Shown: piece after piece, positions 1-52,334 of the stretch
Layout: each line of letters opens with the position of its first letter
Numbering within the stretch: the first letter of the stretch is position 1
From: Candidatus Thorarchaeota archaeon
GTDB lineage: Archaea > Asgardarchaeota > Thorarchaeia > Thorarchaeales > Thorarchaeaceae
NCBI GenBank assembly: GCA_016839445.1
Contig: JAEOUG010000058.1
Span: forward strand, 1-52,334
Direction of reading: 5' to 3'
Length of the DNA stretch: 52,334 nucleotides
Made by a program: the position numbers and the translations under genes
Notes under the pieces: model-generated
Databases searched by the model: none
Seen by the model: the letters and a program-made list of their open reading frames with translations, nothing else
What the model was told of the DNA's origin: nothing

Positions 1-546
1 CTCGACCCAAGGCTCGGCAAGTACTACCTCTCCTTCTGCAGTTCATGTAGGAGGACCCTGATTGTGAAGGATGGTGATGAGCCTCCTTCCTTTGATGACG
101 AGAATGTCTACATTCACGTAACTAGTCCCCGGGAGCGGATACAGCTAATCTCGGCAATCCAGAGGCGGGATGTTAAGTGTCCTGCAGACGGCAAGCTTCT
201 TCGACTTGGCGTGAGAGACCGTGCAGCCGCTCTCGGCGGGGAGCTGTCACATTCTCCGTCCCACAGGCCTCCATACCTTCGGACCGCCCCGCTGTTGGAT
301 ATGATCGCGTCTTCGATAGGTGTCAAGTCCACATCATCTAGGAGCGTTCGTTCGCTCTACCTGAAGATTGTGGACTCGATTGGCCCGGAAACTCATGTCC
401 TGACTGAGGCTCCAATTGGGAGTATCCGTTCAATGGATTCGAGGGTCGCTCAGATGGTTGATGCCTACAGAAGCGGAACAGCCAAGTACGTGTCAGGGGG
501 TGGTGGTAGGTACGGACGTCTTCTGCCGCCTTGGGAGAGTGAATGA
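1..546 (+). CDS. endoQ: Endonuclease Q / TIGR00375-family PHP nuclease, C-terminal part (5'-truncated)
   Basis: The frame is open from base 1: LDPRLGKYYLSFCSSC...CPADGKLLRLGVRDR...PPYLRTAPLLDMIA...G.ETHVL...GGGGRYGRL, which are the characteristic EndoQ C-terminal motifs. Confidence 0.8.
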   Translation, partial: LDPRLGKYYLSFCSSCRRTLIVKDGDEPPSFDDENVYIHVTSPRERIQLISAIQRRDVKCPADGKLLRLGVRDRAAALGGELSHSPSHRPPYLRTAPLLDMIASSIGVKSTSSRSVRSLYLKIVDSIGPETHVLTEAPIGSIRSMDSRVAQMVDAYRSGTAKYVSGGGGRYGRLLPPWESE

Positions 547-856
547 GCTGACGGTAGTCCGAGGAGTCATCAGAGAGGTTGGTAAGAGCAGGACAACTCG
601 AGTCAGTGCACAGAGGTGGTACGGCACAACTGACATCGTTGTCCAAGATACGAGCACCATGAAGACCTATCTCGTGAAGGTCTCCGCCACAACGATGGAC
701 CGCCAGCGTTTTCTTCCGCGTGTTGGGATGAAGGTCATCCTACACGGTTTCGTTGAGGATGCCGAATTCGGCCTGACCGATTACGTGGTGACGCGGGTCA
801 GCAAGATCAAGCACGAAGGTGACGGAATAAAGGAGATTCACAGGTTCGACGATTAG
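539..856 (+). CDS. Small hypothetical protein, probable OB fold
   Basis: GTG start overlaps the endoQ stop. Beta-rich pattern VRGVIREVG...VGMKVILHGFV is typical of OB folds. Confidence 0.55.
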   Translation: MNELTVVRGVIREVGKSRTTRVSAQRWYGTTDIVVQDTSTMKTYLVKVSATTMDRQRFLPRVGMKVILHGFVEDAEFGLTDYVVTRVSKIKHEGDGIKEIHRFDD

Positions 857-857
857 G

Positions 858-1154
858 TCACTTCGGCCTAATTATGAACGCAGGCGCAATAATCCACTCC
901 GACTTGCATTTCGGGCATCTTCCGGGTGGCTTTGCAGTCTTCCTCATGTTGAAGACGTGGAGGCACTTCCCACAGCTCGCTGGCCTCACGAGTAGCTGCA
1001 TATTCCTGCTCTTGACTGATCTGGAAATGTGATCTAGGTCTTCGTAGATTATGCTCCTACTACGAACATCAAGCATCTGACACAGGTCTTCTGCGGTGAC
1101 AGCGTCATCCGTGTTCTCCAGAATCTCTACAATCCTTTCGCGTCTTGTAGGCAT
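858..1154 (-). CDS. HTH + Zn-ribbon transcriptional regulator (COG3357-like)
   Basis: MPTRRERIVEIL...IYEDLDHISRS...PASCGKC...PGRCPKCKSEWI. Confidence 0.85.
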   Translation of the reverse strand: MPTRRERIVEILENTDDAVTAEDLCQMLDVRSRSIIYEDLDHISRSVKSRNMQLLVRPASCGKCLHVFNMRKTAKPPGRCPKCKSEWIIAPAFIIRPK

Positions 1155-1281
1155 ATGGTCAGAATGGTGTGTGGAGTCAATACTCTTTCGATACACCCCG
1201 TACACGAAATAGAACGGGCTGTGCAAAACGTAGAGTCATATCATTAGTGTGCCATGTCTACTACAGATGGTGTGAACATCA

Positions 1282-1998
1282 ATGAAGTCCTTTGATACAG
1301 GAATCTCTCGCAAGGCTGCGGCATCTGTTCTGGTCGCATGCCTGATAACCGTCGGTGTGTTCACTGCTGCAATCTACTTGCCAGGAATGAACGGTGGTCC
1401 TGGACCCACGAATCCCTCTGGCAGCCTCGGCACCAGAGTCGCAACCTACCTGAGTTCCAGGGCCGATGACGTGGAGTTCTATTGGATGTGCAACTGCACC
1501 CTAGTGAACGTTGACTTAACGCAGTTCTACGATTCTCAACACTCGGGCGCCTTTGTTGATGGTGTCTATGTCAACCGTAGTGGCTCTGATCACGAGATTG
1601 TGGTCCTCTTTTCGCCATATAACGTCGCACCTGTTGGAAGAGGGGACATCTCCGTGTCTGCGTGGACGACGATTACAGCCGCCATCATCGACAACGGAAT
1701 TGCACAGATGGATGATATTGAAGGAGCCCCTCCGGACGAAGCACCGTCCGCTTTTCCACTGAACATCTACTTCTCCATTTTCTTCGATGACGACACGTGT
1801 TTCCTTGCAGGCTTCTCGAGTGAGGACGGCTACTTCTGGATGCACAATGGTACGTGGACTGGAGGCTTCACTGAATCTGGCCATCCTGATGTCACTAGCT
1901 GGAGTCTGACTCCCATCTGGCTGGTTGAAGGAGGTCACATGGCAACGGCCATCTCCCAGCTCTACACGGCAGTCACATCGACAGTATCCTATCCATAG
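1282..1998 (+). CDS. Membrane-anchored or secreted hypothetical protein
   Basis: N-terminal hydrophobic helix, G/P linker, acidic extracellular-type domain with N-x-S/T sequons. Confidence 0.7.
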   Translation: MKSFDTGISRKAAASVLVACLITVGVFTAAIYLPGMNGGPGPTNPSGSLGTRVATYLSSRADDVEFYWMCNCTLVNVDLTQFYDSQHSGAFVDGVYVNRSGSDHEIVVLFSPYNVAPVGRGDISVSAWTTITAAIIDNGIAQMDDIEGAPPDEAPSAFPLNIYFSIFFDDDTCFLAGFSSEDGYFWMHNGTWTGGFTESGHPDVTSWSLTPIWLVEGGHMATAISQLYTAVTSTVSYP

Positions 1999-2082
1999 GT
2001 CAGGTGGGCTTGCGCCCACCCTCTTTCTTTAATCCGAGTGCGGCTATTGGTAGGAGGGTATTCTAGGCAGGGTGATAGAGCG

Positions 2083-2574
2083 TTGGCAGATGAGCTAGAT
2101 GTGGCAACTATCGACAAGCTCCTGAAGGGTCGTACAATGAGTGTGTACGCCTTGCTTGTTTCACAGGGGGCTCTGGGTGTGAGAGAGGTTCAACGCACGT
2201 TGGGGTTCTCAAGTCCGAGTCTGGCTCTTCACCATCTCACCAAGCTCTTGGATCTTGAACTCGTCAGCAAGGATGAACACGGAGTCTATGAGGTGTCCCG
2301 TACAATACGTGTGGGGTCCCTGTCGCTCTTCGTCAAGCTTGGTTCAAGACTTCTTCCACGGTTTCTGTTCTTGGTGACCTTTGTAGCCGCCATGGTGCTG
2401 GTGTATCTGGCAGCCTTTGCCTCGTGGCCGCCAACAGGCTCTGACGTGATGTTCCTCGCACTGAGCGCGACTACGGTCCTTTTAATTCTCATCGAGAGCC
2501 GTAGACTGTGGCTCCTGACGCCCTTCTTACAGCAACTCGATACGCTCCTCGGTGTAACCGAGCGACAGCTATAG
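2083..2574 (+). CDS. Winged-HTH regulator with two C-terminal TM helices
   Basis: GVREVQRTLGFSSPSLALHHLTKLLDLELV HTH followed by two hydrophobic segments. TTG start follows a GGTGA RBS (alternative start 2038). Confidence 0.75.
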   Translation: MADELDVATIDKLLKGRTMSVYALLVSQGALGVREVQRTLGFSSPSLALHHLTKLLDLELVSKDEHGVYEVSRTIRVGSLSLFVKLGSRLLPRFLFLVTFVAAMVLVYLAAFASWPPTGSDVMFLALSATTVLLILIESRRLWLLTPFLQQLDTLLGVTERQL

Positions 2575-2631
2575 GTTGAAAAGACGCTCCTGTTAGTAGT
2601 AAGAGAGCAAGACGGCCCCAGAGTTGAAGGA

Positions 2632-3894
2632 ATGCATCAGACAAAGCTAGAGCCAACGCCGCCGCAGGCAAGAGAGGCATCCTACGATGAAAGAGTGTGC
2701 TCCAGATGCATGGGCTTCAGAGCTCTGTGTGGTGTAAGCCCGTGTCCGATAGTGATGCGTGCCAAGGCTCTTGCTCGCATTGAGGATGCTGTCCAGGGAA
2801 TGGATCTATCCGGATCATCTCCTCCCTCTGTCTTCGTTGGTGAACATGGATATCCAAAGGTGCTTGCTGGGCCACTAGTCCCTCCGGTAAGGTCGTCTGA
2901 GGCTGAGCTAATGGAACGGCCTGACCAATGGCTGAATATCTCGATTGACGAGATTCTCGCGCTCCGCTTCAGTCTTGTCCGGACCAAGAAGTGGATCCCT
3001 GTTGAATCTGCGTCGGCGCCAGGCAAGGAGTTGCACGAAACGCAGACGCTCGCGCTCTCTGACTCACCCTTGGCATCTGAGGCAACTCTGCTCAAGAGGC
3101 CCACCTTCACCACGGTCTTTTCTGACAGGACACTTCCAATCGGTCCTTCTGCTCCGCTTCGGACATTCCATCTGGAAGACAACCCTCACGTTCCCAAGGT
3201 TGTAGACAAGGTCACCTCTGACACAGACTTGAGGGCCACATCAGGTGTTGTTGACCTCTTCAGGGAAGGCGTGCGTCAAGAACACATCACGCGTCTTCTC
3301 TCGGTAGGCGTCCTCGGACTTGAGAGAAAGCGGAGGCTTGTTCCCACCAAATGGAGTATAACCGCAATCGACGATATCATGGGGAAGGAACTCCATCGAG
3401 AAGTCCTGAGGTATCCTTGGATCAACAACTATCTCGTGAGCATTGACAAGGCTCTGGGAAACACGGTCGCATTCCTCTTCCTGCCCAGCGGCTGGCAGTT
3501 CGAGGCCTTGGAATCATGGCTAGGCGGATTCGAGCCTCCCATTATCTCCGACCACGAACTAGGGCGAGGTCGGAAGAACTACGCTCGCAGCGTTGCTGGC
3601 GCCTACTACGCGACTCGCCTCCCTGCTCTTCAATACCTCACAAGTATCAGAAGACAGGCTGGGCTCATAGTGTTCATGGAGACCGACCCTCAGAGATGGG
3701 TTCCTCTGGGGGTCTGGAGATTCAGGGAAATCGCGAAGCGAGCGCTGTCGGGCTCTGTGTTAAGCTTCTCAACACTAGACGAGGCGACCGCGGAGATTGG
3801 CAGACATCTCAGAGTCCCGATTGGCCGATGGCTTGGAAGAAGCAGGATCTACGCTGAGTTCCAGAGTCAGACCAAACTGACCGATTTCTTCTAG
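2632..3894 (+). CDS. nreA: DNA repair protein NreA (Nre family)
   Basis: CSRC..LCG..PCP Zn motif, GSSPPSVFVG..GYPKV, LVPTKWSITAID, GAYYATRL, PLGVW, and C-terminal PIP box QTKLTDFF. Confidence 0.92.
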   Translation: MHQTKLEPTPPQAREASYDERVCSRCMGFRALCGVSPCPIVMRAKALARIEDAVQGMDLSGSSPPSVFVGEHGYPKVLAGPLVPPVRSSEAELMERPDQWLNISIDEILALRFSLVRTKKWIPVESASAPGKELHETQTLALSDSPLASEATLLKRPTFTTVFSDRTLPIGPSAPLRTFHLEDNPHVPKVVDKVTSDTDLRATSGVVDLFREGVRQEHITRLLSVGVLGLERKRRLVPTKWSITAIDDIMGKELHREVLRYPWINNYLVSIDKALGNTVAFLFLPSGWQFEALESWLGGFEPPIISDHELGRGRKNYARSVAGAYYATRLPALQYLTSIRRQAGLIVFMETDPQRWVPLGVWRFREIAKRALSGSVLSFSTLDEATAEIGRHLRVPIGRWLGRSRIYAEFQSQTKLTDFF

Positions 3895-3920
3895 GCTGAA
3901 TGTATCTATCGTACATTGGC

Positions 3921-3927
3921 TTTAATA
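3921..3927 (+). promoter_or_regulatory. Putative TATA box
   Basis: TTTAATA about 25-35 nt upstream of the GTG 3952 / ATG 3961 starts. Confidence 0.4.
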
Positions 3928-3951
3928 GCATAGACTAAGAGCTATTCTGGT

Positions 3952-5301
3952 GTGGTAGAAATGCACGCCAACATAACCAAGGGAGTCACCCTATGGGTGC
4001 TCCTTCTAATTGCTATGCCCTTCGTTCTCCTCCCGACTGCCAGCGCCTGGTCTGCCGGCGACGAAGCCGCCATCTTCGGGCACACCTTCGAGGAGGAGTA
4101 CTGGACAAACGACTCGCTGTACGTTGAAGGCGCGAATGGGAACGGCAGCCTGACTGCCTCTTTCGTTCACGTGGGCGACTTCGAGGCGTTCCTGATTGCA
4201 TTCAATGAATTCAACATGACTGACGGAAATCAGTCCATAACTCCCTATCAGCTGTTTGGGATGCACTACATCACTCCCGGGAATCAGGAGGTCTTCATCG
4301 GCGCTGTCTTCGCTTTCCTCCTAGTGCACAACGAGACCTTTGGGTCGAATCAGCTTCCAGATGTCGGGAATGATCCCTCTTGGTACATCTTACCAGTGTC
4401 CTCTGACGACACGTGGCCTGAGTACGTACCTTCCGTTGAGCCTATTCCGGCCACAAAGATGGGCGACAACCACTACCGATTTGGGATGCAGTACCACAAC
4501 CTCACATGCAGGATTGTGGATGCAAACGATCCAGGTATGTTCTTGGCCACACTCGTGACTCCAGCGATGCAGCTTGTCATTAGCGAACTGAAGATCGAGT
4601 ACGACATCACAATCGATAATGCCGGAGAGGTACACGCCGAGACCTTGTACACCATCGGGCAGGTCAAAGAGCTCATGCTCGGAACCGTTGAGTATCCACC
4701 TTCTGAGATCATTGTTGACAGTATGGAGATATCGGCTGTTCACTTCCTGACCGTCTTCACCTCACAGTATTCGGTTGTGGGAACCACCAGCGGAAACACG
4801 ATCCAGTCTCCGACTCAGACCACCCCCCTTGATGAGGACGTCTCGATTCAGGTGGGTAGCCGTGGCGAGAGAGCCTTTGATATTGGCTTCGGGCGGCAGT
4901 ATGCGCTATTCAATGAGACGAGCGACAGCTACGTGGCTACTGGTCTAACGGCTCTGAACACACTTCTGGCCGTCAGACTTACCGATCTCATTCTTGTGCT
5001 CTGGCAGGCCCCGTTGTCGGCATTCCTCTTCGCCCATATGGCGTACGGCCTCTCTTCTCAGATTCGAAATGACTACGCTACTGTTGGCGATATGGCACTC
5101 AATGCCACGACCGCATTCGCTACCAAGAGTTGGTGGTACGCTGTGACCTTCCCATCATGGAATGGTCTTCGAGTTGAGCAAGACCCGGTCTACGTTGCCT
5201 ACACCAACATCGGGATGGTAGGTCCAAACAACTTCATAGTGTTTGGCCTGATCATTGTTGGTGCGTTGGCCGTCGTCTATGTCGGAGCCCGTCGAAGATA
5301 G
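3952..5301 (+). CDS. Cell-surface glycoprotein-like protein (signal peptide, C-terminal TM anchor + RRR)
   Basis: Signal peptide ending ASA, about 8 N-x-S/T sequons, C-terminal hydrophobic helix followed by GARRR. Confidence 0.75.
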   Translation: MVEMHANITKGVTLWVLLLIAMPFVLLPTASAWSAGDEAAIFGHTFEEEYWTNDSLYVEGANGNGSLTASFVHVGDFEAFLIAFNEFNMTDGNQSITPYQLFGMHYITPGNQEVFIGAVFAFLLVHNETFGSNQLPDVGNDPSWYILPVSSDDTWPEYVPSVEPIPATKMGDNHYRFGMQYHNLTCRIVDANDPGMFLATLVTPAMQLVISELKIEYDITIDNAGEVHAETLYTIGQVKELMLGTVEYPPSEIIVDSMEISAVHFLTVFTSQYSVVGTTSGNTIQSPTQTTPLDEDVSIQVGSRGERAFDIGFGRQYALFNETSDSYVATGLTALNTLLAVRLTDLILVLWQAPLSAFLFAHMAYGLSSQIRNDYATVGDMALNATTAFATKSWWYAVTFPSWNGLRVEQDPVYVAYTNIGMVGPNNFIVFGLIIVGALAVVYVGARRR

Positions 5302-5311
5302 AAGAATCCTC

Positions 5312-5347
5312 GAGCCAGGGGTACTCCCCTGGTTCCCTCTCTCTTTT
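5312..5347 (+). terminator. Hairpin plus pyrimidine/T tract after the surface protein gene
   Basis: GAGCCAGGGG-TACT-CCCCTGGTTC stem (one G-U pair) followed by CCTCTCTCTTTT. Confidence 0.55.
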
Positions 5348-5395
5348 CATCATCAGTGTTCATCGGGGAATTTAAGAGAGCACTCGCAGAACCTC

Positions 5396-6940
5396 GTGTC
5401 GAGGACTGCTTCAGTGATCTACGAGAGATTATGTCGCCTTGGAGAGCGGGTTCCGCCATTCAACAGACTCGGAGGCCGAAACCAAGACACGGAGCTTCGT
5501 AGAGCGGCCAGGTTCCTATCACCGATGATGAGTCTCACAGTGACTGGAGTGGTCTCTGCGGCCTATCTCACCGGGTTGCTCTCGTTTGTCTTCGTCTTTA
5601 TTGCCCTCGTCCTCTTCCAGATTTCCGCCCTGATAGCTTTGCCCTTGGCAGCGATGTTCTCTGTAGTGGCCTACTATTTCGTCATCAACTACCCCGTGTC
5701 GGTCATGAACGGCTATCGGCTGAGCCTCTCAGAAGAAGCAGACATCGTCTACGAGCAGTTCATTCTTGTCTTCCAGTCTGGCGGCACGATTTTCGATGCT
5801 ATTGAGATGGTGGCCCAGTCTGACCACCCCCTCCTGTCAAAGGCCTTTCAGGACATCATCGAGAAAGTGAATCAAGGTGTACCGCCGGAGGAGTCATTGT
5901 CAGAGTTCGCGAGGAACCAGCCATCCGATGATCTTCGAAGGTACTTCACTGCCATTCTCTCAGCGATGGAGAAGAGAACAGATCTACTCGAATCACTATC
6001 AGGAGAGTCCTTCGAGGCCGATATGACACTAAGGCAAAAGAACCTAGAATTGGAGAGTCGGCTGCTTGTCGTGGCTGCACTTGCGACCTACATTCCAATT
6101 GTCTTCACTCTGGGAATATCCCTTGGCGGTCACGCGACCAATCCAGTCATTCTCCTCATTGTCCCTCTGTTCATTGGACTGACCGCCGGGATGAGCCGGC
6201 GATTCACAGGTCAATTCTCCACCTATTTCGACCGTCCACGAGACCCCTCCGTTATTGGACCAACGCAACGAGAGATTCGAGAGGAATACGATGAGTTCCT
6301 CAATTTCCTTATGCTTCTTGGAGAGCACTTGACTAGGGGCGACACGCTGGAAGTGTCACTCGCTGAGGTGCAGGACGAACTCGAACCTCAATCCAAGCGG
6401 CTTGTCGAAATAGCAGTGCGCGGGATATACCAAGAGCAGACCAGCTCGAGTGAGGCAATGGGGAAGGCTGCAGACGCTGCACTAGGTCGGAGAGTTTCCA
6501 GTATGCTTCGAATGGTCTCGCTGATGTGCGAAACTTCGGCCACTCAGGCTGGTGAACGCTTATCGAAGATTACATCAAGACTGGTCAAGCGCTCCGCTGT
6601 GGCGAAGGAGAGAGACTCCATCATTGCAGCGCAGAGGATGAAGGTGTATCTCCTAACTCTCACTAGTGCGGCTGTCCTGGGCATGCTGGCTTCGCTTGCT
6701 CCTTTCCTTTTCATCGGGTCTCTACTCTCGGGTGACTTCTCCCTCGCTGGCGGCTTGTTGACTTTGTCGGAGATTACACCACTCCTCCTCTCGCTGGCTA
6801 TAACGACCTTCTCTACCGGATACCTTAACACACGGATGGTCGGCGGGTCGCGGCCGACATTGATTGCTCTTATATGCCTCCTGCTGTTCTGGATTGCCTT
6901 CACCCTGTCCTCTGGTCTGATGGGTCTGAGTCTAGTGTAG
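5396..6940 (+). CDS. Type II secretion system F / type IV pilus platform membrane protein (TadC/FlaJ-like, two T2SSF domains)
   Basis: SGGTIFDAIEMVA...LSKAFQDIIEKVNQGVPPEESL and a second GDTLEVSL repeat, with multiple TMs. GTG start is about 20 nt after TTTAAG (5371-5376). Confidence 0.8.
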   Translation: MSRTASVIYERLCRLGERVPPFNRLGGRNQDTELRRAARFLSPMMSLTVTGVVSAAYLTGLLSFVFVFIALVLFQISALIALPLAAMFSVVAYYFVINYPVSVMNGYRLSLSEEADIVYEQFILVFQSGGTIFDAIEMVAQSDHPLLSKAFQDIIEKVNQGVPPEESLSEFARNQPSDDLRRYFTAILSAMEKRTDLLESLSGESFEADMTLRQKNLELESRLLVVAALATYIPIVFTLGISLGGHATNPVILLIVPLFIGLTAGMSRRFTGQFSTYFDRPRDPSVIGPTQREIREEYDEFLNFLMLLGEHLTRGDTLEVSLAEVQDELEPQSKRLVEIAVRGIYQEQTSSSEAMGKAADAALGRRVSSMLRMVSLMCETSATQAGERLSKITSRLVKRSAVAKERDSIIAAQRMKVYLLTLTSAAVLGMLASLAPFLFIGSLLSGDFSLAGGLLTLSEITPLLLSLAITTFSTGYLNTRMVGGSRPTLIALICLLLFWIAFTLSSGLMGLSLV

Positions 6941-6995
6941 GATACTTTATTTGCGGCCATGCTGAGCTGATGGACAGTAAGCACGAGGTGAAACC

Positions 6996-7643
6996 ATGCT
7001 ACAAATTCCGATCTTGGACTGGAGCCTCGGTGACTTGATGCTGTTCTTCCAGAACGACTGGAATCTTGCGTGGGTGCTCATCCTATCGGGAGGGCTGACG
7101 GCCATATGGCTGTTGGAGAACATAACCGACCCCATCCCTCTTCTGGGCACCATCTTTGACGGCCTAGTCGCCATTGGTACCTTTCTGGGTTTCTTTGTAG
7201 GGATTCTAGATTTGTTTGTGGGCTACGTTGTCTACTCTGTTGCCCCTGAGGCGATTTGGGTTTCTATCGCATTGATAGTCATGGGATTCTCGCTTGTTAT
7301 GCGAGTCCTGACCAAGTTCCCGCTTGCATTCCTCTTCGCCCTGGCAATTGCCGTATTCGGCGCCGCTACAATCTACGGAGTCCTTGAGCCATACACAACC
7401 CTTCCTGGGATAGGGACCTACATCGAGATGGCAATATCAGTGAAGGGCCTACTGGTCATTGGGTTCGTGATCTTCTGTGTCGTCTACCTTCTGGGTGGAC
7501 TTCTCATCAAGCTCATTGAGCTGGTCGGTAAGGTCTTCGCGTCAACCCCAGTGAGTATAATCATCGGACTTGCCGCTATTGCCATCGGCGTGATTGTACT
7601 CGTCAATCCTGCCATCCTAAGTCTGGCGTGGCCCCCACCATAG
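6996..7643 (+). CDS. Polytopic membrane protein, unknown function
   Basis: About 6 hydrophobic segments; GAGGTG RBS. Confidence 0.7.
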   Translation: MLQIPILDWSLGDLMLFFQNDWNLAWVLILSGGLTAIWLLENITDPIPLLGTIFDGLVAIGTFLGFFVGILDLFVGYVVYSVAPEAIWVSIALIVMGFSLVMRVLTKFPLAFLFALAIAVFGAATIYGVLEPYTTLPGIGTYIEMAISVKGLLVIGFVIFCVVYLLGGLLIKLIELVGKVFASTPVSIIIGLAAIAIGVIVLVNPAILSLAWPPP

Positions 7644-7679
7644 AATCTGAGGGGCTACATGCCCCTCTCGCGCTTTTTC

Positions 7680-7943
7680 TCACTGTGCTGGCTTGCGAAT
7701 CTCGCGGTAGTAGAGGAATCTGAGATCTCGATCCGAGTAGAACTTCGCGGCCGCATCAATCGTCTTCTTGGCCTTCACAATACCATCAAACCACTCGGTC
7801 ACGTAGAGCGTCTTCTTGCTCTGAGTCTCGACATCTGTCTTCTCGAATCCCTCTGGGTATTCCCAACCCTCCGGGAGCATCAGTGCTACCCTGATCTGCT
7901 TGACCCCGTCCTTCGACTCCAGCCATAATTCACAGTGTGTCAT
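7680..7943 (-). CDS. Small hypothetical protein
   Basis: 87-aa ORF MTHCELWLESK... with protein-like composition that fills the gap between genes. Confidence 0.6.
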   Translation of the reverse strand: MTHCELWLESKDGVKQIRVALMLPEGWEYPEGFEKTDVETQSKKTLYVTEWFDGIVKAKKTIDAAAKFYSDRDLRFLYYREIRKPAQ

Positions 7944-8112
7944 TGAAACCAAGTGGCTCGGGGGTCTGGCAGTGGTTAAGGTTTGCTCTGACGCATTCTC
8001 TTGCCTGTGTTGCGAATTTCCCAAAGGGTTCTTATAGTAGGTCTGCTTGTGTTCTACTCAGAGTAACTAGCGCCGAATACTCGCTATTCTGTGCTAGCAA
8101 GTATGGATACGG

Positions 8113-8673
8113 ATGTGTTTGAGCTTGTCAGGAAGTGCGGACGACGACAAGAAGAAGATCATCAGTGTGACAATGAGCCAGAGTCTGGTCAGCAGGATTG
8201 ATGACCTAGTCACTCAACGAGTAGGTAGGTCTCGAGCACAACTCATTGAGGATGCTGTGAGATGGTTCTTGGACTTCACTGTTCACAAGTGGGGTGAGAG
8301 GGGGATCTATGTAAATGAGTCAAGGACGGTTCTTGAGTCTGAAACGCTGTCCTCGCTCTTCTTCTCCAAGCTGACCTCAAAGGATCAGAACGAGCTTGGC
8401 GAGACCGCCGGGAAGTCCTCTCCGATTGCGGATGTTGTGAAGCTGTTCTATGACGCTGACCCTAAGCAACGCAAGAACTGGACGCTGGTCCTGAGATTGC
8501 TGCAGGAGAATGGCTGGGGTGCTATAGATTTGAGGGATGACTTGATAGTCATCGGAAGTCCCTTCTACCCTCCCCACTTCCTTCGTGGCTACCTCTCAGG
8601 TCTTCTGGGAACGAAACTAGACCTAGAAGAAACGAATGTCAAGGAAAACGTAGCCCTGCGAATTCAGAAGTAG
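8113..8673 (+). CDS. CopG/NikR ribbon-helix-helix regulator with a V4R-like C-terminal domain
   Basis: ISVTMSQSLVSRIDDLV...SRAQLIEDAV (RHH); ENGWGAI...FLRGYLSGLLG (V4R-like). Confidence 0.7.
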   Translation: MCLSLSGSADDDKKKIISVTMSQSLVSRIDDLVTQRVGRSRAQLIEDAVRWFLDFTVHKWGERGIYVNESRTVLESETLSSLFFSKLTSKDQNELGETAGKSSPIADVVKLFYDADPKQRKNWTLVLRLLQENGWGAIDLRDDLIVIGSPFYPPHFLRGYLSGLLGTKLDLEETNVKENVALRIQK

Positions 8674-8697
8674 TAGAGAATGGTCTGGTGCTACTTA

Positions 8698-9129
8698 CTA
8701 CCAGTCCTTCCCTATCTCAAGTATCTCGAATTCGCTCTCAAAGAGACCTGGGATACGTTCGATTGTCCGCTTGATGTCGGCCTCTTTGCTCTTGATGTCA
8801 TCCGCAGAGAAGTAGACCTCGTAGATACACCGATTGTTGATGTCCTCATAGCAGAAGCCAGTCGTGAAGAGAACCTTCAGATCGTGCTGCTTGAAGAGCT
8901 CTGTCATTGTCTGCATGAGTGCTGGATTAACCTTCTCGACCTCCAGCCTTACTCTAGCACCGCCCTCTCTCTTCATTGGAATGAGGCGTATCTCCCCAGT
9001 CTTCTCGAAATAGATCACCATGGCGGCTTTGGTGTTGGCCAGCTCTTTGTTGGTGTAGAATTCATCGGGTAGTTGTATCTCCCGCTTCTTGTGAACGTCT
9101 GCAATCATTCCCTTCGTGAGTCCAGCCAC
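8698..9129 (-). CDS. AbrB-like + ACT-like domain protein
   Basis: N-terminal VHKKREIQLPDEF...GEIRLIP, then an ACT-like beta-alpha-beta-beta-alpha-beta pattern. Confidence 0.5.
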   Translation of the reverse strand: MAGLTKGMIADVHKKREIQLPDEFYTNKELANTKAAMVIYFEKTGEIRLIPMKREGGARVRLEVEKVNPALMQTMTELFKQHDLKVLFTTGFCYEDINNRCIYEVYFSADDIKSKEADIKRTIERIPGLFESEFEILEIGKDW

Positions 9130-9310
9130 GAGTATCGCCTCTCTCTGAATCAGCCTGACCTTGGGTCATAAGGCTATTTGTATCTTCTCACAATCTACTA
9201 TTAGGCGTTTCTGGCAGGTTGTTTCGCATTGGCATCGGCCTGTGACATGCAGAAACTCATAAATCGTGTCAGGGTGTGGCATGTTCTCCGTAATTCGGAG
9301 GAACTAGATA

Positions 9311-9433
9311 ATGGCCAAAGAAGGAGCAACCTATGTGTGCGACATCTGTCAGCAAGTCGTTGTAGTGAAGAAATCTGGCGCTGGTACCCTTGTGTGCTGT
9401 GGTCAGCCAATGCGTCTATACAAGGGTGATTGA
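9311..9433 (+). CDS. Desulforedoxin-like 40-aa Fe(Cys)4 protein (not in ORF track)
   Basis: Translated by hand: MAKEGATYVCDICQQVVVVKKSGAGTLVCCGQPMRLYKGD*. It has the CxxC...GxGxLxCCGxxM motif and a GGAGG RBS at 9297-9301. Confidence 0.88.
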   Translation: MAKEGATYVCDICQQVVVVKKSGAGTLVCCGQPMRLYKGD

Positions 9434-9510
9434 AGTCAGACAGTGTCCGACTTGACACTTGACAATGTTTATATTGGCTCTGCAAGGGCGGTGTAAATCG
9501 ACAGGGGTTT

Positions 9511-10071
9511 TTGACATTGTCTGAGATTCCAGATATCGTACACAAGACAAGAGCGCTTCTCGCACTAAGGGGCTTCAAGACAGAAGACCTTCTCGAATAT
9601 GAGGAACGCTACGTCATGCTTCCCTCTCGTGAAACCGACAAGGGCCTCGTGAGGTATGTTGTCTGGGTTCTCAAGGAAGAGAAGGTTGTTGGGGTCGCGA
9701 TCGTACGTGATCTTGCCAAGGAGATGGAGGAGCACGAAGCCACGAGAGGGATGCTCGTCGGTGGCTCCAGATTCACACCCGCAGCCACGAAGTTCGCTAA
9801 GGCCGCAAAGATTGAGCTAGTTGAGGGTCATTACTCCTCTTTTGACCTGTTTGAGCACGAACTTGTGCCGACCCACGTTATAGCTGAAGAGGCTGAGATA
9901 CAGCGCGTGCTTGAACACTACAAGATCAAGAAGACACAGCTACCTAGGATCTACAGCAGCGACCCAGCTGCAAGAGTACTTGGGGCGCGACCTGGCCAGG
10001 TTCTCAGAATACAGCGTGAGAGCCCAACAGCTGGATTGACCTACTACTACAGATTCGTGGTGGATGGCTAG
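9511..10071 (+). CDS. rpoH: RNA polymerase subunit Rpo5/RpoH with an N-terminal eukaryote-like Rpb5 jaw (REase-like) domain
   Basis: C-terminal HELVPTH...QLPRIYSSDPAARVLGARPGQVLRIQRESPTAG..YYYRFVV, plus a ~110-aa N-terminal extension. Confidence 0.92.
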   Translation: MTLSEIPDIVHKTRALLALRGFKTEDLLEYEERYVMLPSRETDKGLVRYVVWVLKEEKVVGVAIVRDLAKEMEEHEATRGMLVGGSRFTPAATKFAKAAKIELVEGHYSSFDLFEHELVPTHVIAEEAEIQRVLEHYKIKKTQLPRIYSSDPAARVLGARPGQVLRIQRESPTAGLTYYYRFVVDG

Positions 10072-10836
10072 TTAGAAGATCACTAACCCGAAGCTCATTC
10101 CTGCGACGAGCATGATTGCACAGGACGCAAACGGGAGCAGTATGTTGTCTGTTCCTTTTGGACTCACTAGTTCTACGAGAGTGGCGCTGAACGCTCCAAT
10201 TAGCGCCAGAAAGACAATGTCCGTCAACGCTACTCCAAGAAGGGGCTGTGGCGGGCTCAATAGACCGAACCACCAGAATGCAATCAGCGCTCCCAAGAAT
10301 CCAAACACAAACAGACCAATGCAGCCGTGCAGACTTCTCTTTGAACCAAAGATGTTGCGGCAATAGTTGGATCCATATTTCATTCCGATTGGTGCGCTCA
10401 TTCCGTCTCCAAGCATCATGATGTGAATAGCTGCTGCCGGGATGAAGTACAGATTGGCGTAGCCCGTGAAGGTGAAGAGGCCTGTCAGGATTGTGATTGA
10501 AACAGCATACCAGAACGGGCCTCTAACACTTCCGTGCTCGAGATCCTCCGGTCTCGCCATGGCTGCGAAGAAGCGCCCGAACCGTTCAGTGTTTGTCAGC
10601 CCCAGCATTATAACAAAGGTCAAAGCGACGAGTGTCGCCACCCAAGGATGCGCGTAGTAGGGCACGGTCCAGATTGCGGCTCCAGCAAAGAGATGAACTA
10701 TCTTCCTAGTGAAGTCGGAGCCGAAGTTCATCTTCCTTCTTCCAAGGTCTGCTACCGCAAGCACAATCACGGCGTATACCAAGGCTATGAAATAGACAAA
10801 GATGTCCCATAGATTGATGGAAAGGTCGACCTGCAT
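10072..10836 (-). CDS. Dolichol/phytol kinase-like (SEC59/DGK1/VTE5, CTP_transf_1) membrane enzyme
   Basis: FTRKIVHLFAG, GPFWYA, GDGMSAPIGMKYG, KRSLHG, ELVSPKGTDNILLP. Confidence 0.85.
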   Translation of the reverse strand: MQVDLSINLWDIFVYFIALVYAVIVLAVADLGRRKMNFGSDFTRKIVHLFAGAAIWTVPYYAHPWVATLVALTFVIMLGLTNTERFGRFFAAMARPEDLEHGSVRGPFWYAVSITILTGLFTFTGYANLYFIPAAAIHIMMLGDGMSAPIGMKYGSNYCRNIFGSKRSLHGCIGLFVFGFLGALIAFWWFGLLSPPQPLLGVALTDIVFLALIGAFSATLVELVSPKGTDNILLPFASCAIMLVAGMSFGLVIF

Positions 10837-10895
10837 TCCGGCTTCTCTCCGAGCAAAGGTCGAAATCAAACGACGGGATATATGTATCGGCAGAG

Positions 10896-11723
10896 TCAGT
10901 AGGCATCAACCAAGGATGCTTGAATACCCGTCACTTCCTCAAGCTTCCTTATGGCCTCCTCAACCTTCTCTCTGAGATGCTGAGCGTTGTTTCCTCGCGC
11001 CGATATCCACACACGGAGGGTCCATGCGGTTCCATAGGTCTTCGGCATTGACTTGATGTAGACCTCTGGGCATTCTCTCATCACAGTGTCAATGGCAGGC
11101 GCAAAGGTTGACTCGTCGTTTGTGCCGAATTCCACAACGGTCTCGTAGTACTTCTGGCTTATTCGCTCTTTCAACCAAGGAAGAACGGACTCCTCGAAGA
11201 TGAACATCAATTCACTCGGGACGCCGGGGAGGCAAAAGACAGTCGTCCCTTCCAGGTCGATTCTAACACCAGGAGCACCTCCCACTGAGTTATTCAGGGC
11301 AGTACTACCTTCCGGCAAGACTGCCATCTTCCTGCGGCTCTCAGTTATCTCAGGAGTCGACACAATCCCCTTTGCGTGAAGGGCCTTGTACTGCTTCTCA
11401 ACAATCTCCATGGCTTCTTCATCTAGACGTAGCTCTTTTCCGAGAGCCAGAGCCACGGCCTTGAGTGTCATGTCATCATGTGTTGGACCTAGTCCCCCCG
11501 TTGTGATGACGACATCACAGTTGTCGCAGGCGAACCGCAATGCCTTCCCAATCTCTTCCAGATCATCCCTCACAGACACAAGCATCCTCATCTCCAGACC
11601 CAGAGCAGTCAGCCTGATCTCCATCCAATTGGAGTTCGTGTCCAAGACGATTCCATCTAGCACCTCGTTCCCTATCACTACAAAGCCTGCGCTCTTCGGC
11701 GAATGAATGTCACTCTTTGGCAT
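10896..11723 (-). CDS. CinA N-terminal-like molybdopterin-binding domain protein (COG1058)
   Basis: IGNEVLDGIVLDTNS, TTGGLGPTHDDMT, LPGVPSEL. Confidence 0.9.
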   Translation of the reverse strand: MPKSDIHSPKSAGFVVIGNEVLDGIVLDTNSNWMEIRLTALGLEMRMLVSVRDDLEEIGKALRFACDNCDVVITTGGLGPTHDDMTLKAVALALGKELRLDEEAMEIVEKQYKALHAKGIVSTPEITESRRKMAVLPEGSTALNNSVGGAPGVRIDLEGTTVFCLPGVPSELMFIFEESVLPWLKERISQKYYETVVEFGTNDESTFAPAIDTVMRECPEVYIKSMPKTYGTAWTLRVWISARGNNAQHLREKVEEAIRKLEEVTGIQASLVDAY

Positions 11724-11725
11724 TT

Positions 11726-12379
11726 CTAGACACCTGCTCCTCCAATCTCTGTGTTGAGTGCTTCCGCAATGTGCCGAAGCGTGTCAAGCCGTGAAGCCGC
11801 CATCTTCTTCGCTCTCTCGGTAACCATGGACGCGGCGATGCGTTCTGCGAGCGGCAGGAAGGTGGCCATGTCCTCTGAGAGTGAGCGCAATGTCTTGCCC
11901 GGAGTAATCACAACTGTGTTCAATATGTAGTGAATGAAGCCCGTCATACCGAGCTTGACCAGCTTGTCAGCTTCCCAGACAATCTGTGCTTCGATAGGTT
12001 CAAGCTTCTTGTCGAGTGTCAGTCCCGCATGTCGTCGCACTACATCACAGATCCTTTCGACTTGCTCGCTATCTACTTCCATCTCTGACAAGATTGTGAA
12101 GGCAAGTTCTGCGCTTGCTTCTGCATGTTTCTTGACCCCGCCAATTCCAGGTTTGGCCGCGTCATGAAGCCAAGCTGCTGCCTCCACTGTGGCAGGTTCT
12201 GCCGCTGTCCCCTCCGTGAGTGCTGCAGCCACCTTCACAACTTCCTTCACGTGGTCATAGCGATAGTTGTAGATTGGCGGGCCTCTCGTTGAGACCGCCT
12301 TCGTCCAGTCTTCAGTGGCTGCTTTCTCTGTGGTTGACTTGACGAACTGCCGAATCTCGGCGAGCATTCTTTCATCCAT
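11726..12379 (-). CDS. HD-domain phosphohydrolase
   Basis: YDHVKEV...AAWLHDAAK...HAEASA...RH...WEADKL. Confidence 0.88.
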   Translation of the reverse strand: MDERMLAEIRQFVKSTTEKAATEDWTKAVSTRGPPIYNYRYDHVKEVVKVAAALTEGTAAEPATVEAAAWLHDAAKPGIGGVKKHAEASAELAFTILSEMEVDSEQVERICDVVRRHAGLTLDKKLEPIEAQIVWEADKLVKLGMTGFIHYILNTVVITPGKTLRSLSEDMATFLPLAERIAASMVTERAKKMAASRLDTLRHIAEALNTEIGGAGV

Positions 12380-12424
12380 GAGCGTTACCTCCGAAACGAG
12401 GATTGGAGCAACTTATCAATCATA

Positions 12425-13189
12425 TCACCCTTGACGCAATCTGCTGTACAGCCTCATCGTGTTCTCGAGCACAATCTCTCTGAGTTCCTCCGGATTGCGA
12501 CCTAGGATAGTTGCAGTCTCTTCGAGCGCGACGTTGACGTTCGAGGGCGTATTACGCTTGCTCTTCTCTGGACCGAGTACGGGACTATCAGTTTCAATGA
12601 GCAGGTGCTCGATATGGATTGCCTTAGCTAGCTTCTTCTTCTGCTGCGAGCGGACAATCGACGTGGGGATGGAGAAGTAGTAATCGTGGTCCTCTGAGGC
12701 CGTTCTCGCAAGACTCGCCTTACCATCAAACGCGTGAAGATGTACCGCCTTTGCGTCACAATCATAGAGGACCTGCAGTGCACGTCTTCCCGCCGAGCGA
12801 GAGTGGACCTGCAGGGGTAAGTCGACTTGAGCTGCGAGGCCGATGAATCTTCTGAAGGATTCCTCTTGGAGCTCCCGAGCTGCGTGGTCTCGTAGGTAAT
12901 AGTGGTCCAATCCTACCTCGCCCACCGCAACGAGCTTCTCCGAGTTCATATGGATCCAAGAGAGAGCAGACTCCGTCTCTTGGTAGAGCATTGGATCAAG
13001 TCCAACCGAGGCATGGACGTTTGGGAACTCTGCGGCGAGGTCGAGGCACTCCTGCCATTCAGAAGGCGTGATGGCTGAACAGATCATTTCTACCCCACTA
13101 CTGGTGGCCGCTGTGATGACTTCGAGTCTGTCTGATTGAAACTCCGTGCTTGTGAGATGACAGTGTGTATCGATGTACAATGTCTTCAC
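12425..13189 (-). CDS. tatD: TatD family nuclease
   Basis: DTHCHL, AVGEVGLD, VHSR, HAF, LIETDSP. Confidence 0.92.
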   Translation of the reverse strand: MKTLYIDTHCHLTSTEFQSDRLEVITAATSSGVEMICSAITPSEWQECLDLAAEFPNVHASVGLDPMLYQETESALSWIHMNSEKLVAVGEVGLDHYYLRDHAARELQEESFRRFIGLAAQVDLPLQVHSRSAGRRALQVLYDCDAKAVHLHAFDGKASLARTASEDHDYYFSIPTSIVRSQQKKKLAKAIHIEHLLIETDSPVLGPEKSKRNTPSNVNVALEETATILGRNPEELREIVLENTMRLYSRLRQG

Positions 13190-13200
13190 GTCATTCTCAC

Positions 13201-14061
13201 CTAGATCTCGCTAGTGTCGATTCCAGTCTTTTCGAGGGTTCCGAAGAACTCCTCCTTTGTGCCCGGGTCTGAGAATGCGAGAAACCATGGAACTCTTGGA
13301 AACCCTCTGTCGAACTCAACCTCTGCGCCTGTTATGGTTGAGCAGACTCCTCCCCTCTCCTCTAGGATTACCTGGGGTATCCCGAAGTCGTGGGGACTGG
13401 CCATCTTGTACAAGAGAACTCTCGCCCGTCCTTCCGCAACTGCAATCATGCTGTGATGGGCGCTCATGATATCAAGAGGCTCAAGGCCCATTCGCTCCAC
13501 AACAGGCAGAAGGGGCTCGGCACGTTTCTGTACGAAGTGCGGACCGGCGTTTTGCGGTAGAACAAGTGGGTTACCCAGTCCATCTTCTACTGACACACCA
13601 TGACCACGTTTCGCAGAATACAGTCGGTCGAGGGCGGGGAAGTAGACTGCGCTCGAGATGAATCGCCTTTCACTAGAGAACGCCGCGCCGATTGCGAAGT
13701 CATCTCTATCCCGTGTGTATGCAAGCGTACCATCCAAGGGGTCAAGATGGAAGCACAGAGCATCCTTCTCATCAGAGAACAGGCGGACCCTGGGCGTGTT
13801 CTCCTCCGCATTGACGGAAACTTCTGGGAAGCTTAGGTGGAGTATCTCAAGGCACACTTCCTGCACCAAGTCGTCAACGACTGTATGGGCCGTTGAACTC
13901 TCCCTCACCTGATCCGGCGGGAGGTCTGATGCCTTTGGTTGATTCTGGACCTTTCCTCTGTGGGAATTCAGAATCATTCCGCCTGTCAGTACTATTGTCT
14001 TGAGGACGTCGAGGTCTCTGGAATCTTGGTCCATGAATAGCATCTCCGGCTCAACTGGCAT
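13201..14061 (-). CDS. Inositol monophosphatase / CysQ-like phosphatase family
   Basis: TVVDDLVQE, NAEE, LDPLDGT, PHDFG...LEERGG. Confidence 0.82.
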   Translation of the reverse strand: MPVEPEMLFMDQDSRDLDVLKTIVLTGGMILNSHRGKVQNQPKASDLPPDQVRESSTAHTVVDDLVQEVCLEILHLSFPEVSVNAEENTPRVRLFSDEKDALCFHLDPLDGTLAYTRDRDDFAIGAAFSSERRFISSAVYFPALDRLYSAKRGHGVSVEDGLGNPLVLPQNAGPHFVQKRAEPLLPVVERMGLEPLDIMSAHHSMIAVAEGRARVLLYKMASPHDFGIPQVILEERGGVCSTITGAEVEFDRGFPRVPWFLAFSDPGTKEEFFGTLEKTGIDTSEI

Positions 14062-14190
14062 GACATCGCCAAAATGATGTTATCGGTTTGAGCTTGGCAC
14101 ACCCCGAAAGCCTTAATTGTGGACCAACGAAGGCGCGCCAATACTCCGATATGCTGACTTGCCTAATCGACTGGGGGCTGTGCTCGTCTA

Positions 14191-14952
14191 TTGATTGAGA
14201 TTCTCGTTGTGCTGATTGTGTTGGCATTCATTACGGAGTACTTCACTGCCACACTAGGAATGGGTTACGGCACAATGCTAGCACCCGTTCTCTTGATGAT
14301 TGGCTATGAGCCCGCAGTACTTGTCCCAGTTGTCTTGGTCAGCCAATTCCTTGCGGGACTCGTGTCTGGCAGCTTCCACCATCGGTTCCGCAATATGGAT
14401 CTAATAAACGAGCCTCACGAACGCGCTGCATTCGAGATTTTCTCACTCACGGGCGTGGTGGGTGTTCTGATTGCTGTACTCACTAGCATTGCTCTTCCCG
14501 TCTGGTTCGTCGAACTCTACATCGCCTCTGTGGTTGTACTGATGGGCGCTGTCATCTTGGCGAATGGAAGGACCAGCGAAGCCTTCTCGAATCGGAAACT
14601 CGGCGTCCTAGGTCTCTTCGGCGCCTTCAACAAGGGTATCTCCGGCGGCGGATACGGTCCTATCGTAACAGGCGGGCAGATTATCAGCGGTATCAAACCG
14701 CGCGCGGCAATCGCGATAACCTCCATTGTCGAGGCTGTCATGTGTGCGGTTGGATTCGTCGTGTATCTGATGATTTCTCAGTCCATTGATTTACTTCTGA
14801 CCCTGGGAATCATCATAGGCGCAGTGTTGGCCGCTCCCTTTTCAGCACTCACTACGGCAAAGGTGTCGCAGGAGCGGCTCAAGAAGGCGATCGCAGTCGC
14901 CACAATCGCGCTGGGCATTGTCACTGCTCTGTGGGTTCTCACTGCTGCATAG
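14191..14952 (+). CDS. TauE/SafE (TSUP) sulfite/organosulfur exporter family
   Basis: LGMGYGTMLAPVLL and KGISGGGYGP repeats; about 8 TMs. Confidence 0.85.
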   Translation: MIEILVVLIVLAFITEYFTATLGMGYGTMLAPVLLMIGYEPAVLVPVVLVSQFLAGLVSGSFHHRFRNMDLINEPHERAAFEIFSLTGVVGVLIAVLTSIALPVWFVELYIASVVVLMGAVILANGRTSEAFSNRKLGVLGLFGAFNKGISGGGYGPIVTGGQIISGIKPRAAIAITSIVEAVMCAVGFVVYLMISQSIDLLLTLGIIIGAVLAAPFSALTTAKVSQERLKKAIAVATIALGIVTALWVLTAA

Positions 14953-14969
14953 GCATGTGGTGTGCAGGA

Positions 14970-15482
14970 CTACGTCTCTTCTTCTTTTGAGTCAGTTACA
15001 AAGGGGTGGTTTCTGAAGTAGTCCTTCCTCAGCTCGATAGCTTCCTCAATATCCTGGCGTCGCTCTGGTCGCATTCGCTGGATTTGCGAGTAGTACTCCT
15101 TAGTTTCTTCGATCTCTTTAGTGTCTAATCCGTGTTGCAGAGATAATTGCTCCAGCGCATCTAGCATTGTTGAGTAGATTGGAAACCAGAAAATGTGGTC
15201 CTTTGGGCTTGGCACATACATGTAGGGATTCCGTTCCTGAGTCACCTCTTGGGAGGCGGCCCACATCACTAGCACTCTGTCGTAGATGTACCCCATGATG
15301 AGGAAGACGAACAGGATCAGACCCGCGAATGCAAGAGGCCCGAGTGCACCCATGTTGAAGAAGAAGGGAACATACCCCACATAGAGACCTGCGAGAACCA
15401 TGACACCATAGAAGAGACCCCAGATTCCTCTAATCTGCAAGATTCTCCATTGCTGTTTCATAAGCCACTTTCTTATTCTCAA
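14970..15482 (-). CDS. Hypothetical membrane protein (one copy of the KWxMKQxWR...YD..W...ERNPY domain)
   Basis: Two TMs; clear paralogy to both halves of 15479..16534. Confidence 0.75.
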   Translation of the reverse strand: MRIRKWLMKQQWRILQIRGIWGLFYGVMVLAGLYVGYVPFFFNMGALGPLAFAGLILFVFLIMGYIYDRVLVMWAASQEVTQERNPYMYVPSPKDHIFWFPIYSTMLDALEQLSLQHGLDTKEIEETKEYYSQIQRMRPERRQDIEEAIELRKDYFRNHPFVTDSKEEET

Positions 15483-16534
15483 TTCAATCGTGCCTCCTCA
15501 GTTGTTACTCTGAACGTATCTCCGAACTCACGGCGCAACTCTCTTGCTCTCTTCATGTCCCCATCCTGAGCGACATCGAGACTGAAGTACTCCTGGAGGA
15601 ATTCCATAATCTTGTCAACCTTCGACGTGTCTAGCCCATCCCTTTCGAGCAGTTGCCTCAAGATGGTGAACATGGTGTAGTAGAATGGCATGAAGAGCGT
15701 ATACAGACTTGGCTCGGCTAGGTAGCTGTACGGGTTCCGCTCGATTCTGACAGTGGTGTCGACAGACCAGATGTACAGCTTTCTGTCGTAGAACCATCCA
15801 ACCGCTGTTATCATGAAGAGAATCGGGATAGTCACGATGAAGATGCCAAGGATGAGATATGCTACTGGCACCATCCCGTCCGTGACTACATCTGGGAACA
15901 GGAACACTACATAGACTCCAGCAATGACCAGAGAGTCCTGCGCCATTCCTGTGAGTTCCTGCACCCAGTTAAGCCGCAGGGTCTGGGTCTCGAATCCGAG
16001 CATGGCTCTTGATCGAAGGCCGACCTTTCCGCTCTCAGGGTCCCCGGTAGGATTGAACGGATGGTTTCTCATGTATTCCTCCCCAAGACTCTGCGCTGCG
16101 TTGATGTCATCCTTCTCAGGTCTGAATGTGTAGTTCTTGGCTAGGTACTTCTCCAGCTCTCCTAGCGACTTGTCGTCTATTCCAAGCTTCCTGAACAGAC
16201 TGTGGAAACTAGAGATGGCAATGTAGAGAACTGGGTATTCGAGAGCGTACGCCTTGTAGTTGGGAACGCATCTATACGGGTTCCTGTCAATATTCACCTG
16301 GAGCTTTGCTCTCCACATCCTTGCCTTCTCATCGTACAGCCAACCGATACCCATGAAGATGAGAATCAGTACACCGCCGAGAAGTACGGCGCCGAGGAAG
16401 CCCAGGTCCGCCAGAATGGGGATTTCCTCGTAGTAGACCCTGCCAAGTGCGAGCATTCCCATCCCGAGACTCATCCATGCTCGAATGGTGCCCATCCGCC
16501 AGTACTGCTTCATAATCCACTTGGCTATGCTCAA
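15479..16534 (-). CDS. Hypothetical membrane protein with two tandem copies of the same domain
   Basis: GWLYDEKARMW...DRNPY and GWFYDRKLYIW...ERNPY repeats; 4-bp overlap with the downstream paralog. Confidence 0.75.
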   Translation of the reverse strand: MSIAKWIMKQYWRMGTIRAWMSLGMGMLALGRVYYEEIPILADLGFLGAVLLGGVLILIFMGIGWLYDEKARMWRAKLQVNIDRNPYRCVPNYKAYALEYPVLYIAISSFHSLFRKLGIDDKSLGELEKYLAKNYTFRPEKDDINAAQSLGEEYMRNHPFNPTGDPESGKVGLRSRAMLGFETQTLRLNWVQELTGMAQDSLVIAGVYVVFLFPDVVTDGMVPVAYLILGIFIVTIPILFMITAVGWFYDRKLYIWSVDTTVRIERNPYSYLAEPSLYTLFMPFYYTMFTILRQLLERDGLDTSKVDKIMEFLQEYFSLDVAQDGDMKRARELRREFGDTFRVTTEEARLN

Positions 16535-16641
16535 ACTCGTTTCGCTCCGGGCGTCTGCCTCACCGATTGCTGACGTTGTTTTAAACTCTGTGCACTGTCA
16601 AGACACTATCGTTGGTTTGAGAGATGTACGCCCACTATTTC

Positions 16642-17619
16642 CTAGTGATAGTAGGGTATCATCCTGTTCAAGATGTAGCCCTTGGGCCTCTCCCCAGAAA
16701 CGGGCCAGAGGAACTCCCTATCGGGCTTCATTGGCTTGTACTTGAACTCCTTGAGGATGAACGGGAAGAGCCTATTGACAAGATGCACTTCAAGATGTGT
16801 GATTTCCTTCTTCCAGAGGTGCAGATTCTTCGCAGATATGCCTGAGAACTTCAGTCCCCTGCTGCTATTGCCTTCCCATGCCTCTCCCATTGTCGTGGGC
16901 TGGAGTACGGATTCGTCAAATGGAATCTCAACCACCTTGCACATCCTCCGGACTGTTTCTTCTGGTTTGGTTAACAGGTCTTCGTACCGGATTACGAGGT
17001 AGTCTTCGCCCAGAATCTCTCTGTTGTGATGTAGCCTGTAGTAGCTATTCTCCAATGACCTGAGCGCATTGCCAAGGAACGGGTAGGGGCGCCCATCTAT
17101 CCTCATGTATCTCCTGATGGAGACCAGGTTGGAATAGGGGTTTCTGAGAACATGGAGGAACTTCGCGTCTGGAAACATCGACTTGAGATGCAGAGCGAAC
17201 TCAGTGTGCTCCACGGACTTCTCCACGAACCGCAGGTTGCCTGGCATGTCTTCTCTGGTCAGTGCCGAATACGATGCCTCAACGTAGTGAAGCAGTAACT
17301 CGCGCATCGATTCAGCGGGCTCTGCCATCACGTTTCTGAACCGATCAATGTCAAGTTTGCCGCGCAGGTCAGAGTCACCCATTCTCCCTCCCATTGTGTT
17401 CACTCGATGTGCATAGTCAGTGTATGCGTCCCTGATTTCTTGCAGGTCGAGTCGAGGAGGTCTCGCCTTGCGAAGCCTGTAGTCCACCCACTCACTTGCG
17501 TACTGGAAGATGTGCATCTCAAATGGAACAACGTAAAGGCCCGGACTTCCATCCAGAAGGTTCCTGACCAGACTCGTTCCTGATTTGTGCGGGCCAAGAA
17601 TGAAGATTGGAGCTTTCAT
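16642..17619 (-). CDS. Sulfotransferase (Sulfotransfer_3-like)
   Basis: 5'-PSB loop ILGPHKSGTSLV, EKS, 3'-PB motif RNPYSNLVS, RYEDL. Confidence 0.9.
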   Translation of the reverse strand: MKAPIFILGPHKSGTSLVRNLLDGSPGLYVVPFEMHIFQYASEWVDYRLRKARPPRLDLQEIRDAYTDYAHRVNTMGGRMGDSDLRGKLDIDRFRNVMAEPAESMRELLLHYVEASYSALTREDMPGNLRFVEKSVEHTEFALHLKSMFPDAKFLHVLRNPYSNLVSIRRYMRIDGRPYPFLGNALRSLENSYYRLHHNREILGEDYLVIRYEDLLTKPEETVRRMCKVVEIPFDESVLQPTTMGEAWEGNSSRGLKFSGISAKNLHLWKKEITHLEVHLVNRLFPFILKEFKYKPMKPDREFLWPVSGERPKGYILNRMIPYYH

Positions 17620-17700
17620 GATGTCATTGCCACCACGGAGGAATGACTACGCGTGTGGCTCAATTGATGGGTGCTATAAAGCCTTCTGACACATGTGGTC

Positions 17701-18513
17701 CTATTCCACAGATGGCGGCTCATACCCGTATTTGTGGATGATGAACTCCTCCGCCCTCCGTACAAGATCGATGGTGTCTGAGTCGTAGTAGTGGCTTACG
17801 CTATGCCGCTCTGATCTGTTCACCTTCTTCCTCGAGCCCTCTCTGATTGTGCTCTTCATCTCATCGGTCAGTTCGTGACCCGACTTCTCCATTGCCTCGA
17901 TGAGGTCCTCTTCGAGAGACTCAACTCTCACCAAGAGGTCGATAAGGCAGTGCTCTTCATCGTACTCCTGCAGTTTCTGCAGACTATGAATGCCGGTGAA
18001 CACGTCGTCATCGAAGAAGTCTTTCAGGAACAACTTGCAGTAACGATACGTCATGAACCCAGCGAATCCACTTGTCGCTGACTCATGATACCGCTCTCCA
18101 AGGTCTCTGTGATGTCTTGGGTCCATCACCATTCGGAGCCATTTCCGAAACTTGGAGGCATCCATAGAGTCCCCATACACAGAGCTCCATTCTCCAACGG
18201 GCTTTCTGAGCTCGTGCATGCCGTGGCTAATCGCTCCTTTCCCTATTCTCCTCAGTCCTAGCCCGGTCGACTTCTTCGTGAGTCTGTCATAGAGCCCTCC
18301 CTTATCGTTGCTCCCGTACGCCCAGAGCGATACATACCAGTCCCAAGGGTTCCTGATGCTACCCATAATCATCTTCTCTGAGGAGTAATCGGTGAGCCAG
18401 CTGTGTTTTGGCTTCACCTGTCTTCCTCCCACCGTCTTGTCAAGGAGTTGAGCTATGTGTGTGCAAGCTGACTTCTGAAGTTGAAGGAAGATTATCCTGT
18501 CCGTTTCAAACAC
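17701..18513 (-). CDS. Sulfotransferase-like protein (Sulfotransfer_2 type)
   Basis: IFLQLQKSACTHI, SIRNPWDWYVSLW, RVESLEEDL, VNRS...HYYD...YGY. Confidence 0.75.
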   Translation of the reverse strand: MFETDRIIFLQLQKSACTHIAQLLDKTVGGRQVKPKHSWLTDYSSEKMIMGSIRNPWDWYVSLWAYGSNDKGGLYDRLTKKSTGLGLRRIGKGAISHGMHELRKPVGEWSSVYGDSMDASKFRKWLRMVMDPRHHRDLGERYHESATSGFAGFMTYRYCKLFLKDFFDDDVFTGIHSLQKLQEYDEEHCLIDLLVRVESLEEDLIEAMEKSGHELTDEMKSTIREGSRKKVNRSERHSVSHYYDSDTIDLVRRAEEFIIHKYGYEPPSVE

Positions 18514-18525
18514 GCATATCCACCT

Positions 18526-19464
18526 TCAGGCATCATCTTTCTCGAAGAGCTTCAGCATCTTCTCCCCCGTTCTCTCAGCGGTATAGCCGTCGAGGATCGT
18601 CTGTCGAAGGTCCTTCTTCAACTGCATCTTCTCCTCGGCGTTCTTCTGTTTGAACTCCTCAATGAGGTCGATGAGTTCGGAATCGTACCTGTAAGTGAGT
18701 TCCTCGGGGACAAACTCAAGGATGCAGGGGATTCTATGTACGAACGGAATGAGCCCCGACAGCATTGCCTCGGCGATGGCAACTCCGAATGATTCATCGA
18801 GCGCATGATGGATGTAGTATTCCATCTCCCATTGCCACTCGGGGAAGGAAACGTTGGGTTCCAGTACATGGCTCAACCCGTACTCCTTCGCCCTCTCCAC
18901 GATTATTCGCTCCTCGGCGGAGTAGCCTCCTATGTGAAGCTGGTAGTCGCGAAGAGCGAGCATGAGGGAGTAGATCCGCTTTCTGGGAGTTGGGAGTGAC
19001 CACGTGCATATCTTGCCAGAACTACTCGGATGGAACGGCCACTTCTCAGCGTTGACCCCCGGCGGAATGACTTCTATGGGTACAGACTTAGGCACGAACT
19101 CCCTGAGTAGCTCCCCGTAGTGCGTGGAGACCGCGATGACTGCCTTCACATTATCCCAGTCCACGCCTTTGAAAATCGGCGGATGATCCAGCTCCGTTCT
19201 GTGAATCCTCATGTAGATTGGCTTCGTGGAGTTGTGACTGACCTTGTGTCCCAACTCGTCGAGGAAATCTACAAAGACGACATCGGCCCATTTGGAGAGG
19301 GACCGTATCTTCCTCCCTATTGTTGCGAACCATCTTCCCTTGCTGACCATGGACCCGAAGTTGAACGAGCTACTCCGCGGTGGAGACACGATTCGAGTGT
19401 CAAAAGGCTCTGTCCACTTCAGGAACGTTGTGTTCCCAGTGAATACTGCAAGTTTCTTCGTCAT
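18526..19464 (-). CDS. Glycosyltransferase family 4
   Basis: VIAVS...VIPPGV...ESFGVAIAEAMLSG. ATG 19464 chosen because the longer ORF overlaps the opposite-strand gene. Confidence 0.85.
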   Translation of the reverse strand: MTKKLAVFTGNTTFLKWTEPFDTRIVSPPRSSSFNFGSMVSKGRWFATIGRKIRSLSKWADVVFVDFLDELGHKVSHNSTKPIYMRIHRTELDHPPIFKGVDWDNVKAVIAVSTHYGELLREFVPKSVPIEVIPPGVNAEKWPFHPSSSGKICTWSLPTPRKRIYSLMLALRDYQLHIGGYSAEERIIVERAKEYGLSHVLEPNVSFPEWQWEMEYYIHHALDESFGVAIAEAMLSGLIPFVHRIPCILEFVPEELTYRYDSELIDLIEEFKQKNAEEKMQLKKDLRQTILDGYTAERTGEKMLKLFEKDDA

Positions 19465-19581
19465 CGCCAGTACCCTGCCCACAGATGATGTGGTTTCTTT
19501 ATACTTTATCATCTCTTCGCAGAGAGGCTGCGGCGAGAGAAGCTTTAACAACAGGGAGTTTCGCCACCGCATGAGGCCAAA

Positions 19582-20481
19582 ATGCTCAACGAGATCTTGT
19601 TTCCGAGGCGGTTCACGAAGACCACTGGGTTCTGGGCTCGTACTCTCCGGAGGATATCCAAGTATGGTTTCGTGAGGAGAGGACTGCTGGCTGTTGTCTC
19701 GTTGGCGGGAGGATTTAGGAATCGAGGCAGGTACGCGCAGGTTCAGCGTTACTGCATGTTTGTGGGCTACCCAAGAAGCGGCCATAGCCTCGTAGGGTCA
19801 TTTGTTGATGCCCATCCGAATGCAGTGATCTCACATGAACTCGATGCTCTCGATTTTGTGGAGAGAGGCTATGGAAGGAATAGGCTCTTCTACTTGATCA
19901 CTAGGAATTCCTACGAGTTCGGGAAAGTCGGAAGGTCATGGACAGGCTATTCCTACGATGTGAAGGGCCAATGGCAGGGAGGATACAACGAAGTCCTGAC
20001 TGTCCTTGGTGACAAGAAGGGCGGGATGAGTTCACGACGCCTCGAAAGCGATCCCGAGCTATTGGAGTCGCTGCATAGCATGACGGGCGTGCCAATCCAG
20101 ATCATCCATGTAGTAAGAAATCCCTTTGATAACATCAGCACGATATCTAACCGAAACAAGATTCCATTGGAGGAGGCCATCGAGTTCTACTTCTCTCTGT
20201 GTGACACCAACAAGGCTGTGAAGGCGAAGTCAGACGATGCACACTTCCTTGAGTTCAGGTTGGAGGAGCTCGTCGAGAAGCCTCGCGAGATTGTCCAGCG
20301 AATCTGTGGTTTCTTGGAACTTGAGGCAGACTCCGGCTACCTCTCAGCCTGCGAGGCACTCCTCTTCGAAAAGCCTCGGAGAACAAGAGACTCGGTACAG
20401 TGGGACCGAAGCCTGATAGAGCTGGTACTCGTTCGGGCAAAGGAATACGACTTCCTGGAAGGGTACGACTTCGAGAACTGA
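19582..20481 (+). CDS. Sulfotransferase
   Basis: FVGYPRSGHSLVGSFVDAHPNAVI, GDKKG, HVVRNPFDNIST. Confidence 0.88.
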   Translation: MLNEILFPRRFTKTTGFWARTLRRISKYGFVRRGLLAVVSLAGGFRNRGRYAQVQRYCMFVGYPRSGHSLVGSFVDAHPNAVISHELDALDFVERGYGRNRLFYLITRNSYEFGKVGRSWTGYSYDVKGQWQGGYNEVLTVLGDKKGGMSSRRLESDPELLESLHSMTGVPIQIIHVVRNPFDNISTISNRNKIPLEEAIEFYFSLCDTNKAVKAKSDDAHFLEFRLEELVEKPREIVQRICGFLELEADSGYLSACEALLFEKPRRTRDSVQWDRSLIELVLVRAKEYDFLEGYDFEN

Positions 20482-20535
20482 AGGAGCAACGAAACGTATT
20501 TATCGCCCCCACTGGCCTGACCGCGTCGAACCAAG

Positions 20536-21648
20536 ATGGCCGGGCCCGTTTCTAGTTCTTCCCTATTCGGACACGTCCGGAAGCTCTTCTCTCATATCAG
20601 AAAACGTCTGCCCATCTACTTCGTACTGATGGTGGTCATCTTCGGAGTTCTGTTCGTCTTCCGCGACGAGATCTACGACAATCTCATTGAGCGACACGAA
20701 GCCGAGAATGCCGTCTCTTTTACACCGGAAGGGATTCCAATCACCGACTATGGGTGGAAACAGGGTAGATATGTTGGGCCAGTGATTAGTCCCCTCCATG
20801 TCGGCAACTGGGCCCAGACTTACTACAATCAGAGTCTGTACGGTAACACCACTGCCGGCGTATACTTCAACAACACAATCCAGTGGTTCCTGGATAATCG
20901 AGTGACAAATGAGATTGATGATGGCGGTGGTCCTGTCAACGTCAGTCACTGGATCTACAACTATGCAATCTATGACATGCCGGCTGGCTGGCGGTCCGCA
21001 ATGGCGGATGCTGAGATTCTTCATGCCCTTGCTCTTGCGTACGACTTGTACGAGAACCCCCTCGTGCTTCAGGTCTGTGACGAGGTCCTCAATGGCTTTG
21101 AGATTTCTCAGGACCTGGGAGGGAATGTCCTCGATCTCAGTGACGGGGGTGCATGGTATCCTGAGGTCATAGTCCCTGCATCACTCGACCCGACCTATCC
21201 TCACAGAAGGATTCTCAATGGGTTCCTCTTTGCTGTGGAGGACCTCTACGCAACCTATGAGCTACTGAACGAGACACGCGTCCTGACACTGTTCAATCTT
21301 GGCGTCACATCGGCTCTGGAACACATGGATTTGTACGAGTCCCCAAGGAATTGGACCTACTACCAGCTTGACCCAGAGAAGCTAGCATCTGTTCACTATC
21401 ACGGAGTCCACATACGACTCACTCAGAGCCTCTACCAGATCACAAACGACAGCACGTTCTTGGAATACAGTCAGCGCTGGGCTGGATGGACTCAGTATCC
21501 AGAGGATCCTTGGTGGGTTCTTACGCCTCGTCTGATGCTGGAAATCCAATTCGGGTTGCTCTTCATGGGTATCGCGGCGTTAGCCATCTTGGGACTTGAC
21601 CTTCTCCAGATGCACATTAGAGACCGTCTTCGTAGGAACCGCGTCTGA
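20536..21648 (+). CDS. D-glucuronyl C5-epimerase family protein, anchored by N- and C-terminal TMs
   Basis: GWRSAMA, WYPE, ILNGFLFAV, WTYYQL, ASVHYHGVHIRL, RW: the C5-epim_C motif series. Confidence 0.8.
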   Translation: MAGPVSSSSLFGHVRKLFSHIRKRLPIYFVLMVVIFGVLFVFRDEIYDNLIERHEAENAVSFTPEGIPITDYGWKQGRYVGPVISPLHVGNWAQTYYNQSLYGNTTAGVYFNNTIQWFLDNRVTNEIDDGGGPVNVSHWIYNYAIYDMPAGWRSAMADAEILHALALAYDLYENPLVLQVCDEVLNGFEISQDLGGNVLDLSDGGAWYPEVIVPASLDPTYPHRRILNGFLFAVEDLYATYELLNETRVLTLFNLGVTSALEHMDLYESPRNWTYYQLDPEKLASVHYHGVHIRLTQSLYQITNDSTFLEYSQRWAGWTQYPEDPWWVLTPRLMLEIQFGLLFMGIAALAILGLDLLQMHIRDRLRRNRV

Positions 21649-21659
21649 GCTGTCTGGAC

Positions 21660-22658
21660 TCACTCTGCGGGTTTGGAGAACCTGTAGATGCCCCGTATCT
21701 TGCCTTCGTTCCTCTCCCACACATAGTTCTCTCTAGCATGAGCCATTATTTCAGCTGAGTCTTGCTCAGGAAGATCTGAAAGGACTTGAGGAAGGTCCTC
21801 GTACGAGTCAAACTCGTGTACATATGGGTCCGCCTTGAACGGCTCTTTGAGCGTAGATGTCAGTAAGACTTGGAGCCCTGCATTCAGGTACTCGTAGTTC
21901 TTGTTGGGGTCGCAGTACCTGTGGAAGGGATGAGGTCTCCACGGAGTGAGCCCGATTCTGTATTCTGTCAGGCCAATCATCATCTCCGGGTGAGGTACAC
22001 CTGATATGATGTTGAAGTCTACTGCATCTTTCAGACCTGTCATATCGCGGTGTGGAGTGAACTTGTCGAACTTGAAGTCACTACCAACGTAGACTAGGCC
22101 CTTCCTCCCCTCCGGGTCTGGCAGGTCGATGACCTCTGATGTTAGCGGGAAGTTGCCTGTGACCTCCACATGTTTCGATCTCTGCCTGTGCTCCGCCGCT
22201 ATGTTCTCGCTCACTGTCAGAACTGGGTATCTCTCCAGCAGGTGTTGCTCCCAACTCGGTGTCACTCTGACGAGTGGCTTGCCAGATATCCTCCTCACCA
22301 GACTTCTGTTTGAGAAGCGGAAGTCCTGCTTGCTCCAGTATTCGTGGTCGTCATAGACCACAGGGTATTCGGTCTCAAGCATCATGGCTGCGGCAATGAC
22401 ATTGTTGGCATGGACGATGTCCGGGTTGATTTCGTCTATGGCTTTGAGCCATCGCTTCTTGAAGCGCGGATCCAGTACCACGCGAAAGTGGTTTACAACG
22501 GGAATGTGATAGGTGGCAGAGAAGGCTCCGTAGTCTTGTCGGCTTGTAGGATGGCCACCCAGGAATAGCAGTTCGTGTCCTTCATTCTTCATGACGAGAG
22601 CTGTCTTCTCGATTCTTGCATCTGGGAGCCCTCCGTGAGAAGTGTGAAGAATCCTCAT
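21660..22658 (-). CDS. Glycosyltransferase (GT4-like)
   Basis: DARIEK, PDIVHAN, VVYDDHE, PNKNYEYLNAGL. Confidence 0.82.
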   Translation of the reverse strand: MRILHTSHGGLPDARIEKTALVMKNEGHELLFLGGHPTSRQDYGAFSATYHIPVVNHFRVVLDPRFKKRWLKAIDEINPDIVHANNVIAAAMMLETEYPVVYDDHEYWSKQDFRFSNRSLVRRISGKPLVRVTPSWEQHLLERYPVLTVSENIAAEHRQRSKHVEVTGNFPLTSEVIDLPDPEGRKGLVYVGSDFKFDKFTPHRDMTGLKDAVDFNIISGVPHPEMMIGLTEYRIGLTPWRPHPFHRYCDPNKNYEYLNAGLQVLLTSTLKEPFKADPYVHEFDSYEDLPQVLSDLPEQDSAEIMAHARENYVWERNEGKIRGIYRFSKPAE

Positions 22659-22672
22659 GTCCTGTCCTCTCG

Positions 22673-23779
22673 CTATTCGACCATCATCGACCTCTTGGTC
22701 TGTATCTCTCCTGAGGAGAGTATCTCTGCTATTCTCTCTGCTGCTCTGCCATCACCGTAGACCGAGGCATCATTGTTGGTCTTCAGTCCCCACATCTTCA
22801 GGGCCTTAGTCGATACATCCTCTGCCGTGGGGAGTGCGAGAATGTTTGCTCCTGCCTCTATGGTCTCGACCCACTCGGTGTTGTCCCTGATTGTGACGCA
22901 AGGCGTGTTCAGGAGATATGCCTCCTTTTGGAGACCTCCCGAGTCCGTTATGAGAAGGTCCGATTTGCTCACAAGAGCCATCATTGTTGTGTAGGGCACA
23001 GGGTCAACGACCTCGAGATTCTTGGGAATCTGGATTCCTGTTTCCTCCAGTCTCTTCTTGGTTCGGGGGTGCATCGGGAAGACTATCTTGCGAGAAACCG
23101 TAGCTAGCCCCTTCATGATTCCTGTCAGACGATCAGGAATGTCTACGTTCTCCCTTCGGTGAAGGGTGAGTACTGCAAAGGAACCCTCGGATATCCCTAC
23201 TTTCTTCATCTCTTCTTCTTGGTATGATGAGTTGCTGAATATCGGCAGGCGGTTCTGGAGGATGTCATACATCGTGTCGCCAGTGAGGAATACTGAGCCG
23301 ATGACATTCTCCTTCTCCAGATTCTCCACTGCGATTTTCGTAGGGGCGAAGAGACCTGTTGCACCGTGGTCGACAAGCCTTCTGTTGATCTCTTCCTGCA
23401 TGTACATATCATAGCTACGAAGCCCCGATTCGAGATGACATGTCGGAATGTCCATCTTGAAGCCAGCCAGGGCGGCGCCGAGGGCGGAGTTGGTGTCACC
23501 CGGGACTACGAGGTAGTCAGGCCTCTCTCTCTCGAGTTCTCTCTCCAATCTTGATATGACCTCGTATGTCTGATACGCACTTGTTCCACTGCCCACCTCA
23601 AGGTTGCAGTCAGGCTTAGGAATCTCGAGCTCCTCGATGAACTGTGCAGCCAACTGGAAGTCGTAGTGTTGCCCAGTATGGATGAACCGCGTTGTCACGC
23701 CTCCCTCTTGAAGAGCCAGCAGCAGTGGCGCCGACTTGATTATTTGCGGCCGTGTGCCAGTTACGAGCGTGACAATCAT
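22673..23779 (-). CDS. wecB: UDP-N-acetylglucosamine 2-epimerase (non-hydrolysing), copy 1
   Basis: GTRPQIIK, HTGQHYD, PGDTNS, HLESGLRS, EEINR, TLHRREN, TDSGGLQKEA, YGDG. Confidence 0.93.
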   Translation of the reverse strand: MIVTLVTGTRPQIIKSAPLLLALQEGGVTTRFIHTGQHYDFQLAAQFIEELEIPKPDCNLEVGSGTSAYQTYEVISRLERELERERPDYLVVPGDTNSALGAALAGFKMDIPTCHLESGLRSYDMYMQEEINRRLVDHGATGLFAPTKIAVENLEKENVIGSVFLTGDTMYDILQNRLPIFSNSSYQEEEMKKVGISEGSFAVLTLHRRENVDIPDRLTGIMKGLATVSRKIVFPMHPRTKKRLEETGIQIPKNLEVVDPVPYTTMMALVSKSDLLITDSGGLQKEAYLLNTPCVTIRDNTEWVETIEAGANILALPTAEDVSTKALKMWGLKTNNDASVYGDGRAAERIAEILSSGEIQTKRSMMVE

Positions 23780-23935
23780 TTTCCGCAGCCCACCAGAAGA
23801 CGAAGAGATACAGGGTTTGTGATGAGTCCCCTTGGCTTAACTATTGAACGTTATGGTAGAAGGGGAATGCATAAGAACAGGACCAGCGGAAGTGGCACTC
23901 ACCATCACACGGAAACAGGTCCGCGGAGGAACCAC

Positions 23936-24991
23936 TTGTTGGTCAAGAAACGAGTTCTCCTCATAGGCACAGAACCCGAACGGATGATTCGACTGCAGAG
24001 AGTCCTCCAGAGCATGCGGAAGCTCGGCATCGATGTCCGTGTGCTTGAACCTGTTACGAAACCCCGCGGGAGACCCCGGATACTCAAGGGAATGATTCGC
24101 TATCTGACTATTACCTTCCAGATTCTCCTTGCTAGAGCAGACATCTACCACTTCTTCAACGTCCCTGACAACGTTGGCCTTCCGCTCACACTAAAGCGAG
24201 GCACACTGGTCTACGACGTTCGTGCTCCATGGGCTGCCGTCCTCCGTGAGACCTTCGGTAAGTCACCGCTCATCTTCTTGGCGAAGTTCATTGAGAGGTT
24301 CATGACCAGGAAGGCCGACCATGTTGTCTGTGTCAATCGGATGTTGGCTGAGAGGGCAGTGACATGGGGCGCCAGGTCTGTCAGGGTCATCCCGAACTAC
24401 CCGTCCGAGGACTTCGGCCCCACTCGTGACCGAGCCGAGACCAGGAAAGAGCTTGGCATTGATGACTCCTCAGTAGTGCTGTATCTCGGGAAGCTCTCAA
24501 AGGTTGAGGGTGTCGACCTGCTGATGGAGGTGATTCGATCGGCTACCCGACTGACGCCCAAGGTGAAGTTCCTCGTTGTTGGTGCAGGACCGCAGGAGAG
24601 TCAATTCAAGCGGTTCGTAGAGAGAGAAGGTCTAGAAGGCAGAGTAGTCATGACAGGATGGATTCCCCACGAAGAGGTTGCGAATCTCATTCAAGCGGCA
24701 GACCTGTGCTTGCTCCCTCGCCCCTGGGACAGCTGCTCTCCCTTCATTGGGCCTGAGTCCATCTGGAAGGCAGGTGAGTATCTCTCGCTAGGGAAACCCG
24801 TGCTGGCTCCTAGGATGGGGGGTTTTGCGACTGCGCCTTTTCCCGTGATAGCAGTTGACCCGTCCGAGATGGCACAAGCAGTTGCTGAGTTCTTCAGGAG
24901 GCCCGCCACTGGGTCAGTCCAACCACATCCACGATGGCCAGAGAGCCACAGGAGACTTGAACGTCTCTACAGGAGTCTTGGTGCTCTTTAG
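23936..24991 (+). CDS. Glycosyltransferase family 4
   Basis: LVYDVR, VIPNYP, YLGKLSKVEGVDLL, GWIPHEEV, KAGEYLSLGKPV. TTG start follows GGAGG. Confidence 0.88.
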   Translation: MLVKKRVLLIGTEPERMIRLQRVLQSMRKLGIDVRVLEPVTKPRGRPRILKGMIRYLTITFQILLARADIYHFFNVPDNVGLPLTLKRGTLVYDVRAPWAAVLRETFGKSPLIFLAKFIERFMTRKADHVVCVNRMLAERAVTWGARSVRVIPNYPSEDFGPTRDRAETRKELGIDDSSVVLYLGKLSKVEGVDLLMEVIRSATRLTPKVKFLVVGAGPQESQFKRFVEREGLEGRVVMTGWIPHEEVANLIQAADLCLLPRPWDSCSPFIGPESIWKAGEYLSLGKPVLAPRMGGFATAPFPVIAVDPSEMAQAVAEFFRRPATGSVQPHPRWPESHRRLERLYRSLGAL

Positions 24992-25068
24992 GAGGTCCTC
25001 CCATCAATCGAAACGTTATAATGTCAAGTGGACCGTGAAGGCGACTTGAGCGCCAAGGAGGCTCCATC

Positions 25069-26193
25069 TTGTTCGTTACACTCGTGACTGGAACACGACC
25101 ACAGATTGTCAAGTCAGCTCCCGTTCTGCGTGCCTTGGAGGCGGCTGGCATAGAGTGTGAGTTCATTCACACAGGCCAGCACTATGACTACGAGCTGGCA
25201 GGAGCATTTGTGGACGAGTTTGAGCTTCAGAAGCCTCATGATCTGGAGGTAGGCCCCGGTGATTACTGCTTCCAGGTGTATGGCATAATGGAGCGCCTCT
25301 CAGGTCACCTTGAGAAGCGGAGGCCCGACTACCTCATCATTCCCGGTGACACAACATCTGCCTTGGGCGCCGCCATGGTGGGCTTCAAAATGGAGATTCC
25401 GGTCTGCCACCTAGAAGCCGGCCTCAGGAGATACGACTATACCTATCAAGAAGAAATGAATCGGCGTCTGATAGATCATGGGTCCTCGGGTCTCTTCGCG
25501 CCCACGGTAACTGCTGTTGAGAACCTGAAACTTGAAGACGTGCTGGGAAAGGTGTATCTCATAGGAGACACGATGTACGACATTCTGAAGCACAGGCTGC
25601 CAAGGTACTCTGATAGGGCCTTCCTAGATCATGTGCTTGAGAAGATAGGAGTTGATGTCGACGAATATGCCCTTCTTACTCTCCACCGAAGAGAGAACGT
25701 AGACTCGGAGTCTCTTCTCTCGACCATTGTATCAGCAATAAACAGGCTCGACTTCCAGATTGTATTCCCAATACATCCACGCACTCGGAAACAGCTCGAG
25801 CAGTTCTCTCTGGAATTCGATTCGTCGCATGTCCACTTGGTCGACCCCCAACCGTACGACGAGTTCATGAGCCTGGTGGCCTCATCGAGGCTTGTCATCA
25901 GTGACTCAGGAGGCGTCCAGAAGGAGTGCTATCTTCTTAATGTCCCGCTCGTGTCCCTCCATCAACGAACCGAGTGGGTAGAAACCTTCGATGCGGGGGC
26001 GAACCTCCTGACTCCAATTGCAGAAGACAGAATCGTCGAGAGCTGCAACTCAATGTACGGCAAGAGACTAACCAACGACCCGTCCGTCTATGGCGATGGC
26101 AAGGCCGCTGAGAAGATCCCCGAGATTCTGAGATCTGGTGAAATCAGGATTCCAACAGATAGAACACGCAAGCCCTTCGCTGACTACTTCTGA
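25069..26193 (+). CDS. wecB: UDP-N-acetylglucosamine 2-epimerase (non-hydrolysing), copy 2
   Basis: GTRPQIVK, HTGQHYD, PGDTTS, HLEAGLR, SDSGGVQKE, YGDG. Confidence 0.93.
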   Translation: MFVTLVTGTRPQIVKSAPVLRALEAAGIECEFIHTGQHYDYELAGAFVDEFELQKPHDLEVGPGDYCFQVYGIMERLSGHLEKRRPDYLIIPGDTTSALGAAMVGFKMEIPVCHLEAGLRRYDYTYQEEMNRRLIDHGSSGLFAPTVTAVENLKLEDVLGKVYLIGDTMYDILKHRLPRYSDRAFLDHVLEKIGVDVDEYALLTLHRRENVDSESLLSTIVSAINRLDFQIVFPIHPRTRKQLEQFSLEFDSSHVHLVDPQPYDEFMSLVASSRLVISDSGGVQKECYLLNVPLVSLHQRTEWVETFDAGANLLTPIAEDRIVESCNSMYGKRLTNDPSVYGDGKAAEKIPEILRSGEIRIPTDRTRKPFADYF

Positions 26194-26197
26194 GAAC

Positions 26198-26983
26198 TCA
26201 GTCCCAGGGCCTGTATTGCTCGCCATCGTTGTAGAACCGAAACCGGACTCCGTGTCTTCGGAGCAGGTCCTTCACCCGGTCCGTTTCCTCAGACGCAGGC
26301 CCCTCAATCTTCCTTCTCGGAAGGTCGAAGCTGGTCTTGCCCAAGGTGACCTGTGTGGCCTCCTCGTCCCTGCCTACACTGATACCGTAGAACTCTGCCT
26401 CTTTGATGATCTTGTCAACGACTGCCCGCTTCTCCTCGGCACTAACCTTGCGAGGATACGCGTTCTCCTTGAGTATCTTGACTGGTATACCCCCTGCCAG
26501 GCAGCCTGAGGGTAGGTCTCTGTTCACAAGAGACATGGCAGCAACGACCACGTTATCGCCGATTGTGACATTCGGATTGACTATTGCATATGGCAGCCAC
26601 ACATTGGAGCCAATCCTGACAGGTCCCTCTTGATATGGGAATCCATCGTATTCCGAGGGGTATGCGCCGTGCGTGAACACCTTTCCTTCCATGCCTATGC
26701 CCACTTCGTGTCCAATCTCCACATCGTGCGCAGTATTGACCATCGATCCCTTACCAAGATGCAGGAAGTCACCGGTTCTCAGGGAACCCATCTCACTCCG
26801 CCCACCACCAATGAGGACTCCTGTGGTAATCCATGCCTCTCGGCCAATCTCGATGTCACGGCCCCCTATGACGACGTTCTCACCGATCTTTGAGAAATCA
26901 CCAATCTTGATGTTCTTCGCGAGGAGTCGTGCTGACGGATGAATCACGACATCCCTGCCGAGTTCGATGTCATTCTCAGGCAA
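26198..26983 (-). CDS. Hexapeptide-repeat (LbH) sugar O-acyltransferase
   Basis: IGxxxx repeats, FTHG, PVRIGSNVWL, VTIGDNVVVAAMSLVNRDLP...GIPVK. TTG start follows GAGGTG. Confidence 0.85.
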   Translation of the reverse strand: MPENDIELGRDVVIHPSARLLAKNIKIGDFSKIGENVVIGGRDIEIGREAWITTGVLIGGGRSEMGSLRTGDFLHLGKGSMVNTAHDVEIGHEVGIGMEGKVFTHGAYPSEYDGFPYQEGPVRIGSNVWLPYAIVNPNVTIGDNVVVAAMSLVNRDLPSGCLAGGIPVKILKENAYPRKVSAEEKRAVVDKIIKEAEFYGISVGRDEEATQVTLGKTSFDLPRRKIEGPASEETDRVKDLLRRHGVRFRFYNDGEQYRPWD

Positions 26984-26996
26984 GTTTTGACACACC

Positions 26997-27662
26997 TCAC
27001 TTGGGTGGCTTGTTGAATGAGCAGACAACCCCCCTGTGCTGGGCGAAGGCTTCTGCATAAGCGGCTCCGCAGTGGTGACCTTGGTATCCCATCACCGACT
27101 TCACTGCGTTGATCGTGAAGTATCCACGGCGTTCGACTTGGGACTTGTACAGACCGAGCATCTCGATCTTCTAGTTAACCTGCTCTTCCGTCAGAGGAAC
27201 GTACACCTCGGGAGTGAACCCAGGGCTATTCCCTGCAATCTCGTACGATAGCACTGACACGTCTGTCTTCATGAATGCCCTGAAGGTCTCCTCTGCGACA
27301 ACTCTGTGGTCCTGATGGAGATCGCCCACCCATGTTGTCAGGACAAGGTCGTAGTCTTCGTCACGTCGAAGACCATAGATGGTCTCCAGAATCTCCTGTC
27401 TTCTAGCGGGGAAGTCGCGAACTGGAAGCTCGTAGATTGTCAGGTCCTTGATGCCCATGTGTTTCGCCGCGGCCTCGCATTCCTTTCGGAGAATGTCGAT
27501 TGGGTGTTTGCTTGTGTCTACGCTCTTCCTACAGTCGCTGAAGACAACTGACCTCACATTGGCGCCGCTCTCGACTAGCAGTCGGACTGTCGCTCCTGCT
27601 CCCACTTCCATGTCATCTGTGTGGGCAGAGAGCACAAGCACGTTGTCAACATTCCATATCAT
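26997..27662 (-). pseudogene. PIG-L/LmbE family N-deacetylase with an in-frame TAG at 27171-27173 (nonsense mutation, error or readthrough)
   Basis: AHTDDMEVGAG and DLHQDH. The frame continues after the TAG as KIEMLGLYKSQVERRGYF...YAEAF...KPPK to TGA at 26997-26999. Confidence 0.8.
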
Positions 27663-27729
27663 CTGAAAGGACTCCTCTACACTGAAGACTGCTCTAGTCG
27701 AAGCCTGTCATCAAAATAGCGCTTCCGGT

Positions 27730-29307
27730 CTATATCAGCCCCGCCTTCTGGGCGAACTTCCGATATCCCTTCATCAAGAGCTTGACTATGTTCCTTCTGA
27801 GAACGAACTTGATCCATTGCTCTTCTGTAGGTTCCTTGAAGAAGAGGCCGAACTGAGCGGCATAGTCATCCTCTGAGTCGAATGTGGTCAGCTTCTGGAC
27901 TGCGCCTGGAGAGAAGATGAGTTCGACGTCTGGGTTCTCAGCTCTGACTGGCCTCACCTCAATCTCATCTTTGCCGACAACTTCTACGTGGAACCTCTGC
28001 CCCTCCACTTCATAATCAATAACAGCCTCTTTCTTGAGGCCCTCGAAGATCAGCGGGTGCGCCGAGAGGTACTGCATGAACTGCTTCTTCAATTCGCTCT
28101 CTGCTGCTTCTCTCTTCTTCTTTCCCTTCTGAGCATAGGGGAGTAGGAACGTTGGTAGGTCCAGAACTGGCAACTTGCTGCCGATGTGCTTGGCACCGTC
28201 TTCGAGACCTCTGTGACAGAAGGGACACGCAGTGACAAGTATCTCTGCTCCTGTTTCTTCGGCTTCGACGATGCGATTTCCTGCTACTTCATTCGCAAGG
28301 TCACCGAAGCTTCCTTTCACTCCTCCTCCAGACCCACAGCAGTGCGCGTACCTCTTGTTCGTTTCCATTTCAACAAGAGTGACATTGTCAACTGCTTCAA
28401 TGACTCTCCTGGGCGCTTCGTAGACCTCTGCGTGTCGCCCCAGGTGACAAGGGTCGTGGTACGTCACGGTGAGCTTCTTCGGTGCGGCAAAGGTCGCCTT
28501 GCCGTCCTGTACTAGTCTGTCAAGGTACTCGGTGATGTGGAGCACCTCGAAGTCGTACTTGAGATTGCGCTGTGGTACGTCAATCTTCCAGGTCCTGAAA
28601 CATCCCGCGCACGCAGTGACCAGAGTTCGAACGCCTGCCTTATTCAGAGCATCGATATTCTTTGTGGTTATCTCATCAAAGATCTTCTCGCGTCCGAGTC
28701 GAAGCAGAACGCTTCCACAGCACTCTTCGTCGGGAATGATTGTGAAGTCCACGCCCATCTTGTCCAGAAGTTCCACCGTGGTTCGAGCTATCTCCTTCTC
28801 CCTGTACGAAGATGTGCAGCCTACGAAGTATGCCACTGGGGCCTGTTCTGGCCACTCATGCTCTCCAAACAGAGCGAGTCTCTTGTCACGTGGCTCCTTG
28901 TAGGGGTTTCCGTCTGCCTTGATTGAATCCTCGATGACCGAGTGCTTCTCAAGGTCATATCCCGCCTCAACGAGGTCTCTCCGAAGGGCTTCCATCATTT
29001 CTGGAAGGCGGATTCCCTCTGCGGTTGCAGTACACGTTTCCTGGCAGTTCTTGCACGTTGTACAAGTGAACGCCCAGTCAGCAATTGCCTTGTCAATGGG
29101 GAGCTTTCCCTCAAGCAGGTCATTCATGATCATGACTCTGCCTCTGGAGGCGTACGCCTCGAAGCCGAGTACGTTCTTTATCGCGCACGGGAGGAATACA
29201 TCACGATCCGAGGCAACAGTCTTGTCTGCGAGCGAGCAGTCTCCACATCGAGCGCATAGCCACAGGTCTTCAAGATACTTGGATAGATGTTTGAACTCGG
29301 CGACCAT
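27730..29307 (-). CDS. Fe-S oxidoreductase (GlcF/HdrD-like; two 4Fe-4S motifs + two CCG domains) with a C-terminal SCP2-like domain
   Basis: CARCGDC..PC, CTTCKNCQETC, FVGC, ECCG, TACAGC, YHDPCHLGR, HCCGSGGG, TACPFC; C-terminal ENPDVELIFS. Confidence 0.85.
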   Translation of the reverse strand: MVAEFKHLSKYLEDLWLCARCGDCSLADKTVASDRDVFLPCAIKNVLGFEAYASRGRVMIMNDLLEGKLPIDKAIADWAFTCTTCKNCQETCTATAEGIRLPEMMEALRRDLVEAGYDLEKHSVIEDSIKADGNPYKEPRDKRLALFGEHEWPEQAPVAYFVGCTSSYREKEIARTTVELLDKMGVDFTIIPDEECCGSVLLRLGREKIFDEITTKNIDALNKAGVRTLVTACAGCFRTWKIDVPQRNLKYDFEVLHITEYLDRLVQDGKATFAAPKKLTVTYHDPCHLGRHAEVYEAPRRVIEAVDNVTLVEMETNKRYAHCCGSGGGVKGSFGDLANEVAGNRIVEAEETGAEILVTACPFCHRGLEDGAKHIGSKLPVLDLPTFLLPYAQKGKKKREAAESELKKQFMQYLSAHPLIFEGLKKEAVIDYEVEGQRFHVEVVGKDEIEVRPVRAENPDVELIFSPGAVQKLTTFDSEDDYAAQFGLFFKEPTEEQWIKFVLRRNIVKLLMKGYRKFAQKAGLI

Positions 29308-30744
29308 TCACTCACCTCCTGTGAAGACCCCCGGGGTGAAGATATCGCTGGGGTCGATTGCTCGCTTAATCGTCCAGTACAGGTCCAAGAACCGCGGGTT
29401 CGCCTTGGCTACAGCCCGCTTCTCCCAGAGTAGGCCTGACCAGTATGGGCATGCACCCGTATCCATGTGTGCGTCGAGCATTTCATTCCATGCCTTGAGA
29501 CCCAACTCCATCTTGTCCCTTGTCGGCACGAAGATTGTGATCCAGCCTGTGGCATAGGCCCGGTCTGATCCCAGGCAACTGGCTATCCACTTGATGCCGT
29601 TGTCCAGCAGCTTGTACTTCTTGAAGATGGCCCACATTCGTTTCATGATCTCAGGTATGGAAGGAATCGGTCTGAGGTGACAGGTGTTCAGCCAAAAGCC
29701 GTTGTTGTATAATGGTTGAACCAGATTGAACATCTCGGACCAGTGCATCTGCGATGCGAAGTTGCCGAGGTCTTTCCCACCGTGTTTGAAGGCAACTTCA
29801 CGAATTATCTCCATCTTCCTGTTTGCGAGTTCCTGGTCCACTTCCTGGACGATGGATGCGAACATGGAGTTGATCTCCTTGTGCTTGTCAAGGAAGCCGG
29901 GGAAGAACGTGTCCGTTGATTGCCGGTCGGCAAGGAGGTTGAGTTCCTCTGTGAACCCGAGCTTCTGGACTTCAAGAAATGCTGCCGTTGCATCTTCAAG
30001 TGTCTTGAATCCGAAGTCCCCGTAGGCGTAGAATTCGGCCTTTGGATAGATCTTGAGTGTGACCTTGGTCTTTACTCCGAGGGACCCGTGGTCTCCAAGG
30101 AAGATCCCTGTCAGGTCGAGGAATGTGGAATAGCGTCCAAAGATCTTGGCGTCTGGATTCCATCCAGTACCAGTCTTCACGACTTCTCCGCTTGGCAAGA
30201 CTACCTCAAGAGACACCACTCCCTCAGTGGATGGCCCGTACTTGGATGCAGCATAGCCAATGCTATTGATACTCACAGAGCCTCCCACAGTCCCCACATT
30301 TCCTCCATAGGGGCCTCTGAAACCAAGTTTGTATCCAGCTTCGTCGAGTCTGTGGATAAGCTCTGCCCATCTGAGACCCGCTTCAACCGTGACGGTCATC
30401 ACGTCTTCATCGATGCGGATGATACGATCCATCTTGACCATGTCAATCATGACTGCGTGGGGGATTCTTGGGAGACATGCCCCACAGATGCCGTTTCTTC
30501 CTCCGGCTGGCATGATAGGTGTCTTTGTCTTGGCACAGAGGCGAACAATGTCTTGCACTTGCTCCACGCTGCTCGGCATCACGACAATCCCGGGCCTCTC
30601 AGCCTCGAGATGACAGGCATCTTTGCTGTAGGACGAGATAATCACAGGATTGTCGTTGACATGTGCCTCTCCTACGATCTTAACCAGTTCCTCATAGAGG
30701 GGATGTGTTCTGCTAGCCTTGACGATGGCCATGGTCCGCACCAT
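29308..30744 (-). CDS. FAD-binding oxidoreductase (GlcD / D-lactate dehydrogenase / alkyl-DHAP synthase family)
   Basis: PGIVVMPSSVEQVQDIV, VTVEAG, TVGGSVS, LEVVLPSGEV, GDHGSLGVKTKVTL, IKRAIDPSDIFTPG. Confidence 0.88.
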   Translation of the reverse strand: MVRTMAIVKASRTHPLYEELVKIVGEAHVNDNPVIISSYSKDACHLEAERPGIVVMPSSVEQVQDIVRLCAKTKTPIMPAGGRNGICGACLPRIPHAVMIDMVKMDRIIRIDEDVMTVTVEAGLRWAELIHRLDEAGYKLGFRGPYGGNVGTVGGSVSINSIGYAASKYGPSTEGVVSLEVVLPSGEVVKTGTGWNPDAKIFGRYSTFLDLTGIFLGDHGSLGVKTKVTLKIYPKAEFYAYGDFGFKTLEDATAAFLEVQKLGFTEELNLLADRQSTDTFFPGFLDKHKEINSMFASIVQEVDQELANRKMEIIREVAFKHGGKDLGNFASQMHWSEMFNLVQPLYNNGFWLNTCHLRPIPSIPEIMKRMWAIFKKYKLLDNGIKWIASCLGSDRAYATGWITIFVPTRDKMELGLKAWNEMLDAHMDTGACPYWSGLLWEKRAVAKANPRFLDLYWTIKRAIDPSDIFTPGVFTGGE

Positions 30745-30834
30745 CTCCTATCCGGATAGCACCCGTATAAGTAATCAGCGATTCTGGACTGTTTTTCGTC
30801 ATCAGCTTCGGGGGGTAATATGACTAGATGTGCA

Positions 30835-31287
30835 TCACTGCATGGTCTCCTGGAGGACTTCTCGGAAGTCGAGCGATAGCGGCTCAAACCTCACGAAGTC
30901 TATCGACCTTGCTCTGCTTATGCAGTCGGGCAGTTCTTCGAGACTCTTGCACCATATCAGGTGCTTTCCTCTCTCCATCTTCTTGACGAGTTCCCATTCA
31001 TGCCCGCCTGTGATATCGGGATTCTGTATGGCTATGAGACGTCGACCTCTGGTGACGTTCTCCATTATGGTTCCCGCGCCGCAGTTGCTGATAATGACAT
31101 CTGCCTTCTGGAAGTACTCCTCTAGACTTGGGAGGAATCTGAAGCTCTCAATCTTGCGAGGTCTGTACTTGCCTGCCCCTATCTGTGCAACCACGTCATC
31201 AGTAATCGTTCCGTTCTCCGCCAGCTGGTCCATCTTCAGGATGAGTGAGTCGTGAGGGAGTGAAGTGCCGACAGTGATGAAGATCAA
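30835..31287 (-). CDS. Alg13/PssE-like glycosyltransferase 28 C-terminal subunit
   Basis: MIFITVGT, VAQIG, ADVIISNCGAGTIME, HEWEL. Confidence 0.85.
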   Translation of the reverse strand: MIFITVGTSLPHDSLILKMDQLAENGTITDDVVAQIGAGKYRPRKIESFRFLPSLEEYFQKADVIISNCGAGTIMENVTRGRRLIAIQNPDITGGHEWELVKKMERGKHLIWCKSLEELPDCISRARSIDFVRFEPLSLDFREVLQETMQ

Positions 31288-31760
31288 ACTATCATCCCCC
31301 TGTACTCCACTCCTGGATATCTATTCGCAAGTTCGGGCCAGCTGCTTAGCCACAAGTCTGTCTTCCCAATGAGGAGCCTACCTGCGATGGAAGGGTAGTA
31401 TACTCTACTCGGGCTCTCTATGTAGATTGTCTTGATACCAAACAGACGAGCCATTAGGAATGGTGGGAGAGTCAGCCCTGATCCTGTGCTGACCAACACA
31501 TCAGGCCGCACAATGAAAAAGAGCACCAAGCTATGAAGGAAAAGAAAGAGTGTCCTGAAGATGGACATGATTCTGCTGTCCTTGGCTCGGAAACGGGGGG
31601 AGATGACACTGTAGTATTTGCTCCCGACCTTCTCTTTCGTCACGTCTGACTCAAAGGGCACCATGAAGTACTTCTCAGCCTCGATTTGACTACTGAGCTT
31701 CAGACCTCTTGATGTGTGACCTCCTGAGCCTAGAACGAAGAGAACTCGCAAGCTACTCAT
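31284..31760 (-). CDS. Alg14/PssD-like glycosyltransferase subunit
   Basis: VLGSGGHT, RPDVLVSTGSG, IYIESPSRV..PSIAGRL, WPEL; 4-bp overlap with the Alg13-like gene. Confidence 0.87.
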   Translation of the reverse strand: MSSLRVLFVLGSGGHTSRGLKLSSQIEAEKYFMVPFESDVTKEKVGSKYYSVISPRFRAKDSRIMSIFRTLFLFLHSLVLFFIVRPDVLVSTGSGLTLPPFLMARLFGIKTIYIESPSRVYYPSIAGRLLIGKTDLWLSSWPELANRYPGVEYRGMIV

Positions 31761-32011
31761 TACCTCTGGTTTCCTGACGGTTCGCCTCGCATATCACGCT
31801 TTTGATTTCTTCCTCCCCGAGCTGCCCTGCTATTCCCGTCTCCATTTGGCGCCAAACGGCTTTCACATGCTCTGCTGGGTGCTCAAGGGGCTCCGGATTT
31901 CATACCCAGATGGCTACTCAGATATTATCGACGTAATACCTAGACATTCTCCACATTTGATGATTAGTTTATTAGAGACCGGGACATCTCTCCACAGGAA
32001 GTTGAGGTCTG

Positions 32012-32815
32012 TTGTATTCAGACCCTACACTACGCGAGATGAGAATCTTGAGCTCAAGTACCAAACTTATACCCTCCAGAATCGAGCCCACTGGACCCTT
32101 TCTATCCATTCGTCTGTTCCGACTCGAGGGCATGACCTATTCGGCTGACAAGCTGGCGAAGCTGTTGGCGGGGATCAAGTATGAACCTACAAACAGTAAG
32201 GACGCAACCCAAGGCTTTGCAGATGCTGTGGTGAGTGGCCGAGCTGTGGTCTGTGAGTTTATCGCTGGATTCAGAGTTCCCATCTATACCTACAAGGAAG
32301 GCGCGAGGTCCTCCTCGTACTACGTTTCTGAGGATCGGGCCACCATCGTGATCAAGCTGTCCCGGAACACTATCGAGGTCCGAGGATCCGAAAGAATCGC
32401 TCGGAGGTTCCGCAGAGTCCTGCAGGACGAAACAGGGGCTACCATGGAGCACCTATCGTTCAGTGCAGAAGCTGCAAGGGAGCTCTACGATTCGCTTGCT
32501 ATCCCCGATGCAACAAGGAAGCCCCGGATTGATTACATCCTGATCACAGGTATTGACGATCCTCGCCTTGCCATCGAGCAAGCAGAATTCAAGGGAACGG
32601 ACATCCATGGCGACAAGAACATACCAACGTGGACTCGCAGCTACAAGGGTCACATCAGCAGGTTTGGAGGAGTACTCCACTACTCATCCGGCTCTCAGCT
32701 GAAGACCAACATCAACACTGAAGTCGGATCCCTCTCAATCTATGCGACGGGAGAAGGGATTCTCGACAAAGACATACGTTGGATTGTCCGGCTGATAGAA
32801 GACAGTGCAAAATGA
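32012..32815 (+). CDS. Hypothetical protein
   Basis: 267-aa ORF with globular composition and no recognised motif; start uncertain. Confidence 0.65.
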   Translation: MYSDPTLREMRILSSSTKLIPSRIEPTGPFLSIRLFRLEGMTYSADKLAKLLAGIKYEPTNSKDATQGFADAVVSGRAVVCEFIAGFRVPIYTYKEGARSSSYYVSEDRATIVIKLSRNTIEVRGSERIARRFRRVLQDETGATMEHLSFSAEAARELYDSLAIPDATRKPRIDYILITGIDDPRLAIEQAEFKGTDIHGDKNIPTWTRSYKGHISRFGGVLHYSSGSQLKTNINTEVGSLSIYATGEGILDKDIRWIVRLIEDSAK

Positions 32816-32816
32816 G

Positions 32817-32846
32817 GAATCGGTGGACCTTCGGGTCCTCCGGTTC
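32817..32846. terminator. cUUCGg tetraloop hairpin between convergent genes
   Basis: GAATCGGTGGACC-TTCG-GGTCCTCCGGTTC. Confidence 0.6.
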
Positions 32847-32869
32847 ACGTATTTCTCCTGAGACCCCTG

Positions 32870-33166
32870 CTACATCCAGTCAGCGGGCTCTCTCTTGATG
32901 GACACGATTGTCCGAGTGTTGTCTATGTACCACCGAGTCTTGTCTCTGAATACGGGCCAGAACTCAAAGAAGCTTTGCGGGTCTTCAGTTTCGATGAGCA
33001 GGAATCCATTCCACTCTGATCCCCAGGCGTGTTTGTAGTCGCCTACGATTGTCAGTTGCTCTGGCCAGCTCTCCTTGGCGAACCCACCCCAGAACTCCTT
33101 TGCTTCCCCTGCTTGCTCAGGGGTCATCAAGTGGAACTTGTAAAAGACGAGAAACGCGTACGTCAT
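32870..33166 (-). CDS. Small dimeric alpha-beta barrel-like protein (GYD/darcynin-like)
   Basis: MTYAFLVFYKF...IVGDYKHAWGSEWNGFLLIETED...TRTIVS. Confidence 0.6.
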   Translation of the reverse strand: MTYAFLVFYKFHLMTPEQAGEAKEFWGGFAKESWPEQLTIVGDYKHAWGSEWNGFLLIETEDPQSFFEFWPVFRDKTRWYIDNTRTIVSIKREPADWM

Positions 33167-33239
33167 TTTCCCATCACGGGCTCTAGGAGGAGGTCGGTGG
33201 ATTAAAAACGTTCGGAACGTTGCTCCCTCCAGAAGGTCC

Positions 33240-33962
33240 ATGCCCGACGAGATTCTGCGACGTGAGTTCAAGCATGGGAAGACGGCCTACGGGTTCCAAT
33301 GGAACGTCACTCATCACAATAGTCTAGGCATCGACTCGGGAGACCTTGCGTCTCTGCACGCTCATCTCATCACAATTCATAGAGGTCAGGTGCCTGAAGA
33401 GCCCTTCAGCAATCCTGTTTTCACGAGAGCATCCAGGTTGAAGCTGGATCTCGAGAGCAGAGCCTCTAAGACCGCACTGCGATTGCGTTTGGAGAAGGCT
33501 GGCTCAATCCTATCCAGTGGGGAAGACGATCTTGTCCTGAACATCCGGCAGTACCATAGAGACATAGGCGACGATACATTCAGCGCTGACCATAACATAC
33601 TGTCAGAGTTCATAATGAAGGACCCACAGGCCATCGCTATCGAGGTTCCTGTCTGGTCTGAAGGCTATGGCATCACTGGACACATTGATGTGATTCGCTT
33701 CGTCGATGGATGCATACAGGTGTCTGATTACAAACCCGGTCCGCTTGAGACTGTGAGAAGGCGGTTCATGGACTCTGTACCGCAGGTGGCGGCCTATGGC
33801 GAGCTGCTGGCCCTCCATCTCGCTGGAACTCTCCATTCTGCCTTGGAGTCGCCTCTCCTGCCAGATGTCAAATGCGCTATTTTCGACACTCACGCCTCTT
33901 GGCACTTCGATGCGAAGCTCTTCGTTCAGTTGCGGTCAATGGGCGTCATCAGTGACATCTAA
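33240..33962 (+). CDS. PD-(D/E)XK nuclease (RecB/AddB-type motifs)
   Basis: IEVPV...ITGHIDVI...VSDYKP...QVAAYG. Confidence 0.82.
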   Translation: MPDEILRREFKHGKTAYGFQWNVTHHNSLGIDSGDLASLHAHLITIHRGQVPEEPFSNPVFTRASRLKLDLESRASKTALRLRLEKAGSILSSGEDDLVLNIRQYHRDIGDDTFSADHNILSEFIMKDPQAIAIEVPVWSEGYGITGHIDVIRFVDGCIQVSDYKPGPLETVRRRFMDSVPQVAAYGELLALHLAGTLHSALESPLLPDVKCAIFDTHASWHFDAKLFVQLRSMGVISDI

Positions 33963-34843
33963 TCGAGGCCATTCTTCAGAACAGACATTTTCACCGTCTC
34001 ATCAACTGACGGAGCTTGGGACGCAATGCCACTCCACTTGAGCTGAATCGTTGGCCGCTCAGATATCAGGCCCTCTCTAATCCTTGAGAAGTAGTTCTCG
34101 CTCAGTGTTCCGAAATTGCCGAGGGCTGGATCGACTGGTATCCATCCCTTTCCCTCAAGGAACACCTCACACCATGCATGTGGTTCTGGCTCATCGAGCC
34201 CTCTGTAGACATGGCCTACAACCCTCCGAGCAGGTATTCTCACGGCCCGCATGAGGGCGATGAACAAGTCTGCATGCTCATCACAGTCCCCTTCCTTCTC
34301 CCGCAGAACTCTAGCCGCTCCGATTCTCTCGTCCAGATGTGTTTTCAACTTGACCGATTCTCTCACCATTTCAAACACAAGGCGGGCATATGACTCGTCA
34401 TCACCTGTACGCTCCGCAGCACGCTGTGATAGTTCCTGTATCTTGTCATCCTCAATCTCCCAATACTTCTGCAAAGCACAGTACATGCCCCTGTTTCTGG
34501 AGACTAGCTGCTCAGGCGTCGTCTGAGGCTCCATGAGCCAGTCTCGAGTTATTGTATCTATTCTCAGAATGACCGTGGGTGAGAAGCTCTCTCCTGGATT
34601 GAGATCTGGGACTTTGATTTGCGCAATCATGTTCCTCTCGGCTTTCTCAGCCACTCGGGCTGGAGGGAACACATCGATAGCCTCTACGAACTGATTTTCC
34701 ATGTCAGTGAAGAGATGCCACACCATGGTGCCATTCTGTATCTTGGATGTTCCTCTGTTGTGGACATCTGCCTGCATCTCTATTCGTAGTCGCACGTGAA
34801 GTCCTCTGAAGTGTGAATCGATTGGAGCTTTCTGCGAATACAT
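33959..34843 (-). CDS. Transglutaminase-like domain protein
   Basis: GDCDEHADLFIALMRAVRIPARRVVG...HAWCEV...GWIPVDP (Cys-His-Asp triad). Confidence 0.9.
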   Translation of the reverse strand: MYSQKAPIDSHFRGLHVRLRIEMQADVHNRGTSKIQNGTMVWHLFTDMENQFVEAIDVFPPARVAEKAERNMIAQIKVPDLNPGESFSPTVILRIDTITRDWLMEPQTTPEQLVSRNRGMYCALQKYWEIEDDKIQELSQRAAERTGDDESYARLVFEMVRESVKLKTHLDERIGAARVLREKEGDCDEHADLFIALMRAVRIPARRVVGHVYRGLDEPEPHAWCEVFLEGKGWIPVDPALGNFGTLSENYFSRIREGLISERPTIQLKWSGIASQAPSVDETVKMSVLKNGLD

Positions 34844-34904
34844 TTATCTATTGTCTGGCCCTCTTAGCCATTGCCCGTCGGGACACACGAAAGGGGTTCT
34901 TCGC

Positions 34905-36368
34905 ATGGCTAAACGTTCTGACAGAGATTCCGGCCCTCCTGAGGAGGACACTGGTCATGGTGAGAAGGGTGTTGTTGACTCTCTCCTTACTGAGCTTGGT
35001 GTCGATGACGAAATGAGACAGGAGCTAATTGACTCAGGTCGAATGTCAAGCGACGTCATGAGGGTCGAGTCTGCGGATCAGGTCCGACGGAGGATGGATC
35101 TGGACAAGAGCGCAGAACGACTACGGGACAGCCTCTCGCTTCTGGAACGAAATATCCTGACAATGGATGCCGCTATTGACCGTATTGAGAGAGACTTAGT
35201 TCCGGTCGTCCTCTCTTTTCTAGTGAGTCTGAAAGGCAGCCTCGTCAATATGAAAGGGGATATCATCACCAAGAGCAAGAGGAAGGCCAAGACGAACCTA
35301 CAGGCAACCTATCTAGAGAATGACGTCAGGCCTGTTGTTGAAGCGGAATTTCATCGGGTTGAGGACTCTCTTACTGCGGGCATGTCCACGCCCATTCTCG
35401 AGAAGATGAGAGACATCACCGAGGGTCTGAAGGAGTCACTTAAGCTATCTCTTCAGGAGCTTGCTACGCTGAAGGGAAGTGTAGATGACTTCGCTCAGCG
35501 ATCAGGCACTGAAGTGGAGTTCCTATCCAAGGAGCTGGGAATGAAGCCAAAGGTGGTAGTCCCGAAGGAAGTTGAGGAGAAAGTCCGCATACTGGAGAAC
35601 AAGATTGAGGAGCTCACGAATCAGCTGAGTCTTTCTGAGAAGAAGCTTCAGACGCGCGAGAACGAGGTAGAAGACCTCAGGAGAGATCTTGCCTCTGTGC
35701 GAGTGCGGAATGAGGACCTTGAGGAGGACCTCCGAAAACTGAGTGCTAGCCCCAAGGTTGACCAAGAGCAGCTGATTGAGCTACGCAACGCGGTCAAGTC
35801 TCTCGAAGCAAGCCGACAGGTGTTGGAGGGCAAGCTGAAGGAGTCTCAGGATGCCGCGGATGCATCAGAGAAGAAGGCCAAGGGCTACCTAGATACAATC
35901 TCCAAGAAGGACCTTCAAGTTGGAGATCTGCAGACAAACGTTCGCCAGCTCCAAGAACAGATTGCCAAGAACAAGGAGCGGATGGCCGAAATGGACGAGA
36001 TACGGGCTCGGCTACGATCCTATGAATCCGGGGACAAGATGCGTGAGCTCGAACGAGTGAAGTCTGAACTTGAGCGTGCCACGGCGAATCTGTCACGGAT
36101 GACTGAAGATTTCACCGAATCGAAAGCCAAGCTGCAACATGCTGAGGAAACGCTTGAAGGCTATATGTCTCTCATGGATAGTACAGAGAAGACTAAGGCG
36201 TTCCTCATGGTTGAAGAACATGGTGAGATGGCAATTCGGGAGATTGCACGGTCTCTGGGAGTTGCTCCTGCCATTGTCATGAAGTGGGCTGAGGAGTTTC
36301 AGAGTCTGGGAATCGCATGGGTCGTGGATGGGACCACTCTTGTGCACAGGGATGCTAAGAAGGCCTAG
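34905..36368 (+). CDS. Long coiled-coil protein with C-terminal winged helix
   Basis: Heptad-rich E/K/L/R region; C-terminal EMAIREIARSLGVAPAIVMKWAEEFQSLGIA. Confidence 0.75.
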   Translation: MAKRSDRDSGPPEEDTGHGEKGVVDSLLTELGVDDEMRQELIDSGRMSSDVMRVESADQVRRRMDLDKSAERLRDSLSLLERNILTMDAAIDRIERDLVPVVLSFLVSLKGSLVNMKGDIITKSKRKAKTNLQATYLENDVRPVVEAEFHRVEDSLTAGMSTPILEKMRDITEGLKESLKLSLQELATLKGSVDDFAQRSGTEVEFLSKELGMKPKVVVPKEVEEKVRILENKIEELTNQLSLSEKKLQTRENEVEDLRRDLASVRVRNEDLEEDLRKLSASPKVDQEQLIELRNAVKSLEASRQVLEGKLKESQDAADASEKKAKGYLDTISKKDLQVGDLQTNVRQLQEQIAKNKERMAEMDEIRARLRSYESGDKMRELERVKSELERATANLSRMTEDFTESKAKLQHAEETLEGYMSLMDSTEKTKAFLMVEEHGEMAIREIARSLGVAPAIVMKWAEEFQSLGIAWVVDGTTLVHRDAKKA

Positions 36369-36814
36369 CTCTTAGGTTGAACTCTGCTCAGGAACTGGAC
36401 AACTTCAAGGACACCATCTATTCTCACAGCATCAGTGTAGAGTGCTTCGATCTCAGAGATTGTCTTGTGCTCGTTATTGAGATATGACTTTACTGCCGGA
36501 CGCAGAACTCCTTCCAAGTAAGAGGAGCGAAAGCGCGAGAGTGCATCAACCAGGTTGCCATCGAGCTGGCCCGACTCCACAGCGCTCTTCACATCGTCCA
36601 GACAATCAACATCAACACCACTGCTGTCTATGTTCAATGTCTGCCGTGCCAGTCTAATGCATTCGTCAGCAGCCTTTGGATAGTCCTCAACAGCCAGGAA
36701 CTTGGTCTTCGCACATTTGTCGAAGAATGGCCTACTACGGTCTGTGACTGTGTCGAATAGACCTCCCAATTTCTCAAGTTCCTCTGGAGCTGGCATATAG
36801 GGGACCGCAGGCAT
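36365..36814 (-). CDS. Hypothetical alpha-helical protein
   Basis: ORF convergent with the coiled-coil gene; start uncertain (36814 or 36796). Confidence 0.6.
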   Translation of the reverse strand: MPAVPYMPAPEELEKLGGLFDTVTDRSRPFFDKCAKTKFLAVEDYPKAADECIRLARQTLNIDSSGVDVDCLDDVKSAVESGQLDGNLVDALSRFRSSYLEGVLRPAVKSYLNNEHKTISEIEALYTDAVRIDGVLEVVQFLSRVQPKS

Positions 36815-36908
36815 ACTTGCCCCCATCGCTTTTAACGGTGACGACACTTGCCGGGACGCTAATCATCGCTCACCAAAACAGGCATAAGAAGTCGGCCAGA
36901 ACCTGATT

Positions 36909-37955
36909 GTGATGAGAGAGGCGGCTCTATACTCCAACCTCAAGGAAGGAGTCCGATGTGATCTGTGTGCGCGACGATGCGTTATCCATGAAGGTGAGAC
37001 CGGATTCTGCCGTGTACGTACCGTAAGAGATGGGAAGCTCTACACCAGAGTCTATGGCCTCATTGATGGTATGGCCGCAGACCCCATTGAGAAGAAGCCA
37101 CTCTTCCACTTCGCACCTGGAAGTCATGCATTCTCGATAAGCACATCATCATGCAACTTCCGTTGTCAGTTCTGCCTGAACTACCACTCTGCGCACAGAG
37201 AGACCCCAATCGGTCGCTTCCATTCTCCTGAAGAGATTGTGGCTTTGGCAGAGGCGAATGGCTGCTCGGGGATGACCTACACTTACACCGAGCCCACGGT
37301 CTTCATAGAGCTGGCCCACGACACAGCCGAAATAGCCCACAACAAGGGCATGTTCAACACCTTCGTCACAAATGGCTACATGACCAAGGAAGCCATTGAT
37401 TACATGACGCCTTTCCTCGACGCAGCGTCTGTGAACTTCAAAGGCAGTGGAAACAAGAGATTCTACGAGAAGTACATGTCTGTGCCCAAGGTAGAACCGA
37501 TTTTCACGGGCATGGACTACATGCATGAGAAGGGTGTTCTGATTGAGATAACGAACCTCATCATCCCAGAGATTGGTGACTCGCTAGAGGATACGAAGTA
37601 CCTTGCTGAGTGGACTGTGGAGCATCTTGGTGAGCGAACGCCGTTCCATCTGACGGCCTTCTCTCCCACATACAAAATCACCCATCTTCCACGTACTCCC
37701 CCTGCAATGCTTGAAGCGCACATCAAGGCAGCAAAAGAAGCAGGACTGGTCTTCGTCTATTCAGGCAACATCGCGGGACATGACTATGAAAACACCTACT
37801 GCCCCGAGTGTGGAGCGAAGGCTGTTGAACGCTACTCTGTATTCCTCAAGAGCAACAACCTCAATGAGAATGGTAGGTGTCCAAAGTGCGATGCTGACCT
37901 CAACATGAAGGGCGTGAAGTGGATGCGCCGAGGAAGGGGAGTAATGCGCCTGTGA
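36909..37955 (+). CDS. amrS: AmmeMemoRadiSam system radical SAM enzyme
   Basis: CDLCARRC...GFCRVR, DPIEKKPLFHFAPG, CNFRCQFCLN, YTYTEP, ENTYCPECG. Confidence 0.9.
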   Translation: MMREAALYSNLKEGVRCDLCARRCVIHEGETGFCRVRTVRDGKLYTRVYGLIDGMAADPIEKKPLFHFAPGSHAFSISTSSCNFRCQFCLNYHSAHRETPIGRFHSPEEIVALAEANGCSGMTYTYTEPTVFIELAHDTAEIAHNKGMFNTFVTNGYMTKEAIDYMTPFLDAASVNFKGSGNKRFYEKYMSVPKVEPIFTGMDYMHEKGVLIEITNLIIPEIGDSLEDTKYLAEWTVEHLGERTPFHLTAFSPTYKITHLPRTPPAMLEAHIKAAKEAGLVFVYSGNIAGHDYENTYCPECGAKAVERYSVFLKSNNLNENGRCPKCDADLNMKGVKWMRRGRGVMRL

Positions 37956-37956
37956 G

Positions 37957-38859
37957 GTGACACAAGTGTTAGTTGCTGATGTCACCTGGCGGCAGAAGAA
38001 TGGCACGTCCTACGAGTCCGGCCTTACTGTCTGGCCGGAGGGGAGCGGCTCTCCCGCATTCCTACGTATGTCGAAGGGCAAGGAGCTTGAGTGGGTTTTC
38101 CGAGGGCCTCGTCTTTGCGTTGGGTCGCACGACAACGCTGGAAGGATGATAAGATGTCCTGAGGACTCTGTAATCCTCAGGTCCGGCACACGCTGTGGAC
38201 CTTGCGCTGCAATGGACATTGCAGATCCGTGCATTCGCTGTGACGGCAGGAGCTGCAGAGCACCTGAGGGACGACGTATCCAGTGTGAGTCCACTGACTA
38301 CGTGGTCTATCTTGTGGTTTTCAATGACAGCACTCTGAAAGTCGGAGTCTCTACAAAGAAACGGGTCCTCACGCGATGGGTTGAACAGGGAGCAGACTTC
38401 GGAGGCGTCCTGCAAGATATTGAGGGCGGTCGCAAGGCACGACTCGCAGAACATCGTCTGGCGCGTCGGAAGGGGATATTCAAACAGGTCCATAGTAGTC
38501 GAAAGATACGAAGCCTGCCCCTCAGTCTGGAACTGGAGCAAGCTCAGGCTCTGGCCGATGAGTTCCTCTCCTCCCTGGATGATCCGTTCATCGGAATCGA
38601 AACGGAATTGGAGAGTCTAGGTAAGCACTACATGCTTCCGCCATTGGAGCGCCCTCCAAGTCCATGGAAGAAACGCTCTGAGCCTGTTGACAAGAGGCCT
38701 CTTACCGGAGAAGTCGTGGGAATGAAAGGACCAATCCTCATCACGTCCATAGGCTCTGCCTTGACTGCCACAGATATGAAACAGGTCGTGGGCTACTCCA
38801 TTGACCGGGATTCCGATATTACTGTGATAACACAGACCGGCCTTGCTGATTTCTTCTAG
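37957..38859 (+). CDS. DUF2797-like Cys-rich protein with a C-terminal PIP-like motif
   Basis: Cys clusters, VVYL...LKVGVS...TRWVEQGA, GEVVGMKG; C-terminus QTGLADFF. Confidence 0.75.
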   Translation: MTQVLVADVTWRQKNGTSYESGLTVWPEGSGSPAFLRMSKGKELEWVFRGPRLCVGSHDNAGRMIRCPEDSVILRSGTRCGPCAAMDIADPCIRCDGRSCRAPEGRRIQCESTDYVVYLVVFNDSTLKVGVSTKKRVLTRWVEQGADFGGVLQDIEGGRKARLAEHRLARRKGIFKQVHSSRKIRSLPLSLELEQAQALADEFLSSLDDPFIGIETELESLGKHYMLPPLERPPSPWKKRSEPVDKRPLTGEVVGMKGPILITSIGSALTATDMKQVVGYSIDRDSDITVITQTGLADFF

Positions 38860-38895
38860 CAAGTCTTTTAGGGTGACAAACATCTCAGGATTTCG

Positions 38896-39765
38896 ATGAC
38901 ATCGGCCGGGGAACAGAAGGCATTGGTCAGATATCTCTCGCTCGTCCGGAAGGAGGGCGGAGAGCCCATAGTGGGTATTCCCTACCGCGAGATGTCTGTC
39001 GACCCCGACCTTGTGGCAAGCTTCGTTCTGGCAGTCATCATTTTCGAGAACAGGCAACTGAAGACGTTCACCAAGGAAGGCTACACTGTAGTTATCGAAG
39101 AGGGTGACCATGTTGTTGGGCTCCTCATTGTCGACAAGATTGAGGATGACAGCCCGTATCGCTACAATCTCAAGAAGATCATTACGAGGTTCGAGAGCCA
39201 GTATGAGGCTCAGCTCATCGCCTGGAAGGGAGACATACGCCCGTTTCGTGAGTTCGCACTGGAGATCCTCTCAGTATACCCATACAGGAACTTCAGCCTC
39301 AAGATGATTCCAAGGCTTGTGAGCAAGTCCGAGGCCACCCCCGACCATCAGGCCTCCATTCCCTGGAGTGTGGGTGAGACCGACAGAAAGATGCAGATTG
39401 TTCTCGGGTATATCAATGGGAAGAGAACCATAGAGAATATCCTCGAGCAGTCCGAAATCGATGACTCTGAGATCATCGCGATTCTGTCCATGCTTGACCG
39501 GTACAACTGGATCACGCTATCCCGACCATTGCATGACGGATCTGTCTTGGTCAAGATTATGGACCCTCCTCTCTTCTTGAAGGGTGTCTACGGAGACCAA
39601 CTTACAGTCCTCGTGGAACTGTGTGACGGGTCTCGCACGGTGTCACAGCTCTGTGACCTGCTACCCTTCAATCTGGAGGCTGTCAAGACAGTCGCCCGCA
39701 ATCTGATTGACGGTGGAGTGCTGGGTTTCAAGGAGAGAGACCCTGAGGAGATGGAGGAGTACTAG
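38896..39765 (+). CDS. Longin + tandem wHTH protein (NPRL2/NPRL3-like architecture), paralog A
   Basis: Longin pattern GGEPI...VDPDLVASFVLAV...FESQY...WKGDIRPFREF; wHTH motifs INGKRTIENI and CDGSRTVSQL. Confidence 0.7.
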   Translation: MTSAGEQKALVRYLSLVRKEGGEPIVGIPYREMSVDPDLVASFVLAVIIFENRQLKTFTKEGYTVVIEEGDHVVGLLIVDKIEDDSPYRYNLKKIITRFESQYEAQLIAWKGDIRPFREFALEILSVYPYRNFSLKMIPRLVSKSEATPDHQASIPWSVGETDRKMQIVLGYINGKRTIENILEQSEIDDSEIIAILSMLDRYNWITLSRPLHDGSVLVKIMDPPLFLKGVYGDQLTVLVELCDGSRTVSQLCDLLPFNLEAVKTVARNLIDGGVLGFKERDPEEMEEY

Positions 39766-39767
39766 GA

Positions 39768-40595
39768 ATGGCTCTAGATGTTTCCAGGGTTCGCTACATC
39801 TCACTGATCCGTCTAGAGGGTGGAGAGTCCGTCCTCAACATCCCCTACGCAGAGCTCACCGTGGATCCTGACCTGATTGCTGGCTTCGTCACTGCTGTCA
39901 TTATCTTCGCCAACACACCAATCAGGACCATCAGAAAGGCGGCATATGACATTCTGATTGAAGTTGGCAGCTCGGTTCTAGTTCTCCTAGTCGTGGACCC
40001 TGTGCCTGAGGAAGGGCCGTATCGTGAGAAGCTGAGGAGAATCCTCACTGCTGTTGAGAGCAAGCACGGAGATCGTTTGAAGCACTTCGAAGGGGATGTA
40101 AGGAGATTTCGAGAGTTCGCCCTTAGTATCATCAGAGAGTTTCCTTTCGGTTCCGTGGACTTGGATCTCGTTCCTGTCAAGAATAACAAAGGCGTCAAGA
40201 TCCCATTCCGTGTAGGCGAAGTCGATCAGCAGCTTGAGCTGCTTGAATCCTTCATCAGCGGCAAGAGGACCGTGGCCGAGATAATGGACCTGATGAATCT
40301 CACCGACAAGGATGTCCTTGCGCTCATCTCAATCCTCGCAAGATATGGATGGGTCGACTTCAAGCGCCGTCTGACCGATGAGGACATCCTGATGAAGGCC
40401 GAGTGTCCTGAGGTGAAACTGAAGCAGCTCAAGGCACAATACGGCGAGGCTGTTGACGTTCTACTCAAGAAGTTCGATGGCACTTCAAGGATTCAGGATG
40501 TTTCAGGCTCGTTGCCCTTCGACAAGAATGCCCTGTGGTTTCTCATCAACAAGCTAGTAGAGCTCGGGTGTCTCGAGAGGAAGTCAAGCGCTTAG
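39768..40595 (+). CDS. Longin + tandem wHTH protein (NPRL2/NPRL3-like architecture), paralog B
   Basis: GGESV...VDPDLIAGFVTAV...FEGDVRRFREF; ISGKRTVAEI and FDGTSRIQDV. Starts 2 bp after paralog A. Confidence 0.7.
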   Translation: MALDVSRVRYISLIRLEGGESVLNIPYAELTVDPDLIAGFVTAVIIFANTPIRTIRKAAYDILIEVGSSVLVLLVVDPVPEEGPYREKLRRILTAVESKHGDRLKHFEGDVRRFREFALSIIREFPFGSVDLDLVPVKNNKGVKIPFRVGEVDQQLELLESFISGKRTVAEIMDLMNLTDKDVLALISILARYGWVDFKRRLTDEDILMKAECPEVKLKQLKAQYGEAVDVLLKKFDGTSRIQDVSGSLPFDKNALWFLINKLVELGCLERKSSA

Positions 40596-41422
40596 AGTAT
40601 CCTATCATTTCCTGGGATTCCAACCACATCGCTGCGGCACTGCTTGCAGTGAGTGAACTGAGCGATGTGCGCGGAGCCTCCTGATCTTGCCACTCTGAGC
40701 TCGGCGCTGGTCGGAGGTCTCAGAAACGCCATCTTGTCACTAGGCACAAGAGGAACGATGTTTTGCAGGGCAGCTCCTGCCTCTGCAATGCGCACTGAGA
40801 TCTCGGCCATCTCATGGCTGTTGACAGATGGTATTAGAATGGTGTTCACTTTCACTGCAAATCCTGCCTCTGCAGCCAATCTGATTCCCTCCAGCTGGAG
40901 ACTAATGACTCTCTCCCCCATTTCCTCTCCTGAGGCTCTCTTCCCATTGATGATAGCCCACTCGTATATTGAAGCCGCCGTGTGTGGTCTTGCTGCGCTC
41001 ATCGAGACTGAGATGGTGTCAATCCCCAGTTCCTTGAGCTTTTCAAGCGACTCGGGAAGCAGAGTGCCATTCGTGCTTAGGCAGAGCTTCAGCCACTCGT
41101 GTTTCCTGTGAATCTCACTAAGAAGAGCGAAGGTCTCCGAGTTCGCCAGTGGCTCGCCTGGCCCTGACACTGCAACTATCTTCAGCCTGTCTGTGGCCTC
41201 CAACTCCCTTTCCAGCACATACAGAGCATTGGCCACAGACATCACATTGGATGCGAATCCAGGCTTAGAGCTGTGACAGGCTGAACCAATACTATGGTCA
41301 CAGAACGCACACTTCACGTTGCAGAATGGTGCAACTGGCAGATGAATCCTTGACCAGAGTTCCTCACGTGATATAGAGTAGCAAGGATGGTGATTGAATG
41401 GATAGTCTAATGGCGATTCCAT
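40592..41422 (-). CDS. NifB-like radical SAM protein (stand-alone, no NifX domain)
   Basis: HPCY, RIHLPVAPFCNVKCAFC, SGPGEPLAN, CLSTNG, KVNTILIP, HCKQCRSDVVG. Confidence 0.85.
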   Translation of the reverse strand: MESPLDYPFNHHPCYSISREELWSRIHLPVAPFCNVKCAFCDHSIGSACHSSKPGFASNVMSVANALYVLERELEATDRLKIVAVSGPGEPLANSETFALLSEIHRKHEWLKLCLSTNGTLLPESLEKLKELGIDTISVSMSAARPHTAASIYEWAIINGKRASGEEMGERVISLQLEGIRLAAEAGFAVKVNTILIPSVNSHEMAEISVRIAEAGAALQNIVPLVPSDKMAFLRPPTSAELRVARSGGSAHIAQFTHCKQCRSDVVGIPGNDRIL

Positions 41423-41437
41423 CGTGGCCGCAACTAC

Positions 41438-41821
41438 TCAGTACAGGATCTTTCTTGCTTCCCTTGCAGTCCTCTTGGCGTCGGTGAAAATGAGGCCAAG
41501 CTTCGCATTTTCGGGCGCGGTGACTGTAAGGATGTAGTCTTGGGAGATTGAGATCACAAGTGTGGTACCTAGGTCTCCAGTGATTATGATTGAGCGTAGC
41601 TCGCCCTGCTTCAGCTCCTTCACAGTCTGTTCACCGGCGGAATGGATGCTGGCAACCAGAGCGGCCACTGATACTTCCTCTGTTCCCGCGTGAAAGTGAC
41701 TGACCAAGGGTAGACCTTCGACTGAGAAGATGGCGGCACCAAGGATTGGCGACTTGTTTGCCAGAGACTTCAGCAGCTCCCTCATGTGTTCCTGCAGTTT
41801 GATTGCGCTCGGGTCCTCCAA
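41438..41821 (-). CDS. Roadblock/LC7 (MglB/LAMTOR-like) domain protein
   Basis: ILGAAIFSVEGLPLVS...VAALVASI...ELKQGELRSIIITGDLG...AKLGLIF. Confidence 0.9.
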   Translation of the reverse strand: MEDPSAIKLQEHMRELLKSLANKSPILGAAIFSVEGLPLVSHFHAGTEEVSVAALVASIHSAGEQTVKELKQGELRSIIITGDLGTTLVISISQDYILTVTAPENAKLGLIFTDAKRTAREARKILY

Positions 41822-41900
41822 GACTTCAGCCTCGCATCTTCTCTCTTCTCTGTTCGGCCTATATGGCTTAGGGAAGCTACAGATAAAGCTTGGCAGTGTT

Positions 41901-42905
41901 CTACTCGATGAGCCTCACTGATGTCACTGTATCACTGTGGAGGCTCGTCGCTGGGGTCTTCATAACCCTCAGGACATCGTCTGCACGTTCATCAAGACCT
42001 GCATCCTTCAGTAGGCCTATGAGCTCGAATCCTGAAGTGATGATGACGCCCTTGACAGGGTTCCCCTTCTTCATTGAGTCAAGGAGCTCCTCTGCCGTCC
42101 ATAGCTTGCAGCTCAAGTTGAGGTCTTTGTGTTTCTCGAGGTGACTAATCCCCTTTCGAGCTATGCCCCGGTTCTCCCTCTGCTCGTTTGTGTACGCCTT
42201 CCGTTTGTACACCTTCTTGAGGCGTTCTACTCCTTCCTTCACAAGCTGCTTGGAGTGGATTTGACCCTCGTAAGCAGGGCGCACTGTCTTCGTCGTCGTC
42301 GTCACGAGCCAGGCAGTGCCCCACACGTTCTTGTACCGCATGGCCTTCAAGAGCTCTGACTCACTCAGGAGTGTCAGCGCACGGTATCCCTTGTATTCCA
42401 CCGATATTGTCCAATTCGGATCCTTGTGCTCGACGACAAGATCTGGCGTCAAGCCCTCGCCCGTTTGTGGCACGCTCGTTTCCACGTCCGGGAAGAGCTT
42501 CAGTATGAGGGCCAAGAATGCCTCATGGAACAAGTTGTGCCTGAGGTTTCTCGCTTCCTGGGGGTGACGTAGTCCAGCCTGCCTGTAGAGAACTGGCATT
42601 TCCACTGTCTGGCCTGTCCTCTGGCGTATCTCGCTCTTAGTTGTGAGCCGTCCTCTGGCGTGATTCCTGGTCACGAGCCTGATAGCTGCTTCAGTGCCTA
42701 TGAGCTCGTACACAATCCTGCCCAGGTCCTTGTTACTCAGGCTGCTGTCTTCCTGGATGCGCCTTTGGGCCTCGTCGTATGCCCAATCTATTACCTCTTG
42801 GGCGTCTGGGCCCAGAAGGTCGGTTATCGACTTCAGTTTCTCACCCAAGGTGTACTTCCTGATGTGCTTTCGTAGTTCTGTTCCTGTGTTTACTCGTCGG
42901 GACAA
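41901..42905 (-). CDS. Hypothetical protein with a PD-(D/E)XK nuclease-like motif
   Basis: HE...TPDLVV...SVEYKGY; helical N-terminal domain. Confidence 0.6.
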   Translation of the reverse strand: MSRRVNTGTELRKHIRKYTLGEKLKSITDLLGPDAQEVIDWAYDEAQRRIQEDSSLSNKDLGRIVYELIGTEAAIRLVTRNHARGRLTTKSEIRQRTGQTVEMPVLYRQAGLRHPQEARNLRHNLFHEAFLALILKLFPDVETSVPQTGEGLTPDLVVEHKDPNWTISVEYKGYRALTLLSESELLKAMRYKNVWGTAWLVTTTTKTVRPAYEGQIHSKQLVKEGVERLKKVYKRKAYTNEQRENRGIARKGISHLEKHKDLNLSCKLWTAEELLDSMKKGNPVKGVIITSGFELIGLLKDAGLDERADDVLRVMKTPATSLHSDTVTSVRLIE

Positions 42906-42933
42906 ATCTATCTCACTCTTTCTTGTCTGGGGA

Positions 42934-43614
42934 CTAGCCTGATCTTCGCACGATGTCCTTGATCAGGTTCACCTCTTGGCTGTCCTCGTCATAGCTTACG
43001 AGGTCTGCATTGGCGAGGTCGTGTACTGCTTTAAGTACTACCGCAGGTTGGATGCCAGTACTCGAGGCGATGTTGCTGCGAGGGATGGCGGACTTGACAT
43101 CATGCAGTGTGTAGAGTATCCGCGCATGGGGCTTGCCATAGAACACGGTCTCTATCAGAGTGATGTAGATGGCCAAGAGATCACTCACATCGACCTTCTC
43201 TTCAAGTGCCTCTTTCTCTGCAGAGGCCTCCCGATAGAGCTCCGAGACCCGGTTGAGCTGCGCGTTGATTTCATCCATCTCTCTGCGCAGTTCATCTCGC
43301 TCTCTTCGCAGTTCGTCAACGGCTGCATCCTTCGACGATTCGGCATCTGACAGCTGTGACTTGAGCTGGTCGAGTTCCTCGGTGGCTTCCTTGAGCTTGT
43401 TAGTGCTCTTGTCTGCCTTTGCCTTCGCCTTGTCGAGTTCGGCAGTCAGTTCCTTGACCTTCTCTTCTAGAGCCCACGCCTTTTCCTCAGCTTCCCTTCT
43501 TGTAGTCCTGATTTCTTCGCTCTCATTTGTCAGCTTCTCGAACTCGTCGAGAACATCAGTGAGCGAGCTTTTGATTTCATCAAGCTGGTTCAGCATCTTC
43601 TCCCTTTCGGTCAT
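42934..43614 (-). CDS. Coiled-coil protein with C-terminal winged helix
   Basis: About 140-aa heptad region; PHARILYTLH...RSNIASSTGIQPAVVLKAVHDLANADLVSYD. Confidence 0.75.
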   Translation of the reverse strand: MTEREKMLNQLDEIKSSLTDVLDEFEKLTNESEEIRTTRREAEEKAWALEEKVKELTAELDKAKAKADKSTNKLKEATEELDQLKSQLSDAESSKDAAVDELRRERDELRREMDEINAQLNRVSELYREASAEKEALEEKVDVSDLLAIYITLIETVFYGKPHARILYTLHDVKSAIPRSNIASSTGIQPAVVLKAVHDLANADLVSYDEDSQEVNLIKDIVRRSG

Positions 43615-43651
43615 GAAGAAACTCCTCGCCTGTCCAGAAGAAAGACGTGCT

Positions 43652-44779
43652 TTATATGAGTTTCACATCGAACTGCGAAGACTTATCTCTCAGGTACCTC
43701 GAGTAGAGGTCCTTCAGCTCTTTGAGTGGAAGGCCATATGCCTTGAAGGATTCAAGCTCACCCTTCCTCTTGTTCTTCAACATGGCCTCATTCTGCTTCC
43801 GAAGTTCCTCATCTTCTCTAATCGCAGGAATGTTGCGGTTCTGCTGCGCGCATCGAATATCTGATTTCGTCATCTTCTCAAGTGAGTGTTCAACTCCCTG
43901 CAAGATGCCACGCTTGCTCCAGAAGTCACTTGGTGTTAGGCCCACAAGCTTCGCTTCTGGGGTGGCAAGGCCTTGGATGTTCGCAAGTTCGATGGAATTC
44001 GATTTGATTGTTGAGAAGATCCTCAATGACCATGGGGACATGTCTACGAGAACTAGAACGGGTAGGCCCGCATCAGCAAGCCTCCGTATCCAAGCCCTCA
44101 TGTTTCGACCCGGCTGACCGAACAGTGACCCAACACCAATTCGTATGTCTTCTGGAAGTCCGAGTTCAATCAGGTTTCGAGCCATCGCCTCCTTCTCGAC
44201 AAATACGGCGGCATCGATGTTGATCTCATGGATTTTCACATCGAAGGGTCTTGACGAAATGAACCAGCCATACTCCCCAGAACTCGTGCAGTTGATCTTC
44301 TTCCCTGATAGGTCAGAAAGCGTGATGTCACCGTAGAATGTTCCCTTGGGCGAGCTTACAACTCCTAGCTCCTCACGTGGGATGGATGCCGATTCACTCC
44401 TCAGTATACGCTCACATAGGTTGATCATGCGGTTGGTCTCGGTTTGGTCCGAAACTTGCAGCACTTCCTGTACATGTTTCACCTTGTGCATGTAGTAGAA
44501 GTCCCTAAGGCTCATTGACATGCCTGCCTGTAGGTGTTCTTTGAACTTGGTCAGGCCGTAGATGAGTCCTGCAATGGTCTTTGCGCTCTCCACCTTCCTT
44601 CCGTCAATGAACGATGCACTGCTATCGACTGAAGCGTACTTCCCCTCGTCAGTATATCTGACGTTCTTCTTGGAAGAACCATAGTAGCCAATCTCGGGGA
44701 ACATACCATCCTCAAGTGTTTCTGCCAGGGTTTCAAGCACATTGTCGATGAGTCCTACGACCTCGGGTGCATGGCTCAC
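43652..44779 (-). CDS. top6A: DNA topoisomerase VI subunit A (Spo11-like), divergent
   Basis: LRDFYY (catalytic Tyr), REELGV...KG, VEKEA, GQP, VDMSPW, KGELES; overlaps top6B by 4 bp. Confidence 0.88.
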   Translation of the reverse strand: MSHAPEVVGLIDNVLETLAETLEDGMFPEIGYYGSSKKNVRYTDEGKYASVDSSASFIDGRKVESAKTIAGLIYGLTKFKEHLQAGMSMSLRDFYYMHKVKHVQEVLQVSDQTETNRMINLCERILRSESASIPREELGVVSSPKGTFYGDITLSDLSGKKINCTSSGEYGWFISSRPFDVKIHEINIDAAVFVEKEAMARNLIELGLPEDIRIGVGSLFGQPGRNMRAWIRRLADAGLPVLVLVDMSPWSLRIFSTIKSNSIELANIQGLATPEAKLVGLTPSDFWSKRGILQGVEHSLEKMTKSDIRCAQQNRNIPAIREDEELRKQNEAMLKNKRKGELESFKAYGLPLKELKDLYSRYLRDKSSQFDVKLI

Positions 44780-46317
44780 TGCTCGTCCCCTCCATTGAAG
44801 ATTGGCAGATCATCGAGCGAAACATTGCGTCCTATGGCTGAAGATAGAGTATCTGCCATGAACTCATAGTATGCGATCATCTTGCTCCGACGTCTCCTGT
44901 CTCGTGTAACGCGTTCTCTCCTCCTGAGCTTCTTCTTCAGTTCTCTTAGGCAGTCCTTGATGCCCAAATCCACTTCTCTTCGAACCGAGTCGACGTCAGC
45001 AATGTATTCCTTGCCCACGGTCTTGTAGGGGATCTTCGTTGAGCATATGTGAACTATGAACGCCAGTGGGTCCTCCTGGCGGAGTCCGTAGTGTTTCAGG
45101 TTGAGGGACTTCACAACCTTGTGTGACACATCCGAGCCCTCATCGTATAGCAGAGGGATTCGATTGGCAAACCGATAGAGCTTGGTGCCTTGCTCCAGTT
45201 TGCCTCCAAATGCTACACCTGTTTCAACAATAAACGGATGACCTTCATGCACGCTTGGAGACCTCTGCCTGAAGACTGCATAGTCAGGTTCAAGTCTTCT
45301 AACACCCGCTTCAAGAATCTCAACACCGGCCGGTGACAGGGACTTGGGTGATGGCGGGAGGAATCTCTCGTATGTGCTCATGGCATTCATCAGAGCGACG
45401 AGTGCTCCCTGCCCCACTTCAGAGGGTTCAGCCTCAGGGTCGAGTCCTGCATAGCTGAGGAATTCGGTCGCTATCGTTTCTCCTACTCTCTGGAACGAGT
45501 TTACGAGGAAGGACTTCAGTGATTTCGAACGTGAGCTGGATAGCATCCTTTTCAGCATCTCTGTGTCGATTCCTCGGGGATGGGGGGGCATCTCCTCCGG
45601 TCGTTCCAGTGCCATGTTCACCAGTCGGTCAAAGCGCACCAGCTCGTCATCCGGAGTTTCAAACATCAATGATGCATTTGGCAGAATGAGTGAAGTCTGT
45701 GTGAAGTAATCCATGATTCGCTTCTTGCTCCTGATCCAGTCTCCCTCCAGAGCAAACGAGACCATTGTCCCTGATTCTTCACGTGCCTTGGATATTGTGT
45801 TGCTTTCGACTATATCCGGGGCGTTGTTCTCAATATCCAATCGCATGAGGACTCTGTGGCCTACCTCTGACCCCCGTCGCCCAGTGACGACCTCGATCGG
45901 TTCTTGTGTAGTGACTTGACCGTAGAGGAGCGCCAGGCTACCACCCAGACCGAATGTCCCTCTACTCTGCCGCTGCGTGAACTTCGTGCCTGTTAGCATC
46001 TTCCCTATGAGGACAGGGATTGAGTCCTTCTCCATTCCGCTTCCATTGTCCTTGACAGTCAGCCTGTAGATCTGAGGCCCGGCAGAGAGAATCCCACTCT
46101 CTTCATCAGGCTCATTCTCAGCACTGAGCAGCACTGTCACCTCCGGAGGCACAAGCGCATCTTCACAGGCATCTAGGCTGTTTTCCACCATCTCTCGGAT
46201 GGATACGTACAATGAGCGAGCAGGATTATCGAATCCAGCGATTGTCCGATTCCTGTAGAACCATGCGGAAACAGAGAGCTCCACAATGTCCGACGTTTGT
46301 GTCTTTGGCGTCAGCAA
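44776..46317 (-). CDS. top6B: DNA topoisomerase VI subunit B
   Basis: GFDNPARSL, REMVENSLDA, KDNGSG, QSRGTFGLG, PHPRG, RFANRIPLLY, GKEYIA. Confidence 0.93.
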   Translation of the reverse strand: MLTPKTQTSDIVELSVSAWFYRNRTIAGFDNPARSLYVSIREMVENSLDACEDALVPPEVTVLLSAENEPDEESGILSAGPQIYRLTVKDNGSGMEKDSIPVLIGKMLTGTKFTQRQSRGTFGLGGSLALLYGQVTTQEPIEVVTGRRGSEVGHRVLMRLDIENNAPDIVESNTISKAREESGTMVSFALEGDWIRSKKRIMDYFTQTSLILPNASLMFETPDDELVRFDRLVNMALERPEEMPPHPRGIDTEMLKRMLSSSRSKSLKSFLVNSFQRVGETIATEFLSYAGLDPEAEPSEVGQGALVALMNAMSTYERFLPPSPKSLSPAGVEILEAGVRRLEPDYAVFRQRSPSVHEGHPFIVETGVAFGGKLEQGTKLYRFANRIPLLYDEGSDVSHKVVKSLNLKHYGLRQEDPLAFIVHICSTKIPYKTVGKEYIADVDSVRREVDLGIKDCLRELKKKLRRRERVTRDRRRRSKMIAYYEFMADTLSSAIGRNVSLDDLPIFNGGDEQ

Positions 46318-46400
46318 TCAAATCGACCCCCGGGAGTTCATGGAGGTCTCTGTATTGTGCTGCTATGAAGCGTGGTATTATACGTGCAACATGAAACCGG

Positions 46401-47273
46401 TCACGGAATCAGAGGCATCACGAAGTATGCTACTATCAGCATGGAGATGAGGCCGATTAGCATGAGTAGCCATACTCTGTCGCTCCAAGCTCTGACCGTT
46501 GCACCATCGAAGGGCTGGAATGGGATCATGTTGAAGAGGCCAATGAACGCGTTGACCTCGATGCCATAGGTCAGAAGGAGCATTACCCCGCCCGGGACTA
46601 CCCCCCAAGAGACGGACAAGAGGAGCGCGGTCGAGAGCATGACAAGAGCCATGATGAAGTTCGAGAGGGGCCCTGCGAGGTTTGACTTTCCATCTTCTTC
46701 TATCGTTCTTCCCCCGCTTGTGTAGACTACTCCAGTCCCGAAGATTGGGATTGAGAACAGAATAGCCATTGCCGAGAGGAAGTATCCCGTCTGCAGCATC
46801 CTGAACTCCGACCACATTCCATAGCGTTGCGCTACGAACTTGTGCGCCAGCTCATGAACCATGAAAGTGCTCACGAAGATGGTGACTATTCCGAGTATGA
46901 TCCAAGCTTGGCCGGTCGGAATGAAGTACGCCAGGATGAGGTTGATAGCTCCAAAGATGCCGTTCGGTCTTCCAAGAAGTGCCAGGCCTACTAGAGCGAC
47001 CAGCATTGTGGCAATGGTGAGGTCTCTTATCTCTGTCCGAGAGAACCTCTTCCGTCGGCGCGCAGGCTCTCTACGCTTCCGTGGAATCGTCCTGGTCTGG
47101 TTGTTGTCTGTCGAAAGAGAGTCGCCTATCTTCCGCCGAGCGTCCTGCTTGACTCGATGCAGTTCTGCACATCCGTGGCTCTCTGGAAGCCTGTGCTCTG
47201 AACAGAATAGCCCATTACAGTAGGGACACTTGAAGCAGAGATCTTCCTTCCCACAGAGAGAGCACATTGTCAT
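46401..47273 (-). CDS. AN1-type zinc finger fused to an M50 site-2 intramembrane metalloprotease
   Basis: CSLC...FKCPYCNGLFCSEHRLPESHGC (AN1); HELAH, LAGP, FNMIPFQPFDG (M50). Confidence 0.88.
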   Translation of the reverse strand: MTMCSLCGKEDLCFKCPYCNGLFCSEHRLPESHGCAELHRVKQDARRKIGDSLSTDNNQTRTIPRKRREPARRRKRFSRTEIRDLTIATMLVALVGLALLGRPNGIFGAINLILAYFIPTGQAWIILGIVTIFVSTFMVHELAHKFVAQRYGMWSEFRMLQTGYFLSAMAILFSIPIFGTGVVYTSGGRTIEEDGKSNLAGPLSNFIMALVMLSTALLLSVSWGVVPGGVMLLLTYGIEVNAFIGLFNMIPFQPFDGATVRAWSDRVWLLMLIGLISMLIVAYFVMPLIP

Positions 47274-47385
47274 ACACTACACGCTCGAGATTCCATCCTT
47301 GCCCCCCAAATCTGTGGTTATATTGGTATTCTTTGTGGCCGCAGATTCAGGTCACACTCGCGCTCCTGCCGCTGCTTCACAAATC

Positions 47386-47392
47386 TTAAATA
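47386..47392 (+). promoter_or_regulatory. Putative TATA box of the hsp20-cdc48 unit
   Basis: TTAAATA in the divergent intergenic region. Confidence 0.4.
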
Positions 47393-47510
47393 CTAATGGA
47401 CCAGTTGGTATCTTAGGTAGAACATACCAACCGTACAGAAAGGAGCCCCAATGGTGACTCATAGGGCGGCCAAGGCCGCCCGGGGCTTCACTGGAGGTAA
47501 TTCTGTAGAC

Positions 47511-47933
47511 ATGATTGATGATGACTTTGAGTCAGTGTTCCGTAGGATGGTCGAGCACTTCATGGGATCCATGGGGATACCAGATGGAAACGTGGAAGTG
47601 AGGACTTGGTCCAACAGATTCCCCAAAGCTGGCAACCCGACTGACACTGCCCCTCATGAGGTTGGCCCTGAAGTCGAGGAGATCGACCTAGGCGATGAAT
47701 ACATGATTCTAGTGGACACAAGAAGCGAGAGCCGGCCCTCCGTTGTCATTGAGGATGGTCAGGTACGGGTTGAACTAGACTCAGCCTTCGAACCACTGAG
47801 TGTTCCACTTGCGTTTGACGTTGACATTTCCAGTTCTTCTGCCTCCTTCCAGAACGGCATTCTAGAGGTTCTGTTGAGGAAGGCCGCAGACGACTATGAT
47901 GGCGAATCAGAAGGCGTTCTTCAGATAGAATAG
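47511..47933 (+). CDS. hsp20: Small heat shock protein (Hsp20/alpha-crystallin)
   Basis: ASFQNGILEVLLRK and C-terminal LQIE; ATG follows a GGAGGT RBS; directly upstream of cdc48. Confidence 0.8.
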   Translation: MIDDDFESVFRRMVEHFMGSMGIPDGNVEVRTWSNRFPKAGNPTDTAPHEVGPEVEEIDLGDEYMILVDTRSESRPSVVIEDGQVRVELDSAFEPLSVPLAFDVDISSSSASFQNGILEVLLRKAADDYDGESEGVLQIE

Positions 47934-47948
47934 AAGGAAGAGAGTTAG

Positions 47949-50138
47949 ATGAGTGAAGAAGTAGTGCGAATGAAAGTAGCGGCTGCCATGCCGAAGGATC
48001 AAGGCCGCGGGATCGTGCGTCTCAACTCAGATGTAAGGCAGCATTTGGGTATAAGATCCGGCGATTTCGTGCTCCTCAAGGGAAGCAAGGAGACTGTGGC
48101 TGTGTGTTGGCCAAGCCTGAAGGAGGACGAAGTCCTTGACATGGTACGTATGGACGGGCTCATCCGGAACAATGCGGGAGCAAGACTCGGAGAAATGGTT
48201 GAGGTCTCCAAGGTCACAGTACCAGAGGCCGCAAGGATAACAATCGCTCCAAGTCAGCCCGTGCGCTTCCAGCAGGGATTCGAGAACTACATCAAGCAGC
48301 AGTTGCTGAACAAGCCTATCACTCGAGGTGACGTGATTCTCATTACATCGATCGGCCAAGGGCTGCAATTCATGGCTACTAGGGTCACTCCGTCAAAGCA
48401 TGTTCGCGTTACTGCCTCCACCCAGATCGAGGTTCTCACACAGCCAGCCAAGCCAGAGGAGATCACAGTTCCTGATGTGACCTACGAGGACATTGGAGGT
48501 CTCAACAAGGAGATTCAGAAGATCAGAGAGATGGTTGAACTGCCAATGAAATCTCCTGAGCTGTTCAAGCGTCTTGGAATATCGCCCCCGAAGGGCGTGC
48601 TCCTGATGGGTCCTCCGGGAACTGGAAAGACCCTCATAGCGAAGGCCGTTGCGAACGAGTCTGGAGCAAACTTCACGACAATCAATGGTCCTGAGATTAT
48701 GTCGAAGTTCTACGGTGAATCAGAGCAGAAGCTCCGTCAGACATTCGAGGATGCAGAGAAGAACGCTCCATCTATCATTTTCATTGATGAACTGGACAGC
48801 ATCGCTCCCAAGAGGGCAGAAGTGACGGGTGAAGTTGAACGTAGAGTTGTTGCTCAGCTCTTGGCACTGATGGACGGTCTTGCAGGTCGTGGTCAGGTCA
48901 TTGTCATAGGAGCCACGAATAGACCTGATGACATTGACGAGGCTCTCCGCCGGCCAGGCCGTTTCGATCGAGAGATCACTATCGGCGTACCTGACAAGCA
49001 GGGCCGACTGGAGATACTCCAGATTCACACAAGAGCCATGCCCCTCGAAGAGGGACTTGAACTGGAGCGGCTCGCTGCGGTGACCCATGGCTTCGTGGGT
49101 GCTGACCTTTCTGCACTGGCTCGGGAGGCTGCCATGCACGCCCTCAGAAGAGCGCTCCCACACGTGGATCCTGAAACAGGTGACATTCCTGCAGATGTTC
49201 TTCACGAGCTCTATGTGACTCAGGCAGACTTTGACCTGGCTCTCTCGGAGATATCGCCATCTGCTCTCAGAGAGGTTCTTGTTGAGAAGCCGAATGTGCG
49301 ATGGGATGACGTAGGAGGACTGGCCAAGGTCAAGATGCAGCTACGAGAGGCAGTTGAGGCTCCTCTGAAGCATCCGGACGTGTTCGAGGAGATGGGAATC
49401 AGAGCACCAAAAGGAGTTTTGCTCTTCGGGCCTCCGGGCACTGGGAAGACTCTCTTGGCCAAAGCTGTCGCAACCGAGAGTGAGGCGAACTTCATCTCGG
49501 TTAGAGGTCCAGAGATCTTCAACAAGTATGTTGGAGAGTCTGAGAAGGCAGTCCGGGAGATCTTCAAGAAGGCGAGACAGACTGCTCCATGCGTGCTCTT
49601 CTTCGACGAGATAGACGCCATAATGACGGCCCGTGGACAGAGGGACGACACAGGAGTGAGCCAGAGGATTGTGAATCAATTCCTGGCAGAGATGGACGGC
49701 ATGCAGGCACTGCAGGGTGTTCTGGTGATTGGCGCCACCAATCGTGCCGACATTGTTGATCCGGCAGTACTGAGGCCCGGTAGGTTTGATTCTGTTGTGT
49801 TCGTGCCACCTCCTGATGTTGAAGCTCGACACGAGATTCTCGCTGTACACACCAAGAACATGCCGCAAAGCAAAGACGTCGATCTGCAGAAGCTCGCAGA
49901 GTTGACAGAGGGCTATTCTGGCGCAGACATAGAAGGTCTGTGCCGAGAAGCTGCAATGGCAGCAGTTCGTGATGACTGGAAGGCAAAGCCTGTGTCAATG
50001 TCTCACTTCAAGGCGGCGATGGAAGAGATCCGACCTAGCATCTCAGAGCAGGATCTGAAGAGGTACCAAGGCCAGGCAGAGCAAGTGAAGCGGCGGCAAC
50101 CCGGCAAGGACAAGGATGTCCTTCCAGGTTACCTCTAG
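47949..50138 (+). CDS. cdc48: CDC48/p97/VAT AAA+ ATPase
   Basis: N domain, two GPPGTGKT Walker A motifs, IFIDE / LFFDE Walker B motifs, RPGRFD twice, C-terminal GYL. Confidence 0.96.
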
Positions 50139-50140
50139 TC

Positions 50141-50170
50141 GGGCGATGTGTCACCATATCGCCCCTTCAT
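50141..50170 (+). terminator. Hairpin after cdc48
   Basis: GGGCGATGTG-TCAC-CATATCGCCC followed by a C/T-rich tract. Confidence 0.5.
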
Positions 50171-50253
50171 TCACTATCTTGAGCAGCAATCATCGAATAG
50201 GGCTTTAAGGGGCAGAGCTGCACGTGCAGACACTGGTACCCCGAAGTGGTTGA

Positions 50254-52334
50254 ATGACTGAACGCTGGATAGTCAACATCTGCCCCTTTCTGCACTTTGA
50301 CAACTCACGAACGCAGAACTATGAACACAACATCAGCATTGCCTCCTGGAACGTCAAGAGTGTTCTTGACTATCTGGACGTTCATGAGACTCACAAGTTC
50401 TGCCTCGATCAGACAACACTCCTGGAGGGCTTCAAGCGGCTCTTCCCGAACTACTGGGACACGCTTCATCAGCGAGTTCTGGAAGGGAGGATTGAGATTG
50501 TAGGTGGAACATACGTTATGCCGGACTTTGTCTTGCCAGATGGAGAGTCCATCGTCAGACAGTTCGTTCTTGGCGCGAAGTCCACCCGCACAGAGCTTGG
50601 TGTTGTGCCAAAGACTGGTTGGGCCCCAGATAGTGCGGGCCACTGTGCCCAACTCCCGCAAATCCTTCGGCTATGCGGCATCGACTCATACTACTTCTGG
50701 AGAGGTATGCCCCACGCGGCGCCAACGGAGTTCGTCTGGAAAGGACCTGACGGCAGTGCTGTGAACGCCGTCTGGCTATCTGGTGGCTTTGAGAGTGCTG
50801 CATGGTTGTCAGAGAACACCAGAGAGGCATTCTCTAACCTCTTTGACATTGTTAACGCAACCGGACACCTGGCAGCCTCCCCTAATCTTTTCATACCGGT
50901 TGGAGGAGAGCTAGTGCCTCCACTCCCCCACCTGAACGACGTTGTGGAGAAGTGGAATGAGACCTTCGGCGACATGCGTCTGCATATAGTGACTGCTGGT
51001 GAGTTCGCCAGCAAGATCAAGAACGTGCAGGCATCACTTCCAGTCATCTCGGGTCCTCTGGTTTCAGGGCGATTCTCTGGTATGAGAACCGGCGGCCTCA
51101 GTTCTCGCACAATGCTAAAGCTCAACAACAGGAAGCTCGAGTCTCTGCTCTACCTCTGTGAGCTATACGTGTGTCAGAGTGGAAACGGAAGCAAGAGCCC
51201 TGATCTTGAGAGCCTGTGGCGGATTCTCCTGTTCAATCAGGACCACAACATCATCCGGGGAACGCTGGCTGATGAGCCCTATCTACTTGCACTGCGAAGA
51301 TATGGACAGGCCATCGAGCAGGCAGAGGAGCTTCTTGAGAACTCCTTGCTTTCACTGTCCTCCAAGATTAGGAACGATTCTCATGGCAACTCGTTCGTAG
51401 TATTCAATCCCGTGCCTTGGGTTAGAAACGACCTTGTGACGGCGGTTGTAGATACGAGTGGGCATGAAGCCGAGTGGTTTCTTGTTCTTGACCATGCGGG
51501 CAATGAGGCGCCCTATCAGATTGTGAGTCCTCCGGAATCGAAGCCTGTAGAAATCATCGTGCTTGCTAGAGATATACCGAGTCTCGGGCATAGAGTCTAC
51601 AGAGTGGTCGAGTCAGAGAAGCCGCCGAGCTTTGAAACCACGCTGAAGGTAGGGAAGTCATGGGCTGAGTCTGACGAGTATCTCGTTGAGCTCGACGATT
51701 TCAGTGGCGCAGTCAAGAGGATCTTCGACAAGAAGAACAATGCGGATGTTCTCAACGGGATGGCGAACTATCTCACGGCTGAACGTGATGTCGGAGATCT
51801 CTACCGCTTCTCAGAGCCGCAATTCTCAGGTGAGATGACTGACATGTCCTCTCTAAGGACCTCAGGCCAAGTCAAGATCACTGAGACTGGCCCTCTCCGT
51901 TGTGTATTTCAGGTAACAAGCGAGTTTGACGGGACGCCCAGGACCGACAGAATCACGGTCTATGAGGGCCTCCACAGAATAGACTTCGATCTAGACATCG
52001 ACTTCAACTCCCGAAACACTCGCCTTCGGTTGAACTTCCCCCTCCCAATCTTCGTTGACAGCGTACACGTTGGGGCGCAGTTTGGGTCTGAGGCCCGGCT
52101 TGCCAATCCTCCTGCAACGGAAATGGTAGATGGCTATGACCCAGTATTCGCTGCCCTCGATTGGGTAGACTGTACGGGACCTGAGCTTGGAGTAATGCTT
52201 TCAGCGCCAGGACTCCATGAGTTCGGATTCCAGGACGGCAACCTCTCAGCCACAATCCTGAGGAGTGTGGAGTACCTTTCACATGGACTGGATGACGACA
52301 TTCTGGAAACTCGAACTGCACGAGACACGGGGCC
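50254..52334 (+). CDS. Glycoside hydrolase family 38 alpha-mannosidase-like protein, 3'-truncated (not in ORF track)
   Basis: Translated by hand: MTERWIVNICPFLHFD...GRIEIVGGTYVMPD..LPDGESIVRQF...GWAPDSAGH..QLPQIL...EFVWKGPDGS...NRKLESLL...NQDHNIIRG...RIDF. No signal peptide. I spot-checked the frame at several points and saw no stop. Confidence 0.9.
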   Translation, partial: MTERWIVNICPFLHFDNSRTQNYEHNISIASWNVKSVLDYLDVHETHKFCLDQTTLLEGFKRLFPNYWDTLHQRVLEGRIEIVGGTYVMPDFVLPDGESIVRQFVLGAKSTRTELGVVPKTGWAPDSAGHCAQLPQILRLCGIDSYYFWRGMPHAAPTEFVWKGPDGSAVNAVWLSGGFESAAWLSENTREAFSNLFDIVNATGHLAASPNLFIPVGGELVPPLPHLNDVVEKWNETFGDMRLHIVTAGEFASKIKNVQASLPVISGPLVSGRFSGMRTGGLSSRTMLKLNNRKLESLLYLCELYVCQSGNGSKSPDLESLWRILLFNQDHNIIRGTLADEPYLLALRRYGQAIEQAEELLENSLLSLSSKIRNDSHGNSFVVFNPVPWVRNDLVTAVVDTSGHEAEWFLVLDHAGNEAPYQIVSPPESKPVEIIVLARDIPSLGHRVYRVVESEKPPSFETTLKVGKSWAESDEYLVELDDFSGAVKRIFDKKNNADVLNGMANYLTAERDVGDLYRFSEPQFSGEMTDMSSLRTSGQVKITETGPLRCVFQVTSEFDGTPRTDRITVYEGLHRIDFDLDIDFNSRNTRLRLNFPLPIFVDSVHVGAQFGSEARLANPPATEMVDGYDPVFAALDWVDCTGPELGVMLSAPGLHEFGFQDGNLSATILRSVEYLSHGLDDDILETRTARDTG

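Follow-up and report, generated by a model that had tools for sequence, protein, structure and literature searches.

Known systems

In Halobacterium salinarum, a dolichol-linked N-glycan is sulfated and C5-epimerised through the products of adjacent genes (PMC11980604, PMC12624080). Agl32, which belongs to a different family from PF06662, has been called the first archaeal enzyme of C5-epimerase activity (PMC12624080). Conversion of lipid-linked ManNAcA to L-GulNAcA, after VpsA/B/K, is proposed for Vibrio cholerae (PMC13463779), and gulosaminuronic acid and abundant sulfate are constituents of a Halococcus wall polymer (PMC4187196). The pathway proposed below is akin to Halobacterium Agl30/31/32 and Vibrio VpsJ. 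It shares with animal heparan maturation the enzyme families (a GLCE-family epimerase, PAPS sulfotransferases and, here, a PIG-L deacetylase), but the predicted order of steps differs.

The window, i.e. the whole 52,334-nucleotide stretch analysed here, lies within a Thorarchaeial MAG (89.8% complete, 6.45% contamination) from an uncultured Asgard (Thor) archaeon of marine sediment, and was absent from the RNA runs among the public runs searched. Gene identities, folds, motifs, synteny and co-occurrence were established directly. The initial annotation had listed three sulfotransferases, a C5-epimerase, a PIG-L protein, an acetyltransferase, three GT4-like proteins and two wecB genes, and ORF, Pfam and NCBIfam analyses found every one of them in place. 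The product of the cluster is probably an acidic sugar chain of the cell surface that carries sulfate, made with enzyme families that animals use for heparan sulfate.

The GLCE-family epimerase

20536..21648, + strand: GLCE-family uronyl C5-epimerase, predicted two-helix anchor and outward domain (C5-epim_C, PF06662, E 1e-33)

The epimerase matched human GLCE (phmmer E 1.3e-8), and its model (pLDDT 82.3) was aligned to human and zebrafish GLCE with VIA-align Z-scores of 26.0-26.5 over 240 residues (rmsd 3.0). The next fold followed at Z 16.0, i.e. 10 Z units lower, and all eight top Foldseek matches were GLCE. The catalytic residues of GLCE are E499, Y500, N510, Y560 and Y578 (PMC13308652). 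Four of these five are conserved as E210, N228, Y276 and Y288, each in 16-17 of the 17 clade members; the position of Y500 is occupied by V211, with V or I in 15 of 17. Because the Y500 equivalent is replaced, an altered catalytic mechanism, or an activity other than epimerisation, is possible. The protein might then be some other (alpha/alpha)-barrel that faces outward, for example a glycan lyase, hydrolase, chain-processing factor or binding protein; GH8 and GH76 hydrolases and 2-epimerases belong to the same fold class (Z 14-16), and none of the archaeal PF06662 proteins has been characterised. This is unlikely, given the lead of GLCE over every other fold and the retention of the other four catalytic residues in all or nearly all clade members. 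Furthermore, a uronate-forming dehydrogenase is encoded within three of the four sister clusters examined, and a substrate for the epimerase is therefore plausible.

Residues 21-48 and 332-361 form hydrophobic segments, flanked by K/R-rich sequence on the sides predicted to be cytoplasmic, and both segments are present in 59 of 113 epimerase-related representatives of 290-400 aa. The protein has seven N-x-S/T sequons, or 1.89 per 100 aa, as compared with 0-0.72 in the 13 other proteins scanned from 13201-27662 and a maximum of 1.33 (the Alg13-like protein described below) among all 22 other proteins; every clade member carries 5-10. On these grounds, which come from our own hydropathy and sequon script and not from a trained predictor, two membrane helices are predicted to anchor the enzyme, leaving its domain on the extracellular side.

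Sulfotransferases and the PAPS cycle

16642..17619, - strand: PAPS-type sulfotransferase 1 (Sulfotransfer_3, Pfam E 4.9e-29)
17701..18513, - strand: PAPS-type sulfotransferase 2, a divergent Sulfotransfer_2 relative (family alignment and model)
19582..20481, + strand: PAPS-type sulfotransferase 3 (Sulfotransfer_3 E 1.7e-8, Sulfotransfer_1 E 6e-8; weak but above cut-off)

All three sulfotransferases carry 5'-PSB-like and 3'-PB-like motifs (PRSGHS and RNPFDNIS in sulfotransferase 3). Our hydropathy scan detected no hydrophobic segments in them, and judged by sequence they look cytosolic. Sulfotransferase 3 has a full-length ortholog of 57.6% identity in the sister locus L009. Sulfotransferase 2 had no Pfam match at E<=0.01, Sulfotransfer_2 reaching only E 0.043; it has 458 homologs, and six of the 38 family members aligned matched PF03567 (best E 1.4e-7). 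The family alignment showed K14, R54 and S62 to be invariant within the two PAPS-binding motifs. When its model (pLDDT 95.3) was compared with structures, all 50 matches listed were PAPS sulfotransferases (Z 8.9-10.3).

With a GLCE-family epimerase, PAPS sulfotransferases and a PIG-L deacetylase all present, the cluster might be thought to make a heparan-sulfate-like GAG polymer of an extracellular matrix, in which GlcNAc is N-deacetylated and N-sulfated, GlcA is converted to IdoA and the chain is O-sulfated. Heparan 2-O- and 6-O-sulfotransferases do share the top for the sulfotransferase 2 model (Z 10.2-10.3), and a heparan-type substrate is reported for a bacterial PF06662 enzyme (cited in PMC12624080). 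Nevertheless, cytosolic SULTs tie with these matches, the closest solved relatives of sulfotransferase 1 are CurM/OLS and tyrosylprotein sulfotransferases and not heparan enzymes, and the top 150 representatives for the epimerase clade profile include no metazoan GLCE. Such a polymer is very improbable, and further evidence against it is given in the following sections.

13201..14061, - strand: CysQ-like inositol-monophosphatase-family protein (Pfam Inositol_P E 1.4e-21)
14191..14952, + strand: TauE/SafE-family anion permease (Pfam TauE E 9.7e-23)

A genome-wide search for PAPS synthesis revealed sat and cysC side by side on another contig (G000:C26), followed consecutively by a fourth sulfotransferase (389 aa). 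The genome therefore does not lack PAPS synthesis, a lack that would have told against the initial annotation. The annotation had noted no PAPS synthesis genes in the window and overlooked the two PAPS-cycle genes listed above. CysQ is the best NCBIfam match of the first product, at 44.7 bits, far under the cut-off of 228.8, and the protein would act as the 3'-phosphoadenosine-5'-phosphate (PAP) phosphatase of the sulfation cycle. Orthologs were found in 13 of the 87 genomes of the class, and each of these 13 has Sulfotransfer_3 genes; the gene directly adjoins cysC in at least eight of them. The permease would take up sulfate for PAPS synthesis; its orthologs (E<=1e-72) lie a few kb from cysC, the phosphatase and sulfotransferases in many class genomes (e.g. 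G056:C6, G007:C35, G062:C86 and G078:C73). Strong cysC matches were found in 19 of the 87 genomes, all with Sulfotransfer_3, and in none of the 61 genomes without it.

Building the sugar chain

18526..19785, - strand: GT4-like glycosyltransferase, weak (Glyco_transf_4 E 4e-4, Glycos_transf_1 E 1.4e-3, both below cut-off)
21660..22658, - strand: GT4-like protein, N-terminal domain match only (Glyco_transf_4 E 6.8e-8)
22673..23779, - strand: UDP-GlcNAc 2-epimerase WecB, copy 1 (TIGR00236, 290.8 bits; equivalog cut-off 210)
23666..24991, + strand: GT4 glycosyltransferase (Glycos_transf_1 E 2.2e-17)
25069..26193, + strand: UDP-GlcNAc 2-epimerase WecB, copy 2 (TIGR00236, 268.4 bits, above the equivalog cut-off)
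26198..27058, - strand: hexapeptide (left-handed beta-helix) acetyltransferase, WcaF-like (Hexapep E 3.2e-13; WcaF E 2.3e-17, below cut-off)
26997..27662, - strand (ORF as listed 27171..27662): PIG-L/LmbE-family de-N-acetylase (PIG-L E 4.5e-17)
30835..31287, - strand: Alg13-like half of a split GT of the PssE/Cps14G type (Glyco_tran_28_C E 2.6e-11; PssE E 8.2e-32)
31284..31760, - strand: Alg14-like membrane-associated half of a split GT (Alg14 E 2.1e-19; PssD E 8.4e-31)

Two of the glycosyltransferase genes probably start inside their listed ORFs. The listed 5' end of the 18526..19785 ORF reaches into the conserved beginning of the gene that follows, and a homolog in G082 covers 314 of its 419 residues; for 23666..24991, whose closest solved relatives are BshA and PimB'-type GT4 enzymes, the L009 ortholog covers 348 of 441 residues and the true start probably lies about 90 codons in. 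The PIG-L translation shows HTDD and HQDH motifs. Its ORF is closed by an in-frame TAG (27171-27173), beyond which the frame stays open for 55 more conserved codons. This codon reads AAG in contigs of all three covering public runs, from three studies, and the gene is most likely intact (26997-27662). Neither PylS above the cut-off nor a CUA-anticodon tRNA was found.

The only strong nucleotide-sugar dehydrogenase found in the genome, on another contig, is WecC-like. It scored 368.8 bits on the archaeal UDP-ManNAc dehydrogenase model versus 206 on AglM, and the dehydrogenases of the three sister clusters scored 376-387 versus 195-245, every score being below the equivalog cut-off of 750. The earlier proposal that wecB points to ManNAc(A), and to a polymer that is probably not heparan, is thus strengthened, with UDP-ManNAc dehydrogenase the best score both in this genome and in the three sister clusters. 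A heparan-like chain is likewise disfavoured by a sole strong dehydrogenase that is not UDP-glucose dehydrogenase-like, though a gene for the latter could lie within the missing 10% of the genome.

Comparison across the class

Nine epimerase loci were compared within the survey of 87 genomes. Their conserved core consists of the epimerase and GT4s, together with wecB (five of nine loci) and a WecC-like dehydrogenase. The 21660..22658 GT4-like gene is the steadiest neighbour of the epimerase (8/9), the Alg13-like gene is syntenic in L009 and L011, and the WcaF-like acetyltransferase is present in the window's locus alone among those compared. Any Sulfotransfer_3 gene was found in only three of the nine epimerase-bearing genomes, hence sulfation and epimerisation are not obligatorily coupled. 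Sulfotransferases share the epimerase locus in two of the nine Thorarchaeial loci, and PIG-L is also present where the locus has no sulfotransferase (G004 and G005 have PIG-L and the epimerase without sulfotransferases); an NDST-like logic of deacetylation and N-sulfation is therefore not indicated, which again argues against heparan.

14970..15482, - strand: membrane protein of no known family, one repeat unit, two hydrophobic segments; paralog of the next gene
15479..16534, - strand: membrane protein of no known family, two repeat units, 351 aa; paralog of 14970..15482

Neither of these products matched Pfam or NCBIfam. The shorter gene is invariably paired with the 351-aa gene, and the pair occurs in 27 of the 87 genomes, where Sulfotransfer_3 genes or the epimerase are often its neighbours. 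As a guess, the longer product might serve in glycan translocation or scaffolding.

The linkage is not an effect of chance or assembly, since a 103-kb contig assembled independently for a sister genome carries adjacent genes for two sulfotransferases, the phosphatase and the epimerase along with GTb, wecB and GTc. It might be argued that the sulfotransferases are mere neighbours, acting on lipids, small metabolites or protein tyrosines and leaving the glycan unsulfated. Solved relatives of sulfotransferase 1 act on a polyketide intermediate or protein tyrosine, six of the nine epimerase-bearing genomes have none of these genes, and an FkbH-domain gene adjoins the sulfotransferases in L009. This too appears improbable: in two independent assemblies the genes are interleaved with those for glycosyltransferases, the epimerase and the phosphatase instead of lying at the edge, the membrane-protein pair found with the epimerase also accompanies sulfotransferases elsewhere in the class, and polyketide or lipid-synthesis genes were not found in the window.

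Proposed pathway

In what follows, the substrates, the sequence of reactions, the topology, the lipid carrier and the final acceptor are inferred. The WecB enzymes would form UDP-ManNAc, which the WecC-like dehydrogenase (encoded off-contig here and in-cluster in sister genomes) would oxidise to UDP-ManNAcA. At the cytoplasmic face, the Alg13/14-like pair and the three GT4-like enzymes would assemble a short acidic oligosaccharide on a lipid carrier, and the PIG-L de-N-acetylase and the acetyltransferase would trim it there. The three putatively cytosolic sulfotransferases would then add sulfate, with PAPS supplied by sat-cysC from elsewhere in the genome, PAP cleared by the CysQ-like phosphatase and sulfate brought in by TauE. 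After export, the epimerase, tethered to the membrane by one helix at each terminus and with the catalytic barrel facing outward, may invert C5 of the uronic acid in the finished glycan, most likely converting D-ManNAcA to L-GulNAcA or, alternatively, GlcA to IdoA. Since the epimerase is predicted to face outward and the sulfotransferases the cytosol, the order of steps would be unlike that of heparan maturation.

The Pfam/ORF survey of the window found no polymerase, chain-length gene, export gene or heparosan-type synthase, a further point against a heparan-like polymer; flippase and oligosaccharyltransferase genes are likewise absent from the window, and AglB is on a separate 8.8-kb contig. 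The locus is probably of the N-glycan or another lipid-linked oligosaccharide type. The initial annotation had proposed a sulfated, possibly iduronate-containing surface glycan; a surface glycan that bears sulfate and a C5-epimerised uronic acid is supported as the most economical reading, while the framing as a heparan-sulfate-like toolkit and a glycosaminoglycan-like matrix is not supported. The sugar chain is probably not heparan-like, a heparan-like polymer being an unlikely product of the cluster. Taken as a whole, sequence and models are best explained, with a probability of about 0.6, by a variable surface-glycan locus that would produce a lipid-linked ManNAcA-type oligosaccharide, sulfated intracellularly and C5-epimerised extracellularly.

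Organization of the gene cluster

The genes at 16642-27662 had been read in the initial annotation as a heparan-sulfate-like toolkit for a glycosaminoglycan-like matrix. All of the genes listed there were found to be present by ORF analysis, Pfam and NCBIfam, and the cluster was confirmed and seen to reach further left, to position 13201. It holds two wecB genes above the NCBIfam equivalog cut-off and, according to Pfam and NCBIfam, one hexapeptide acetyltransferase, three GT4-like genes (one of them weak) and one PIG-L deacetylase. The features discussed here are the following.

13201-14061, Inositol_P-family protein, candidate PAP phosphatase
14191-14952, TauE permease
14970-16534 (-), two adjacent paralogous membrane proteins of 170 and 351 aa
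16642-17619 (-), sulfotransferase 1
17701-18513 (-), sulfotransferase 2, 270 aa
19582-20481 (+), sulfotransferase 3
20536-21648 (+), PF06662/GLCE-family protein, the putative epimerase
21660-22658, GT4-like protein
23666-24991, GT4
30835-31760 (-), Alg13-like/Alg14-like pair (PssE/PssD type)

The host genome, in which the window is contig C18, is a MAG of 190 contigs and 2.91 Mb, with 89.8% completeness and 6.45% contamination. The cluster is flanked by archaeal markers (Nre, topoisomerase VI, Cdc48 and RpoH), three syntenic loci have Thorarchaeota MAGs as their source, and sequencing runs of several studies, labelled marine sediment or mangrove metagenome, contain near-identical contigs; no RNA run was listed among them. 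A limited literature collection was searched for Asgard or Thorarchaeota sulfotransferases or N-glycans and for archaeal PAPS sulfotransferases, and no description of such a cluster was found in it. [quoted passage not shown]

The PIG-L ORF is cut after 163 codons by an in-frame TAG (27171-27173, minus strand), while its homologs have at least 216 aa; after the TAG, conservation continues in frame for another 55 codons, to 26997. A pyrrolysine reading of this codon was rejected, as neither a PylS above the cut-off nor a CUA-anticodon tRNA was found (aragorn, 19 tRNAs in all). The codon is AAG (lysine, as in the homologs) in the contigs of all three covering runs, which come from three studies; hence, the TAG most likely reflects a rare allele or a mistake in the assembly, and PIG-L was counted as intact. 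Between PIG-L and the Alg13/Alg14-like pair, a GlcD-like FAD oxidase and a CCG-domain iron-sulfur protein are encoded at 27730-30744 (-). These two genes also adjoin a GT4 gene in G005, another genome of the class (69-76% identity), are absent from the locus of a further genome, G045, and probably represent an unrelated lactate/glycolate-type dehydrogenase.

The putative epimerase

The PF06662 protein, a single copy in the genome, scored 116.9 bits with the Pfam model C5-epim_C (E 1e-33, cut-off 23.3) and, on the sequence level, matched human GLCE with an E of 1.3e-8. Its AlphaFold model (pLDDT 82.3) was compared with known structures by VIA-align, and the GLCE entries 6HZZ, 6I01, 6I02, 4PXQ and 4PW2 gave Z of 26.0-26.5, with 239-240 residues superposed at an rmsd of 3.0-3.1 and an identity of 22-23%. 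The next-best folds were other (alpha/alpha) barrels, with a Z of 16.0, and the best eight Foldseek matches were all GLCE. The beta-hairpin and beta-sandwich domains found at the N terminus of the animal enzyme were not detected by Pfam, which gave no Glce_b_sandwich match, and the ectodomain comprises only ~280 residues.

The catalytic residues of GLCE are described, in human numbering, as E499, Y500, N510, Y560 and Y578 (PMC13308652). In the alignment, E499, N510, Y560 and Y578 correspond to E210, N228, Y275/Y276 and Y288 of the window protein, the Y560 pairing being ambiguous by one residue because of an alignment gap. Within the clade of Thor/Hod relatives, E210 and N228 are conserved in 17 of 17 sequences, and Y276 and Y288 in 16 of 16. 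Y500 is not kept; at this position, where the alignment is uncertain next to a 7-residue insertion, the window protein has V211, and of the 17 clade sequences 11 have V, 4 have I and 2 have Y. The nearest relatives carry the source names Thorarchaeota, Hodarchaeota or Promethearchaeota, the clade forms a separate group of ~32 sequences, and NCBI already gives Thor proteins the name 'D-glucuronyl C5-epimerase family protein'. As judged from sequence and model, the protein is a true PF06662/GLCE relative and a putative C5-epimerase.

Topology was called with our own sequence script, which located hydrophobic segments at residues 21-48 and 332-361, with a K/R-rich stretch ahead of the first and behind the second. 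An N-in/C-in anchor with an extracellular catalytic barrel is predicted. The domain between the segments carries 7 N-x-S/T sequons, i.e. 1.89 per 100 aa, as compared with 0-0.72 in the 13 other scanned proteins of 13201-27662 and a maximum of 1.33 (Alg13-like) among all 22 other proteins; every clade member has 5-10. Both hydrophobic segments occur in 59 of 113 epimerase-related representatives of 290-400 aa, so the architecture is common. An epimerase that faces outward would act after sulfation and not before it.

The sulfotransferases

Two of the three window sulfotransferases gave a Pfam match above the cut-off, namely sulfotransferase 1 (Sulfotransfer_3, E 4.9e-29) and sulfotransferase 3 (Sulfotransfer_3, E 1.7e-8). 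By sequence, sulfotransferase 1 matched CurM, OLS and TPST (tyrosylprotein) enzymes and no heparan enzyme, and sulfotransferase 3 gave nothing significant in this comparison. Sulfotransferase 2 had no Pfam match at E<=0.01, the genome scan giving Sulfotransfer_2 at only E 0.043. It belongs to a family with 458 homologs, in which K14, R54 and S62 are invariant; PF03567 was matched by 6 of 38 aligned relatives (best E 1.4e-7), and the family profile reached only E 0.07-0.5 against PDB sequences, one of the hits being a sulfotransferase segment. With its model (pLDDT 95.3), Foldseek returned nothing at E<=0.001, and the 50 entries listed by VIA-align were PAPS sulfotransferases only (Z 8.9-10.3), with HS2ST, HS6ST and cytosolic SULTs tied.

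The 5'-phosphosulfate-binding and 3'-phosphate-binding motifs were matched, as sequence patterns, in all three proteins. A hydrophobic segment was found in none of the three by the script scan, as expected for users of cytosolic PAPS.

PAPS supply and putative PAP recycling

It had been stated initially that no PAPS synthesis genes lie in the window. This holds for sat and cysC, which lie on another contig of the same genome, C26, although two putative PAPS-cycle genes in the window had been overlooked. On C26, ATP sulfurylase (sat, E 4e-92) and APS kinase (cysC, E 3e-59) are encoded side by side, and a fourth sulfotransferase (389 aa, Sulfotransfer_3) follows directly on the same strand. A genome without PAPS synthesis, which had been named as speaking against a sulfated glycan, is thus not the case here. 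Upstream of these three genes, the same locus (L007, G000:C26:15000-32000) has a transporter pair of the ABC-2 type and a Big_7 protein of 989 aa, whose match to the GLCE beta-sandwich domain is sub-threshold (E 2.2e-5, 25 bits, cut-off 27).

Of the 87 genomes in the class, 19 carry a strong APS kinase (E<=1e-55). Each of these 19 also has a Sulfotransfer_3 match, as 26 genomes do in total, and none belongs to the 61 without one; therefore, PAPS in this lineage is seemingly made for sulfotransfer, the co-occurrence being a pattern and not a statistic, as the genomes are related and non-independent samples. The 13201-14061 protein has orthologs in 13 of the 87 genomes, every one of which carries sulfotransferases, and in 0 of the 61 sulfotransferase-free genomes; in at least 8 genomes, the ortholog directly adjoins cysC. 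Its only significant family match is to the Inositol_P superfamily (Pfam), and with CysQ TIGR01331 it scored 44.7 bits, far short of the equivalog cut-off of 228.8. We infer that its product is a PAP phosphatase. The TauE permease occurs in the same gene neighbourhoods in other genera and would serve in sulfate uptake.

Probable identity of the uronic acid

One strong nucleotide-sugar dehydrogenase was found in the genome, on contig C28, ~4 kb from a third wecB. It scored 368.8 bits with the archaeal UDP-ManNAc dehydrogenase model as against 206-214 with UDP-glucose dehydrogenase models, and the dehydrogenases inside sister clusters scored 376-387 as against 195-245; since all of these scores are below the equivalog cut-off, they are assigned only as 'WecC-like'. 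This ranking agrees with the caveat in the initial annotation that wecB points to ManNAc(A) units and not to heparan. Taken together, the WecC-like dehydrogenase and wecB make ManNAcA the best candidate substrate of the epimerase. The C5 epimer of ManNAcA is L-GulNAcA.

In Vibrio cholerae, conversion of lipid-linked ManNAcA to L-GulNAcA has been proposed, following the VpsA/B/K steps (PMC13463779; PMC3901696), and the wall polymer of Halococcus is described as containing gulosaminuronic acid with abundant sulfate (PMC4187196). With these precedents, epimerisation of ManNAcA to L-GulNAcA is plausible. A conversion of GlcA to IdoA is a possible alternative, as ~10% of the genome is missing; no UDP-GlcA supply was found in the ~90% that is covered.

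Type of glycan

Pfam searches of the window revealed no polymerase, chain-length regulator, ABC exporter or Wzx-type flippase, and no heparosan-type synthase family is present in it. Four or five glycosyl-transfer functions are encoded, including the split Alg13/Alg14-like pair, whose synteny with the cluster is kept in two sister loci; in a published tree, a Thorarchaeota Alg13 is placed beside eukaryotic Alg13 (PMC8993221). The GT4-like protein at 21660-22658 gave nothing significant against the PDB with phmmer. AglB is encoded apart from the window, on a contig of 8.8 kb. The best fit to these observations would be a short oligosaccharide on a lipid carrier, possibly an N-glycan. The initial interpretation is partly right as to sulfation and epimerisation; a heparan-like polymer is probably wrong in view of the missing synthase and the WecC-like dehydrogenase.

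Conservation across the class

Of the 87 genomes, 9 had a strong PF06662 match, and the nine loci were compared (table below). Twelve further genomes gave weak PF06662 matches to 354-aa cytosolic proteins adjoining other sugar genes; these are missed by the clade profile and were not counted as epimerases.

Occurrence of cluster genes at the epimerase loci; gene absences are weak evidence, as the contigs of several loci are very short
Gene: occurrence
GT4-like gene 21660-22658: 8 of 9 loci
GT4 23666-24991: 6 of 9 loci, and one weak match
wecB: 5 of 9 loci
PIG-L: 3 of 9 loci
Nucleotide-sugar dehydrogenase within the cluster: 3 of 4 Pfam-scanned sister loci
Sulfotransferases and candidate phosphatase beside the epimerase: 2 of 9 loci (window and G045)

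Any Sulfotransfer_3 gene was found in only three of the nine epimerase-bearing genomes. As sulfotransferases accompany few epimerase loci, sulfation appears to have been added to a glycan module that is centred on the epimerase. An NDST-like logic is disfavoured, since PIG-L occurs independently of sulfation.

In the G045 locus (L009:2711-5436), a 616-aa protein with an FkbH domain and an unassigned protein of 295 aa, both without a window counterpart, lie directly beside the two sulfotransferases. In a sulfotransferase-free epimerase locus of G005 (L029:1497-8257), an asparagine-synthase-type amidotransferase and an ATP-grasp enzyme adjoin the WecC-like dehydrogenase and PIG-L, a gene set that suggests uronic acid amidation or amino-acid decoration in place of sulfation. 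The 170- and 351-aa membrane proteins of the window belong to no known family and are built from a ~170-aa unit, present once and twice, respectively, that contains two hydrophobic segments. The pair was found in 27 of the 87 genomes, often near sulfotransferase genes or the epimerase; a search of the ESM Atlas with the 351-aa protein gave best scores of 0.80-0.81 and no family.

Comparison with known systems

In Halobacterium salinarum, the adjacent sulfotransferase genes Agl30 and Agl31 are reported together with a glucuronyl C5-epimerase, Agl32, and sulfation is described as cytoplasmic and as preceding translocation (PMC11980604, PMC12624080). Both systems are archaeal glycan loci in which at least two sulfotransferase genes adjoin a C5-epimerase gene, with a lipid-linked acidic oligosaccharide as the substrate, which for the window is a predicted one. 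According to the family assignments in the papers, Agl30 and Agl31 have an alkaline-phosphatase/sulfatase fold, whereas the window sulfotransferases are PAPS-type; Agl32 is described as AglQ/AGE-like and without the GLCE catalytic residues (PMC13308652), whereas the window epimerase belongs to PF06662. The window proteins matched Sulfotransfer_x and C5-epim_C, not sulfatase/alkaline-phosphatase families, and are not of the Agl30/31/32 type. The Halobacterium N-glycan pathway is the nearest functional analogue, its enzymes being non-homologous by the papers' description; the Thor cluster would arrive at a comparable product through the enzyme families of animals.

Animal heparan sulfate maturation (NDST, GLCE, HS2ST/HS6ST/HS3ST) uses the same epimerase and sulfotransferase families, the PAPS donor and a non-cytosolic epimerase with an N-terminal anchor, the last feature being predicted for the window. 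GLCE has a Golgi topology with such an anchor. Unlike the animal system, the window has no polymer synthase and no fused NDST, its epimerase lacks a Y500 equivalent and the beta-hairpin and beta-sandwich domains (Pfam), its sulfotransferases are predicted to be cytosolic, on the opposite side of the membrane from the epimerase, and its uronic acid is probably ManNAcA. Metazoan-type GLCE was not among the best 150 representatives for the clade profile; at least 150 clusters score better. By this measure, and with an identity to GLCE of 22-23% and sulfotransferase 1 nearest to CurM/OLS and tyrosylprotein sulfotransferases, the locus shows no particular proximity to the animal enzymes, and no special evolutionary tie is indicated. 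A 590-aa representative considered as a GLCE candidate was not GLCE-like beyond an E of 6e-17.

The V. cholerae VPS pathway is similar in that WecB/WecC homologs give UDP-ManNAcA, followed by glycan-level C5 epimerisation, GT4 steps and acetylation (PMC13463779). VpsJ is described there as a new epimerase class acting before further cytoplasmic steps and is set apart by this description; the Thor enzyme is a predicted GLCE-family ectoenzyme, and its cluster adds sulfation. Raedts et al. (2011) predicted PF06662 genes in Methanocaldococcus, Methanothermobacter, Thermococcus and Korarchaeum (PMC3068255), and a Methanocaldococcus jannaschii match was recovered in our control search. These candidates are likewise short, with an N-terminal signal or anchor and a C-terminal GLCE domain; none of these archaeal proteins has a known substrate, and in the passages of that paper concerned with them a linkage to PAPS sulfotransferases is not mentioned.

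Proposed pathway and significance

Most likely, a ManNAcA-type lipid-linked oligosaccharide would be assembled and sulfated in the cytoplasm, and C5 epimerisation would follow outside the cell, after sulfation. The full reading, that a GLCE-family ectoenzyme acts on an already sulfated, exported glycan and converts ManNAcA to L-GulNAcA, is put forward tentatively, at a probability of about 0.3.

Sulfated, C5-epimerised glycans were long held to be an animal speciality. To our knowledge, archaeal examples are known only from haloarchaea, with enzymes unrelated to the animal ones. Here, an Asgard surface-glycan cluster joins animal-type families, a GLCE-fold epimerase and PAPS sulfotransferases, accompanied by a dedicated set for sulfate activation and, putatively, PAP recycling. 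Its main value lies in directly testable enzymes, namely a ~280-residue ectodomain, three small soluble sulfotransferases and a candidate PAP phosphatase, and in a candidate route to L-gulosaminuronic acid. If the reading is true, it would represent a new substrate specificity within the GLCE family and the first case in Archaea of a PAPS-type pathway for glycan sulfation, and it would show by which enzymes sulfated gulosaminuronate polymers, for instance that of the Halococcus wall, could be made. Given the Asgard setting and the eukaryote-like Alg13/14 nearby, it could also bear on the origin of the Golgi-type split, in which PAPS sulfation takes place on one side of the membrane and epimerisation on the non-cytosolic side.
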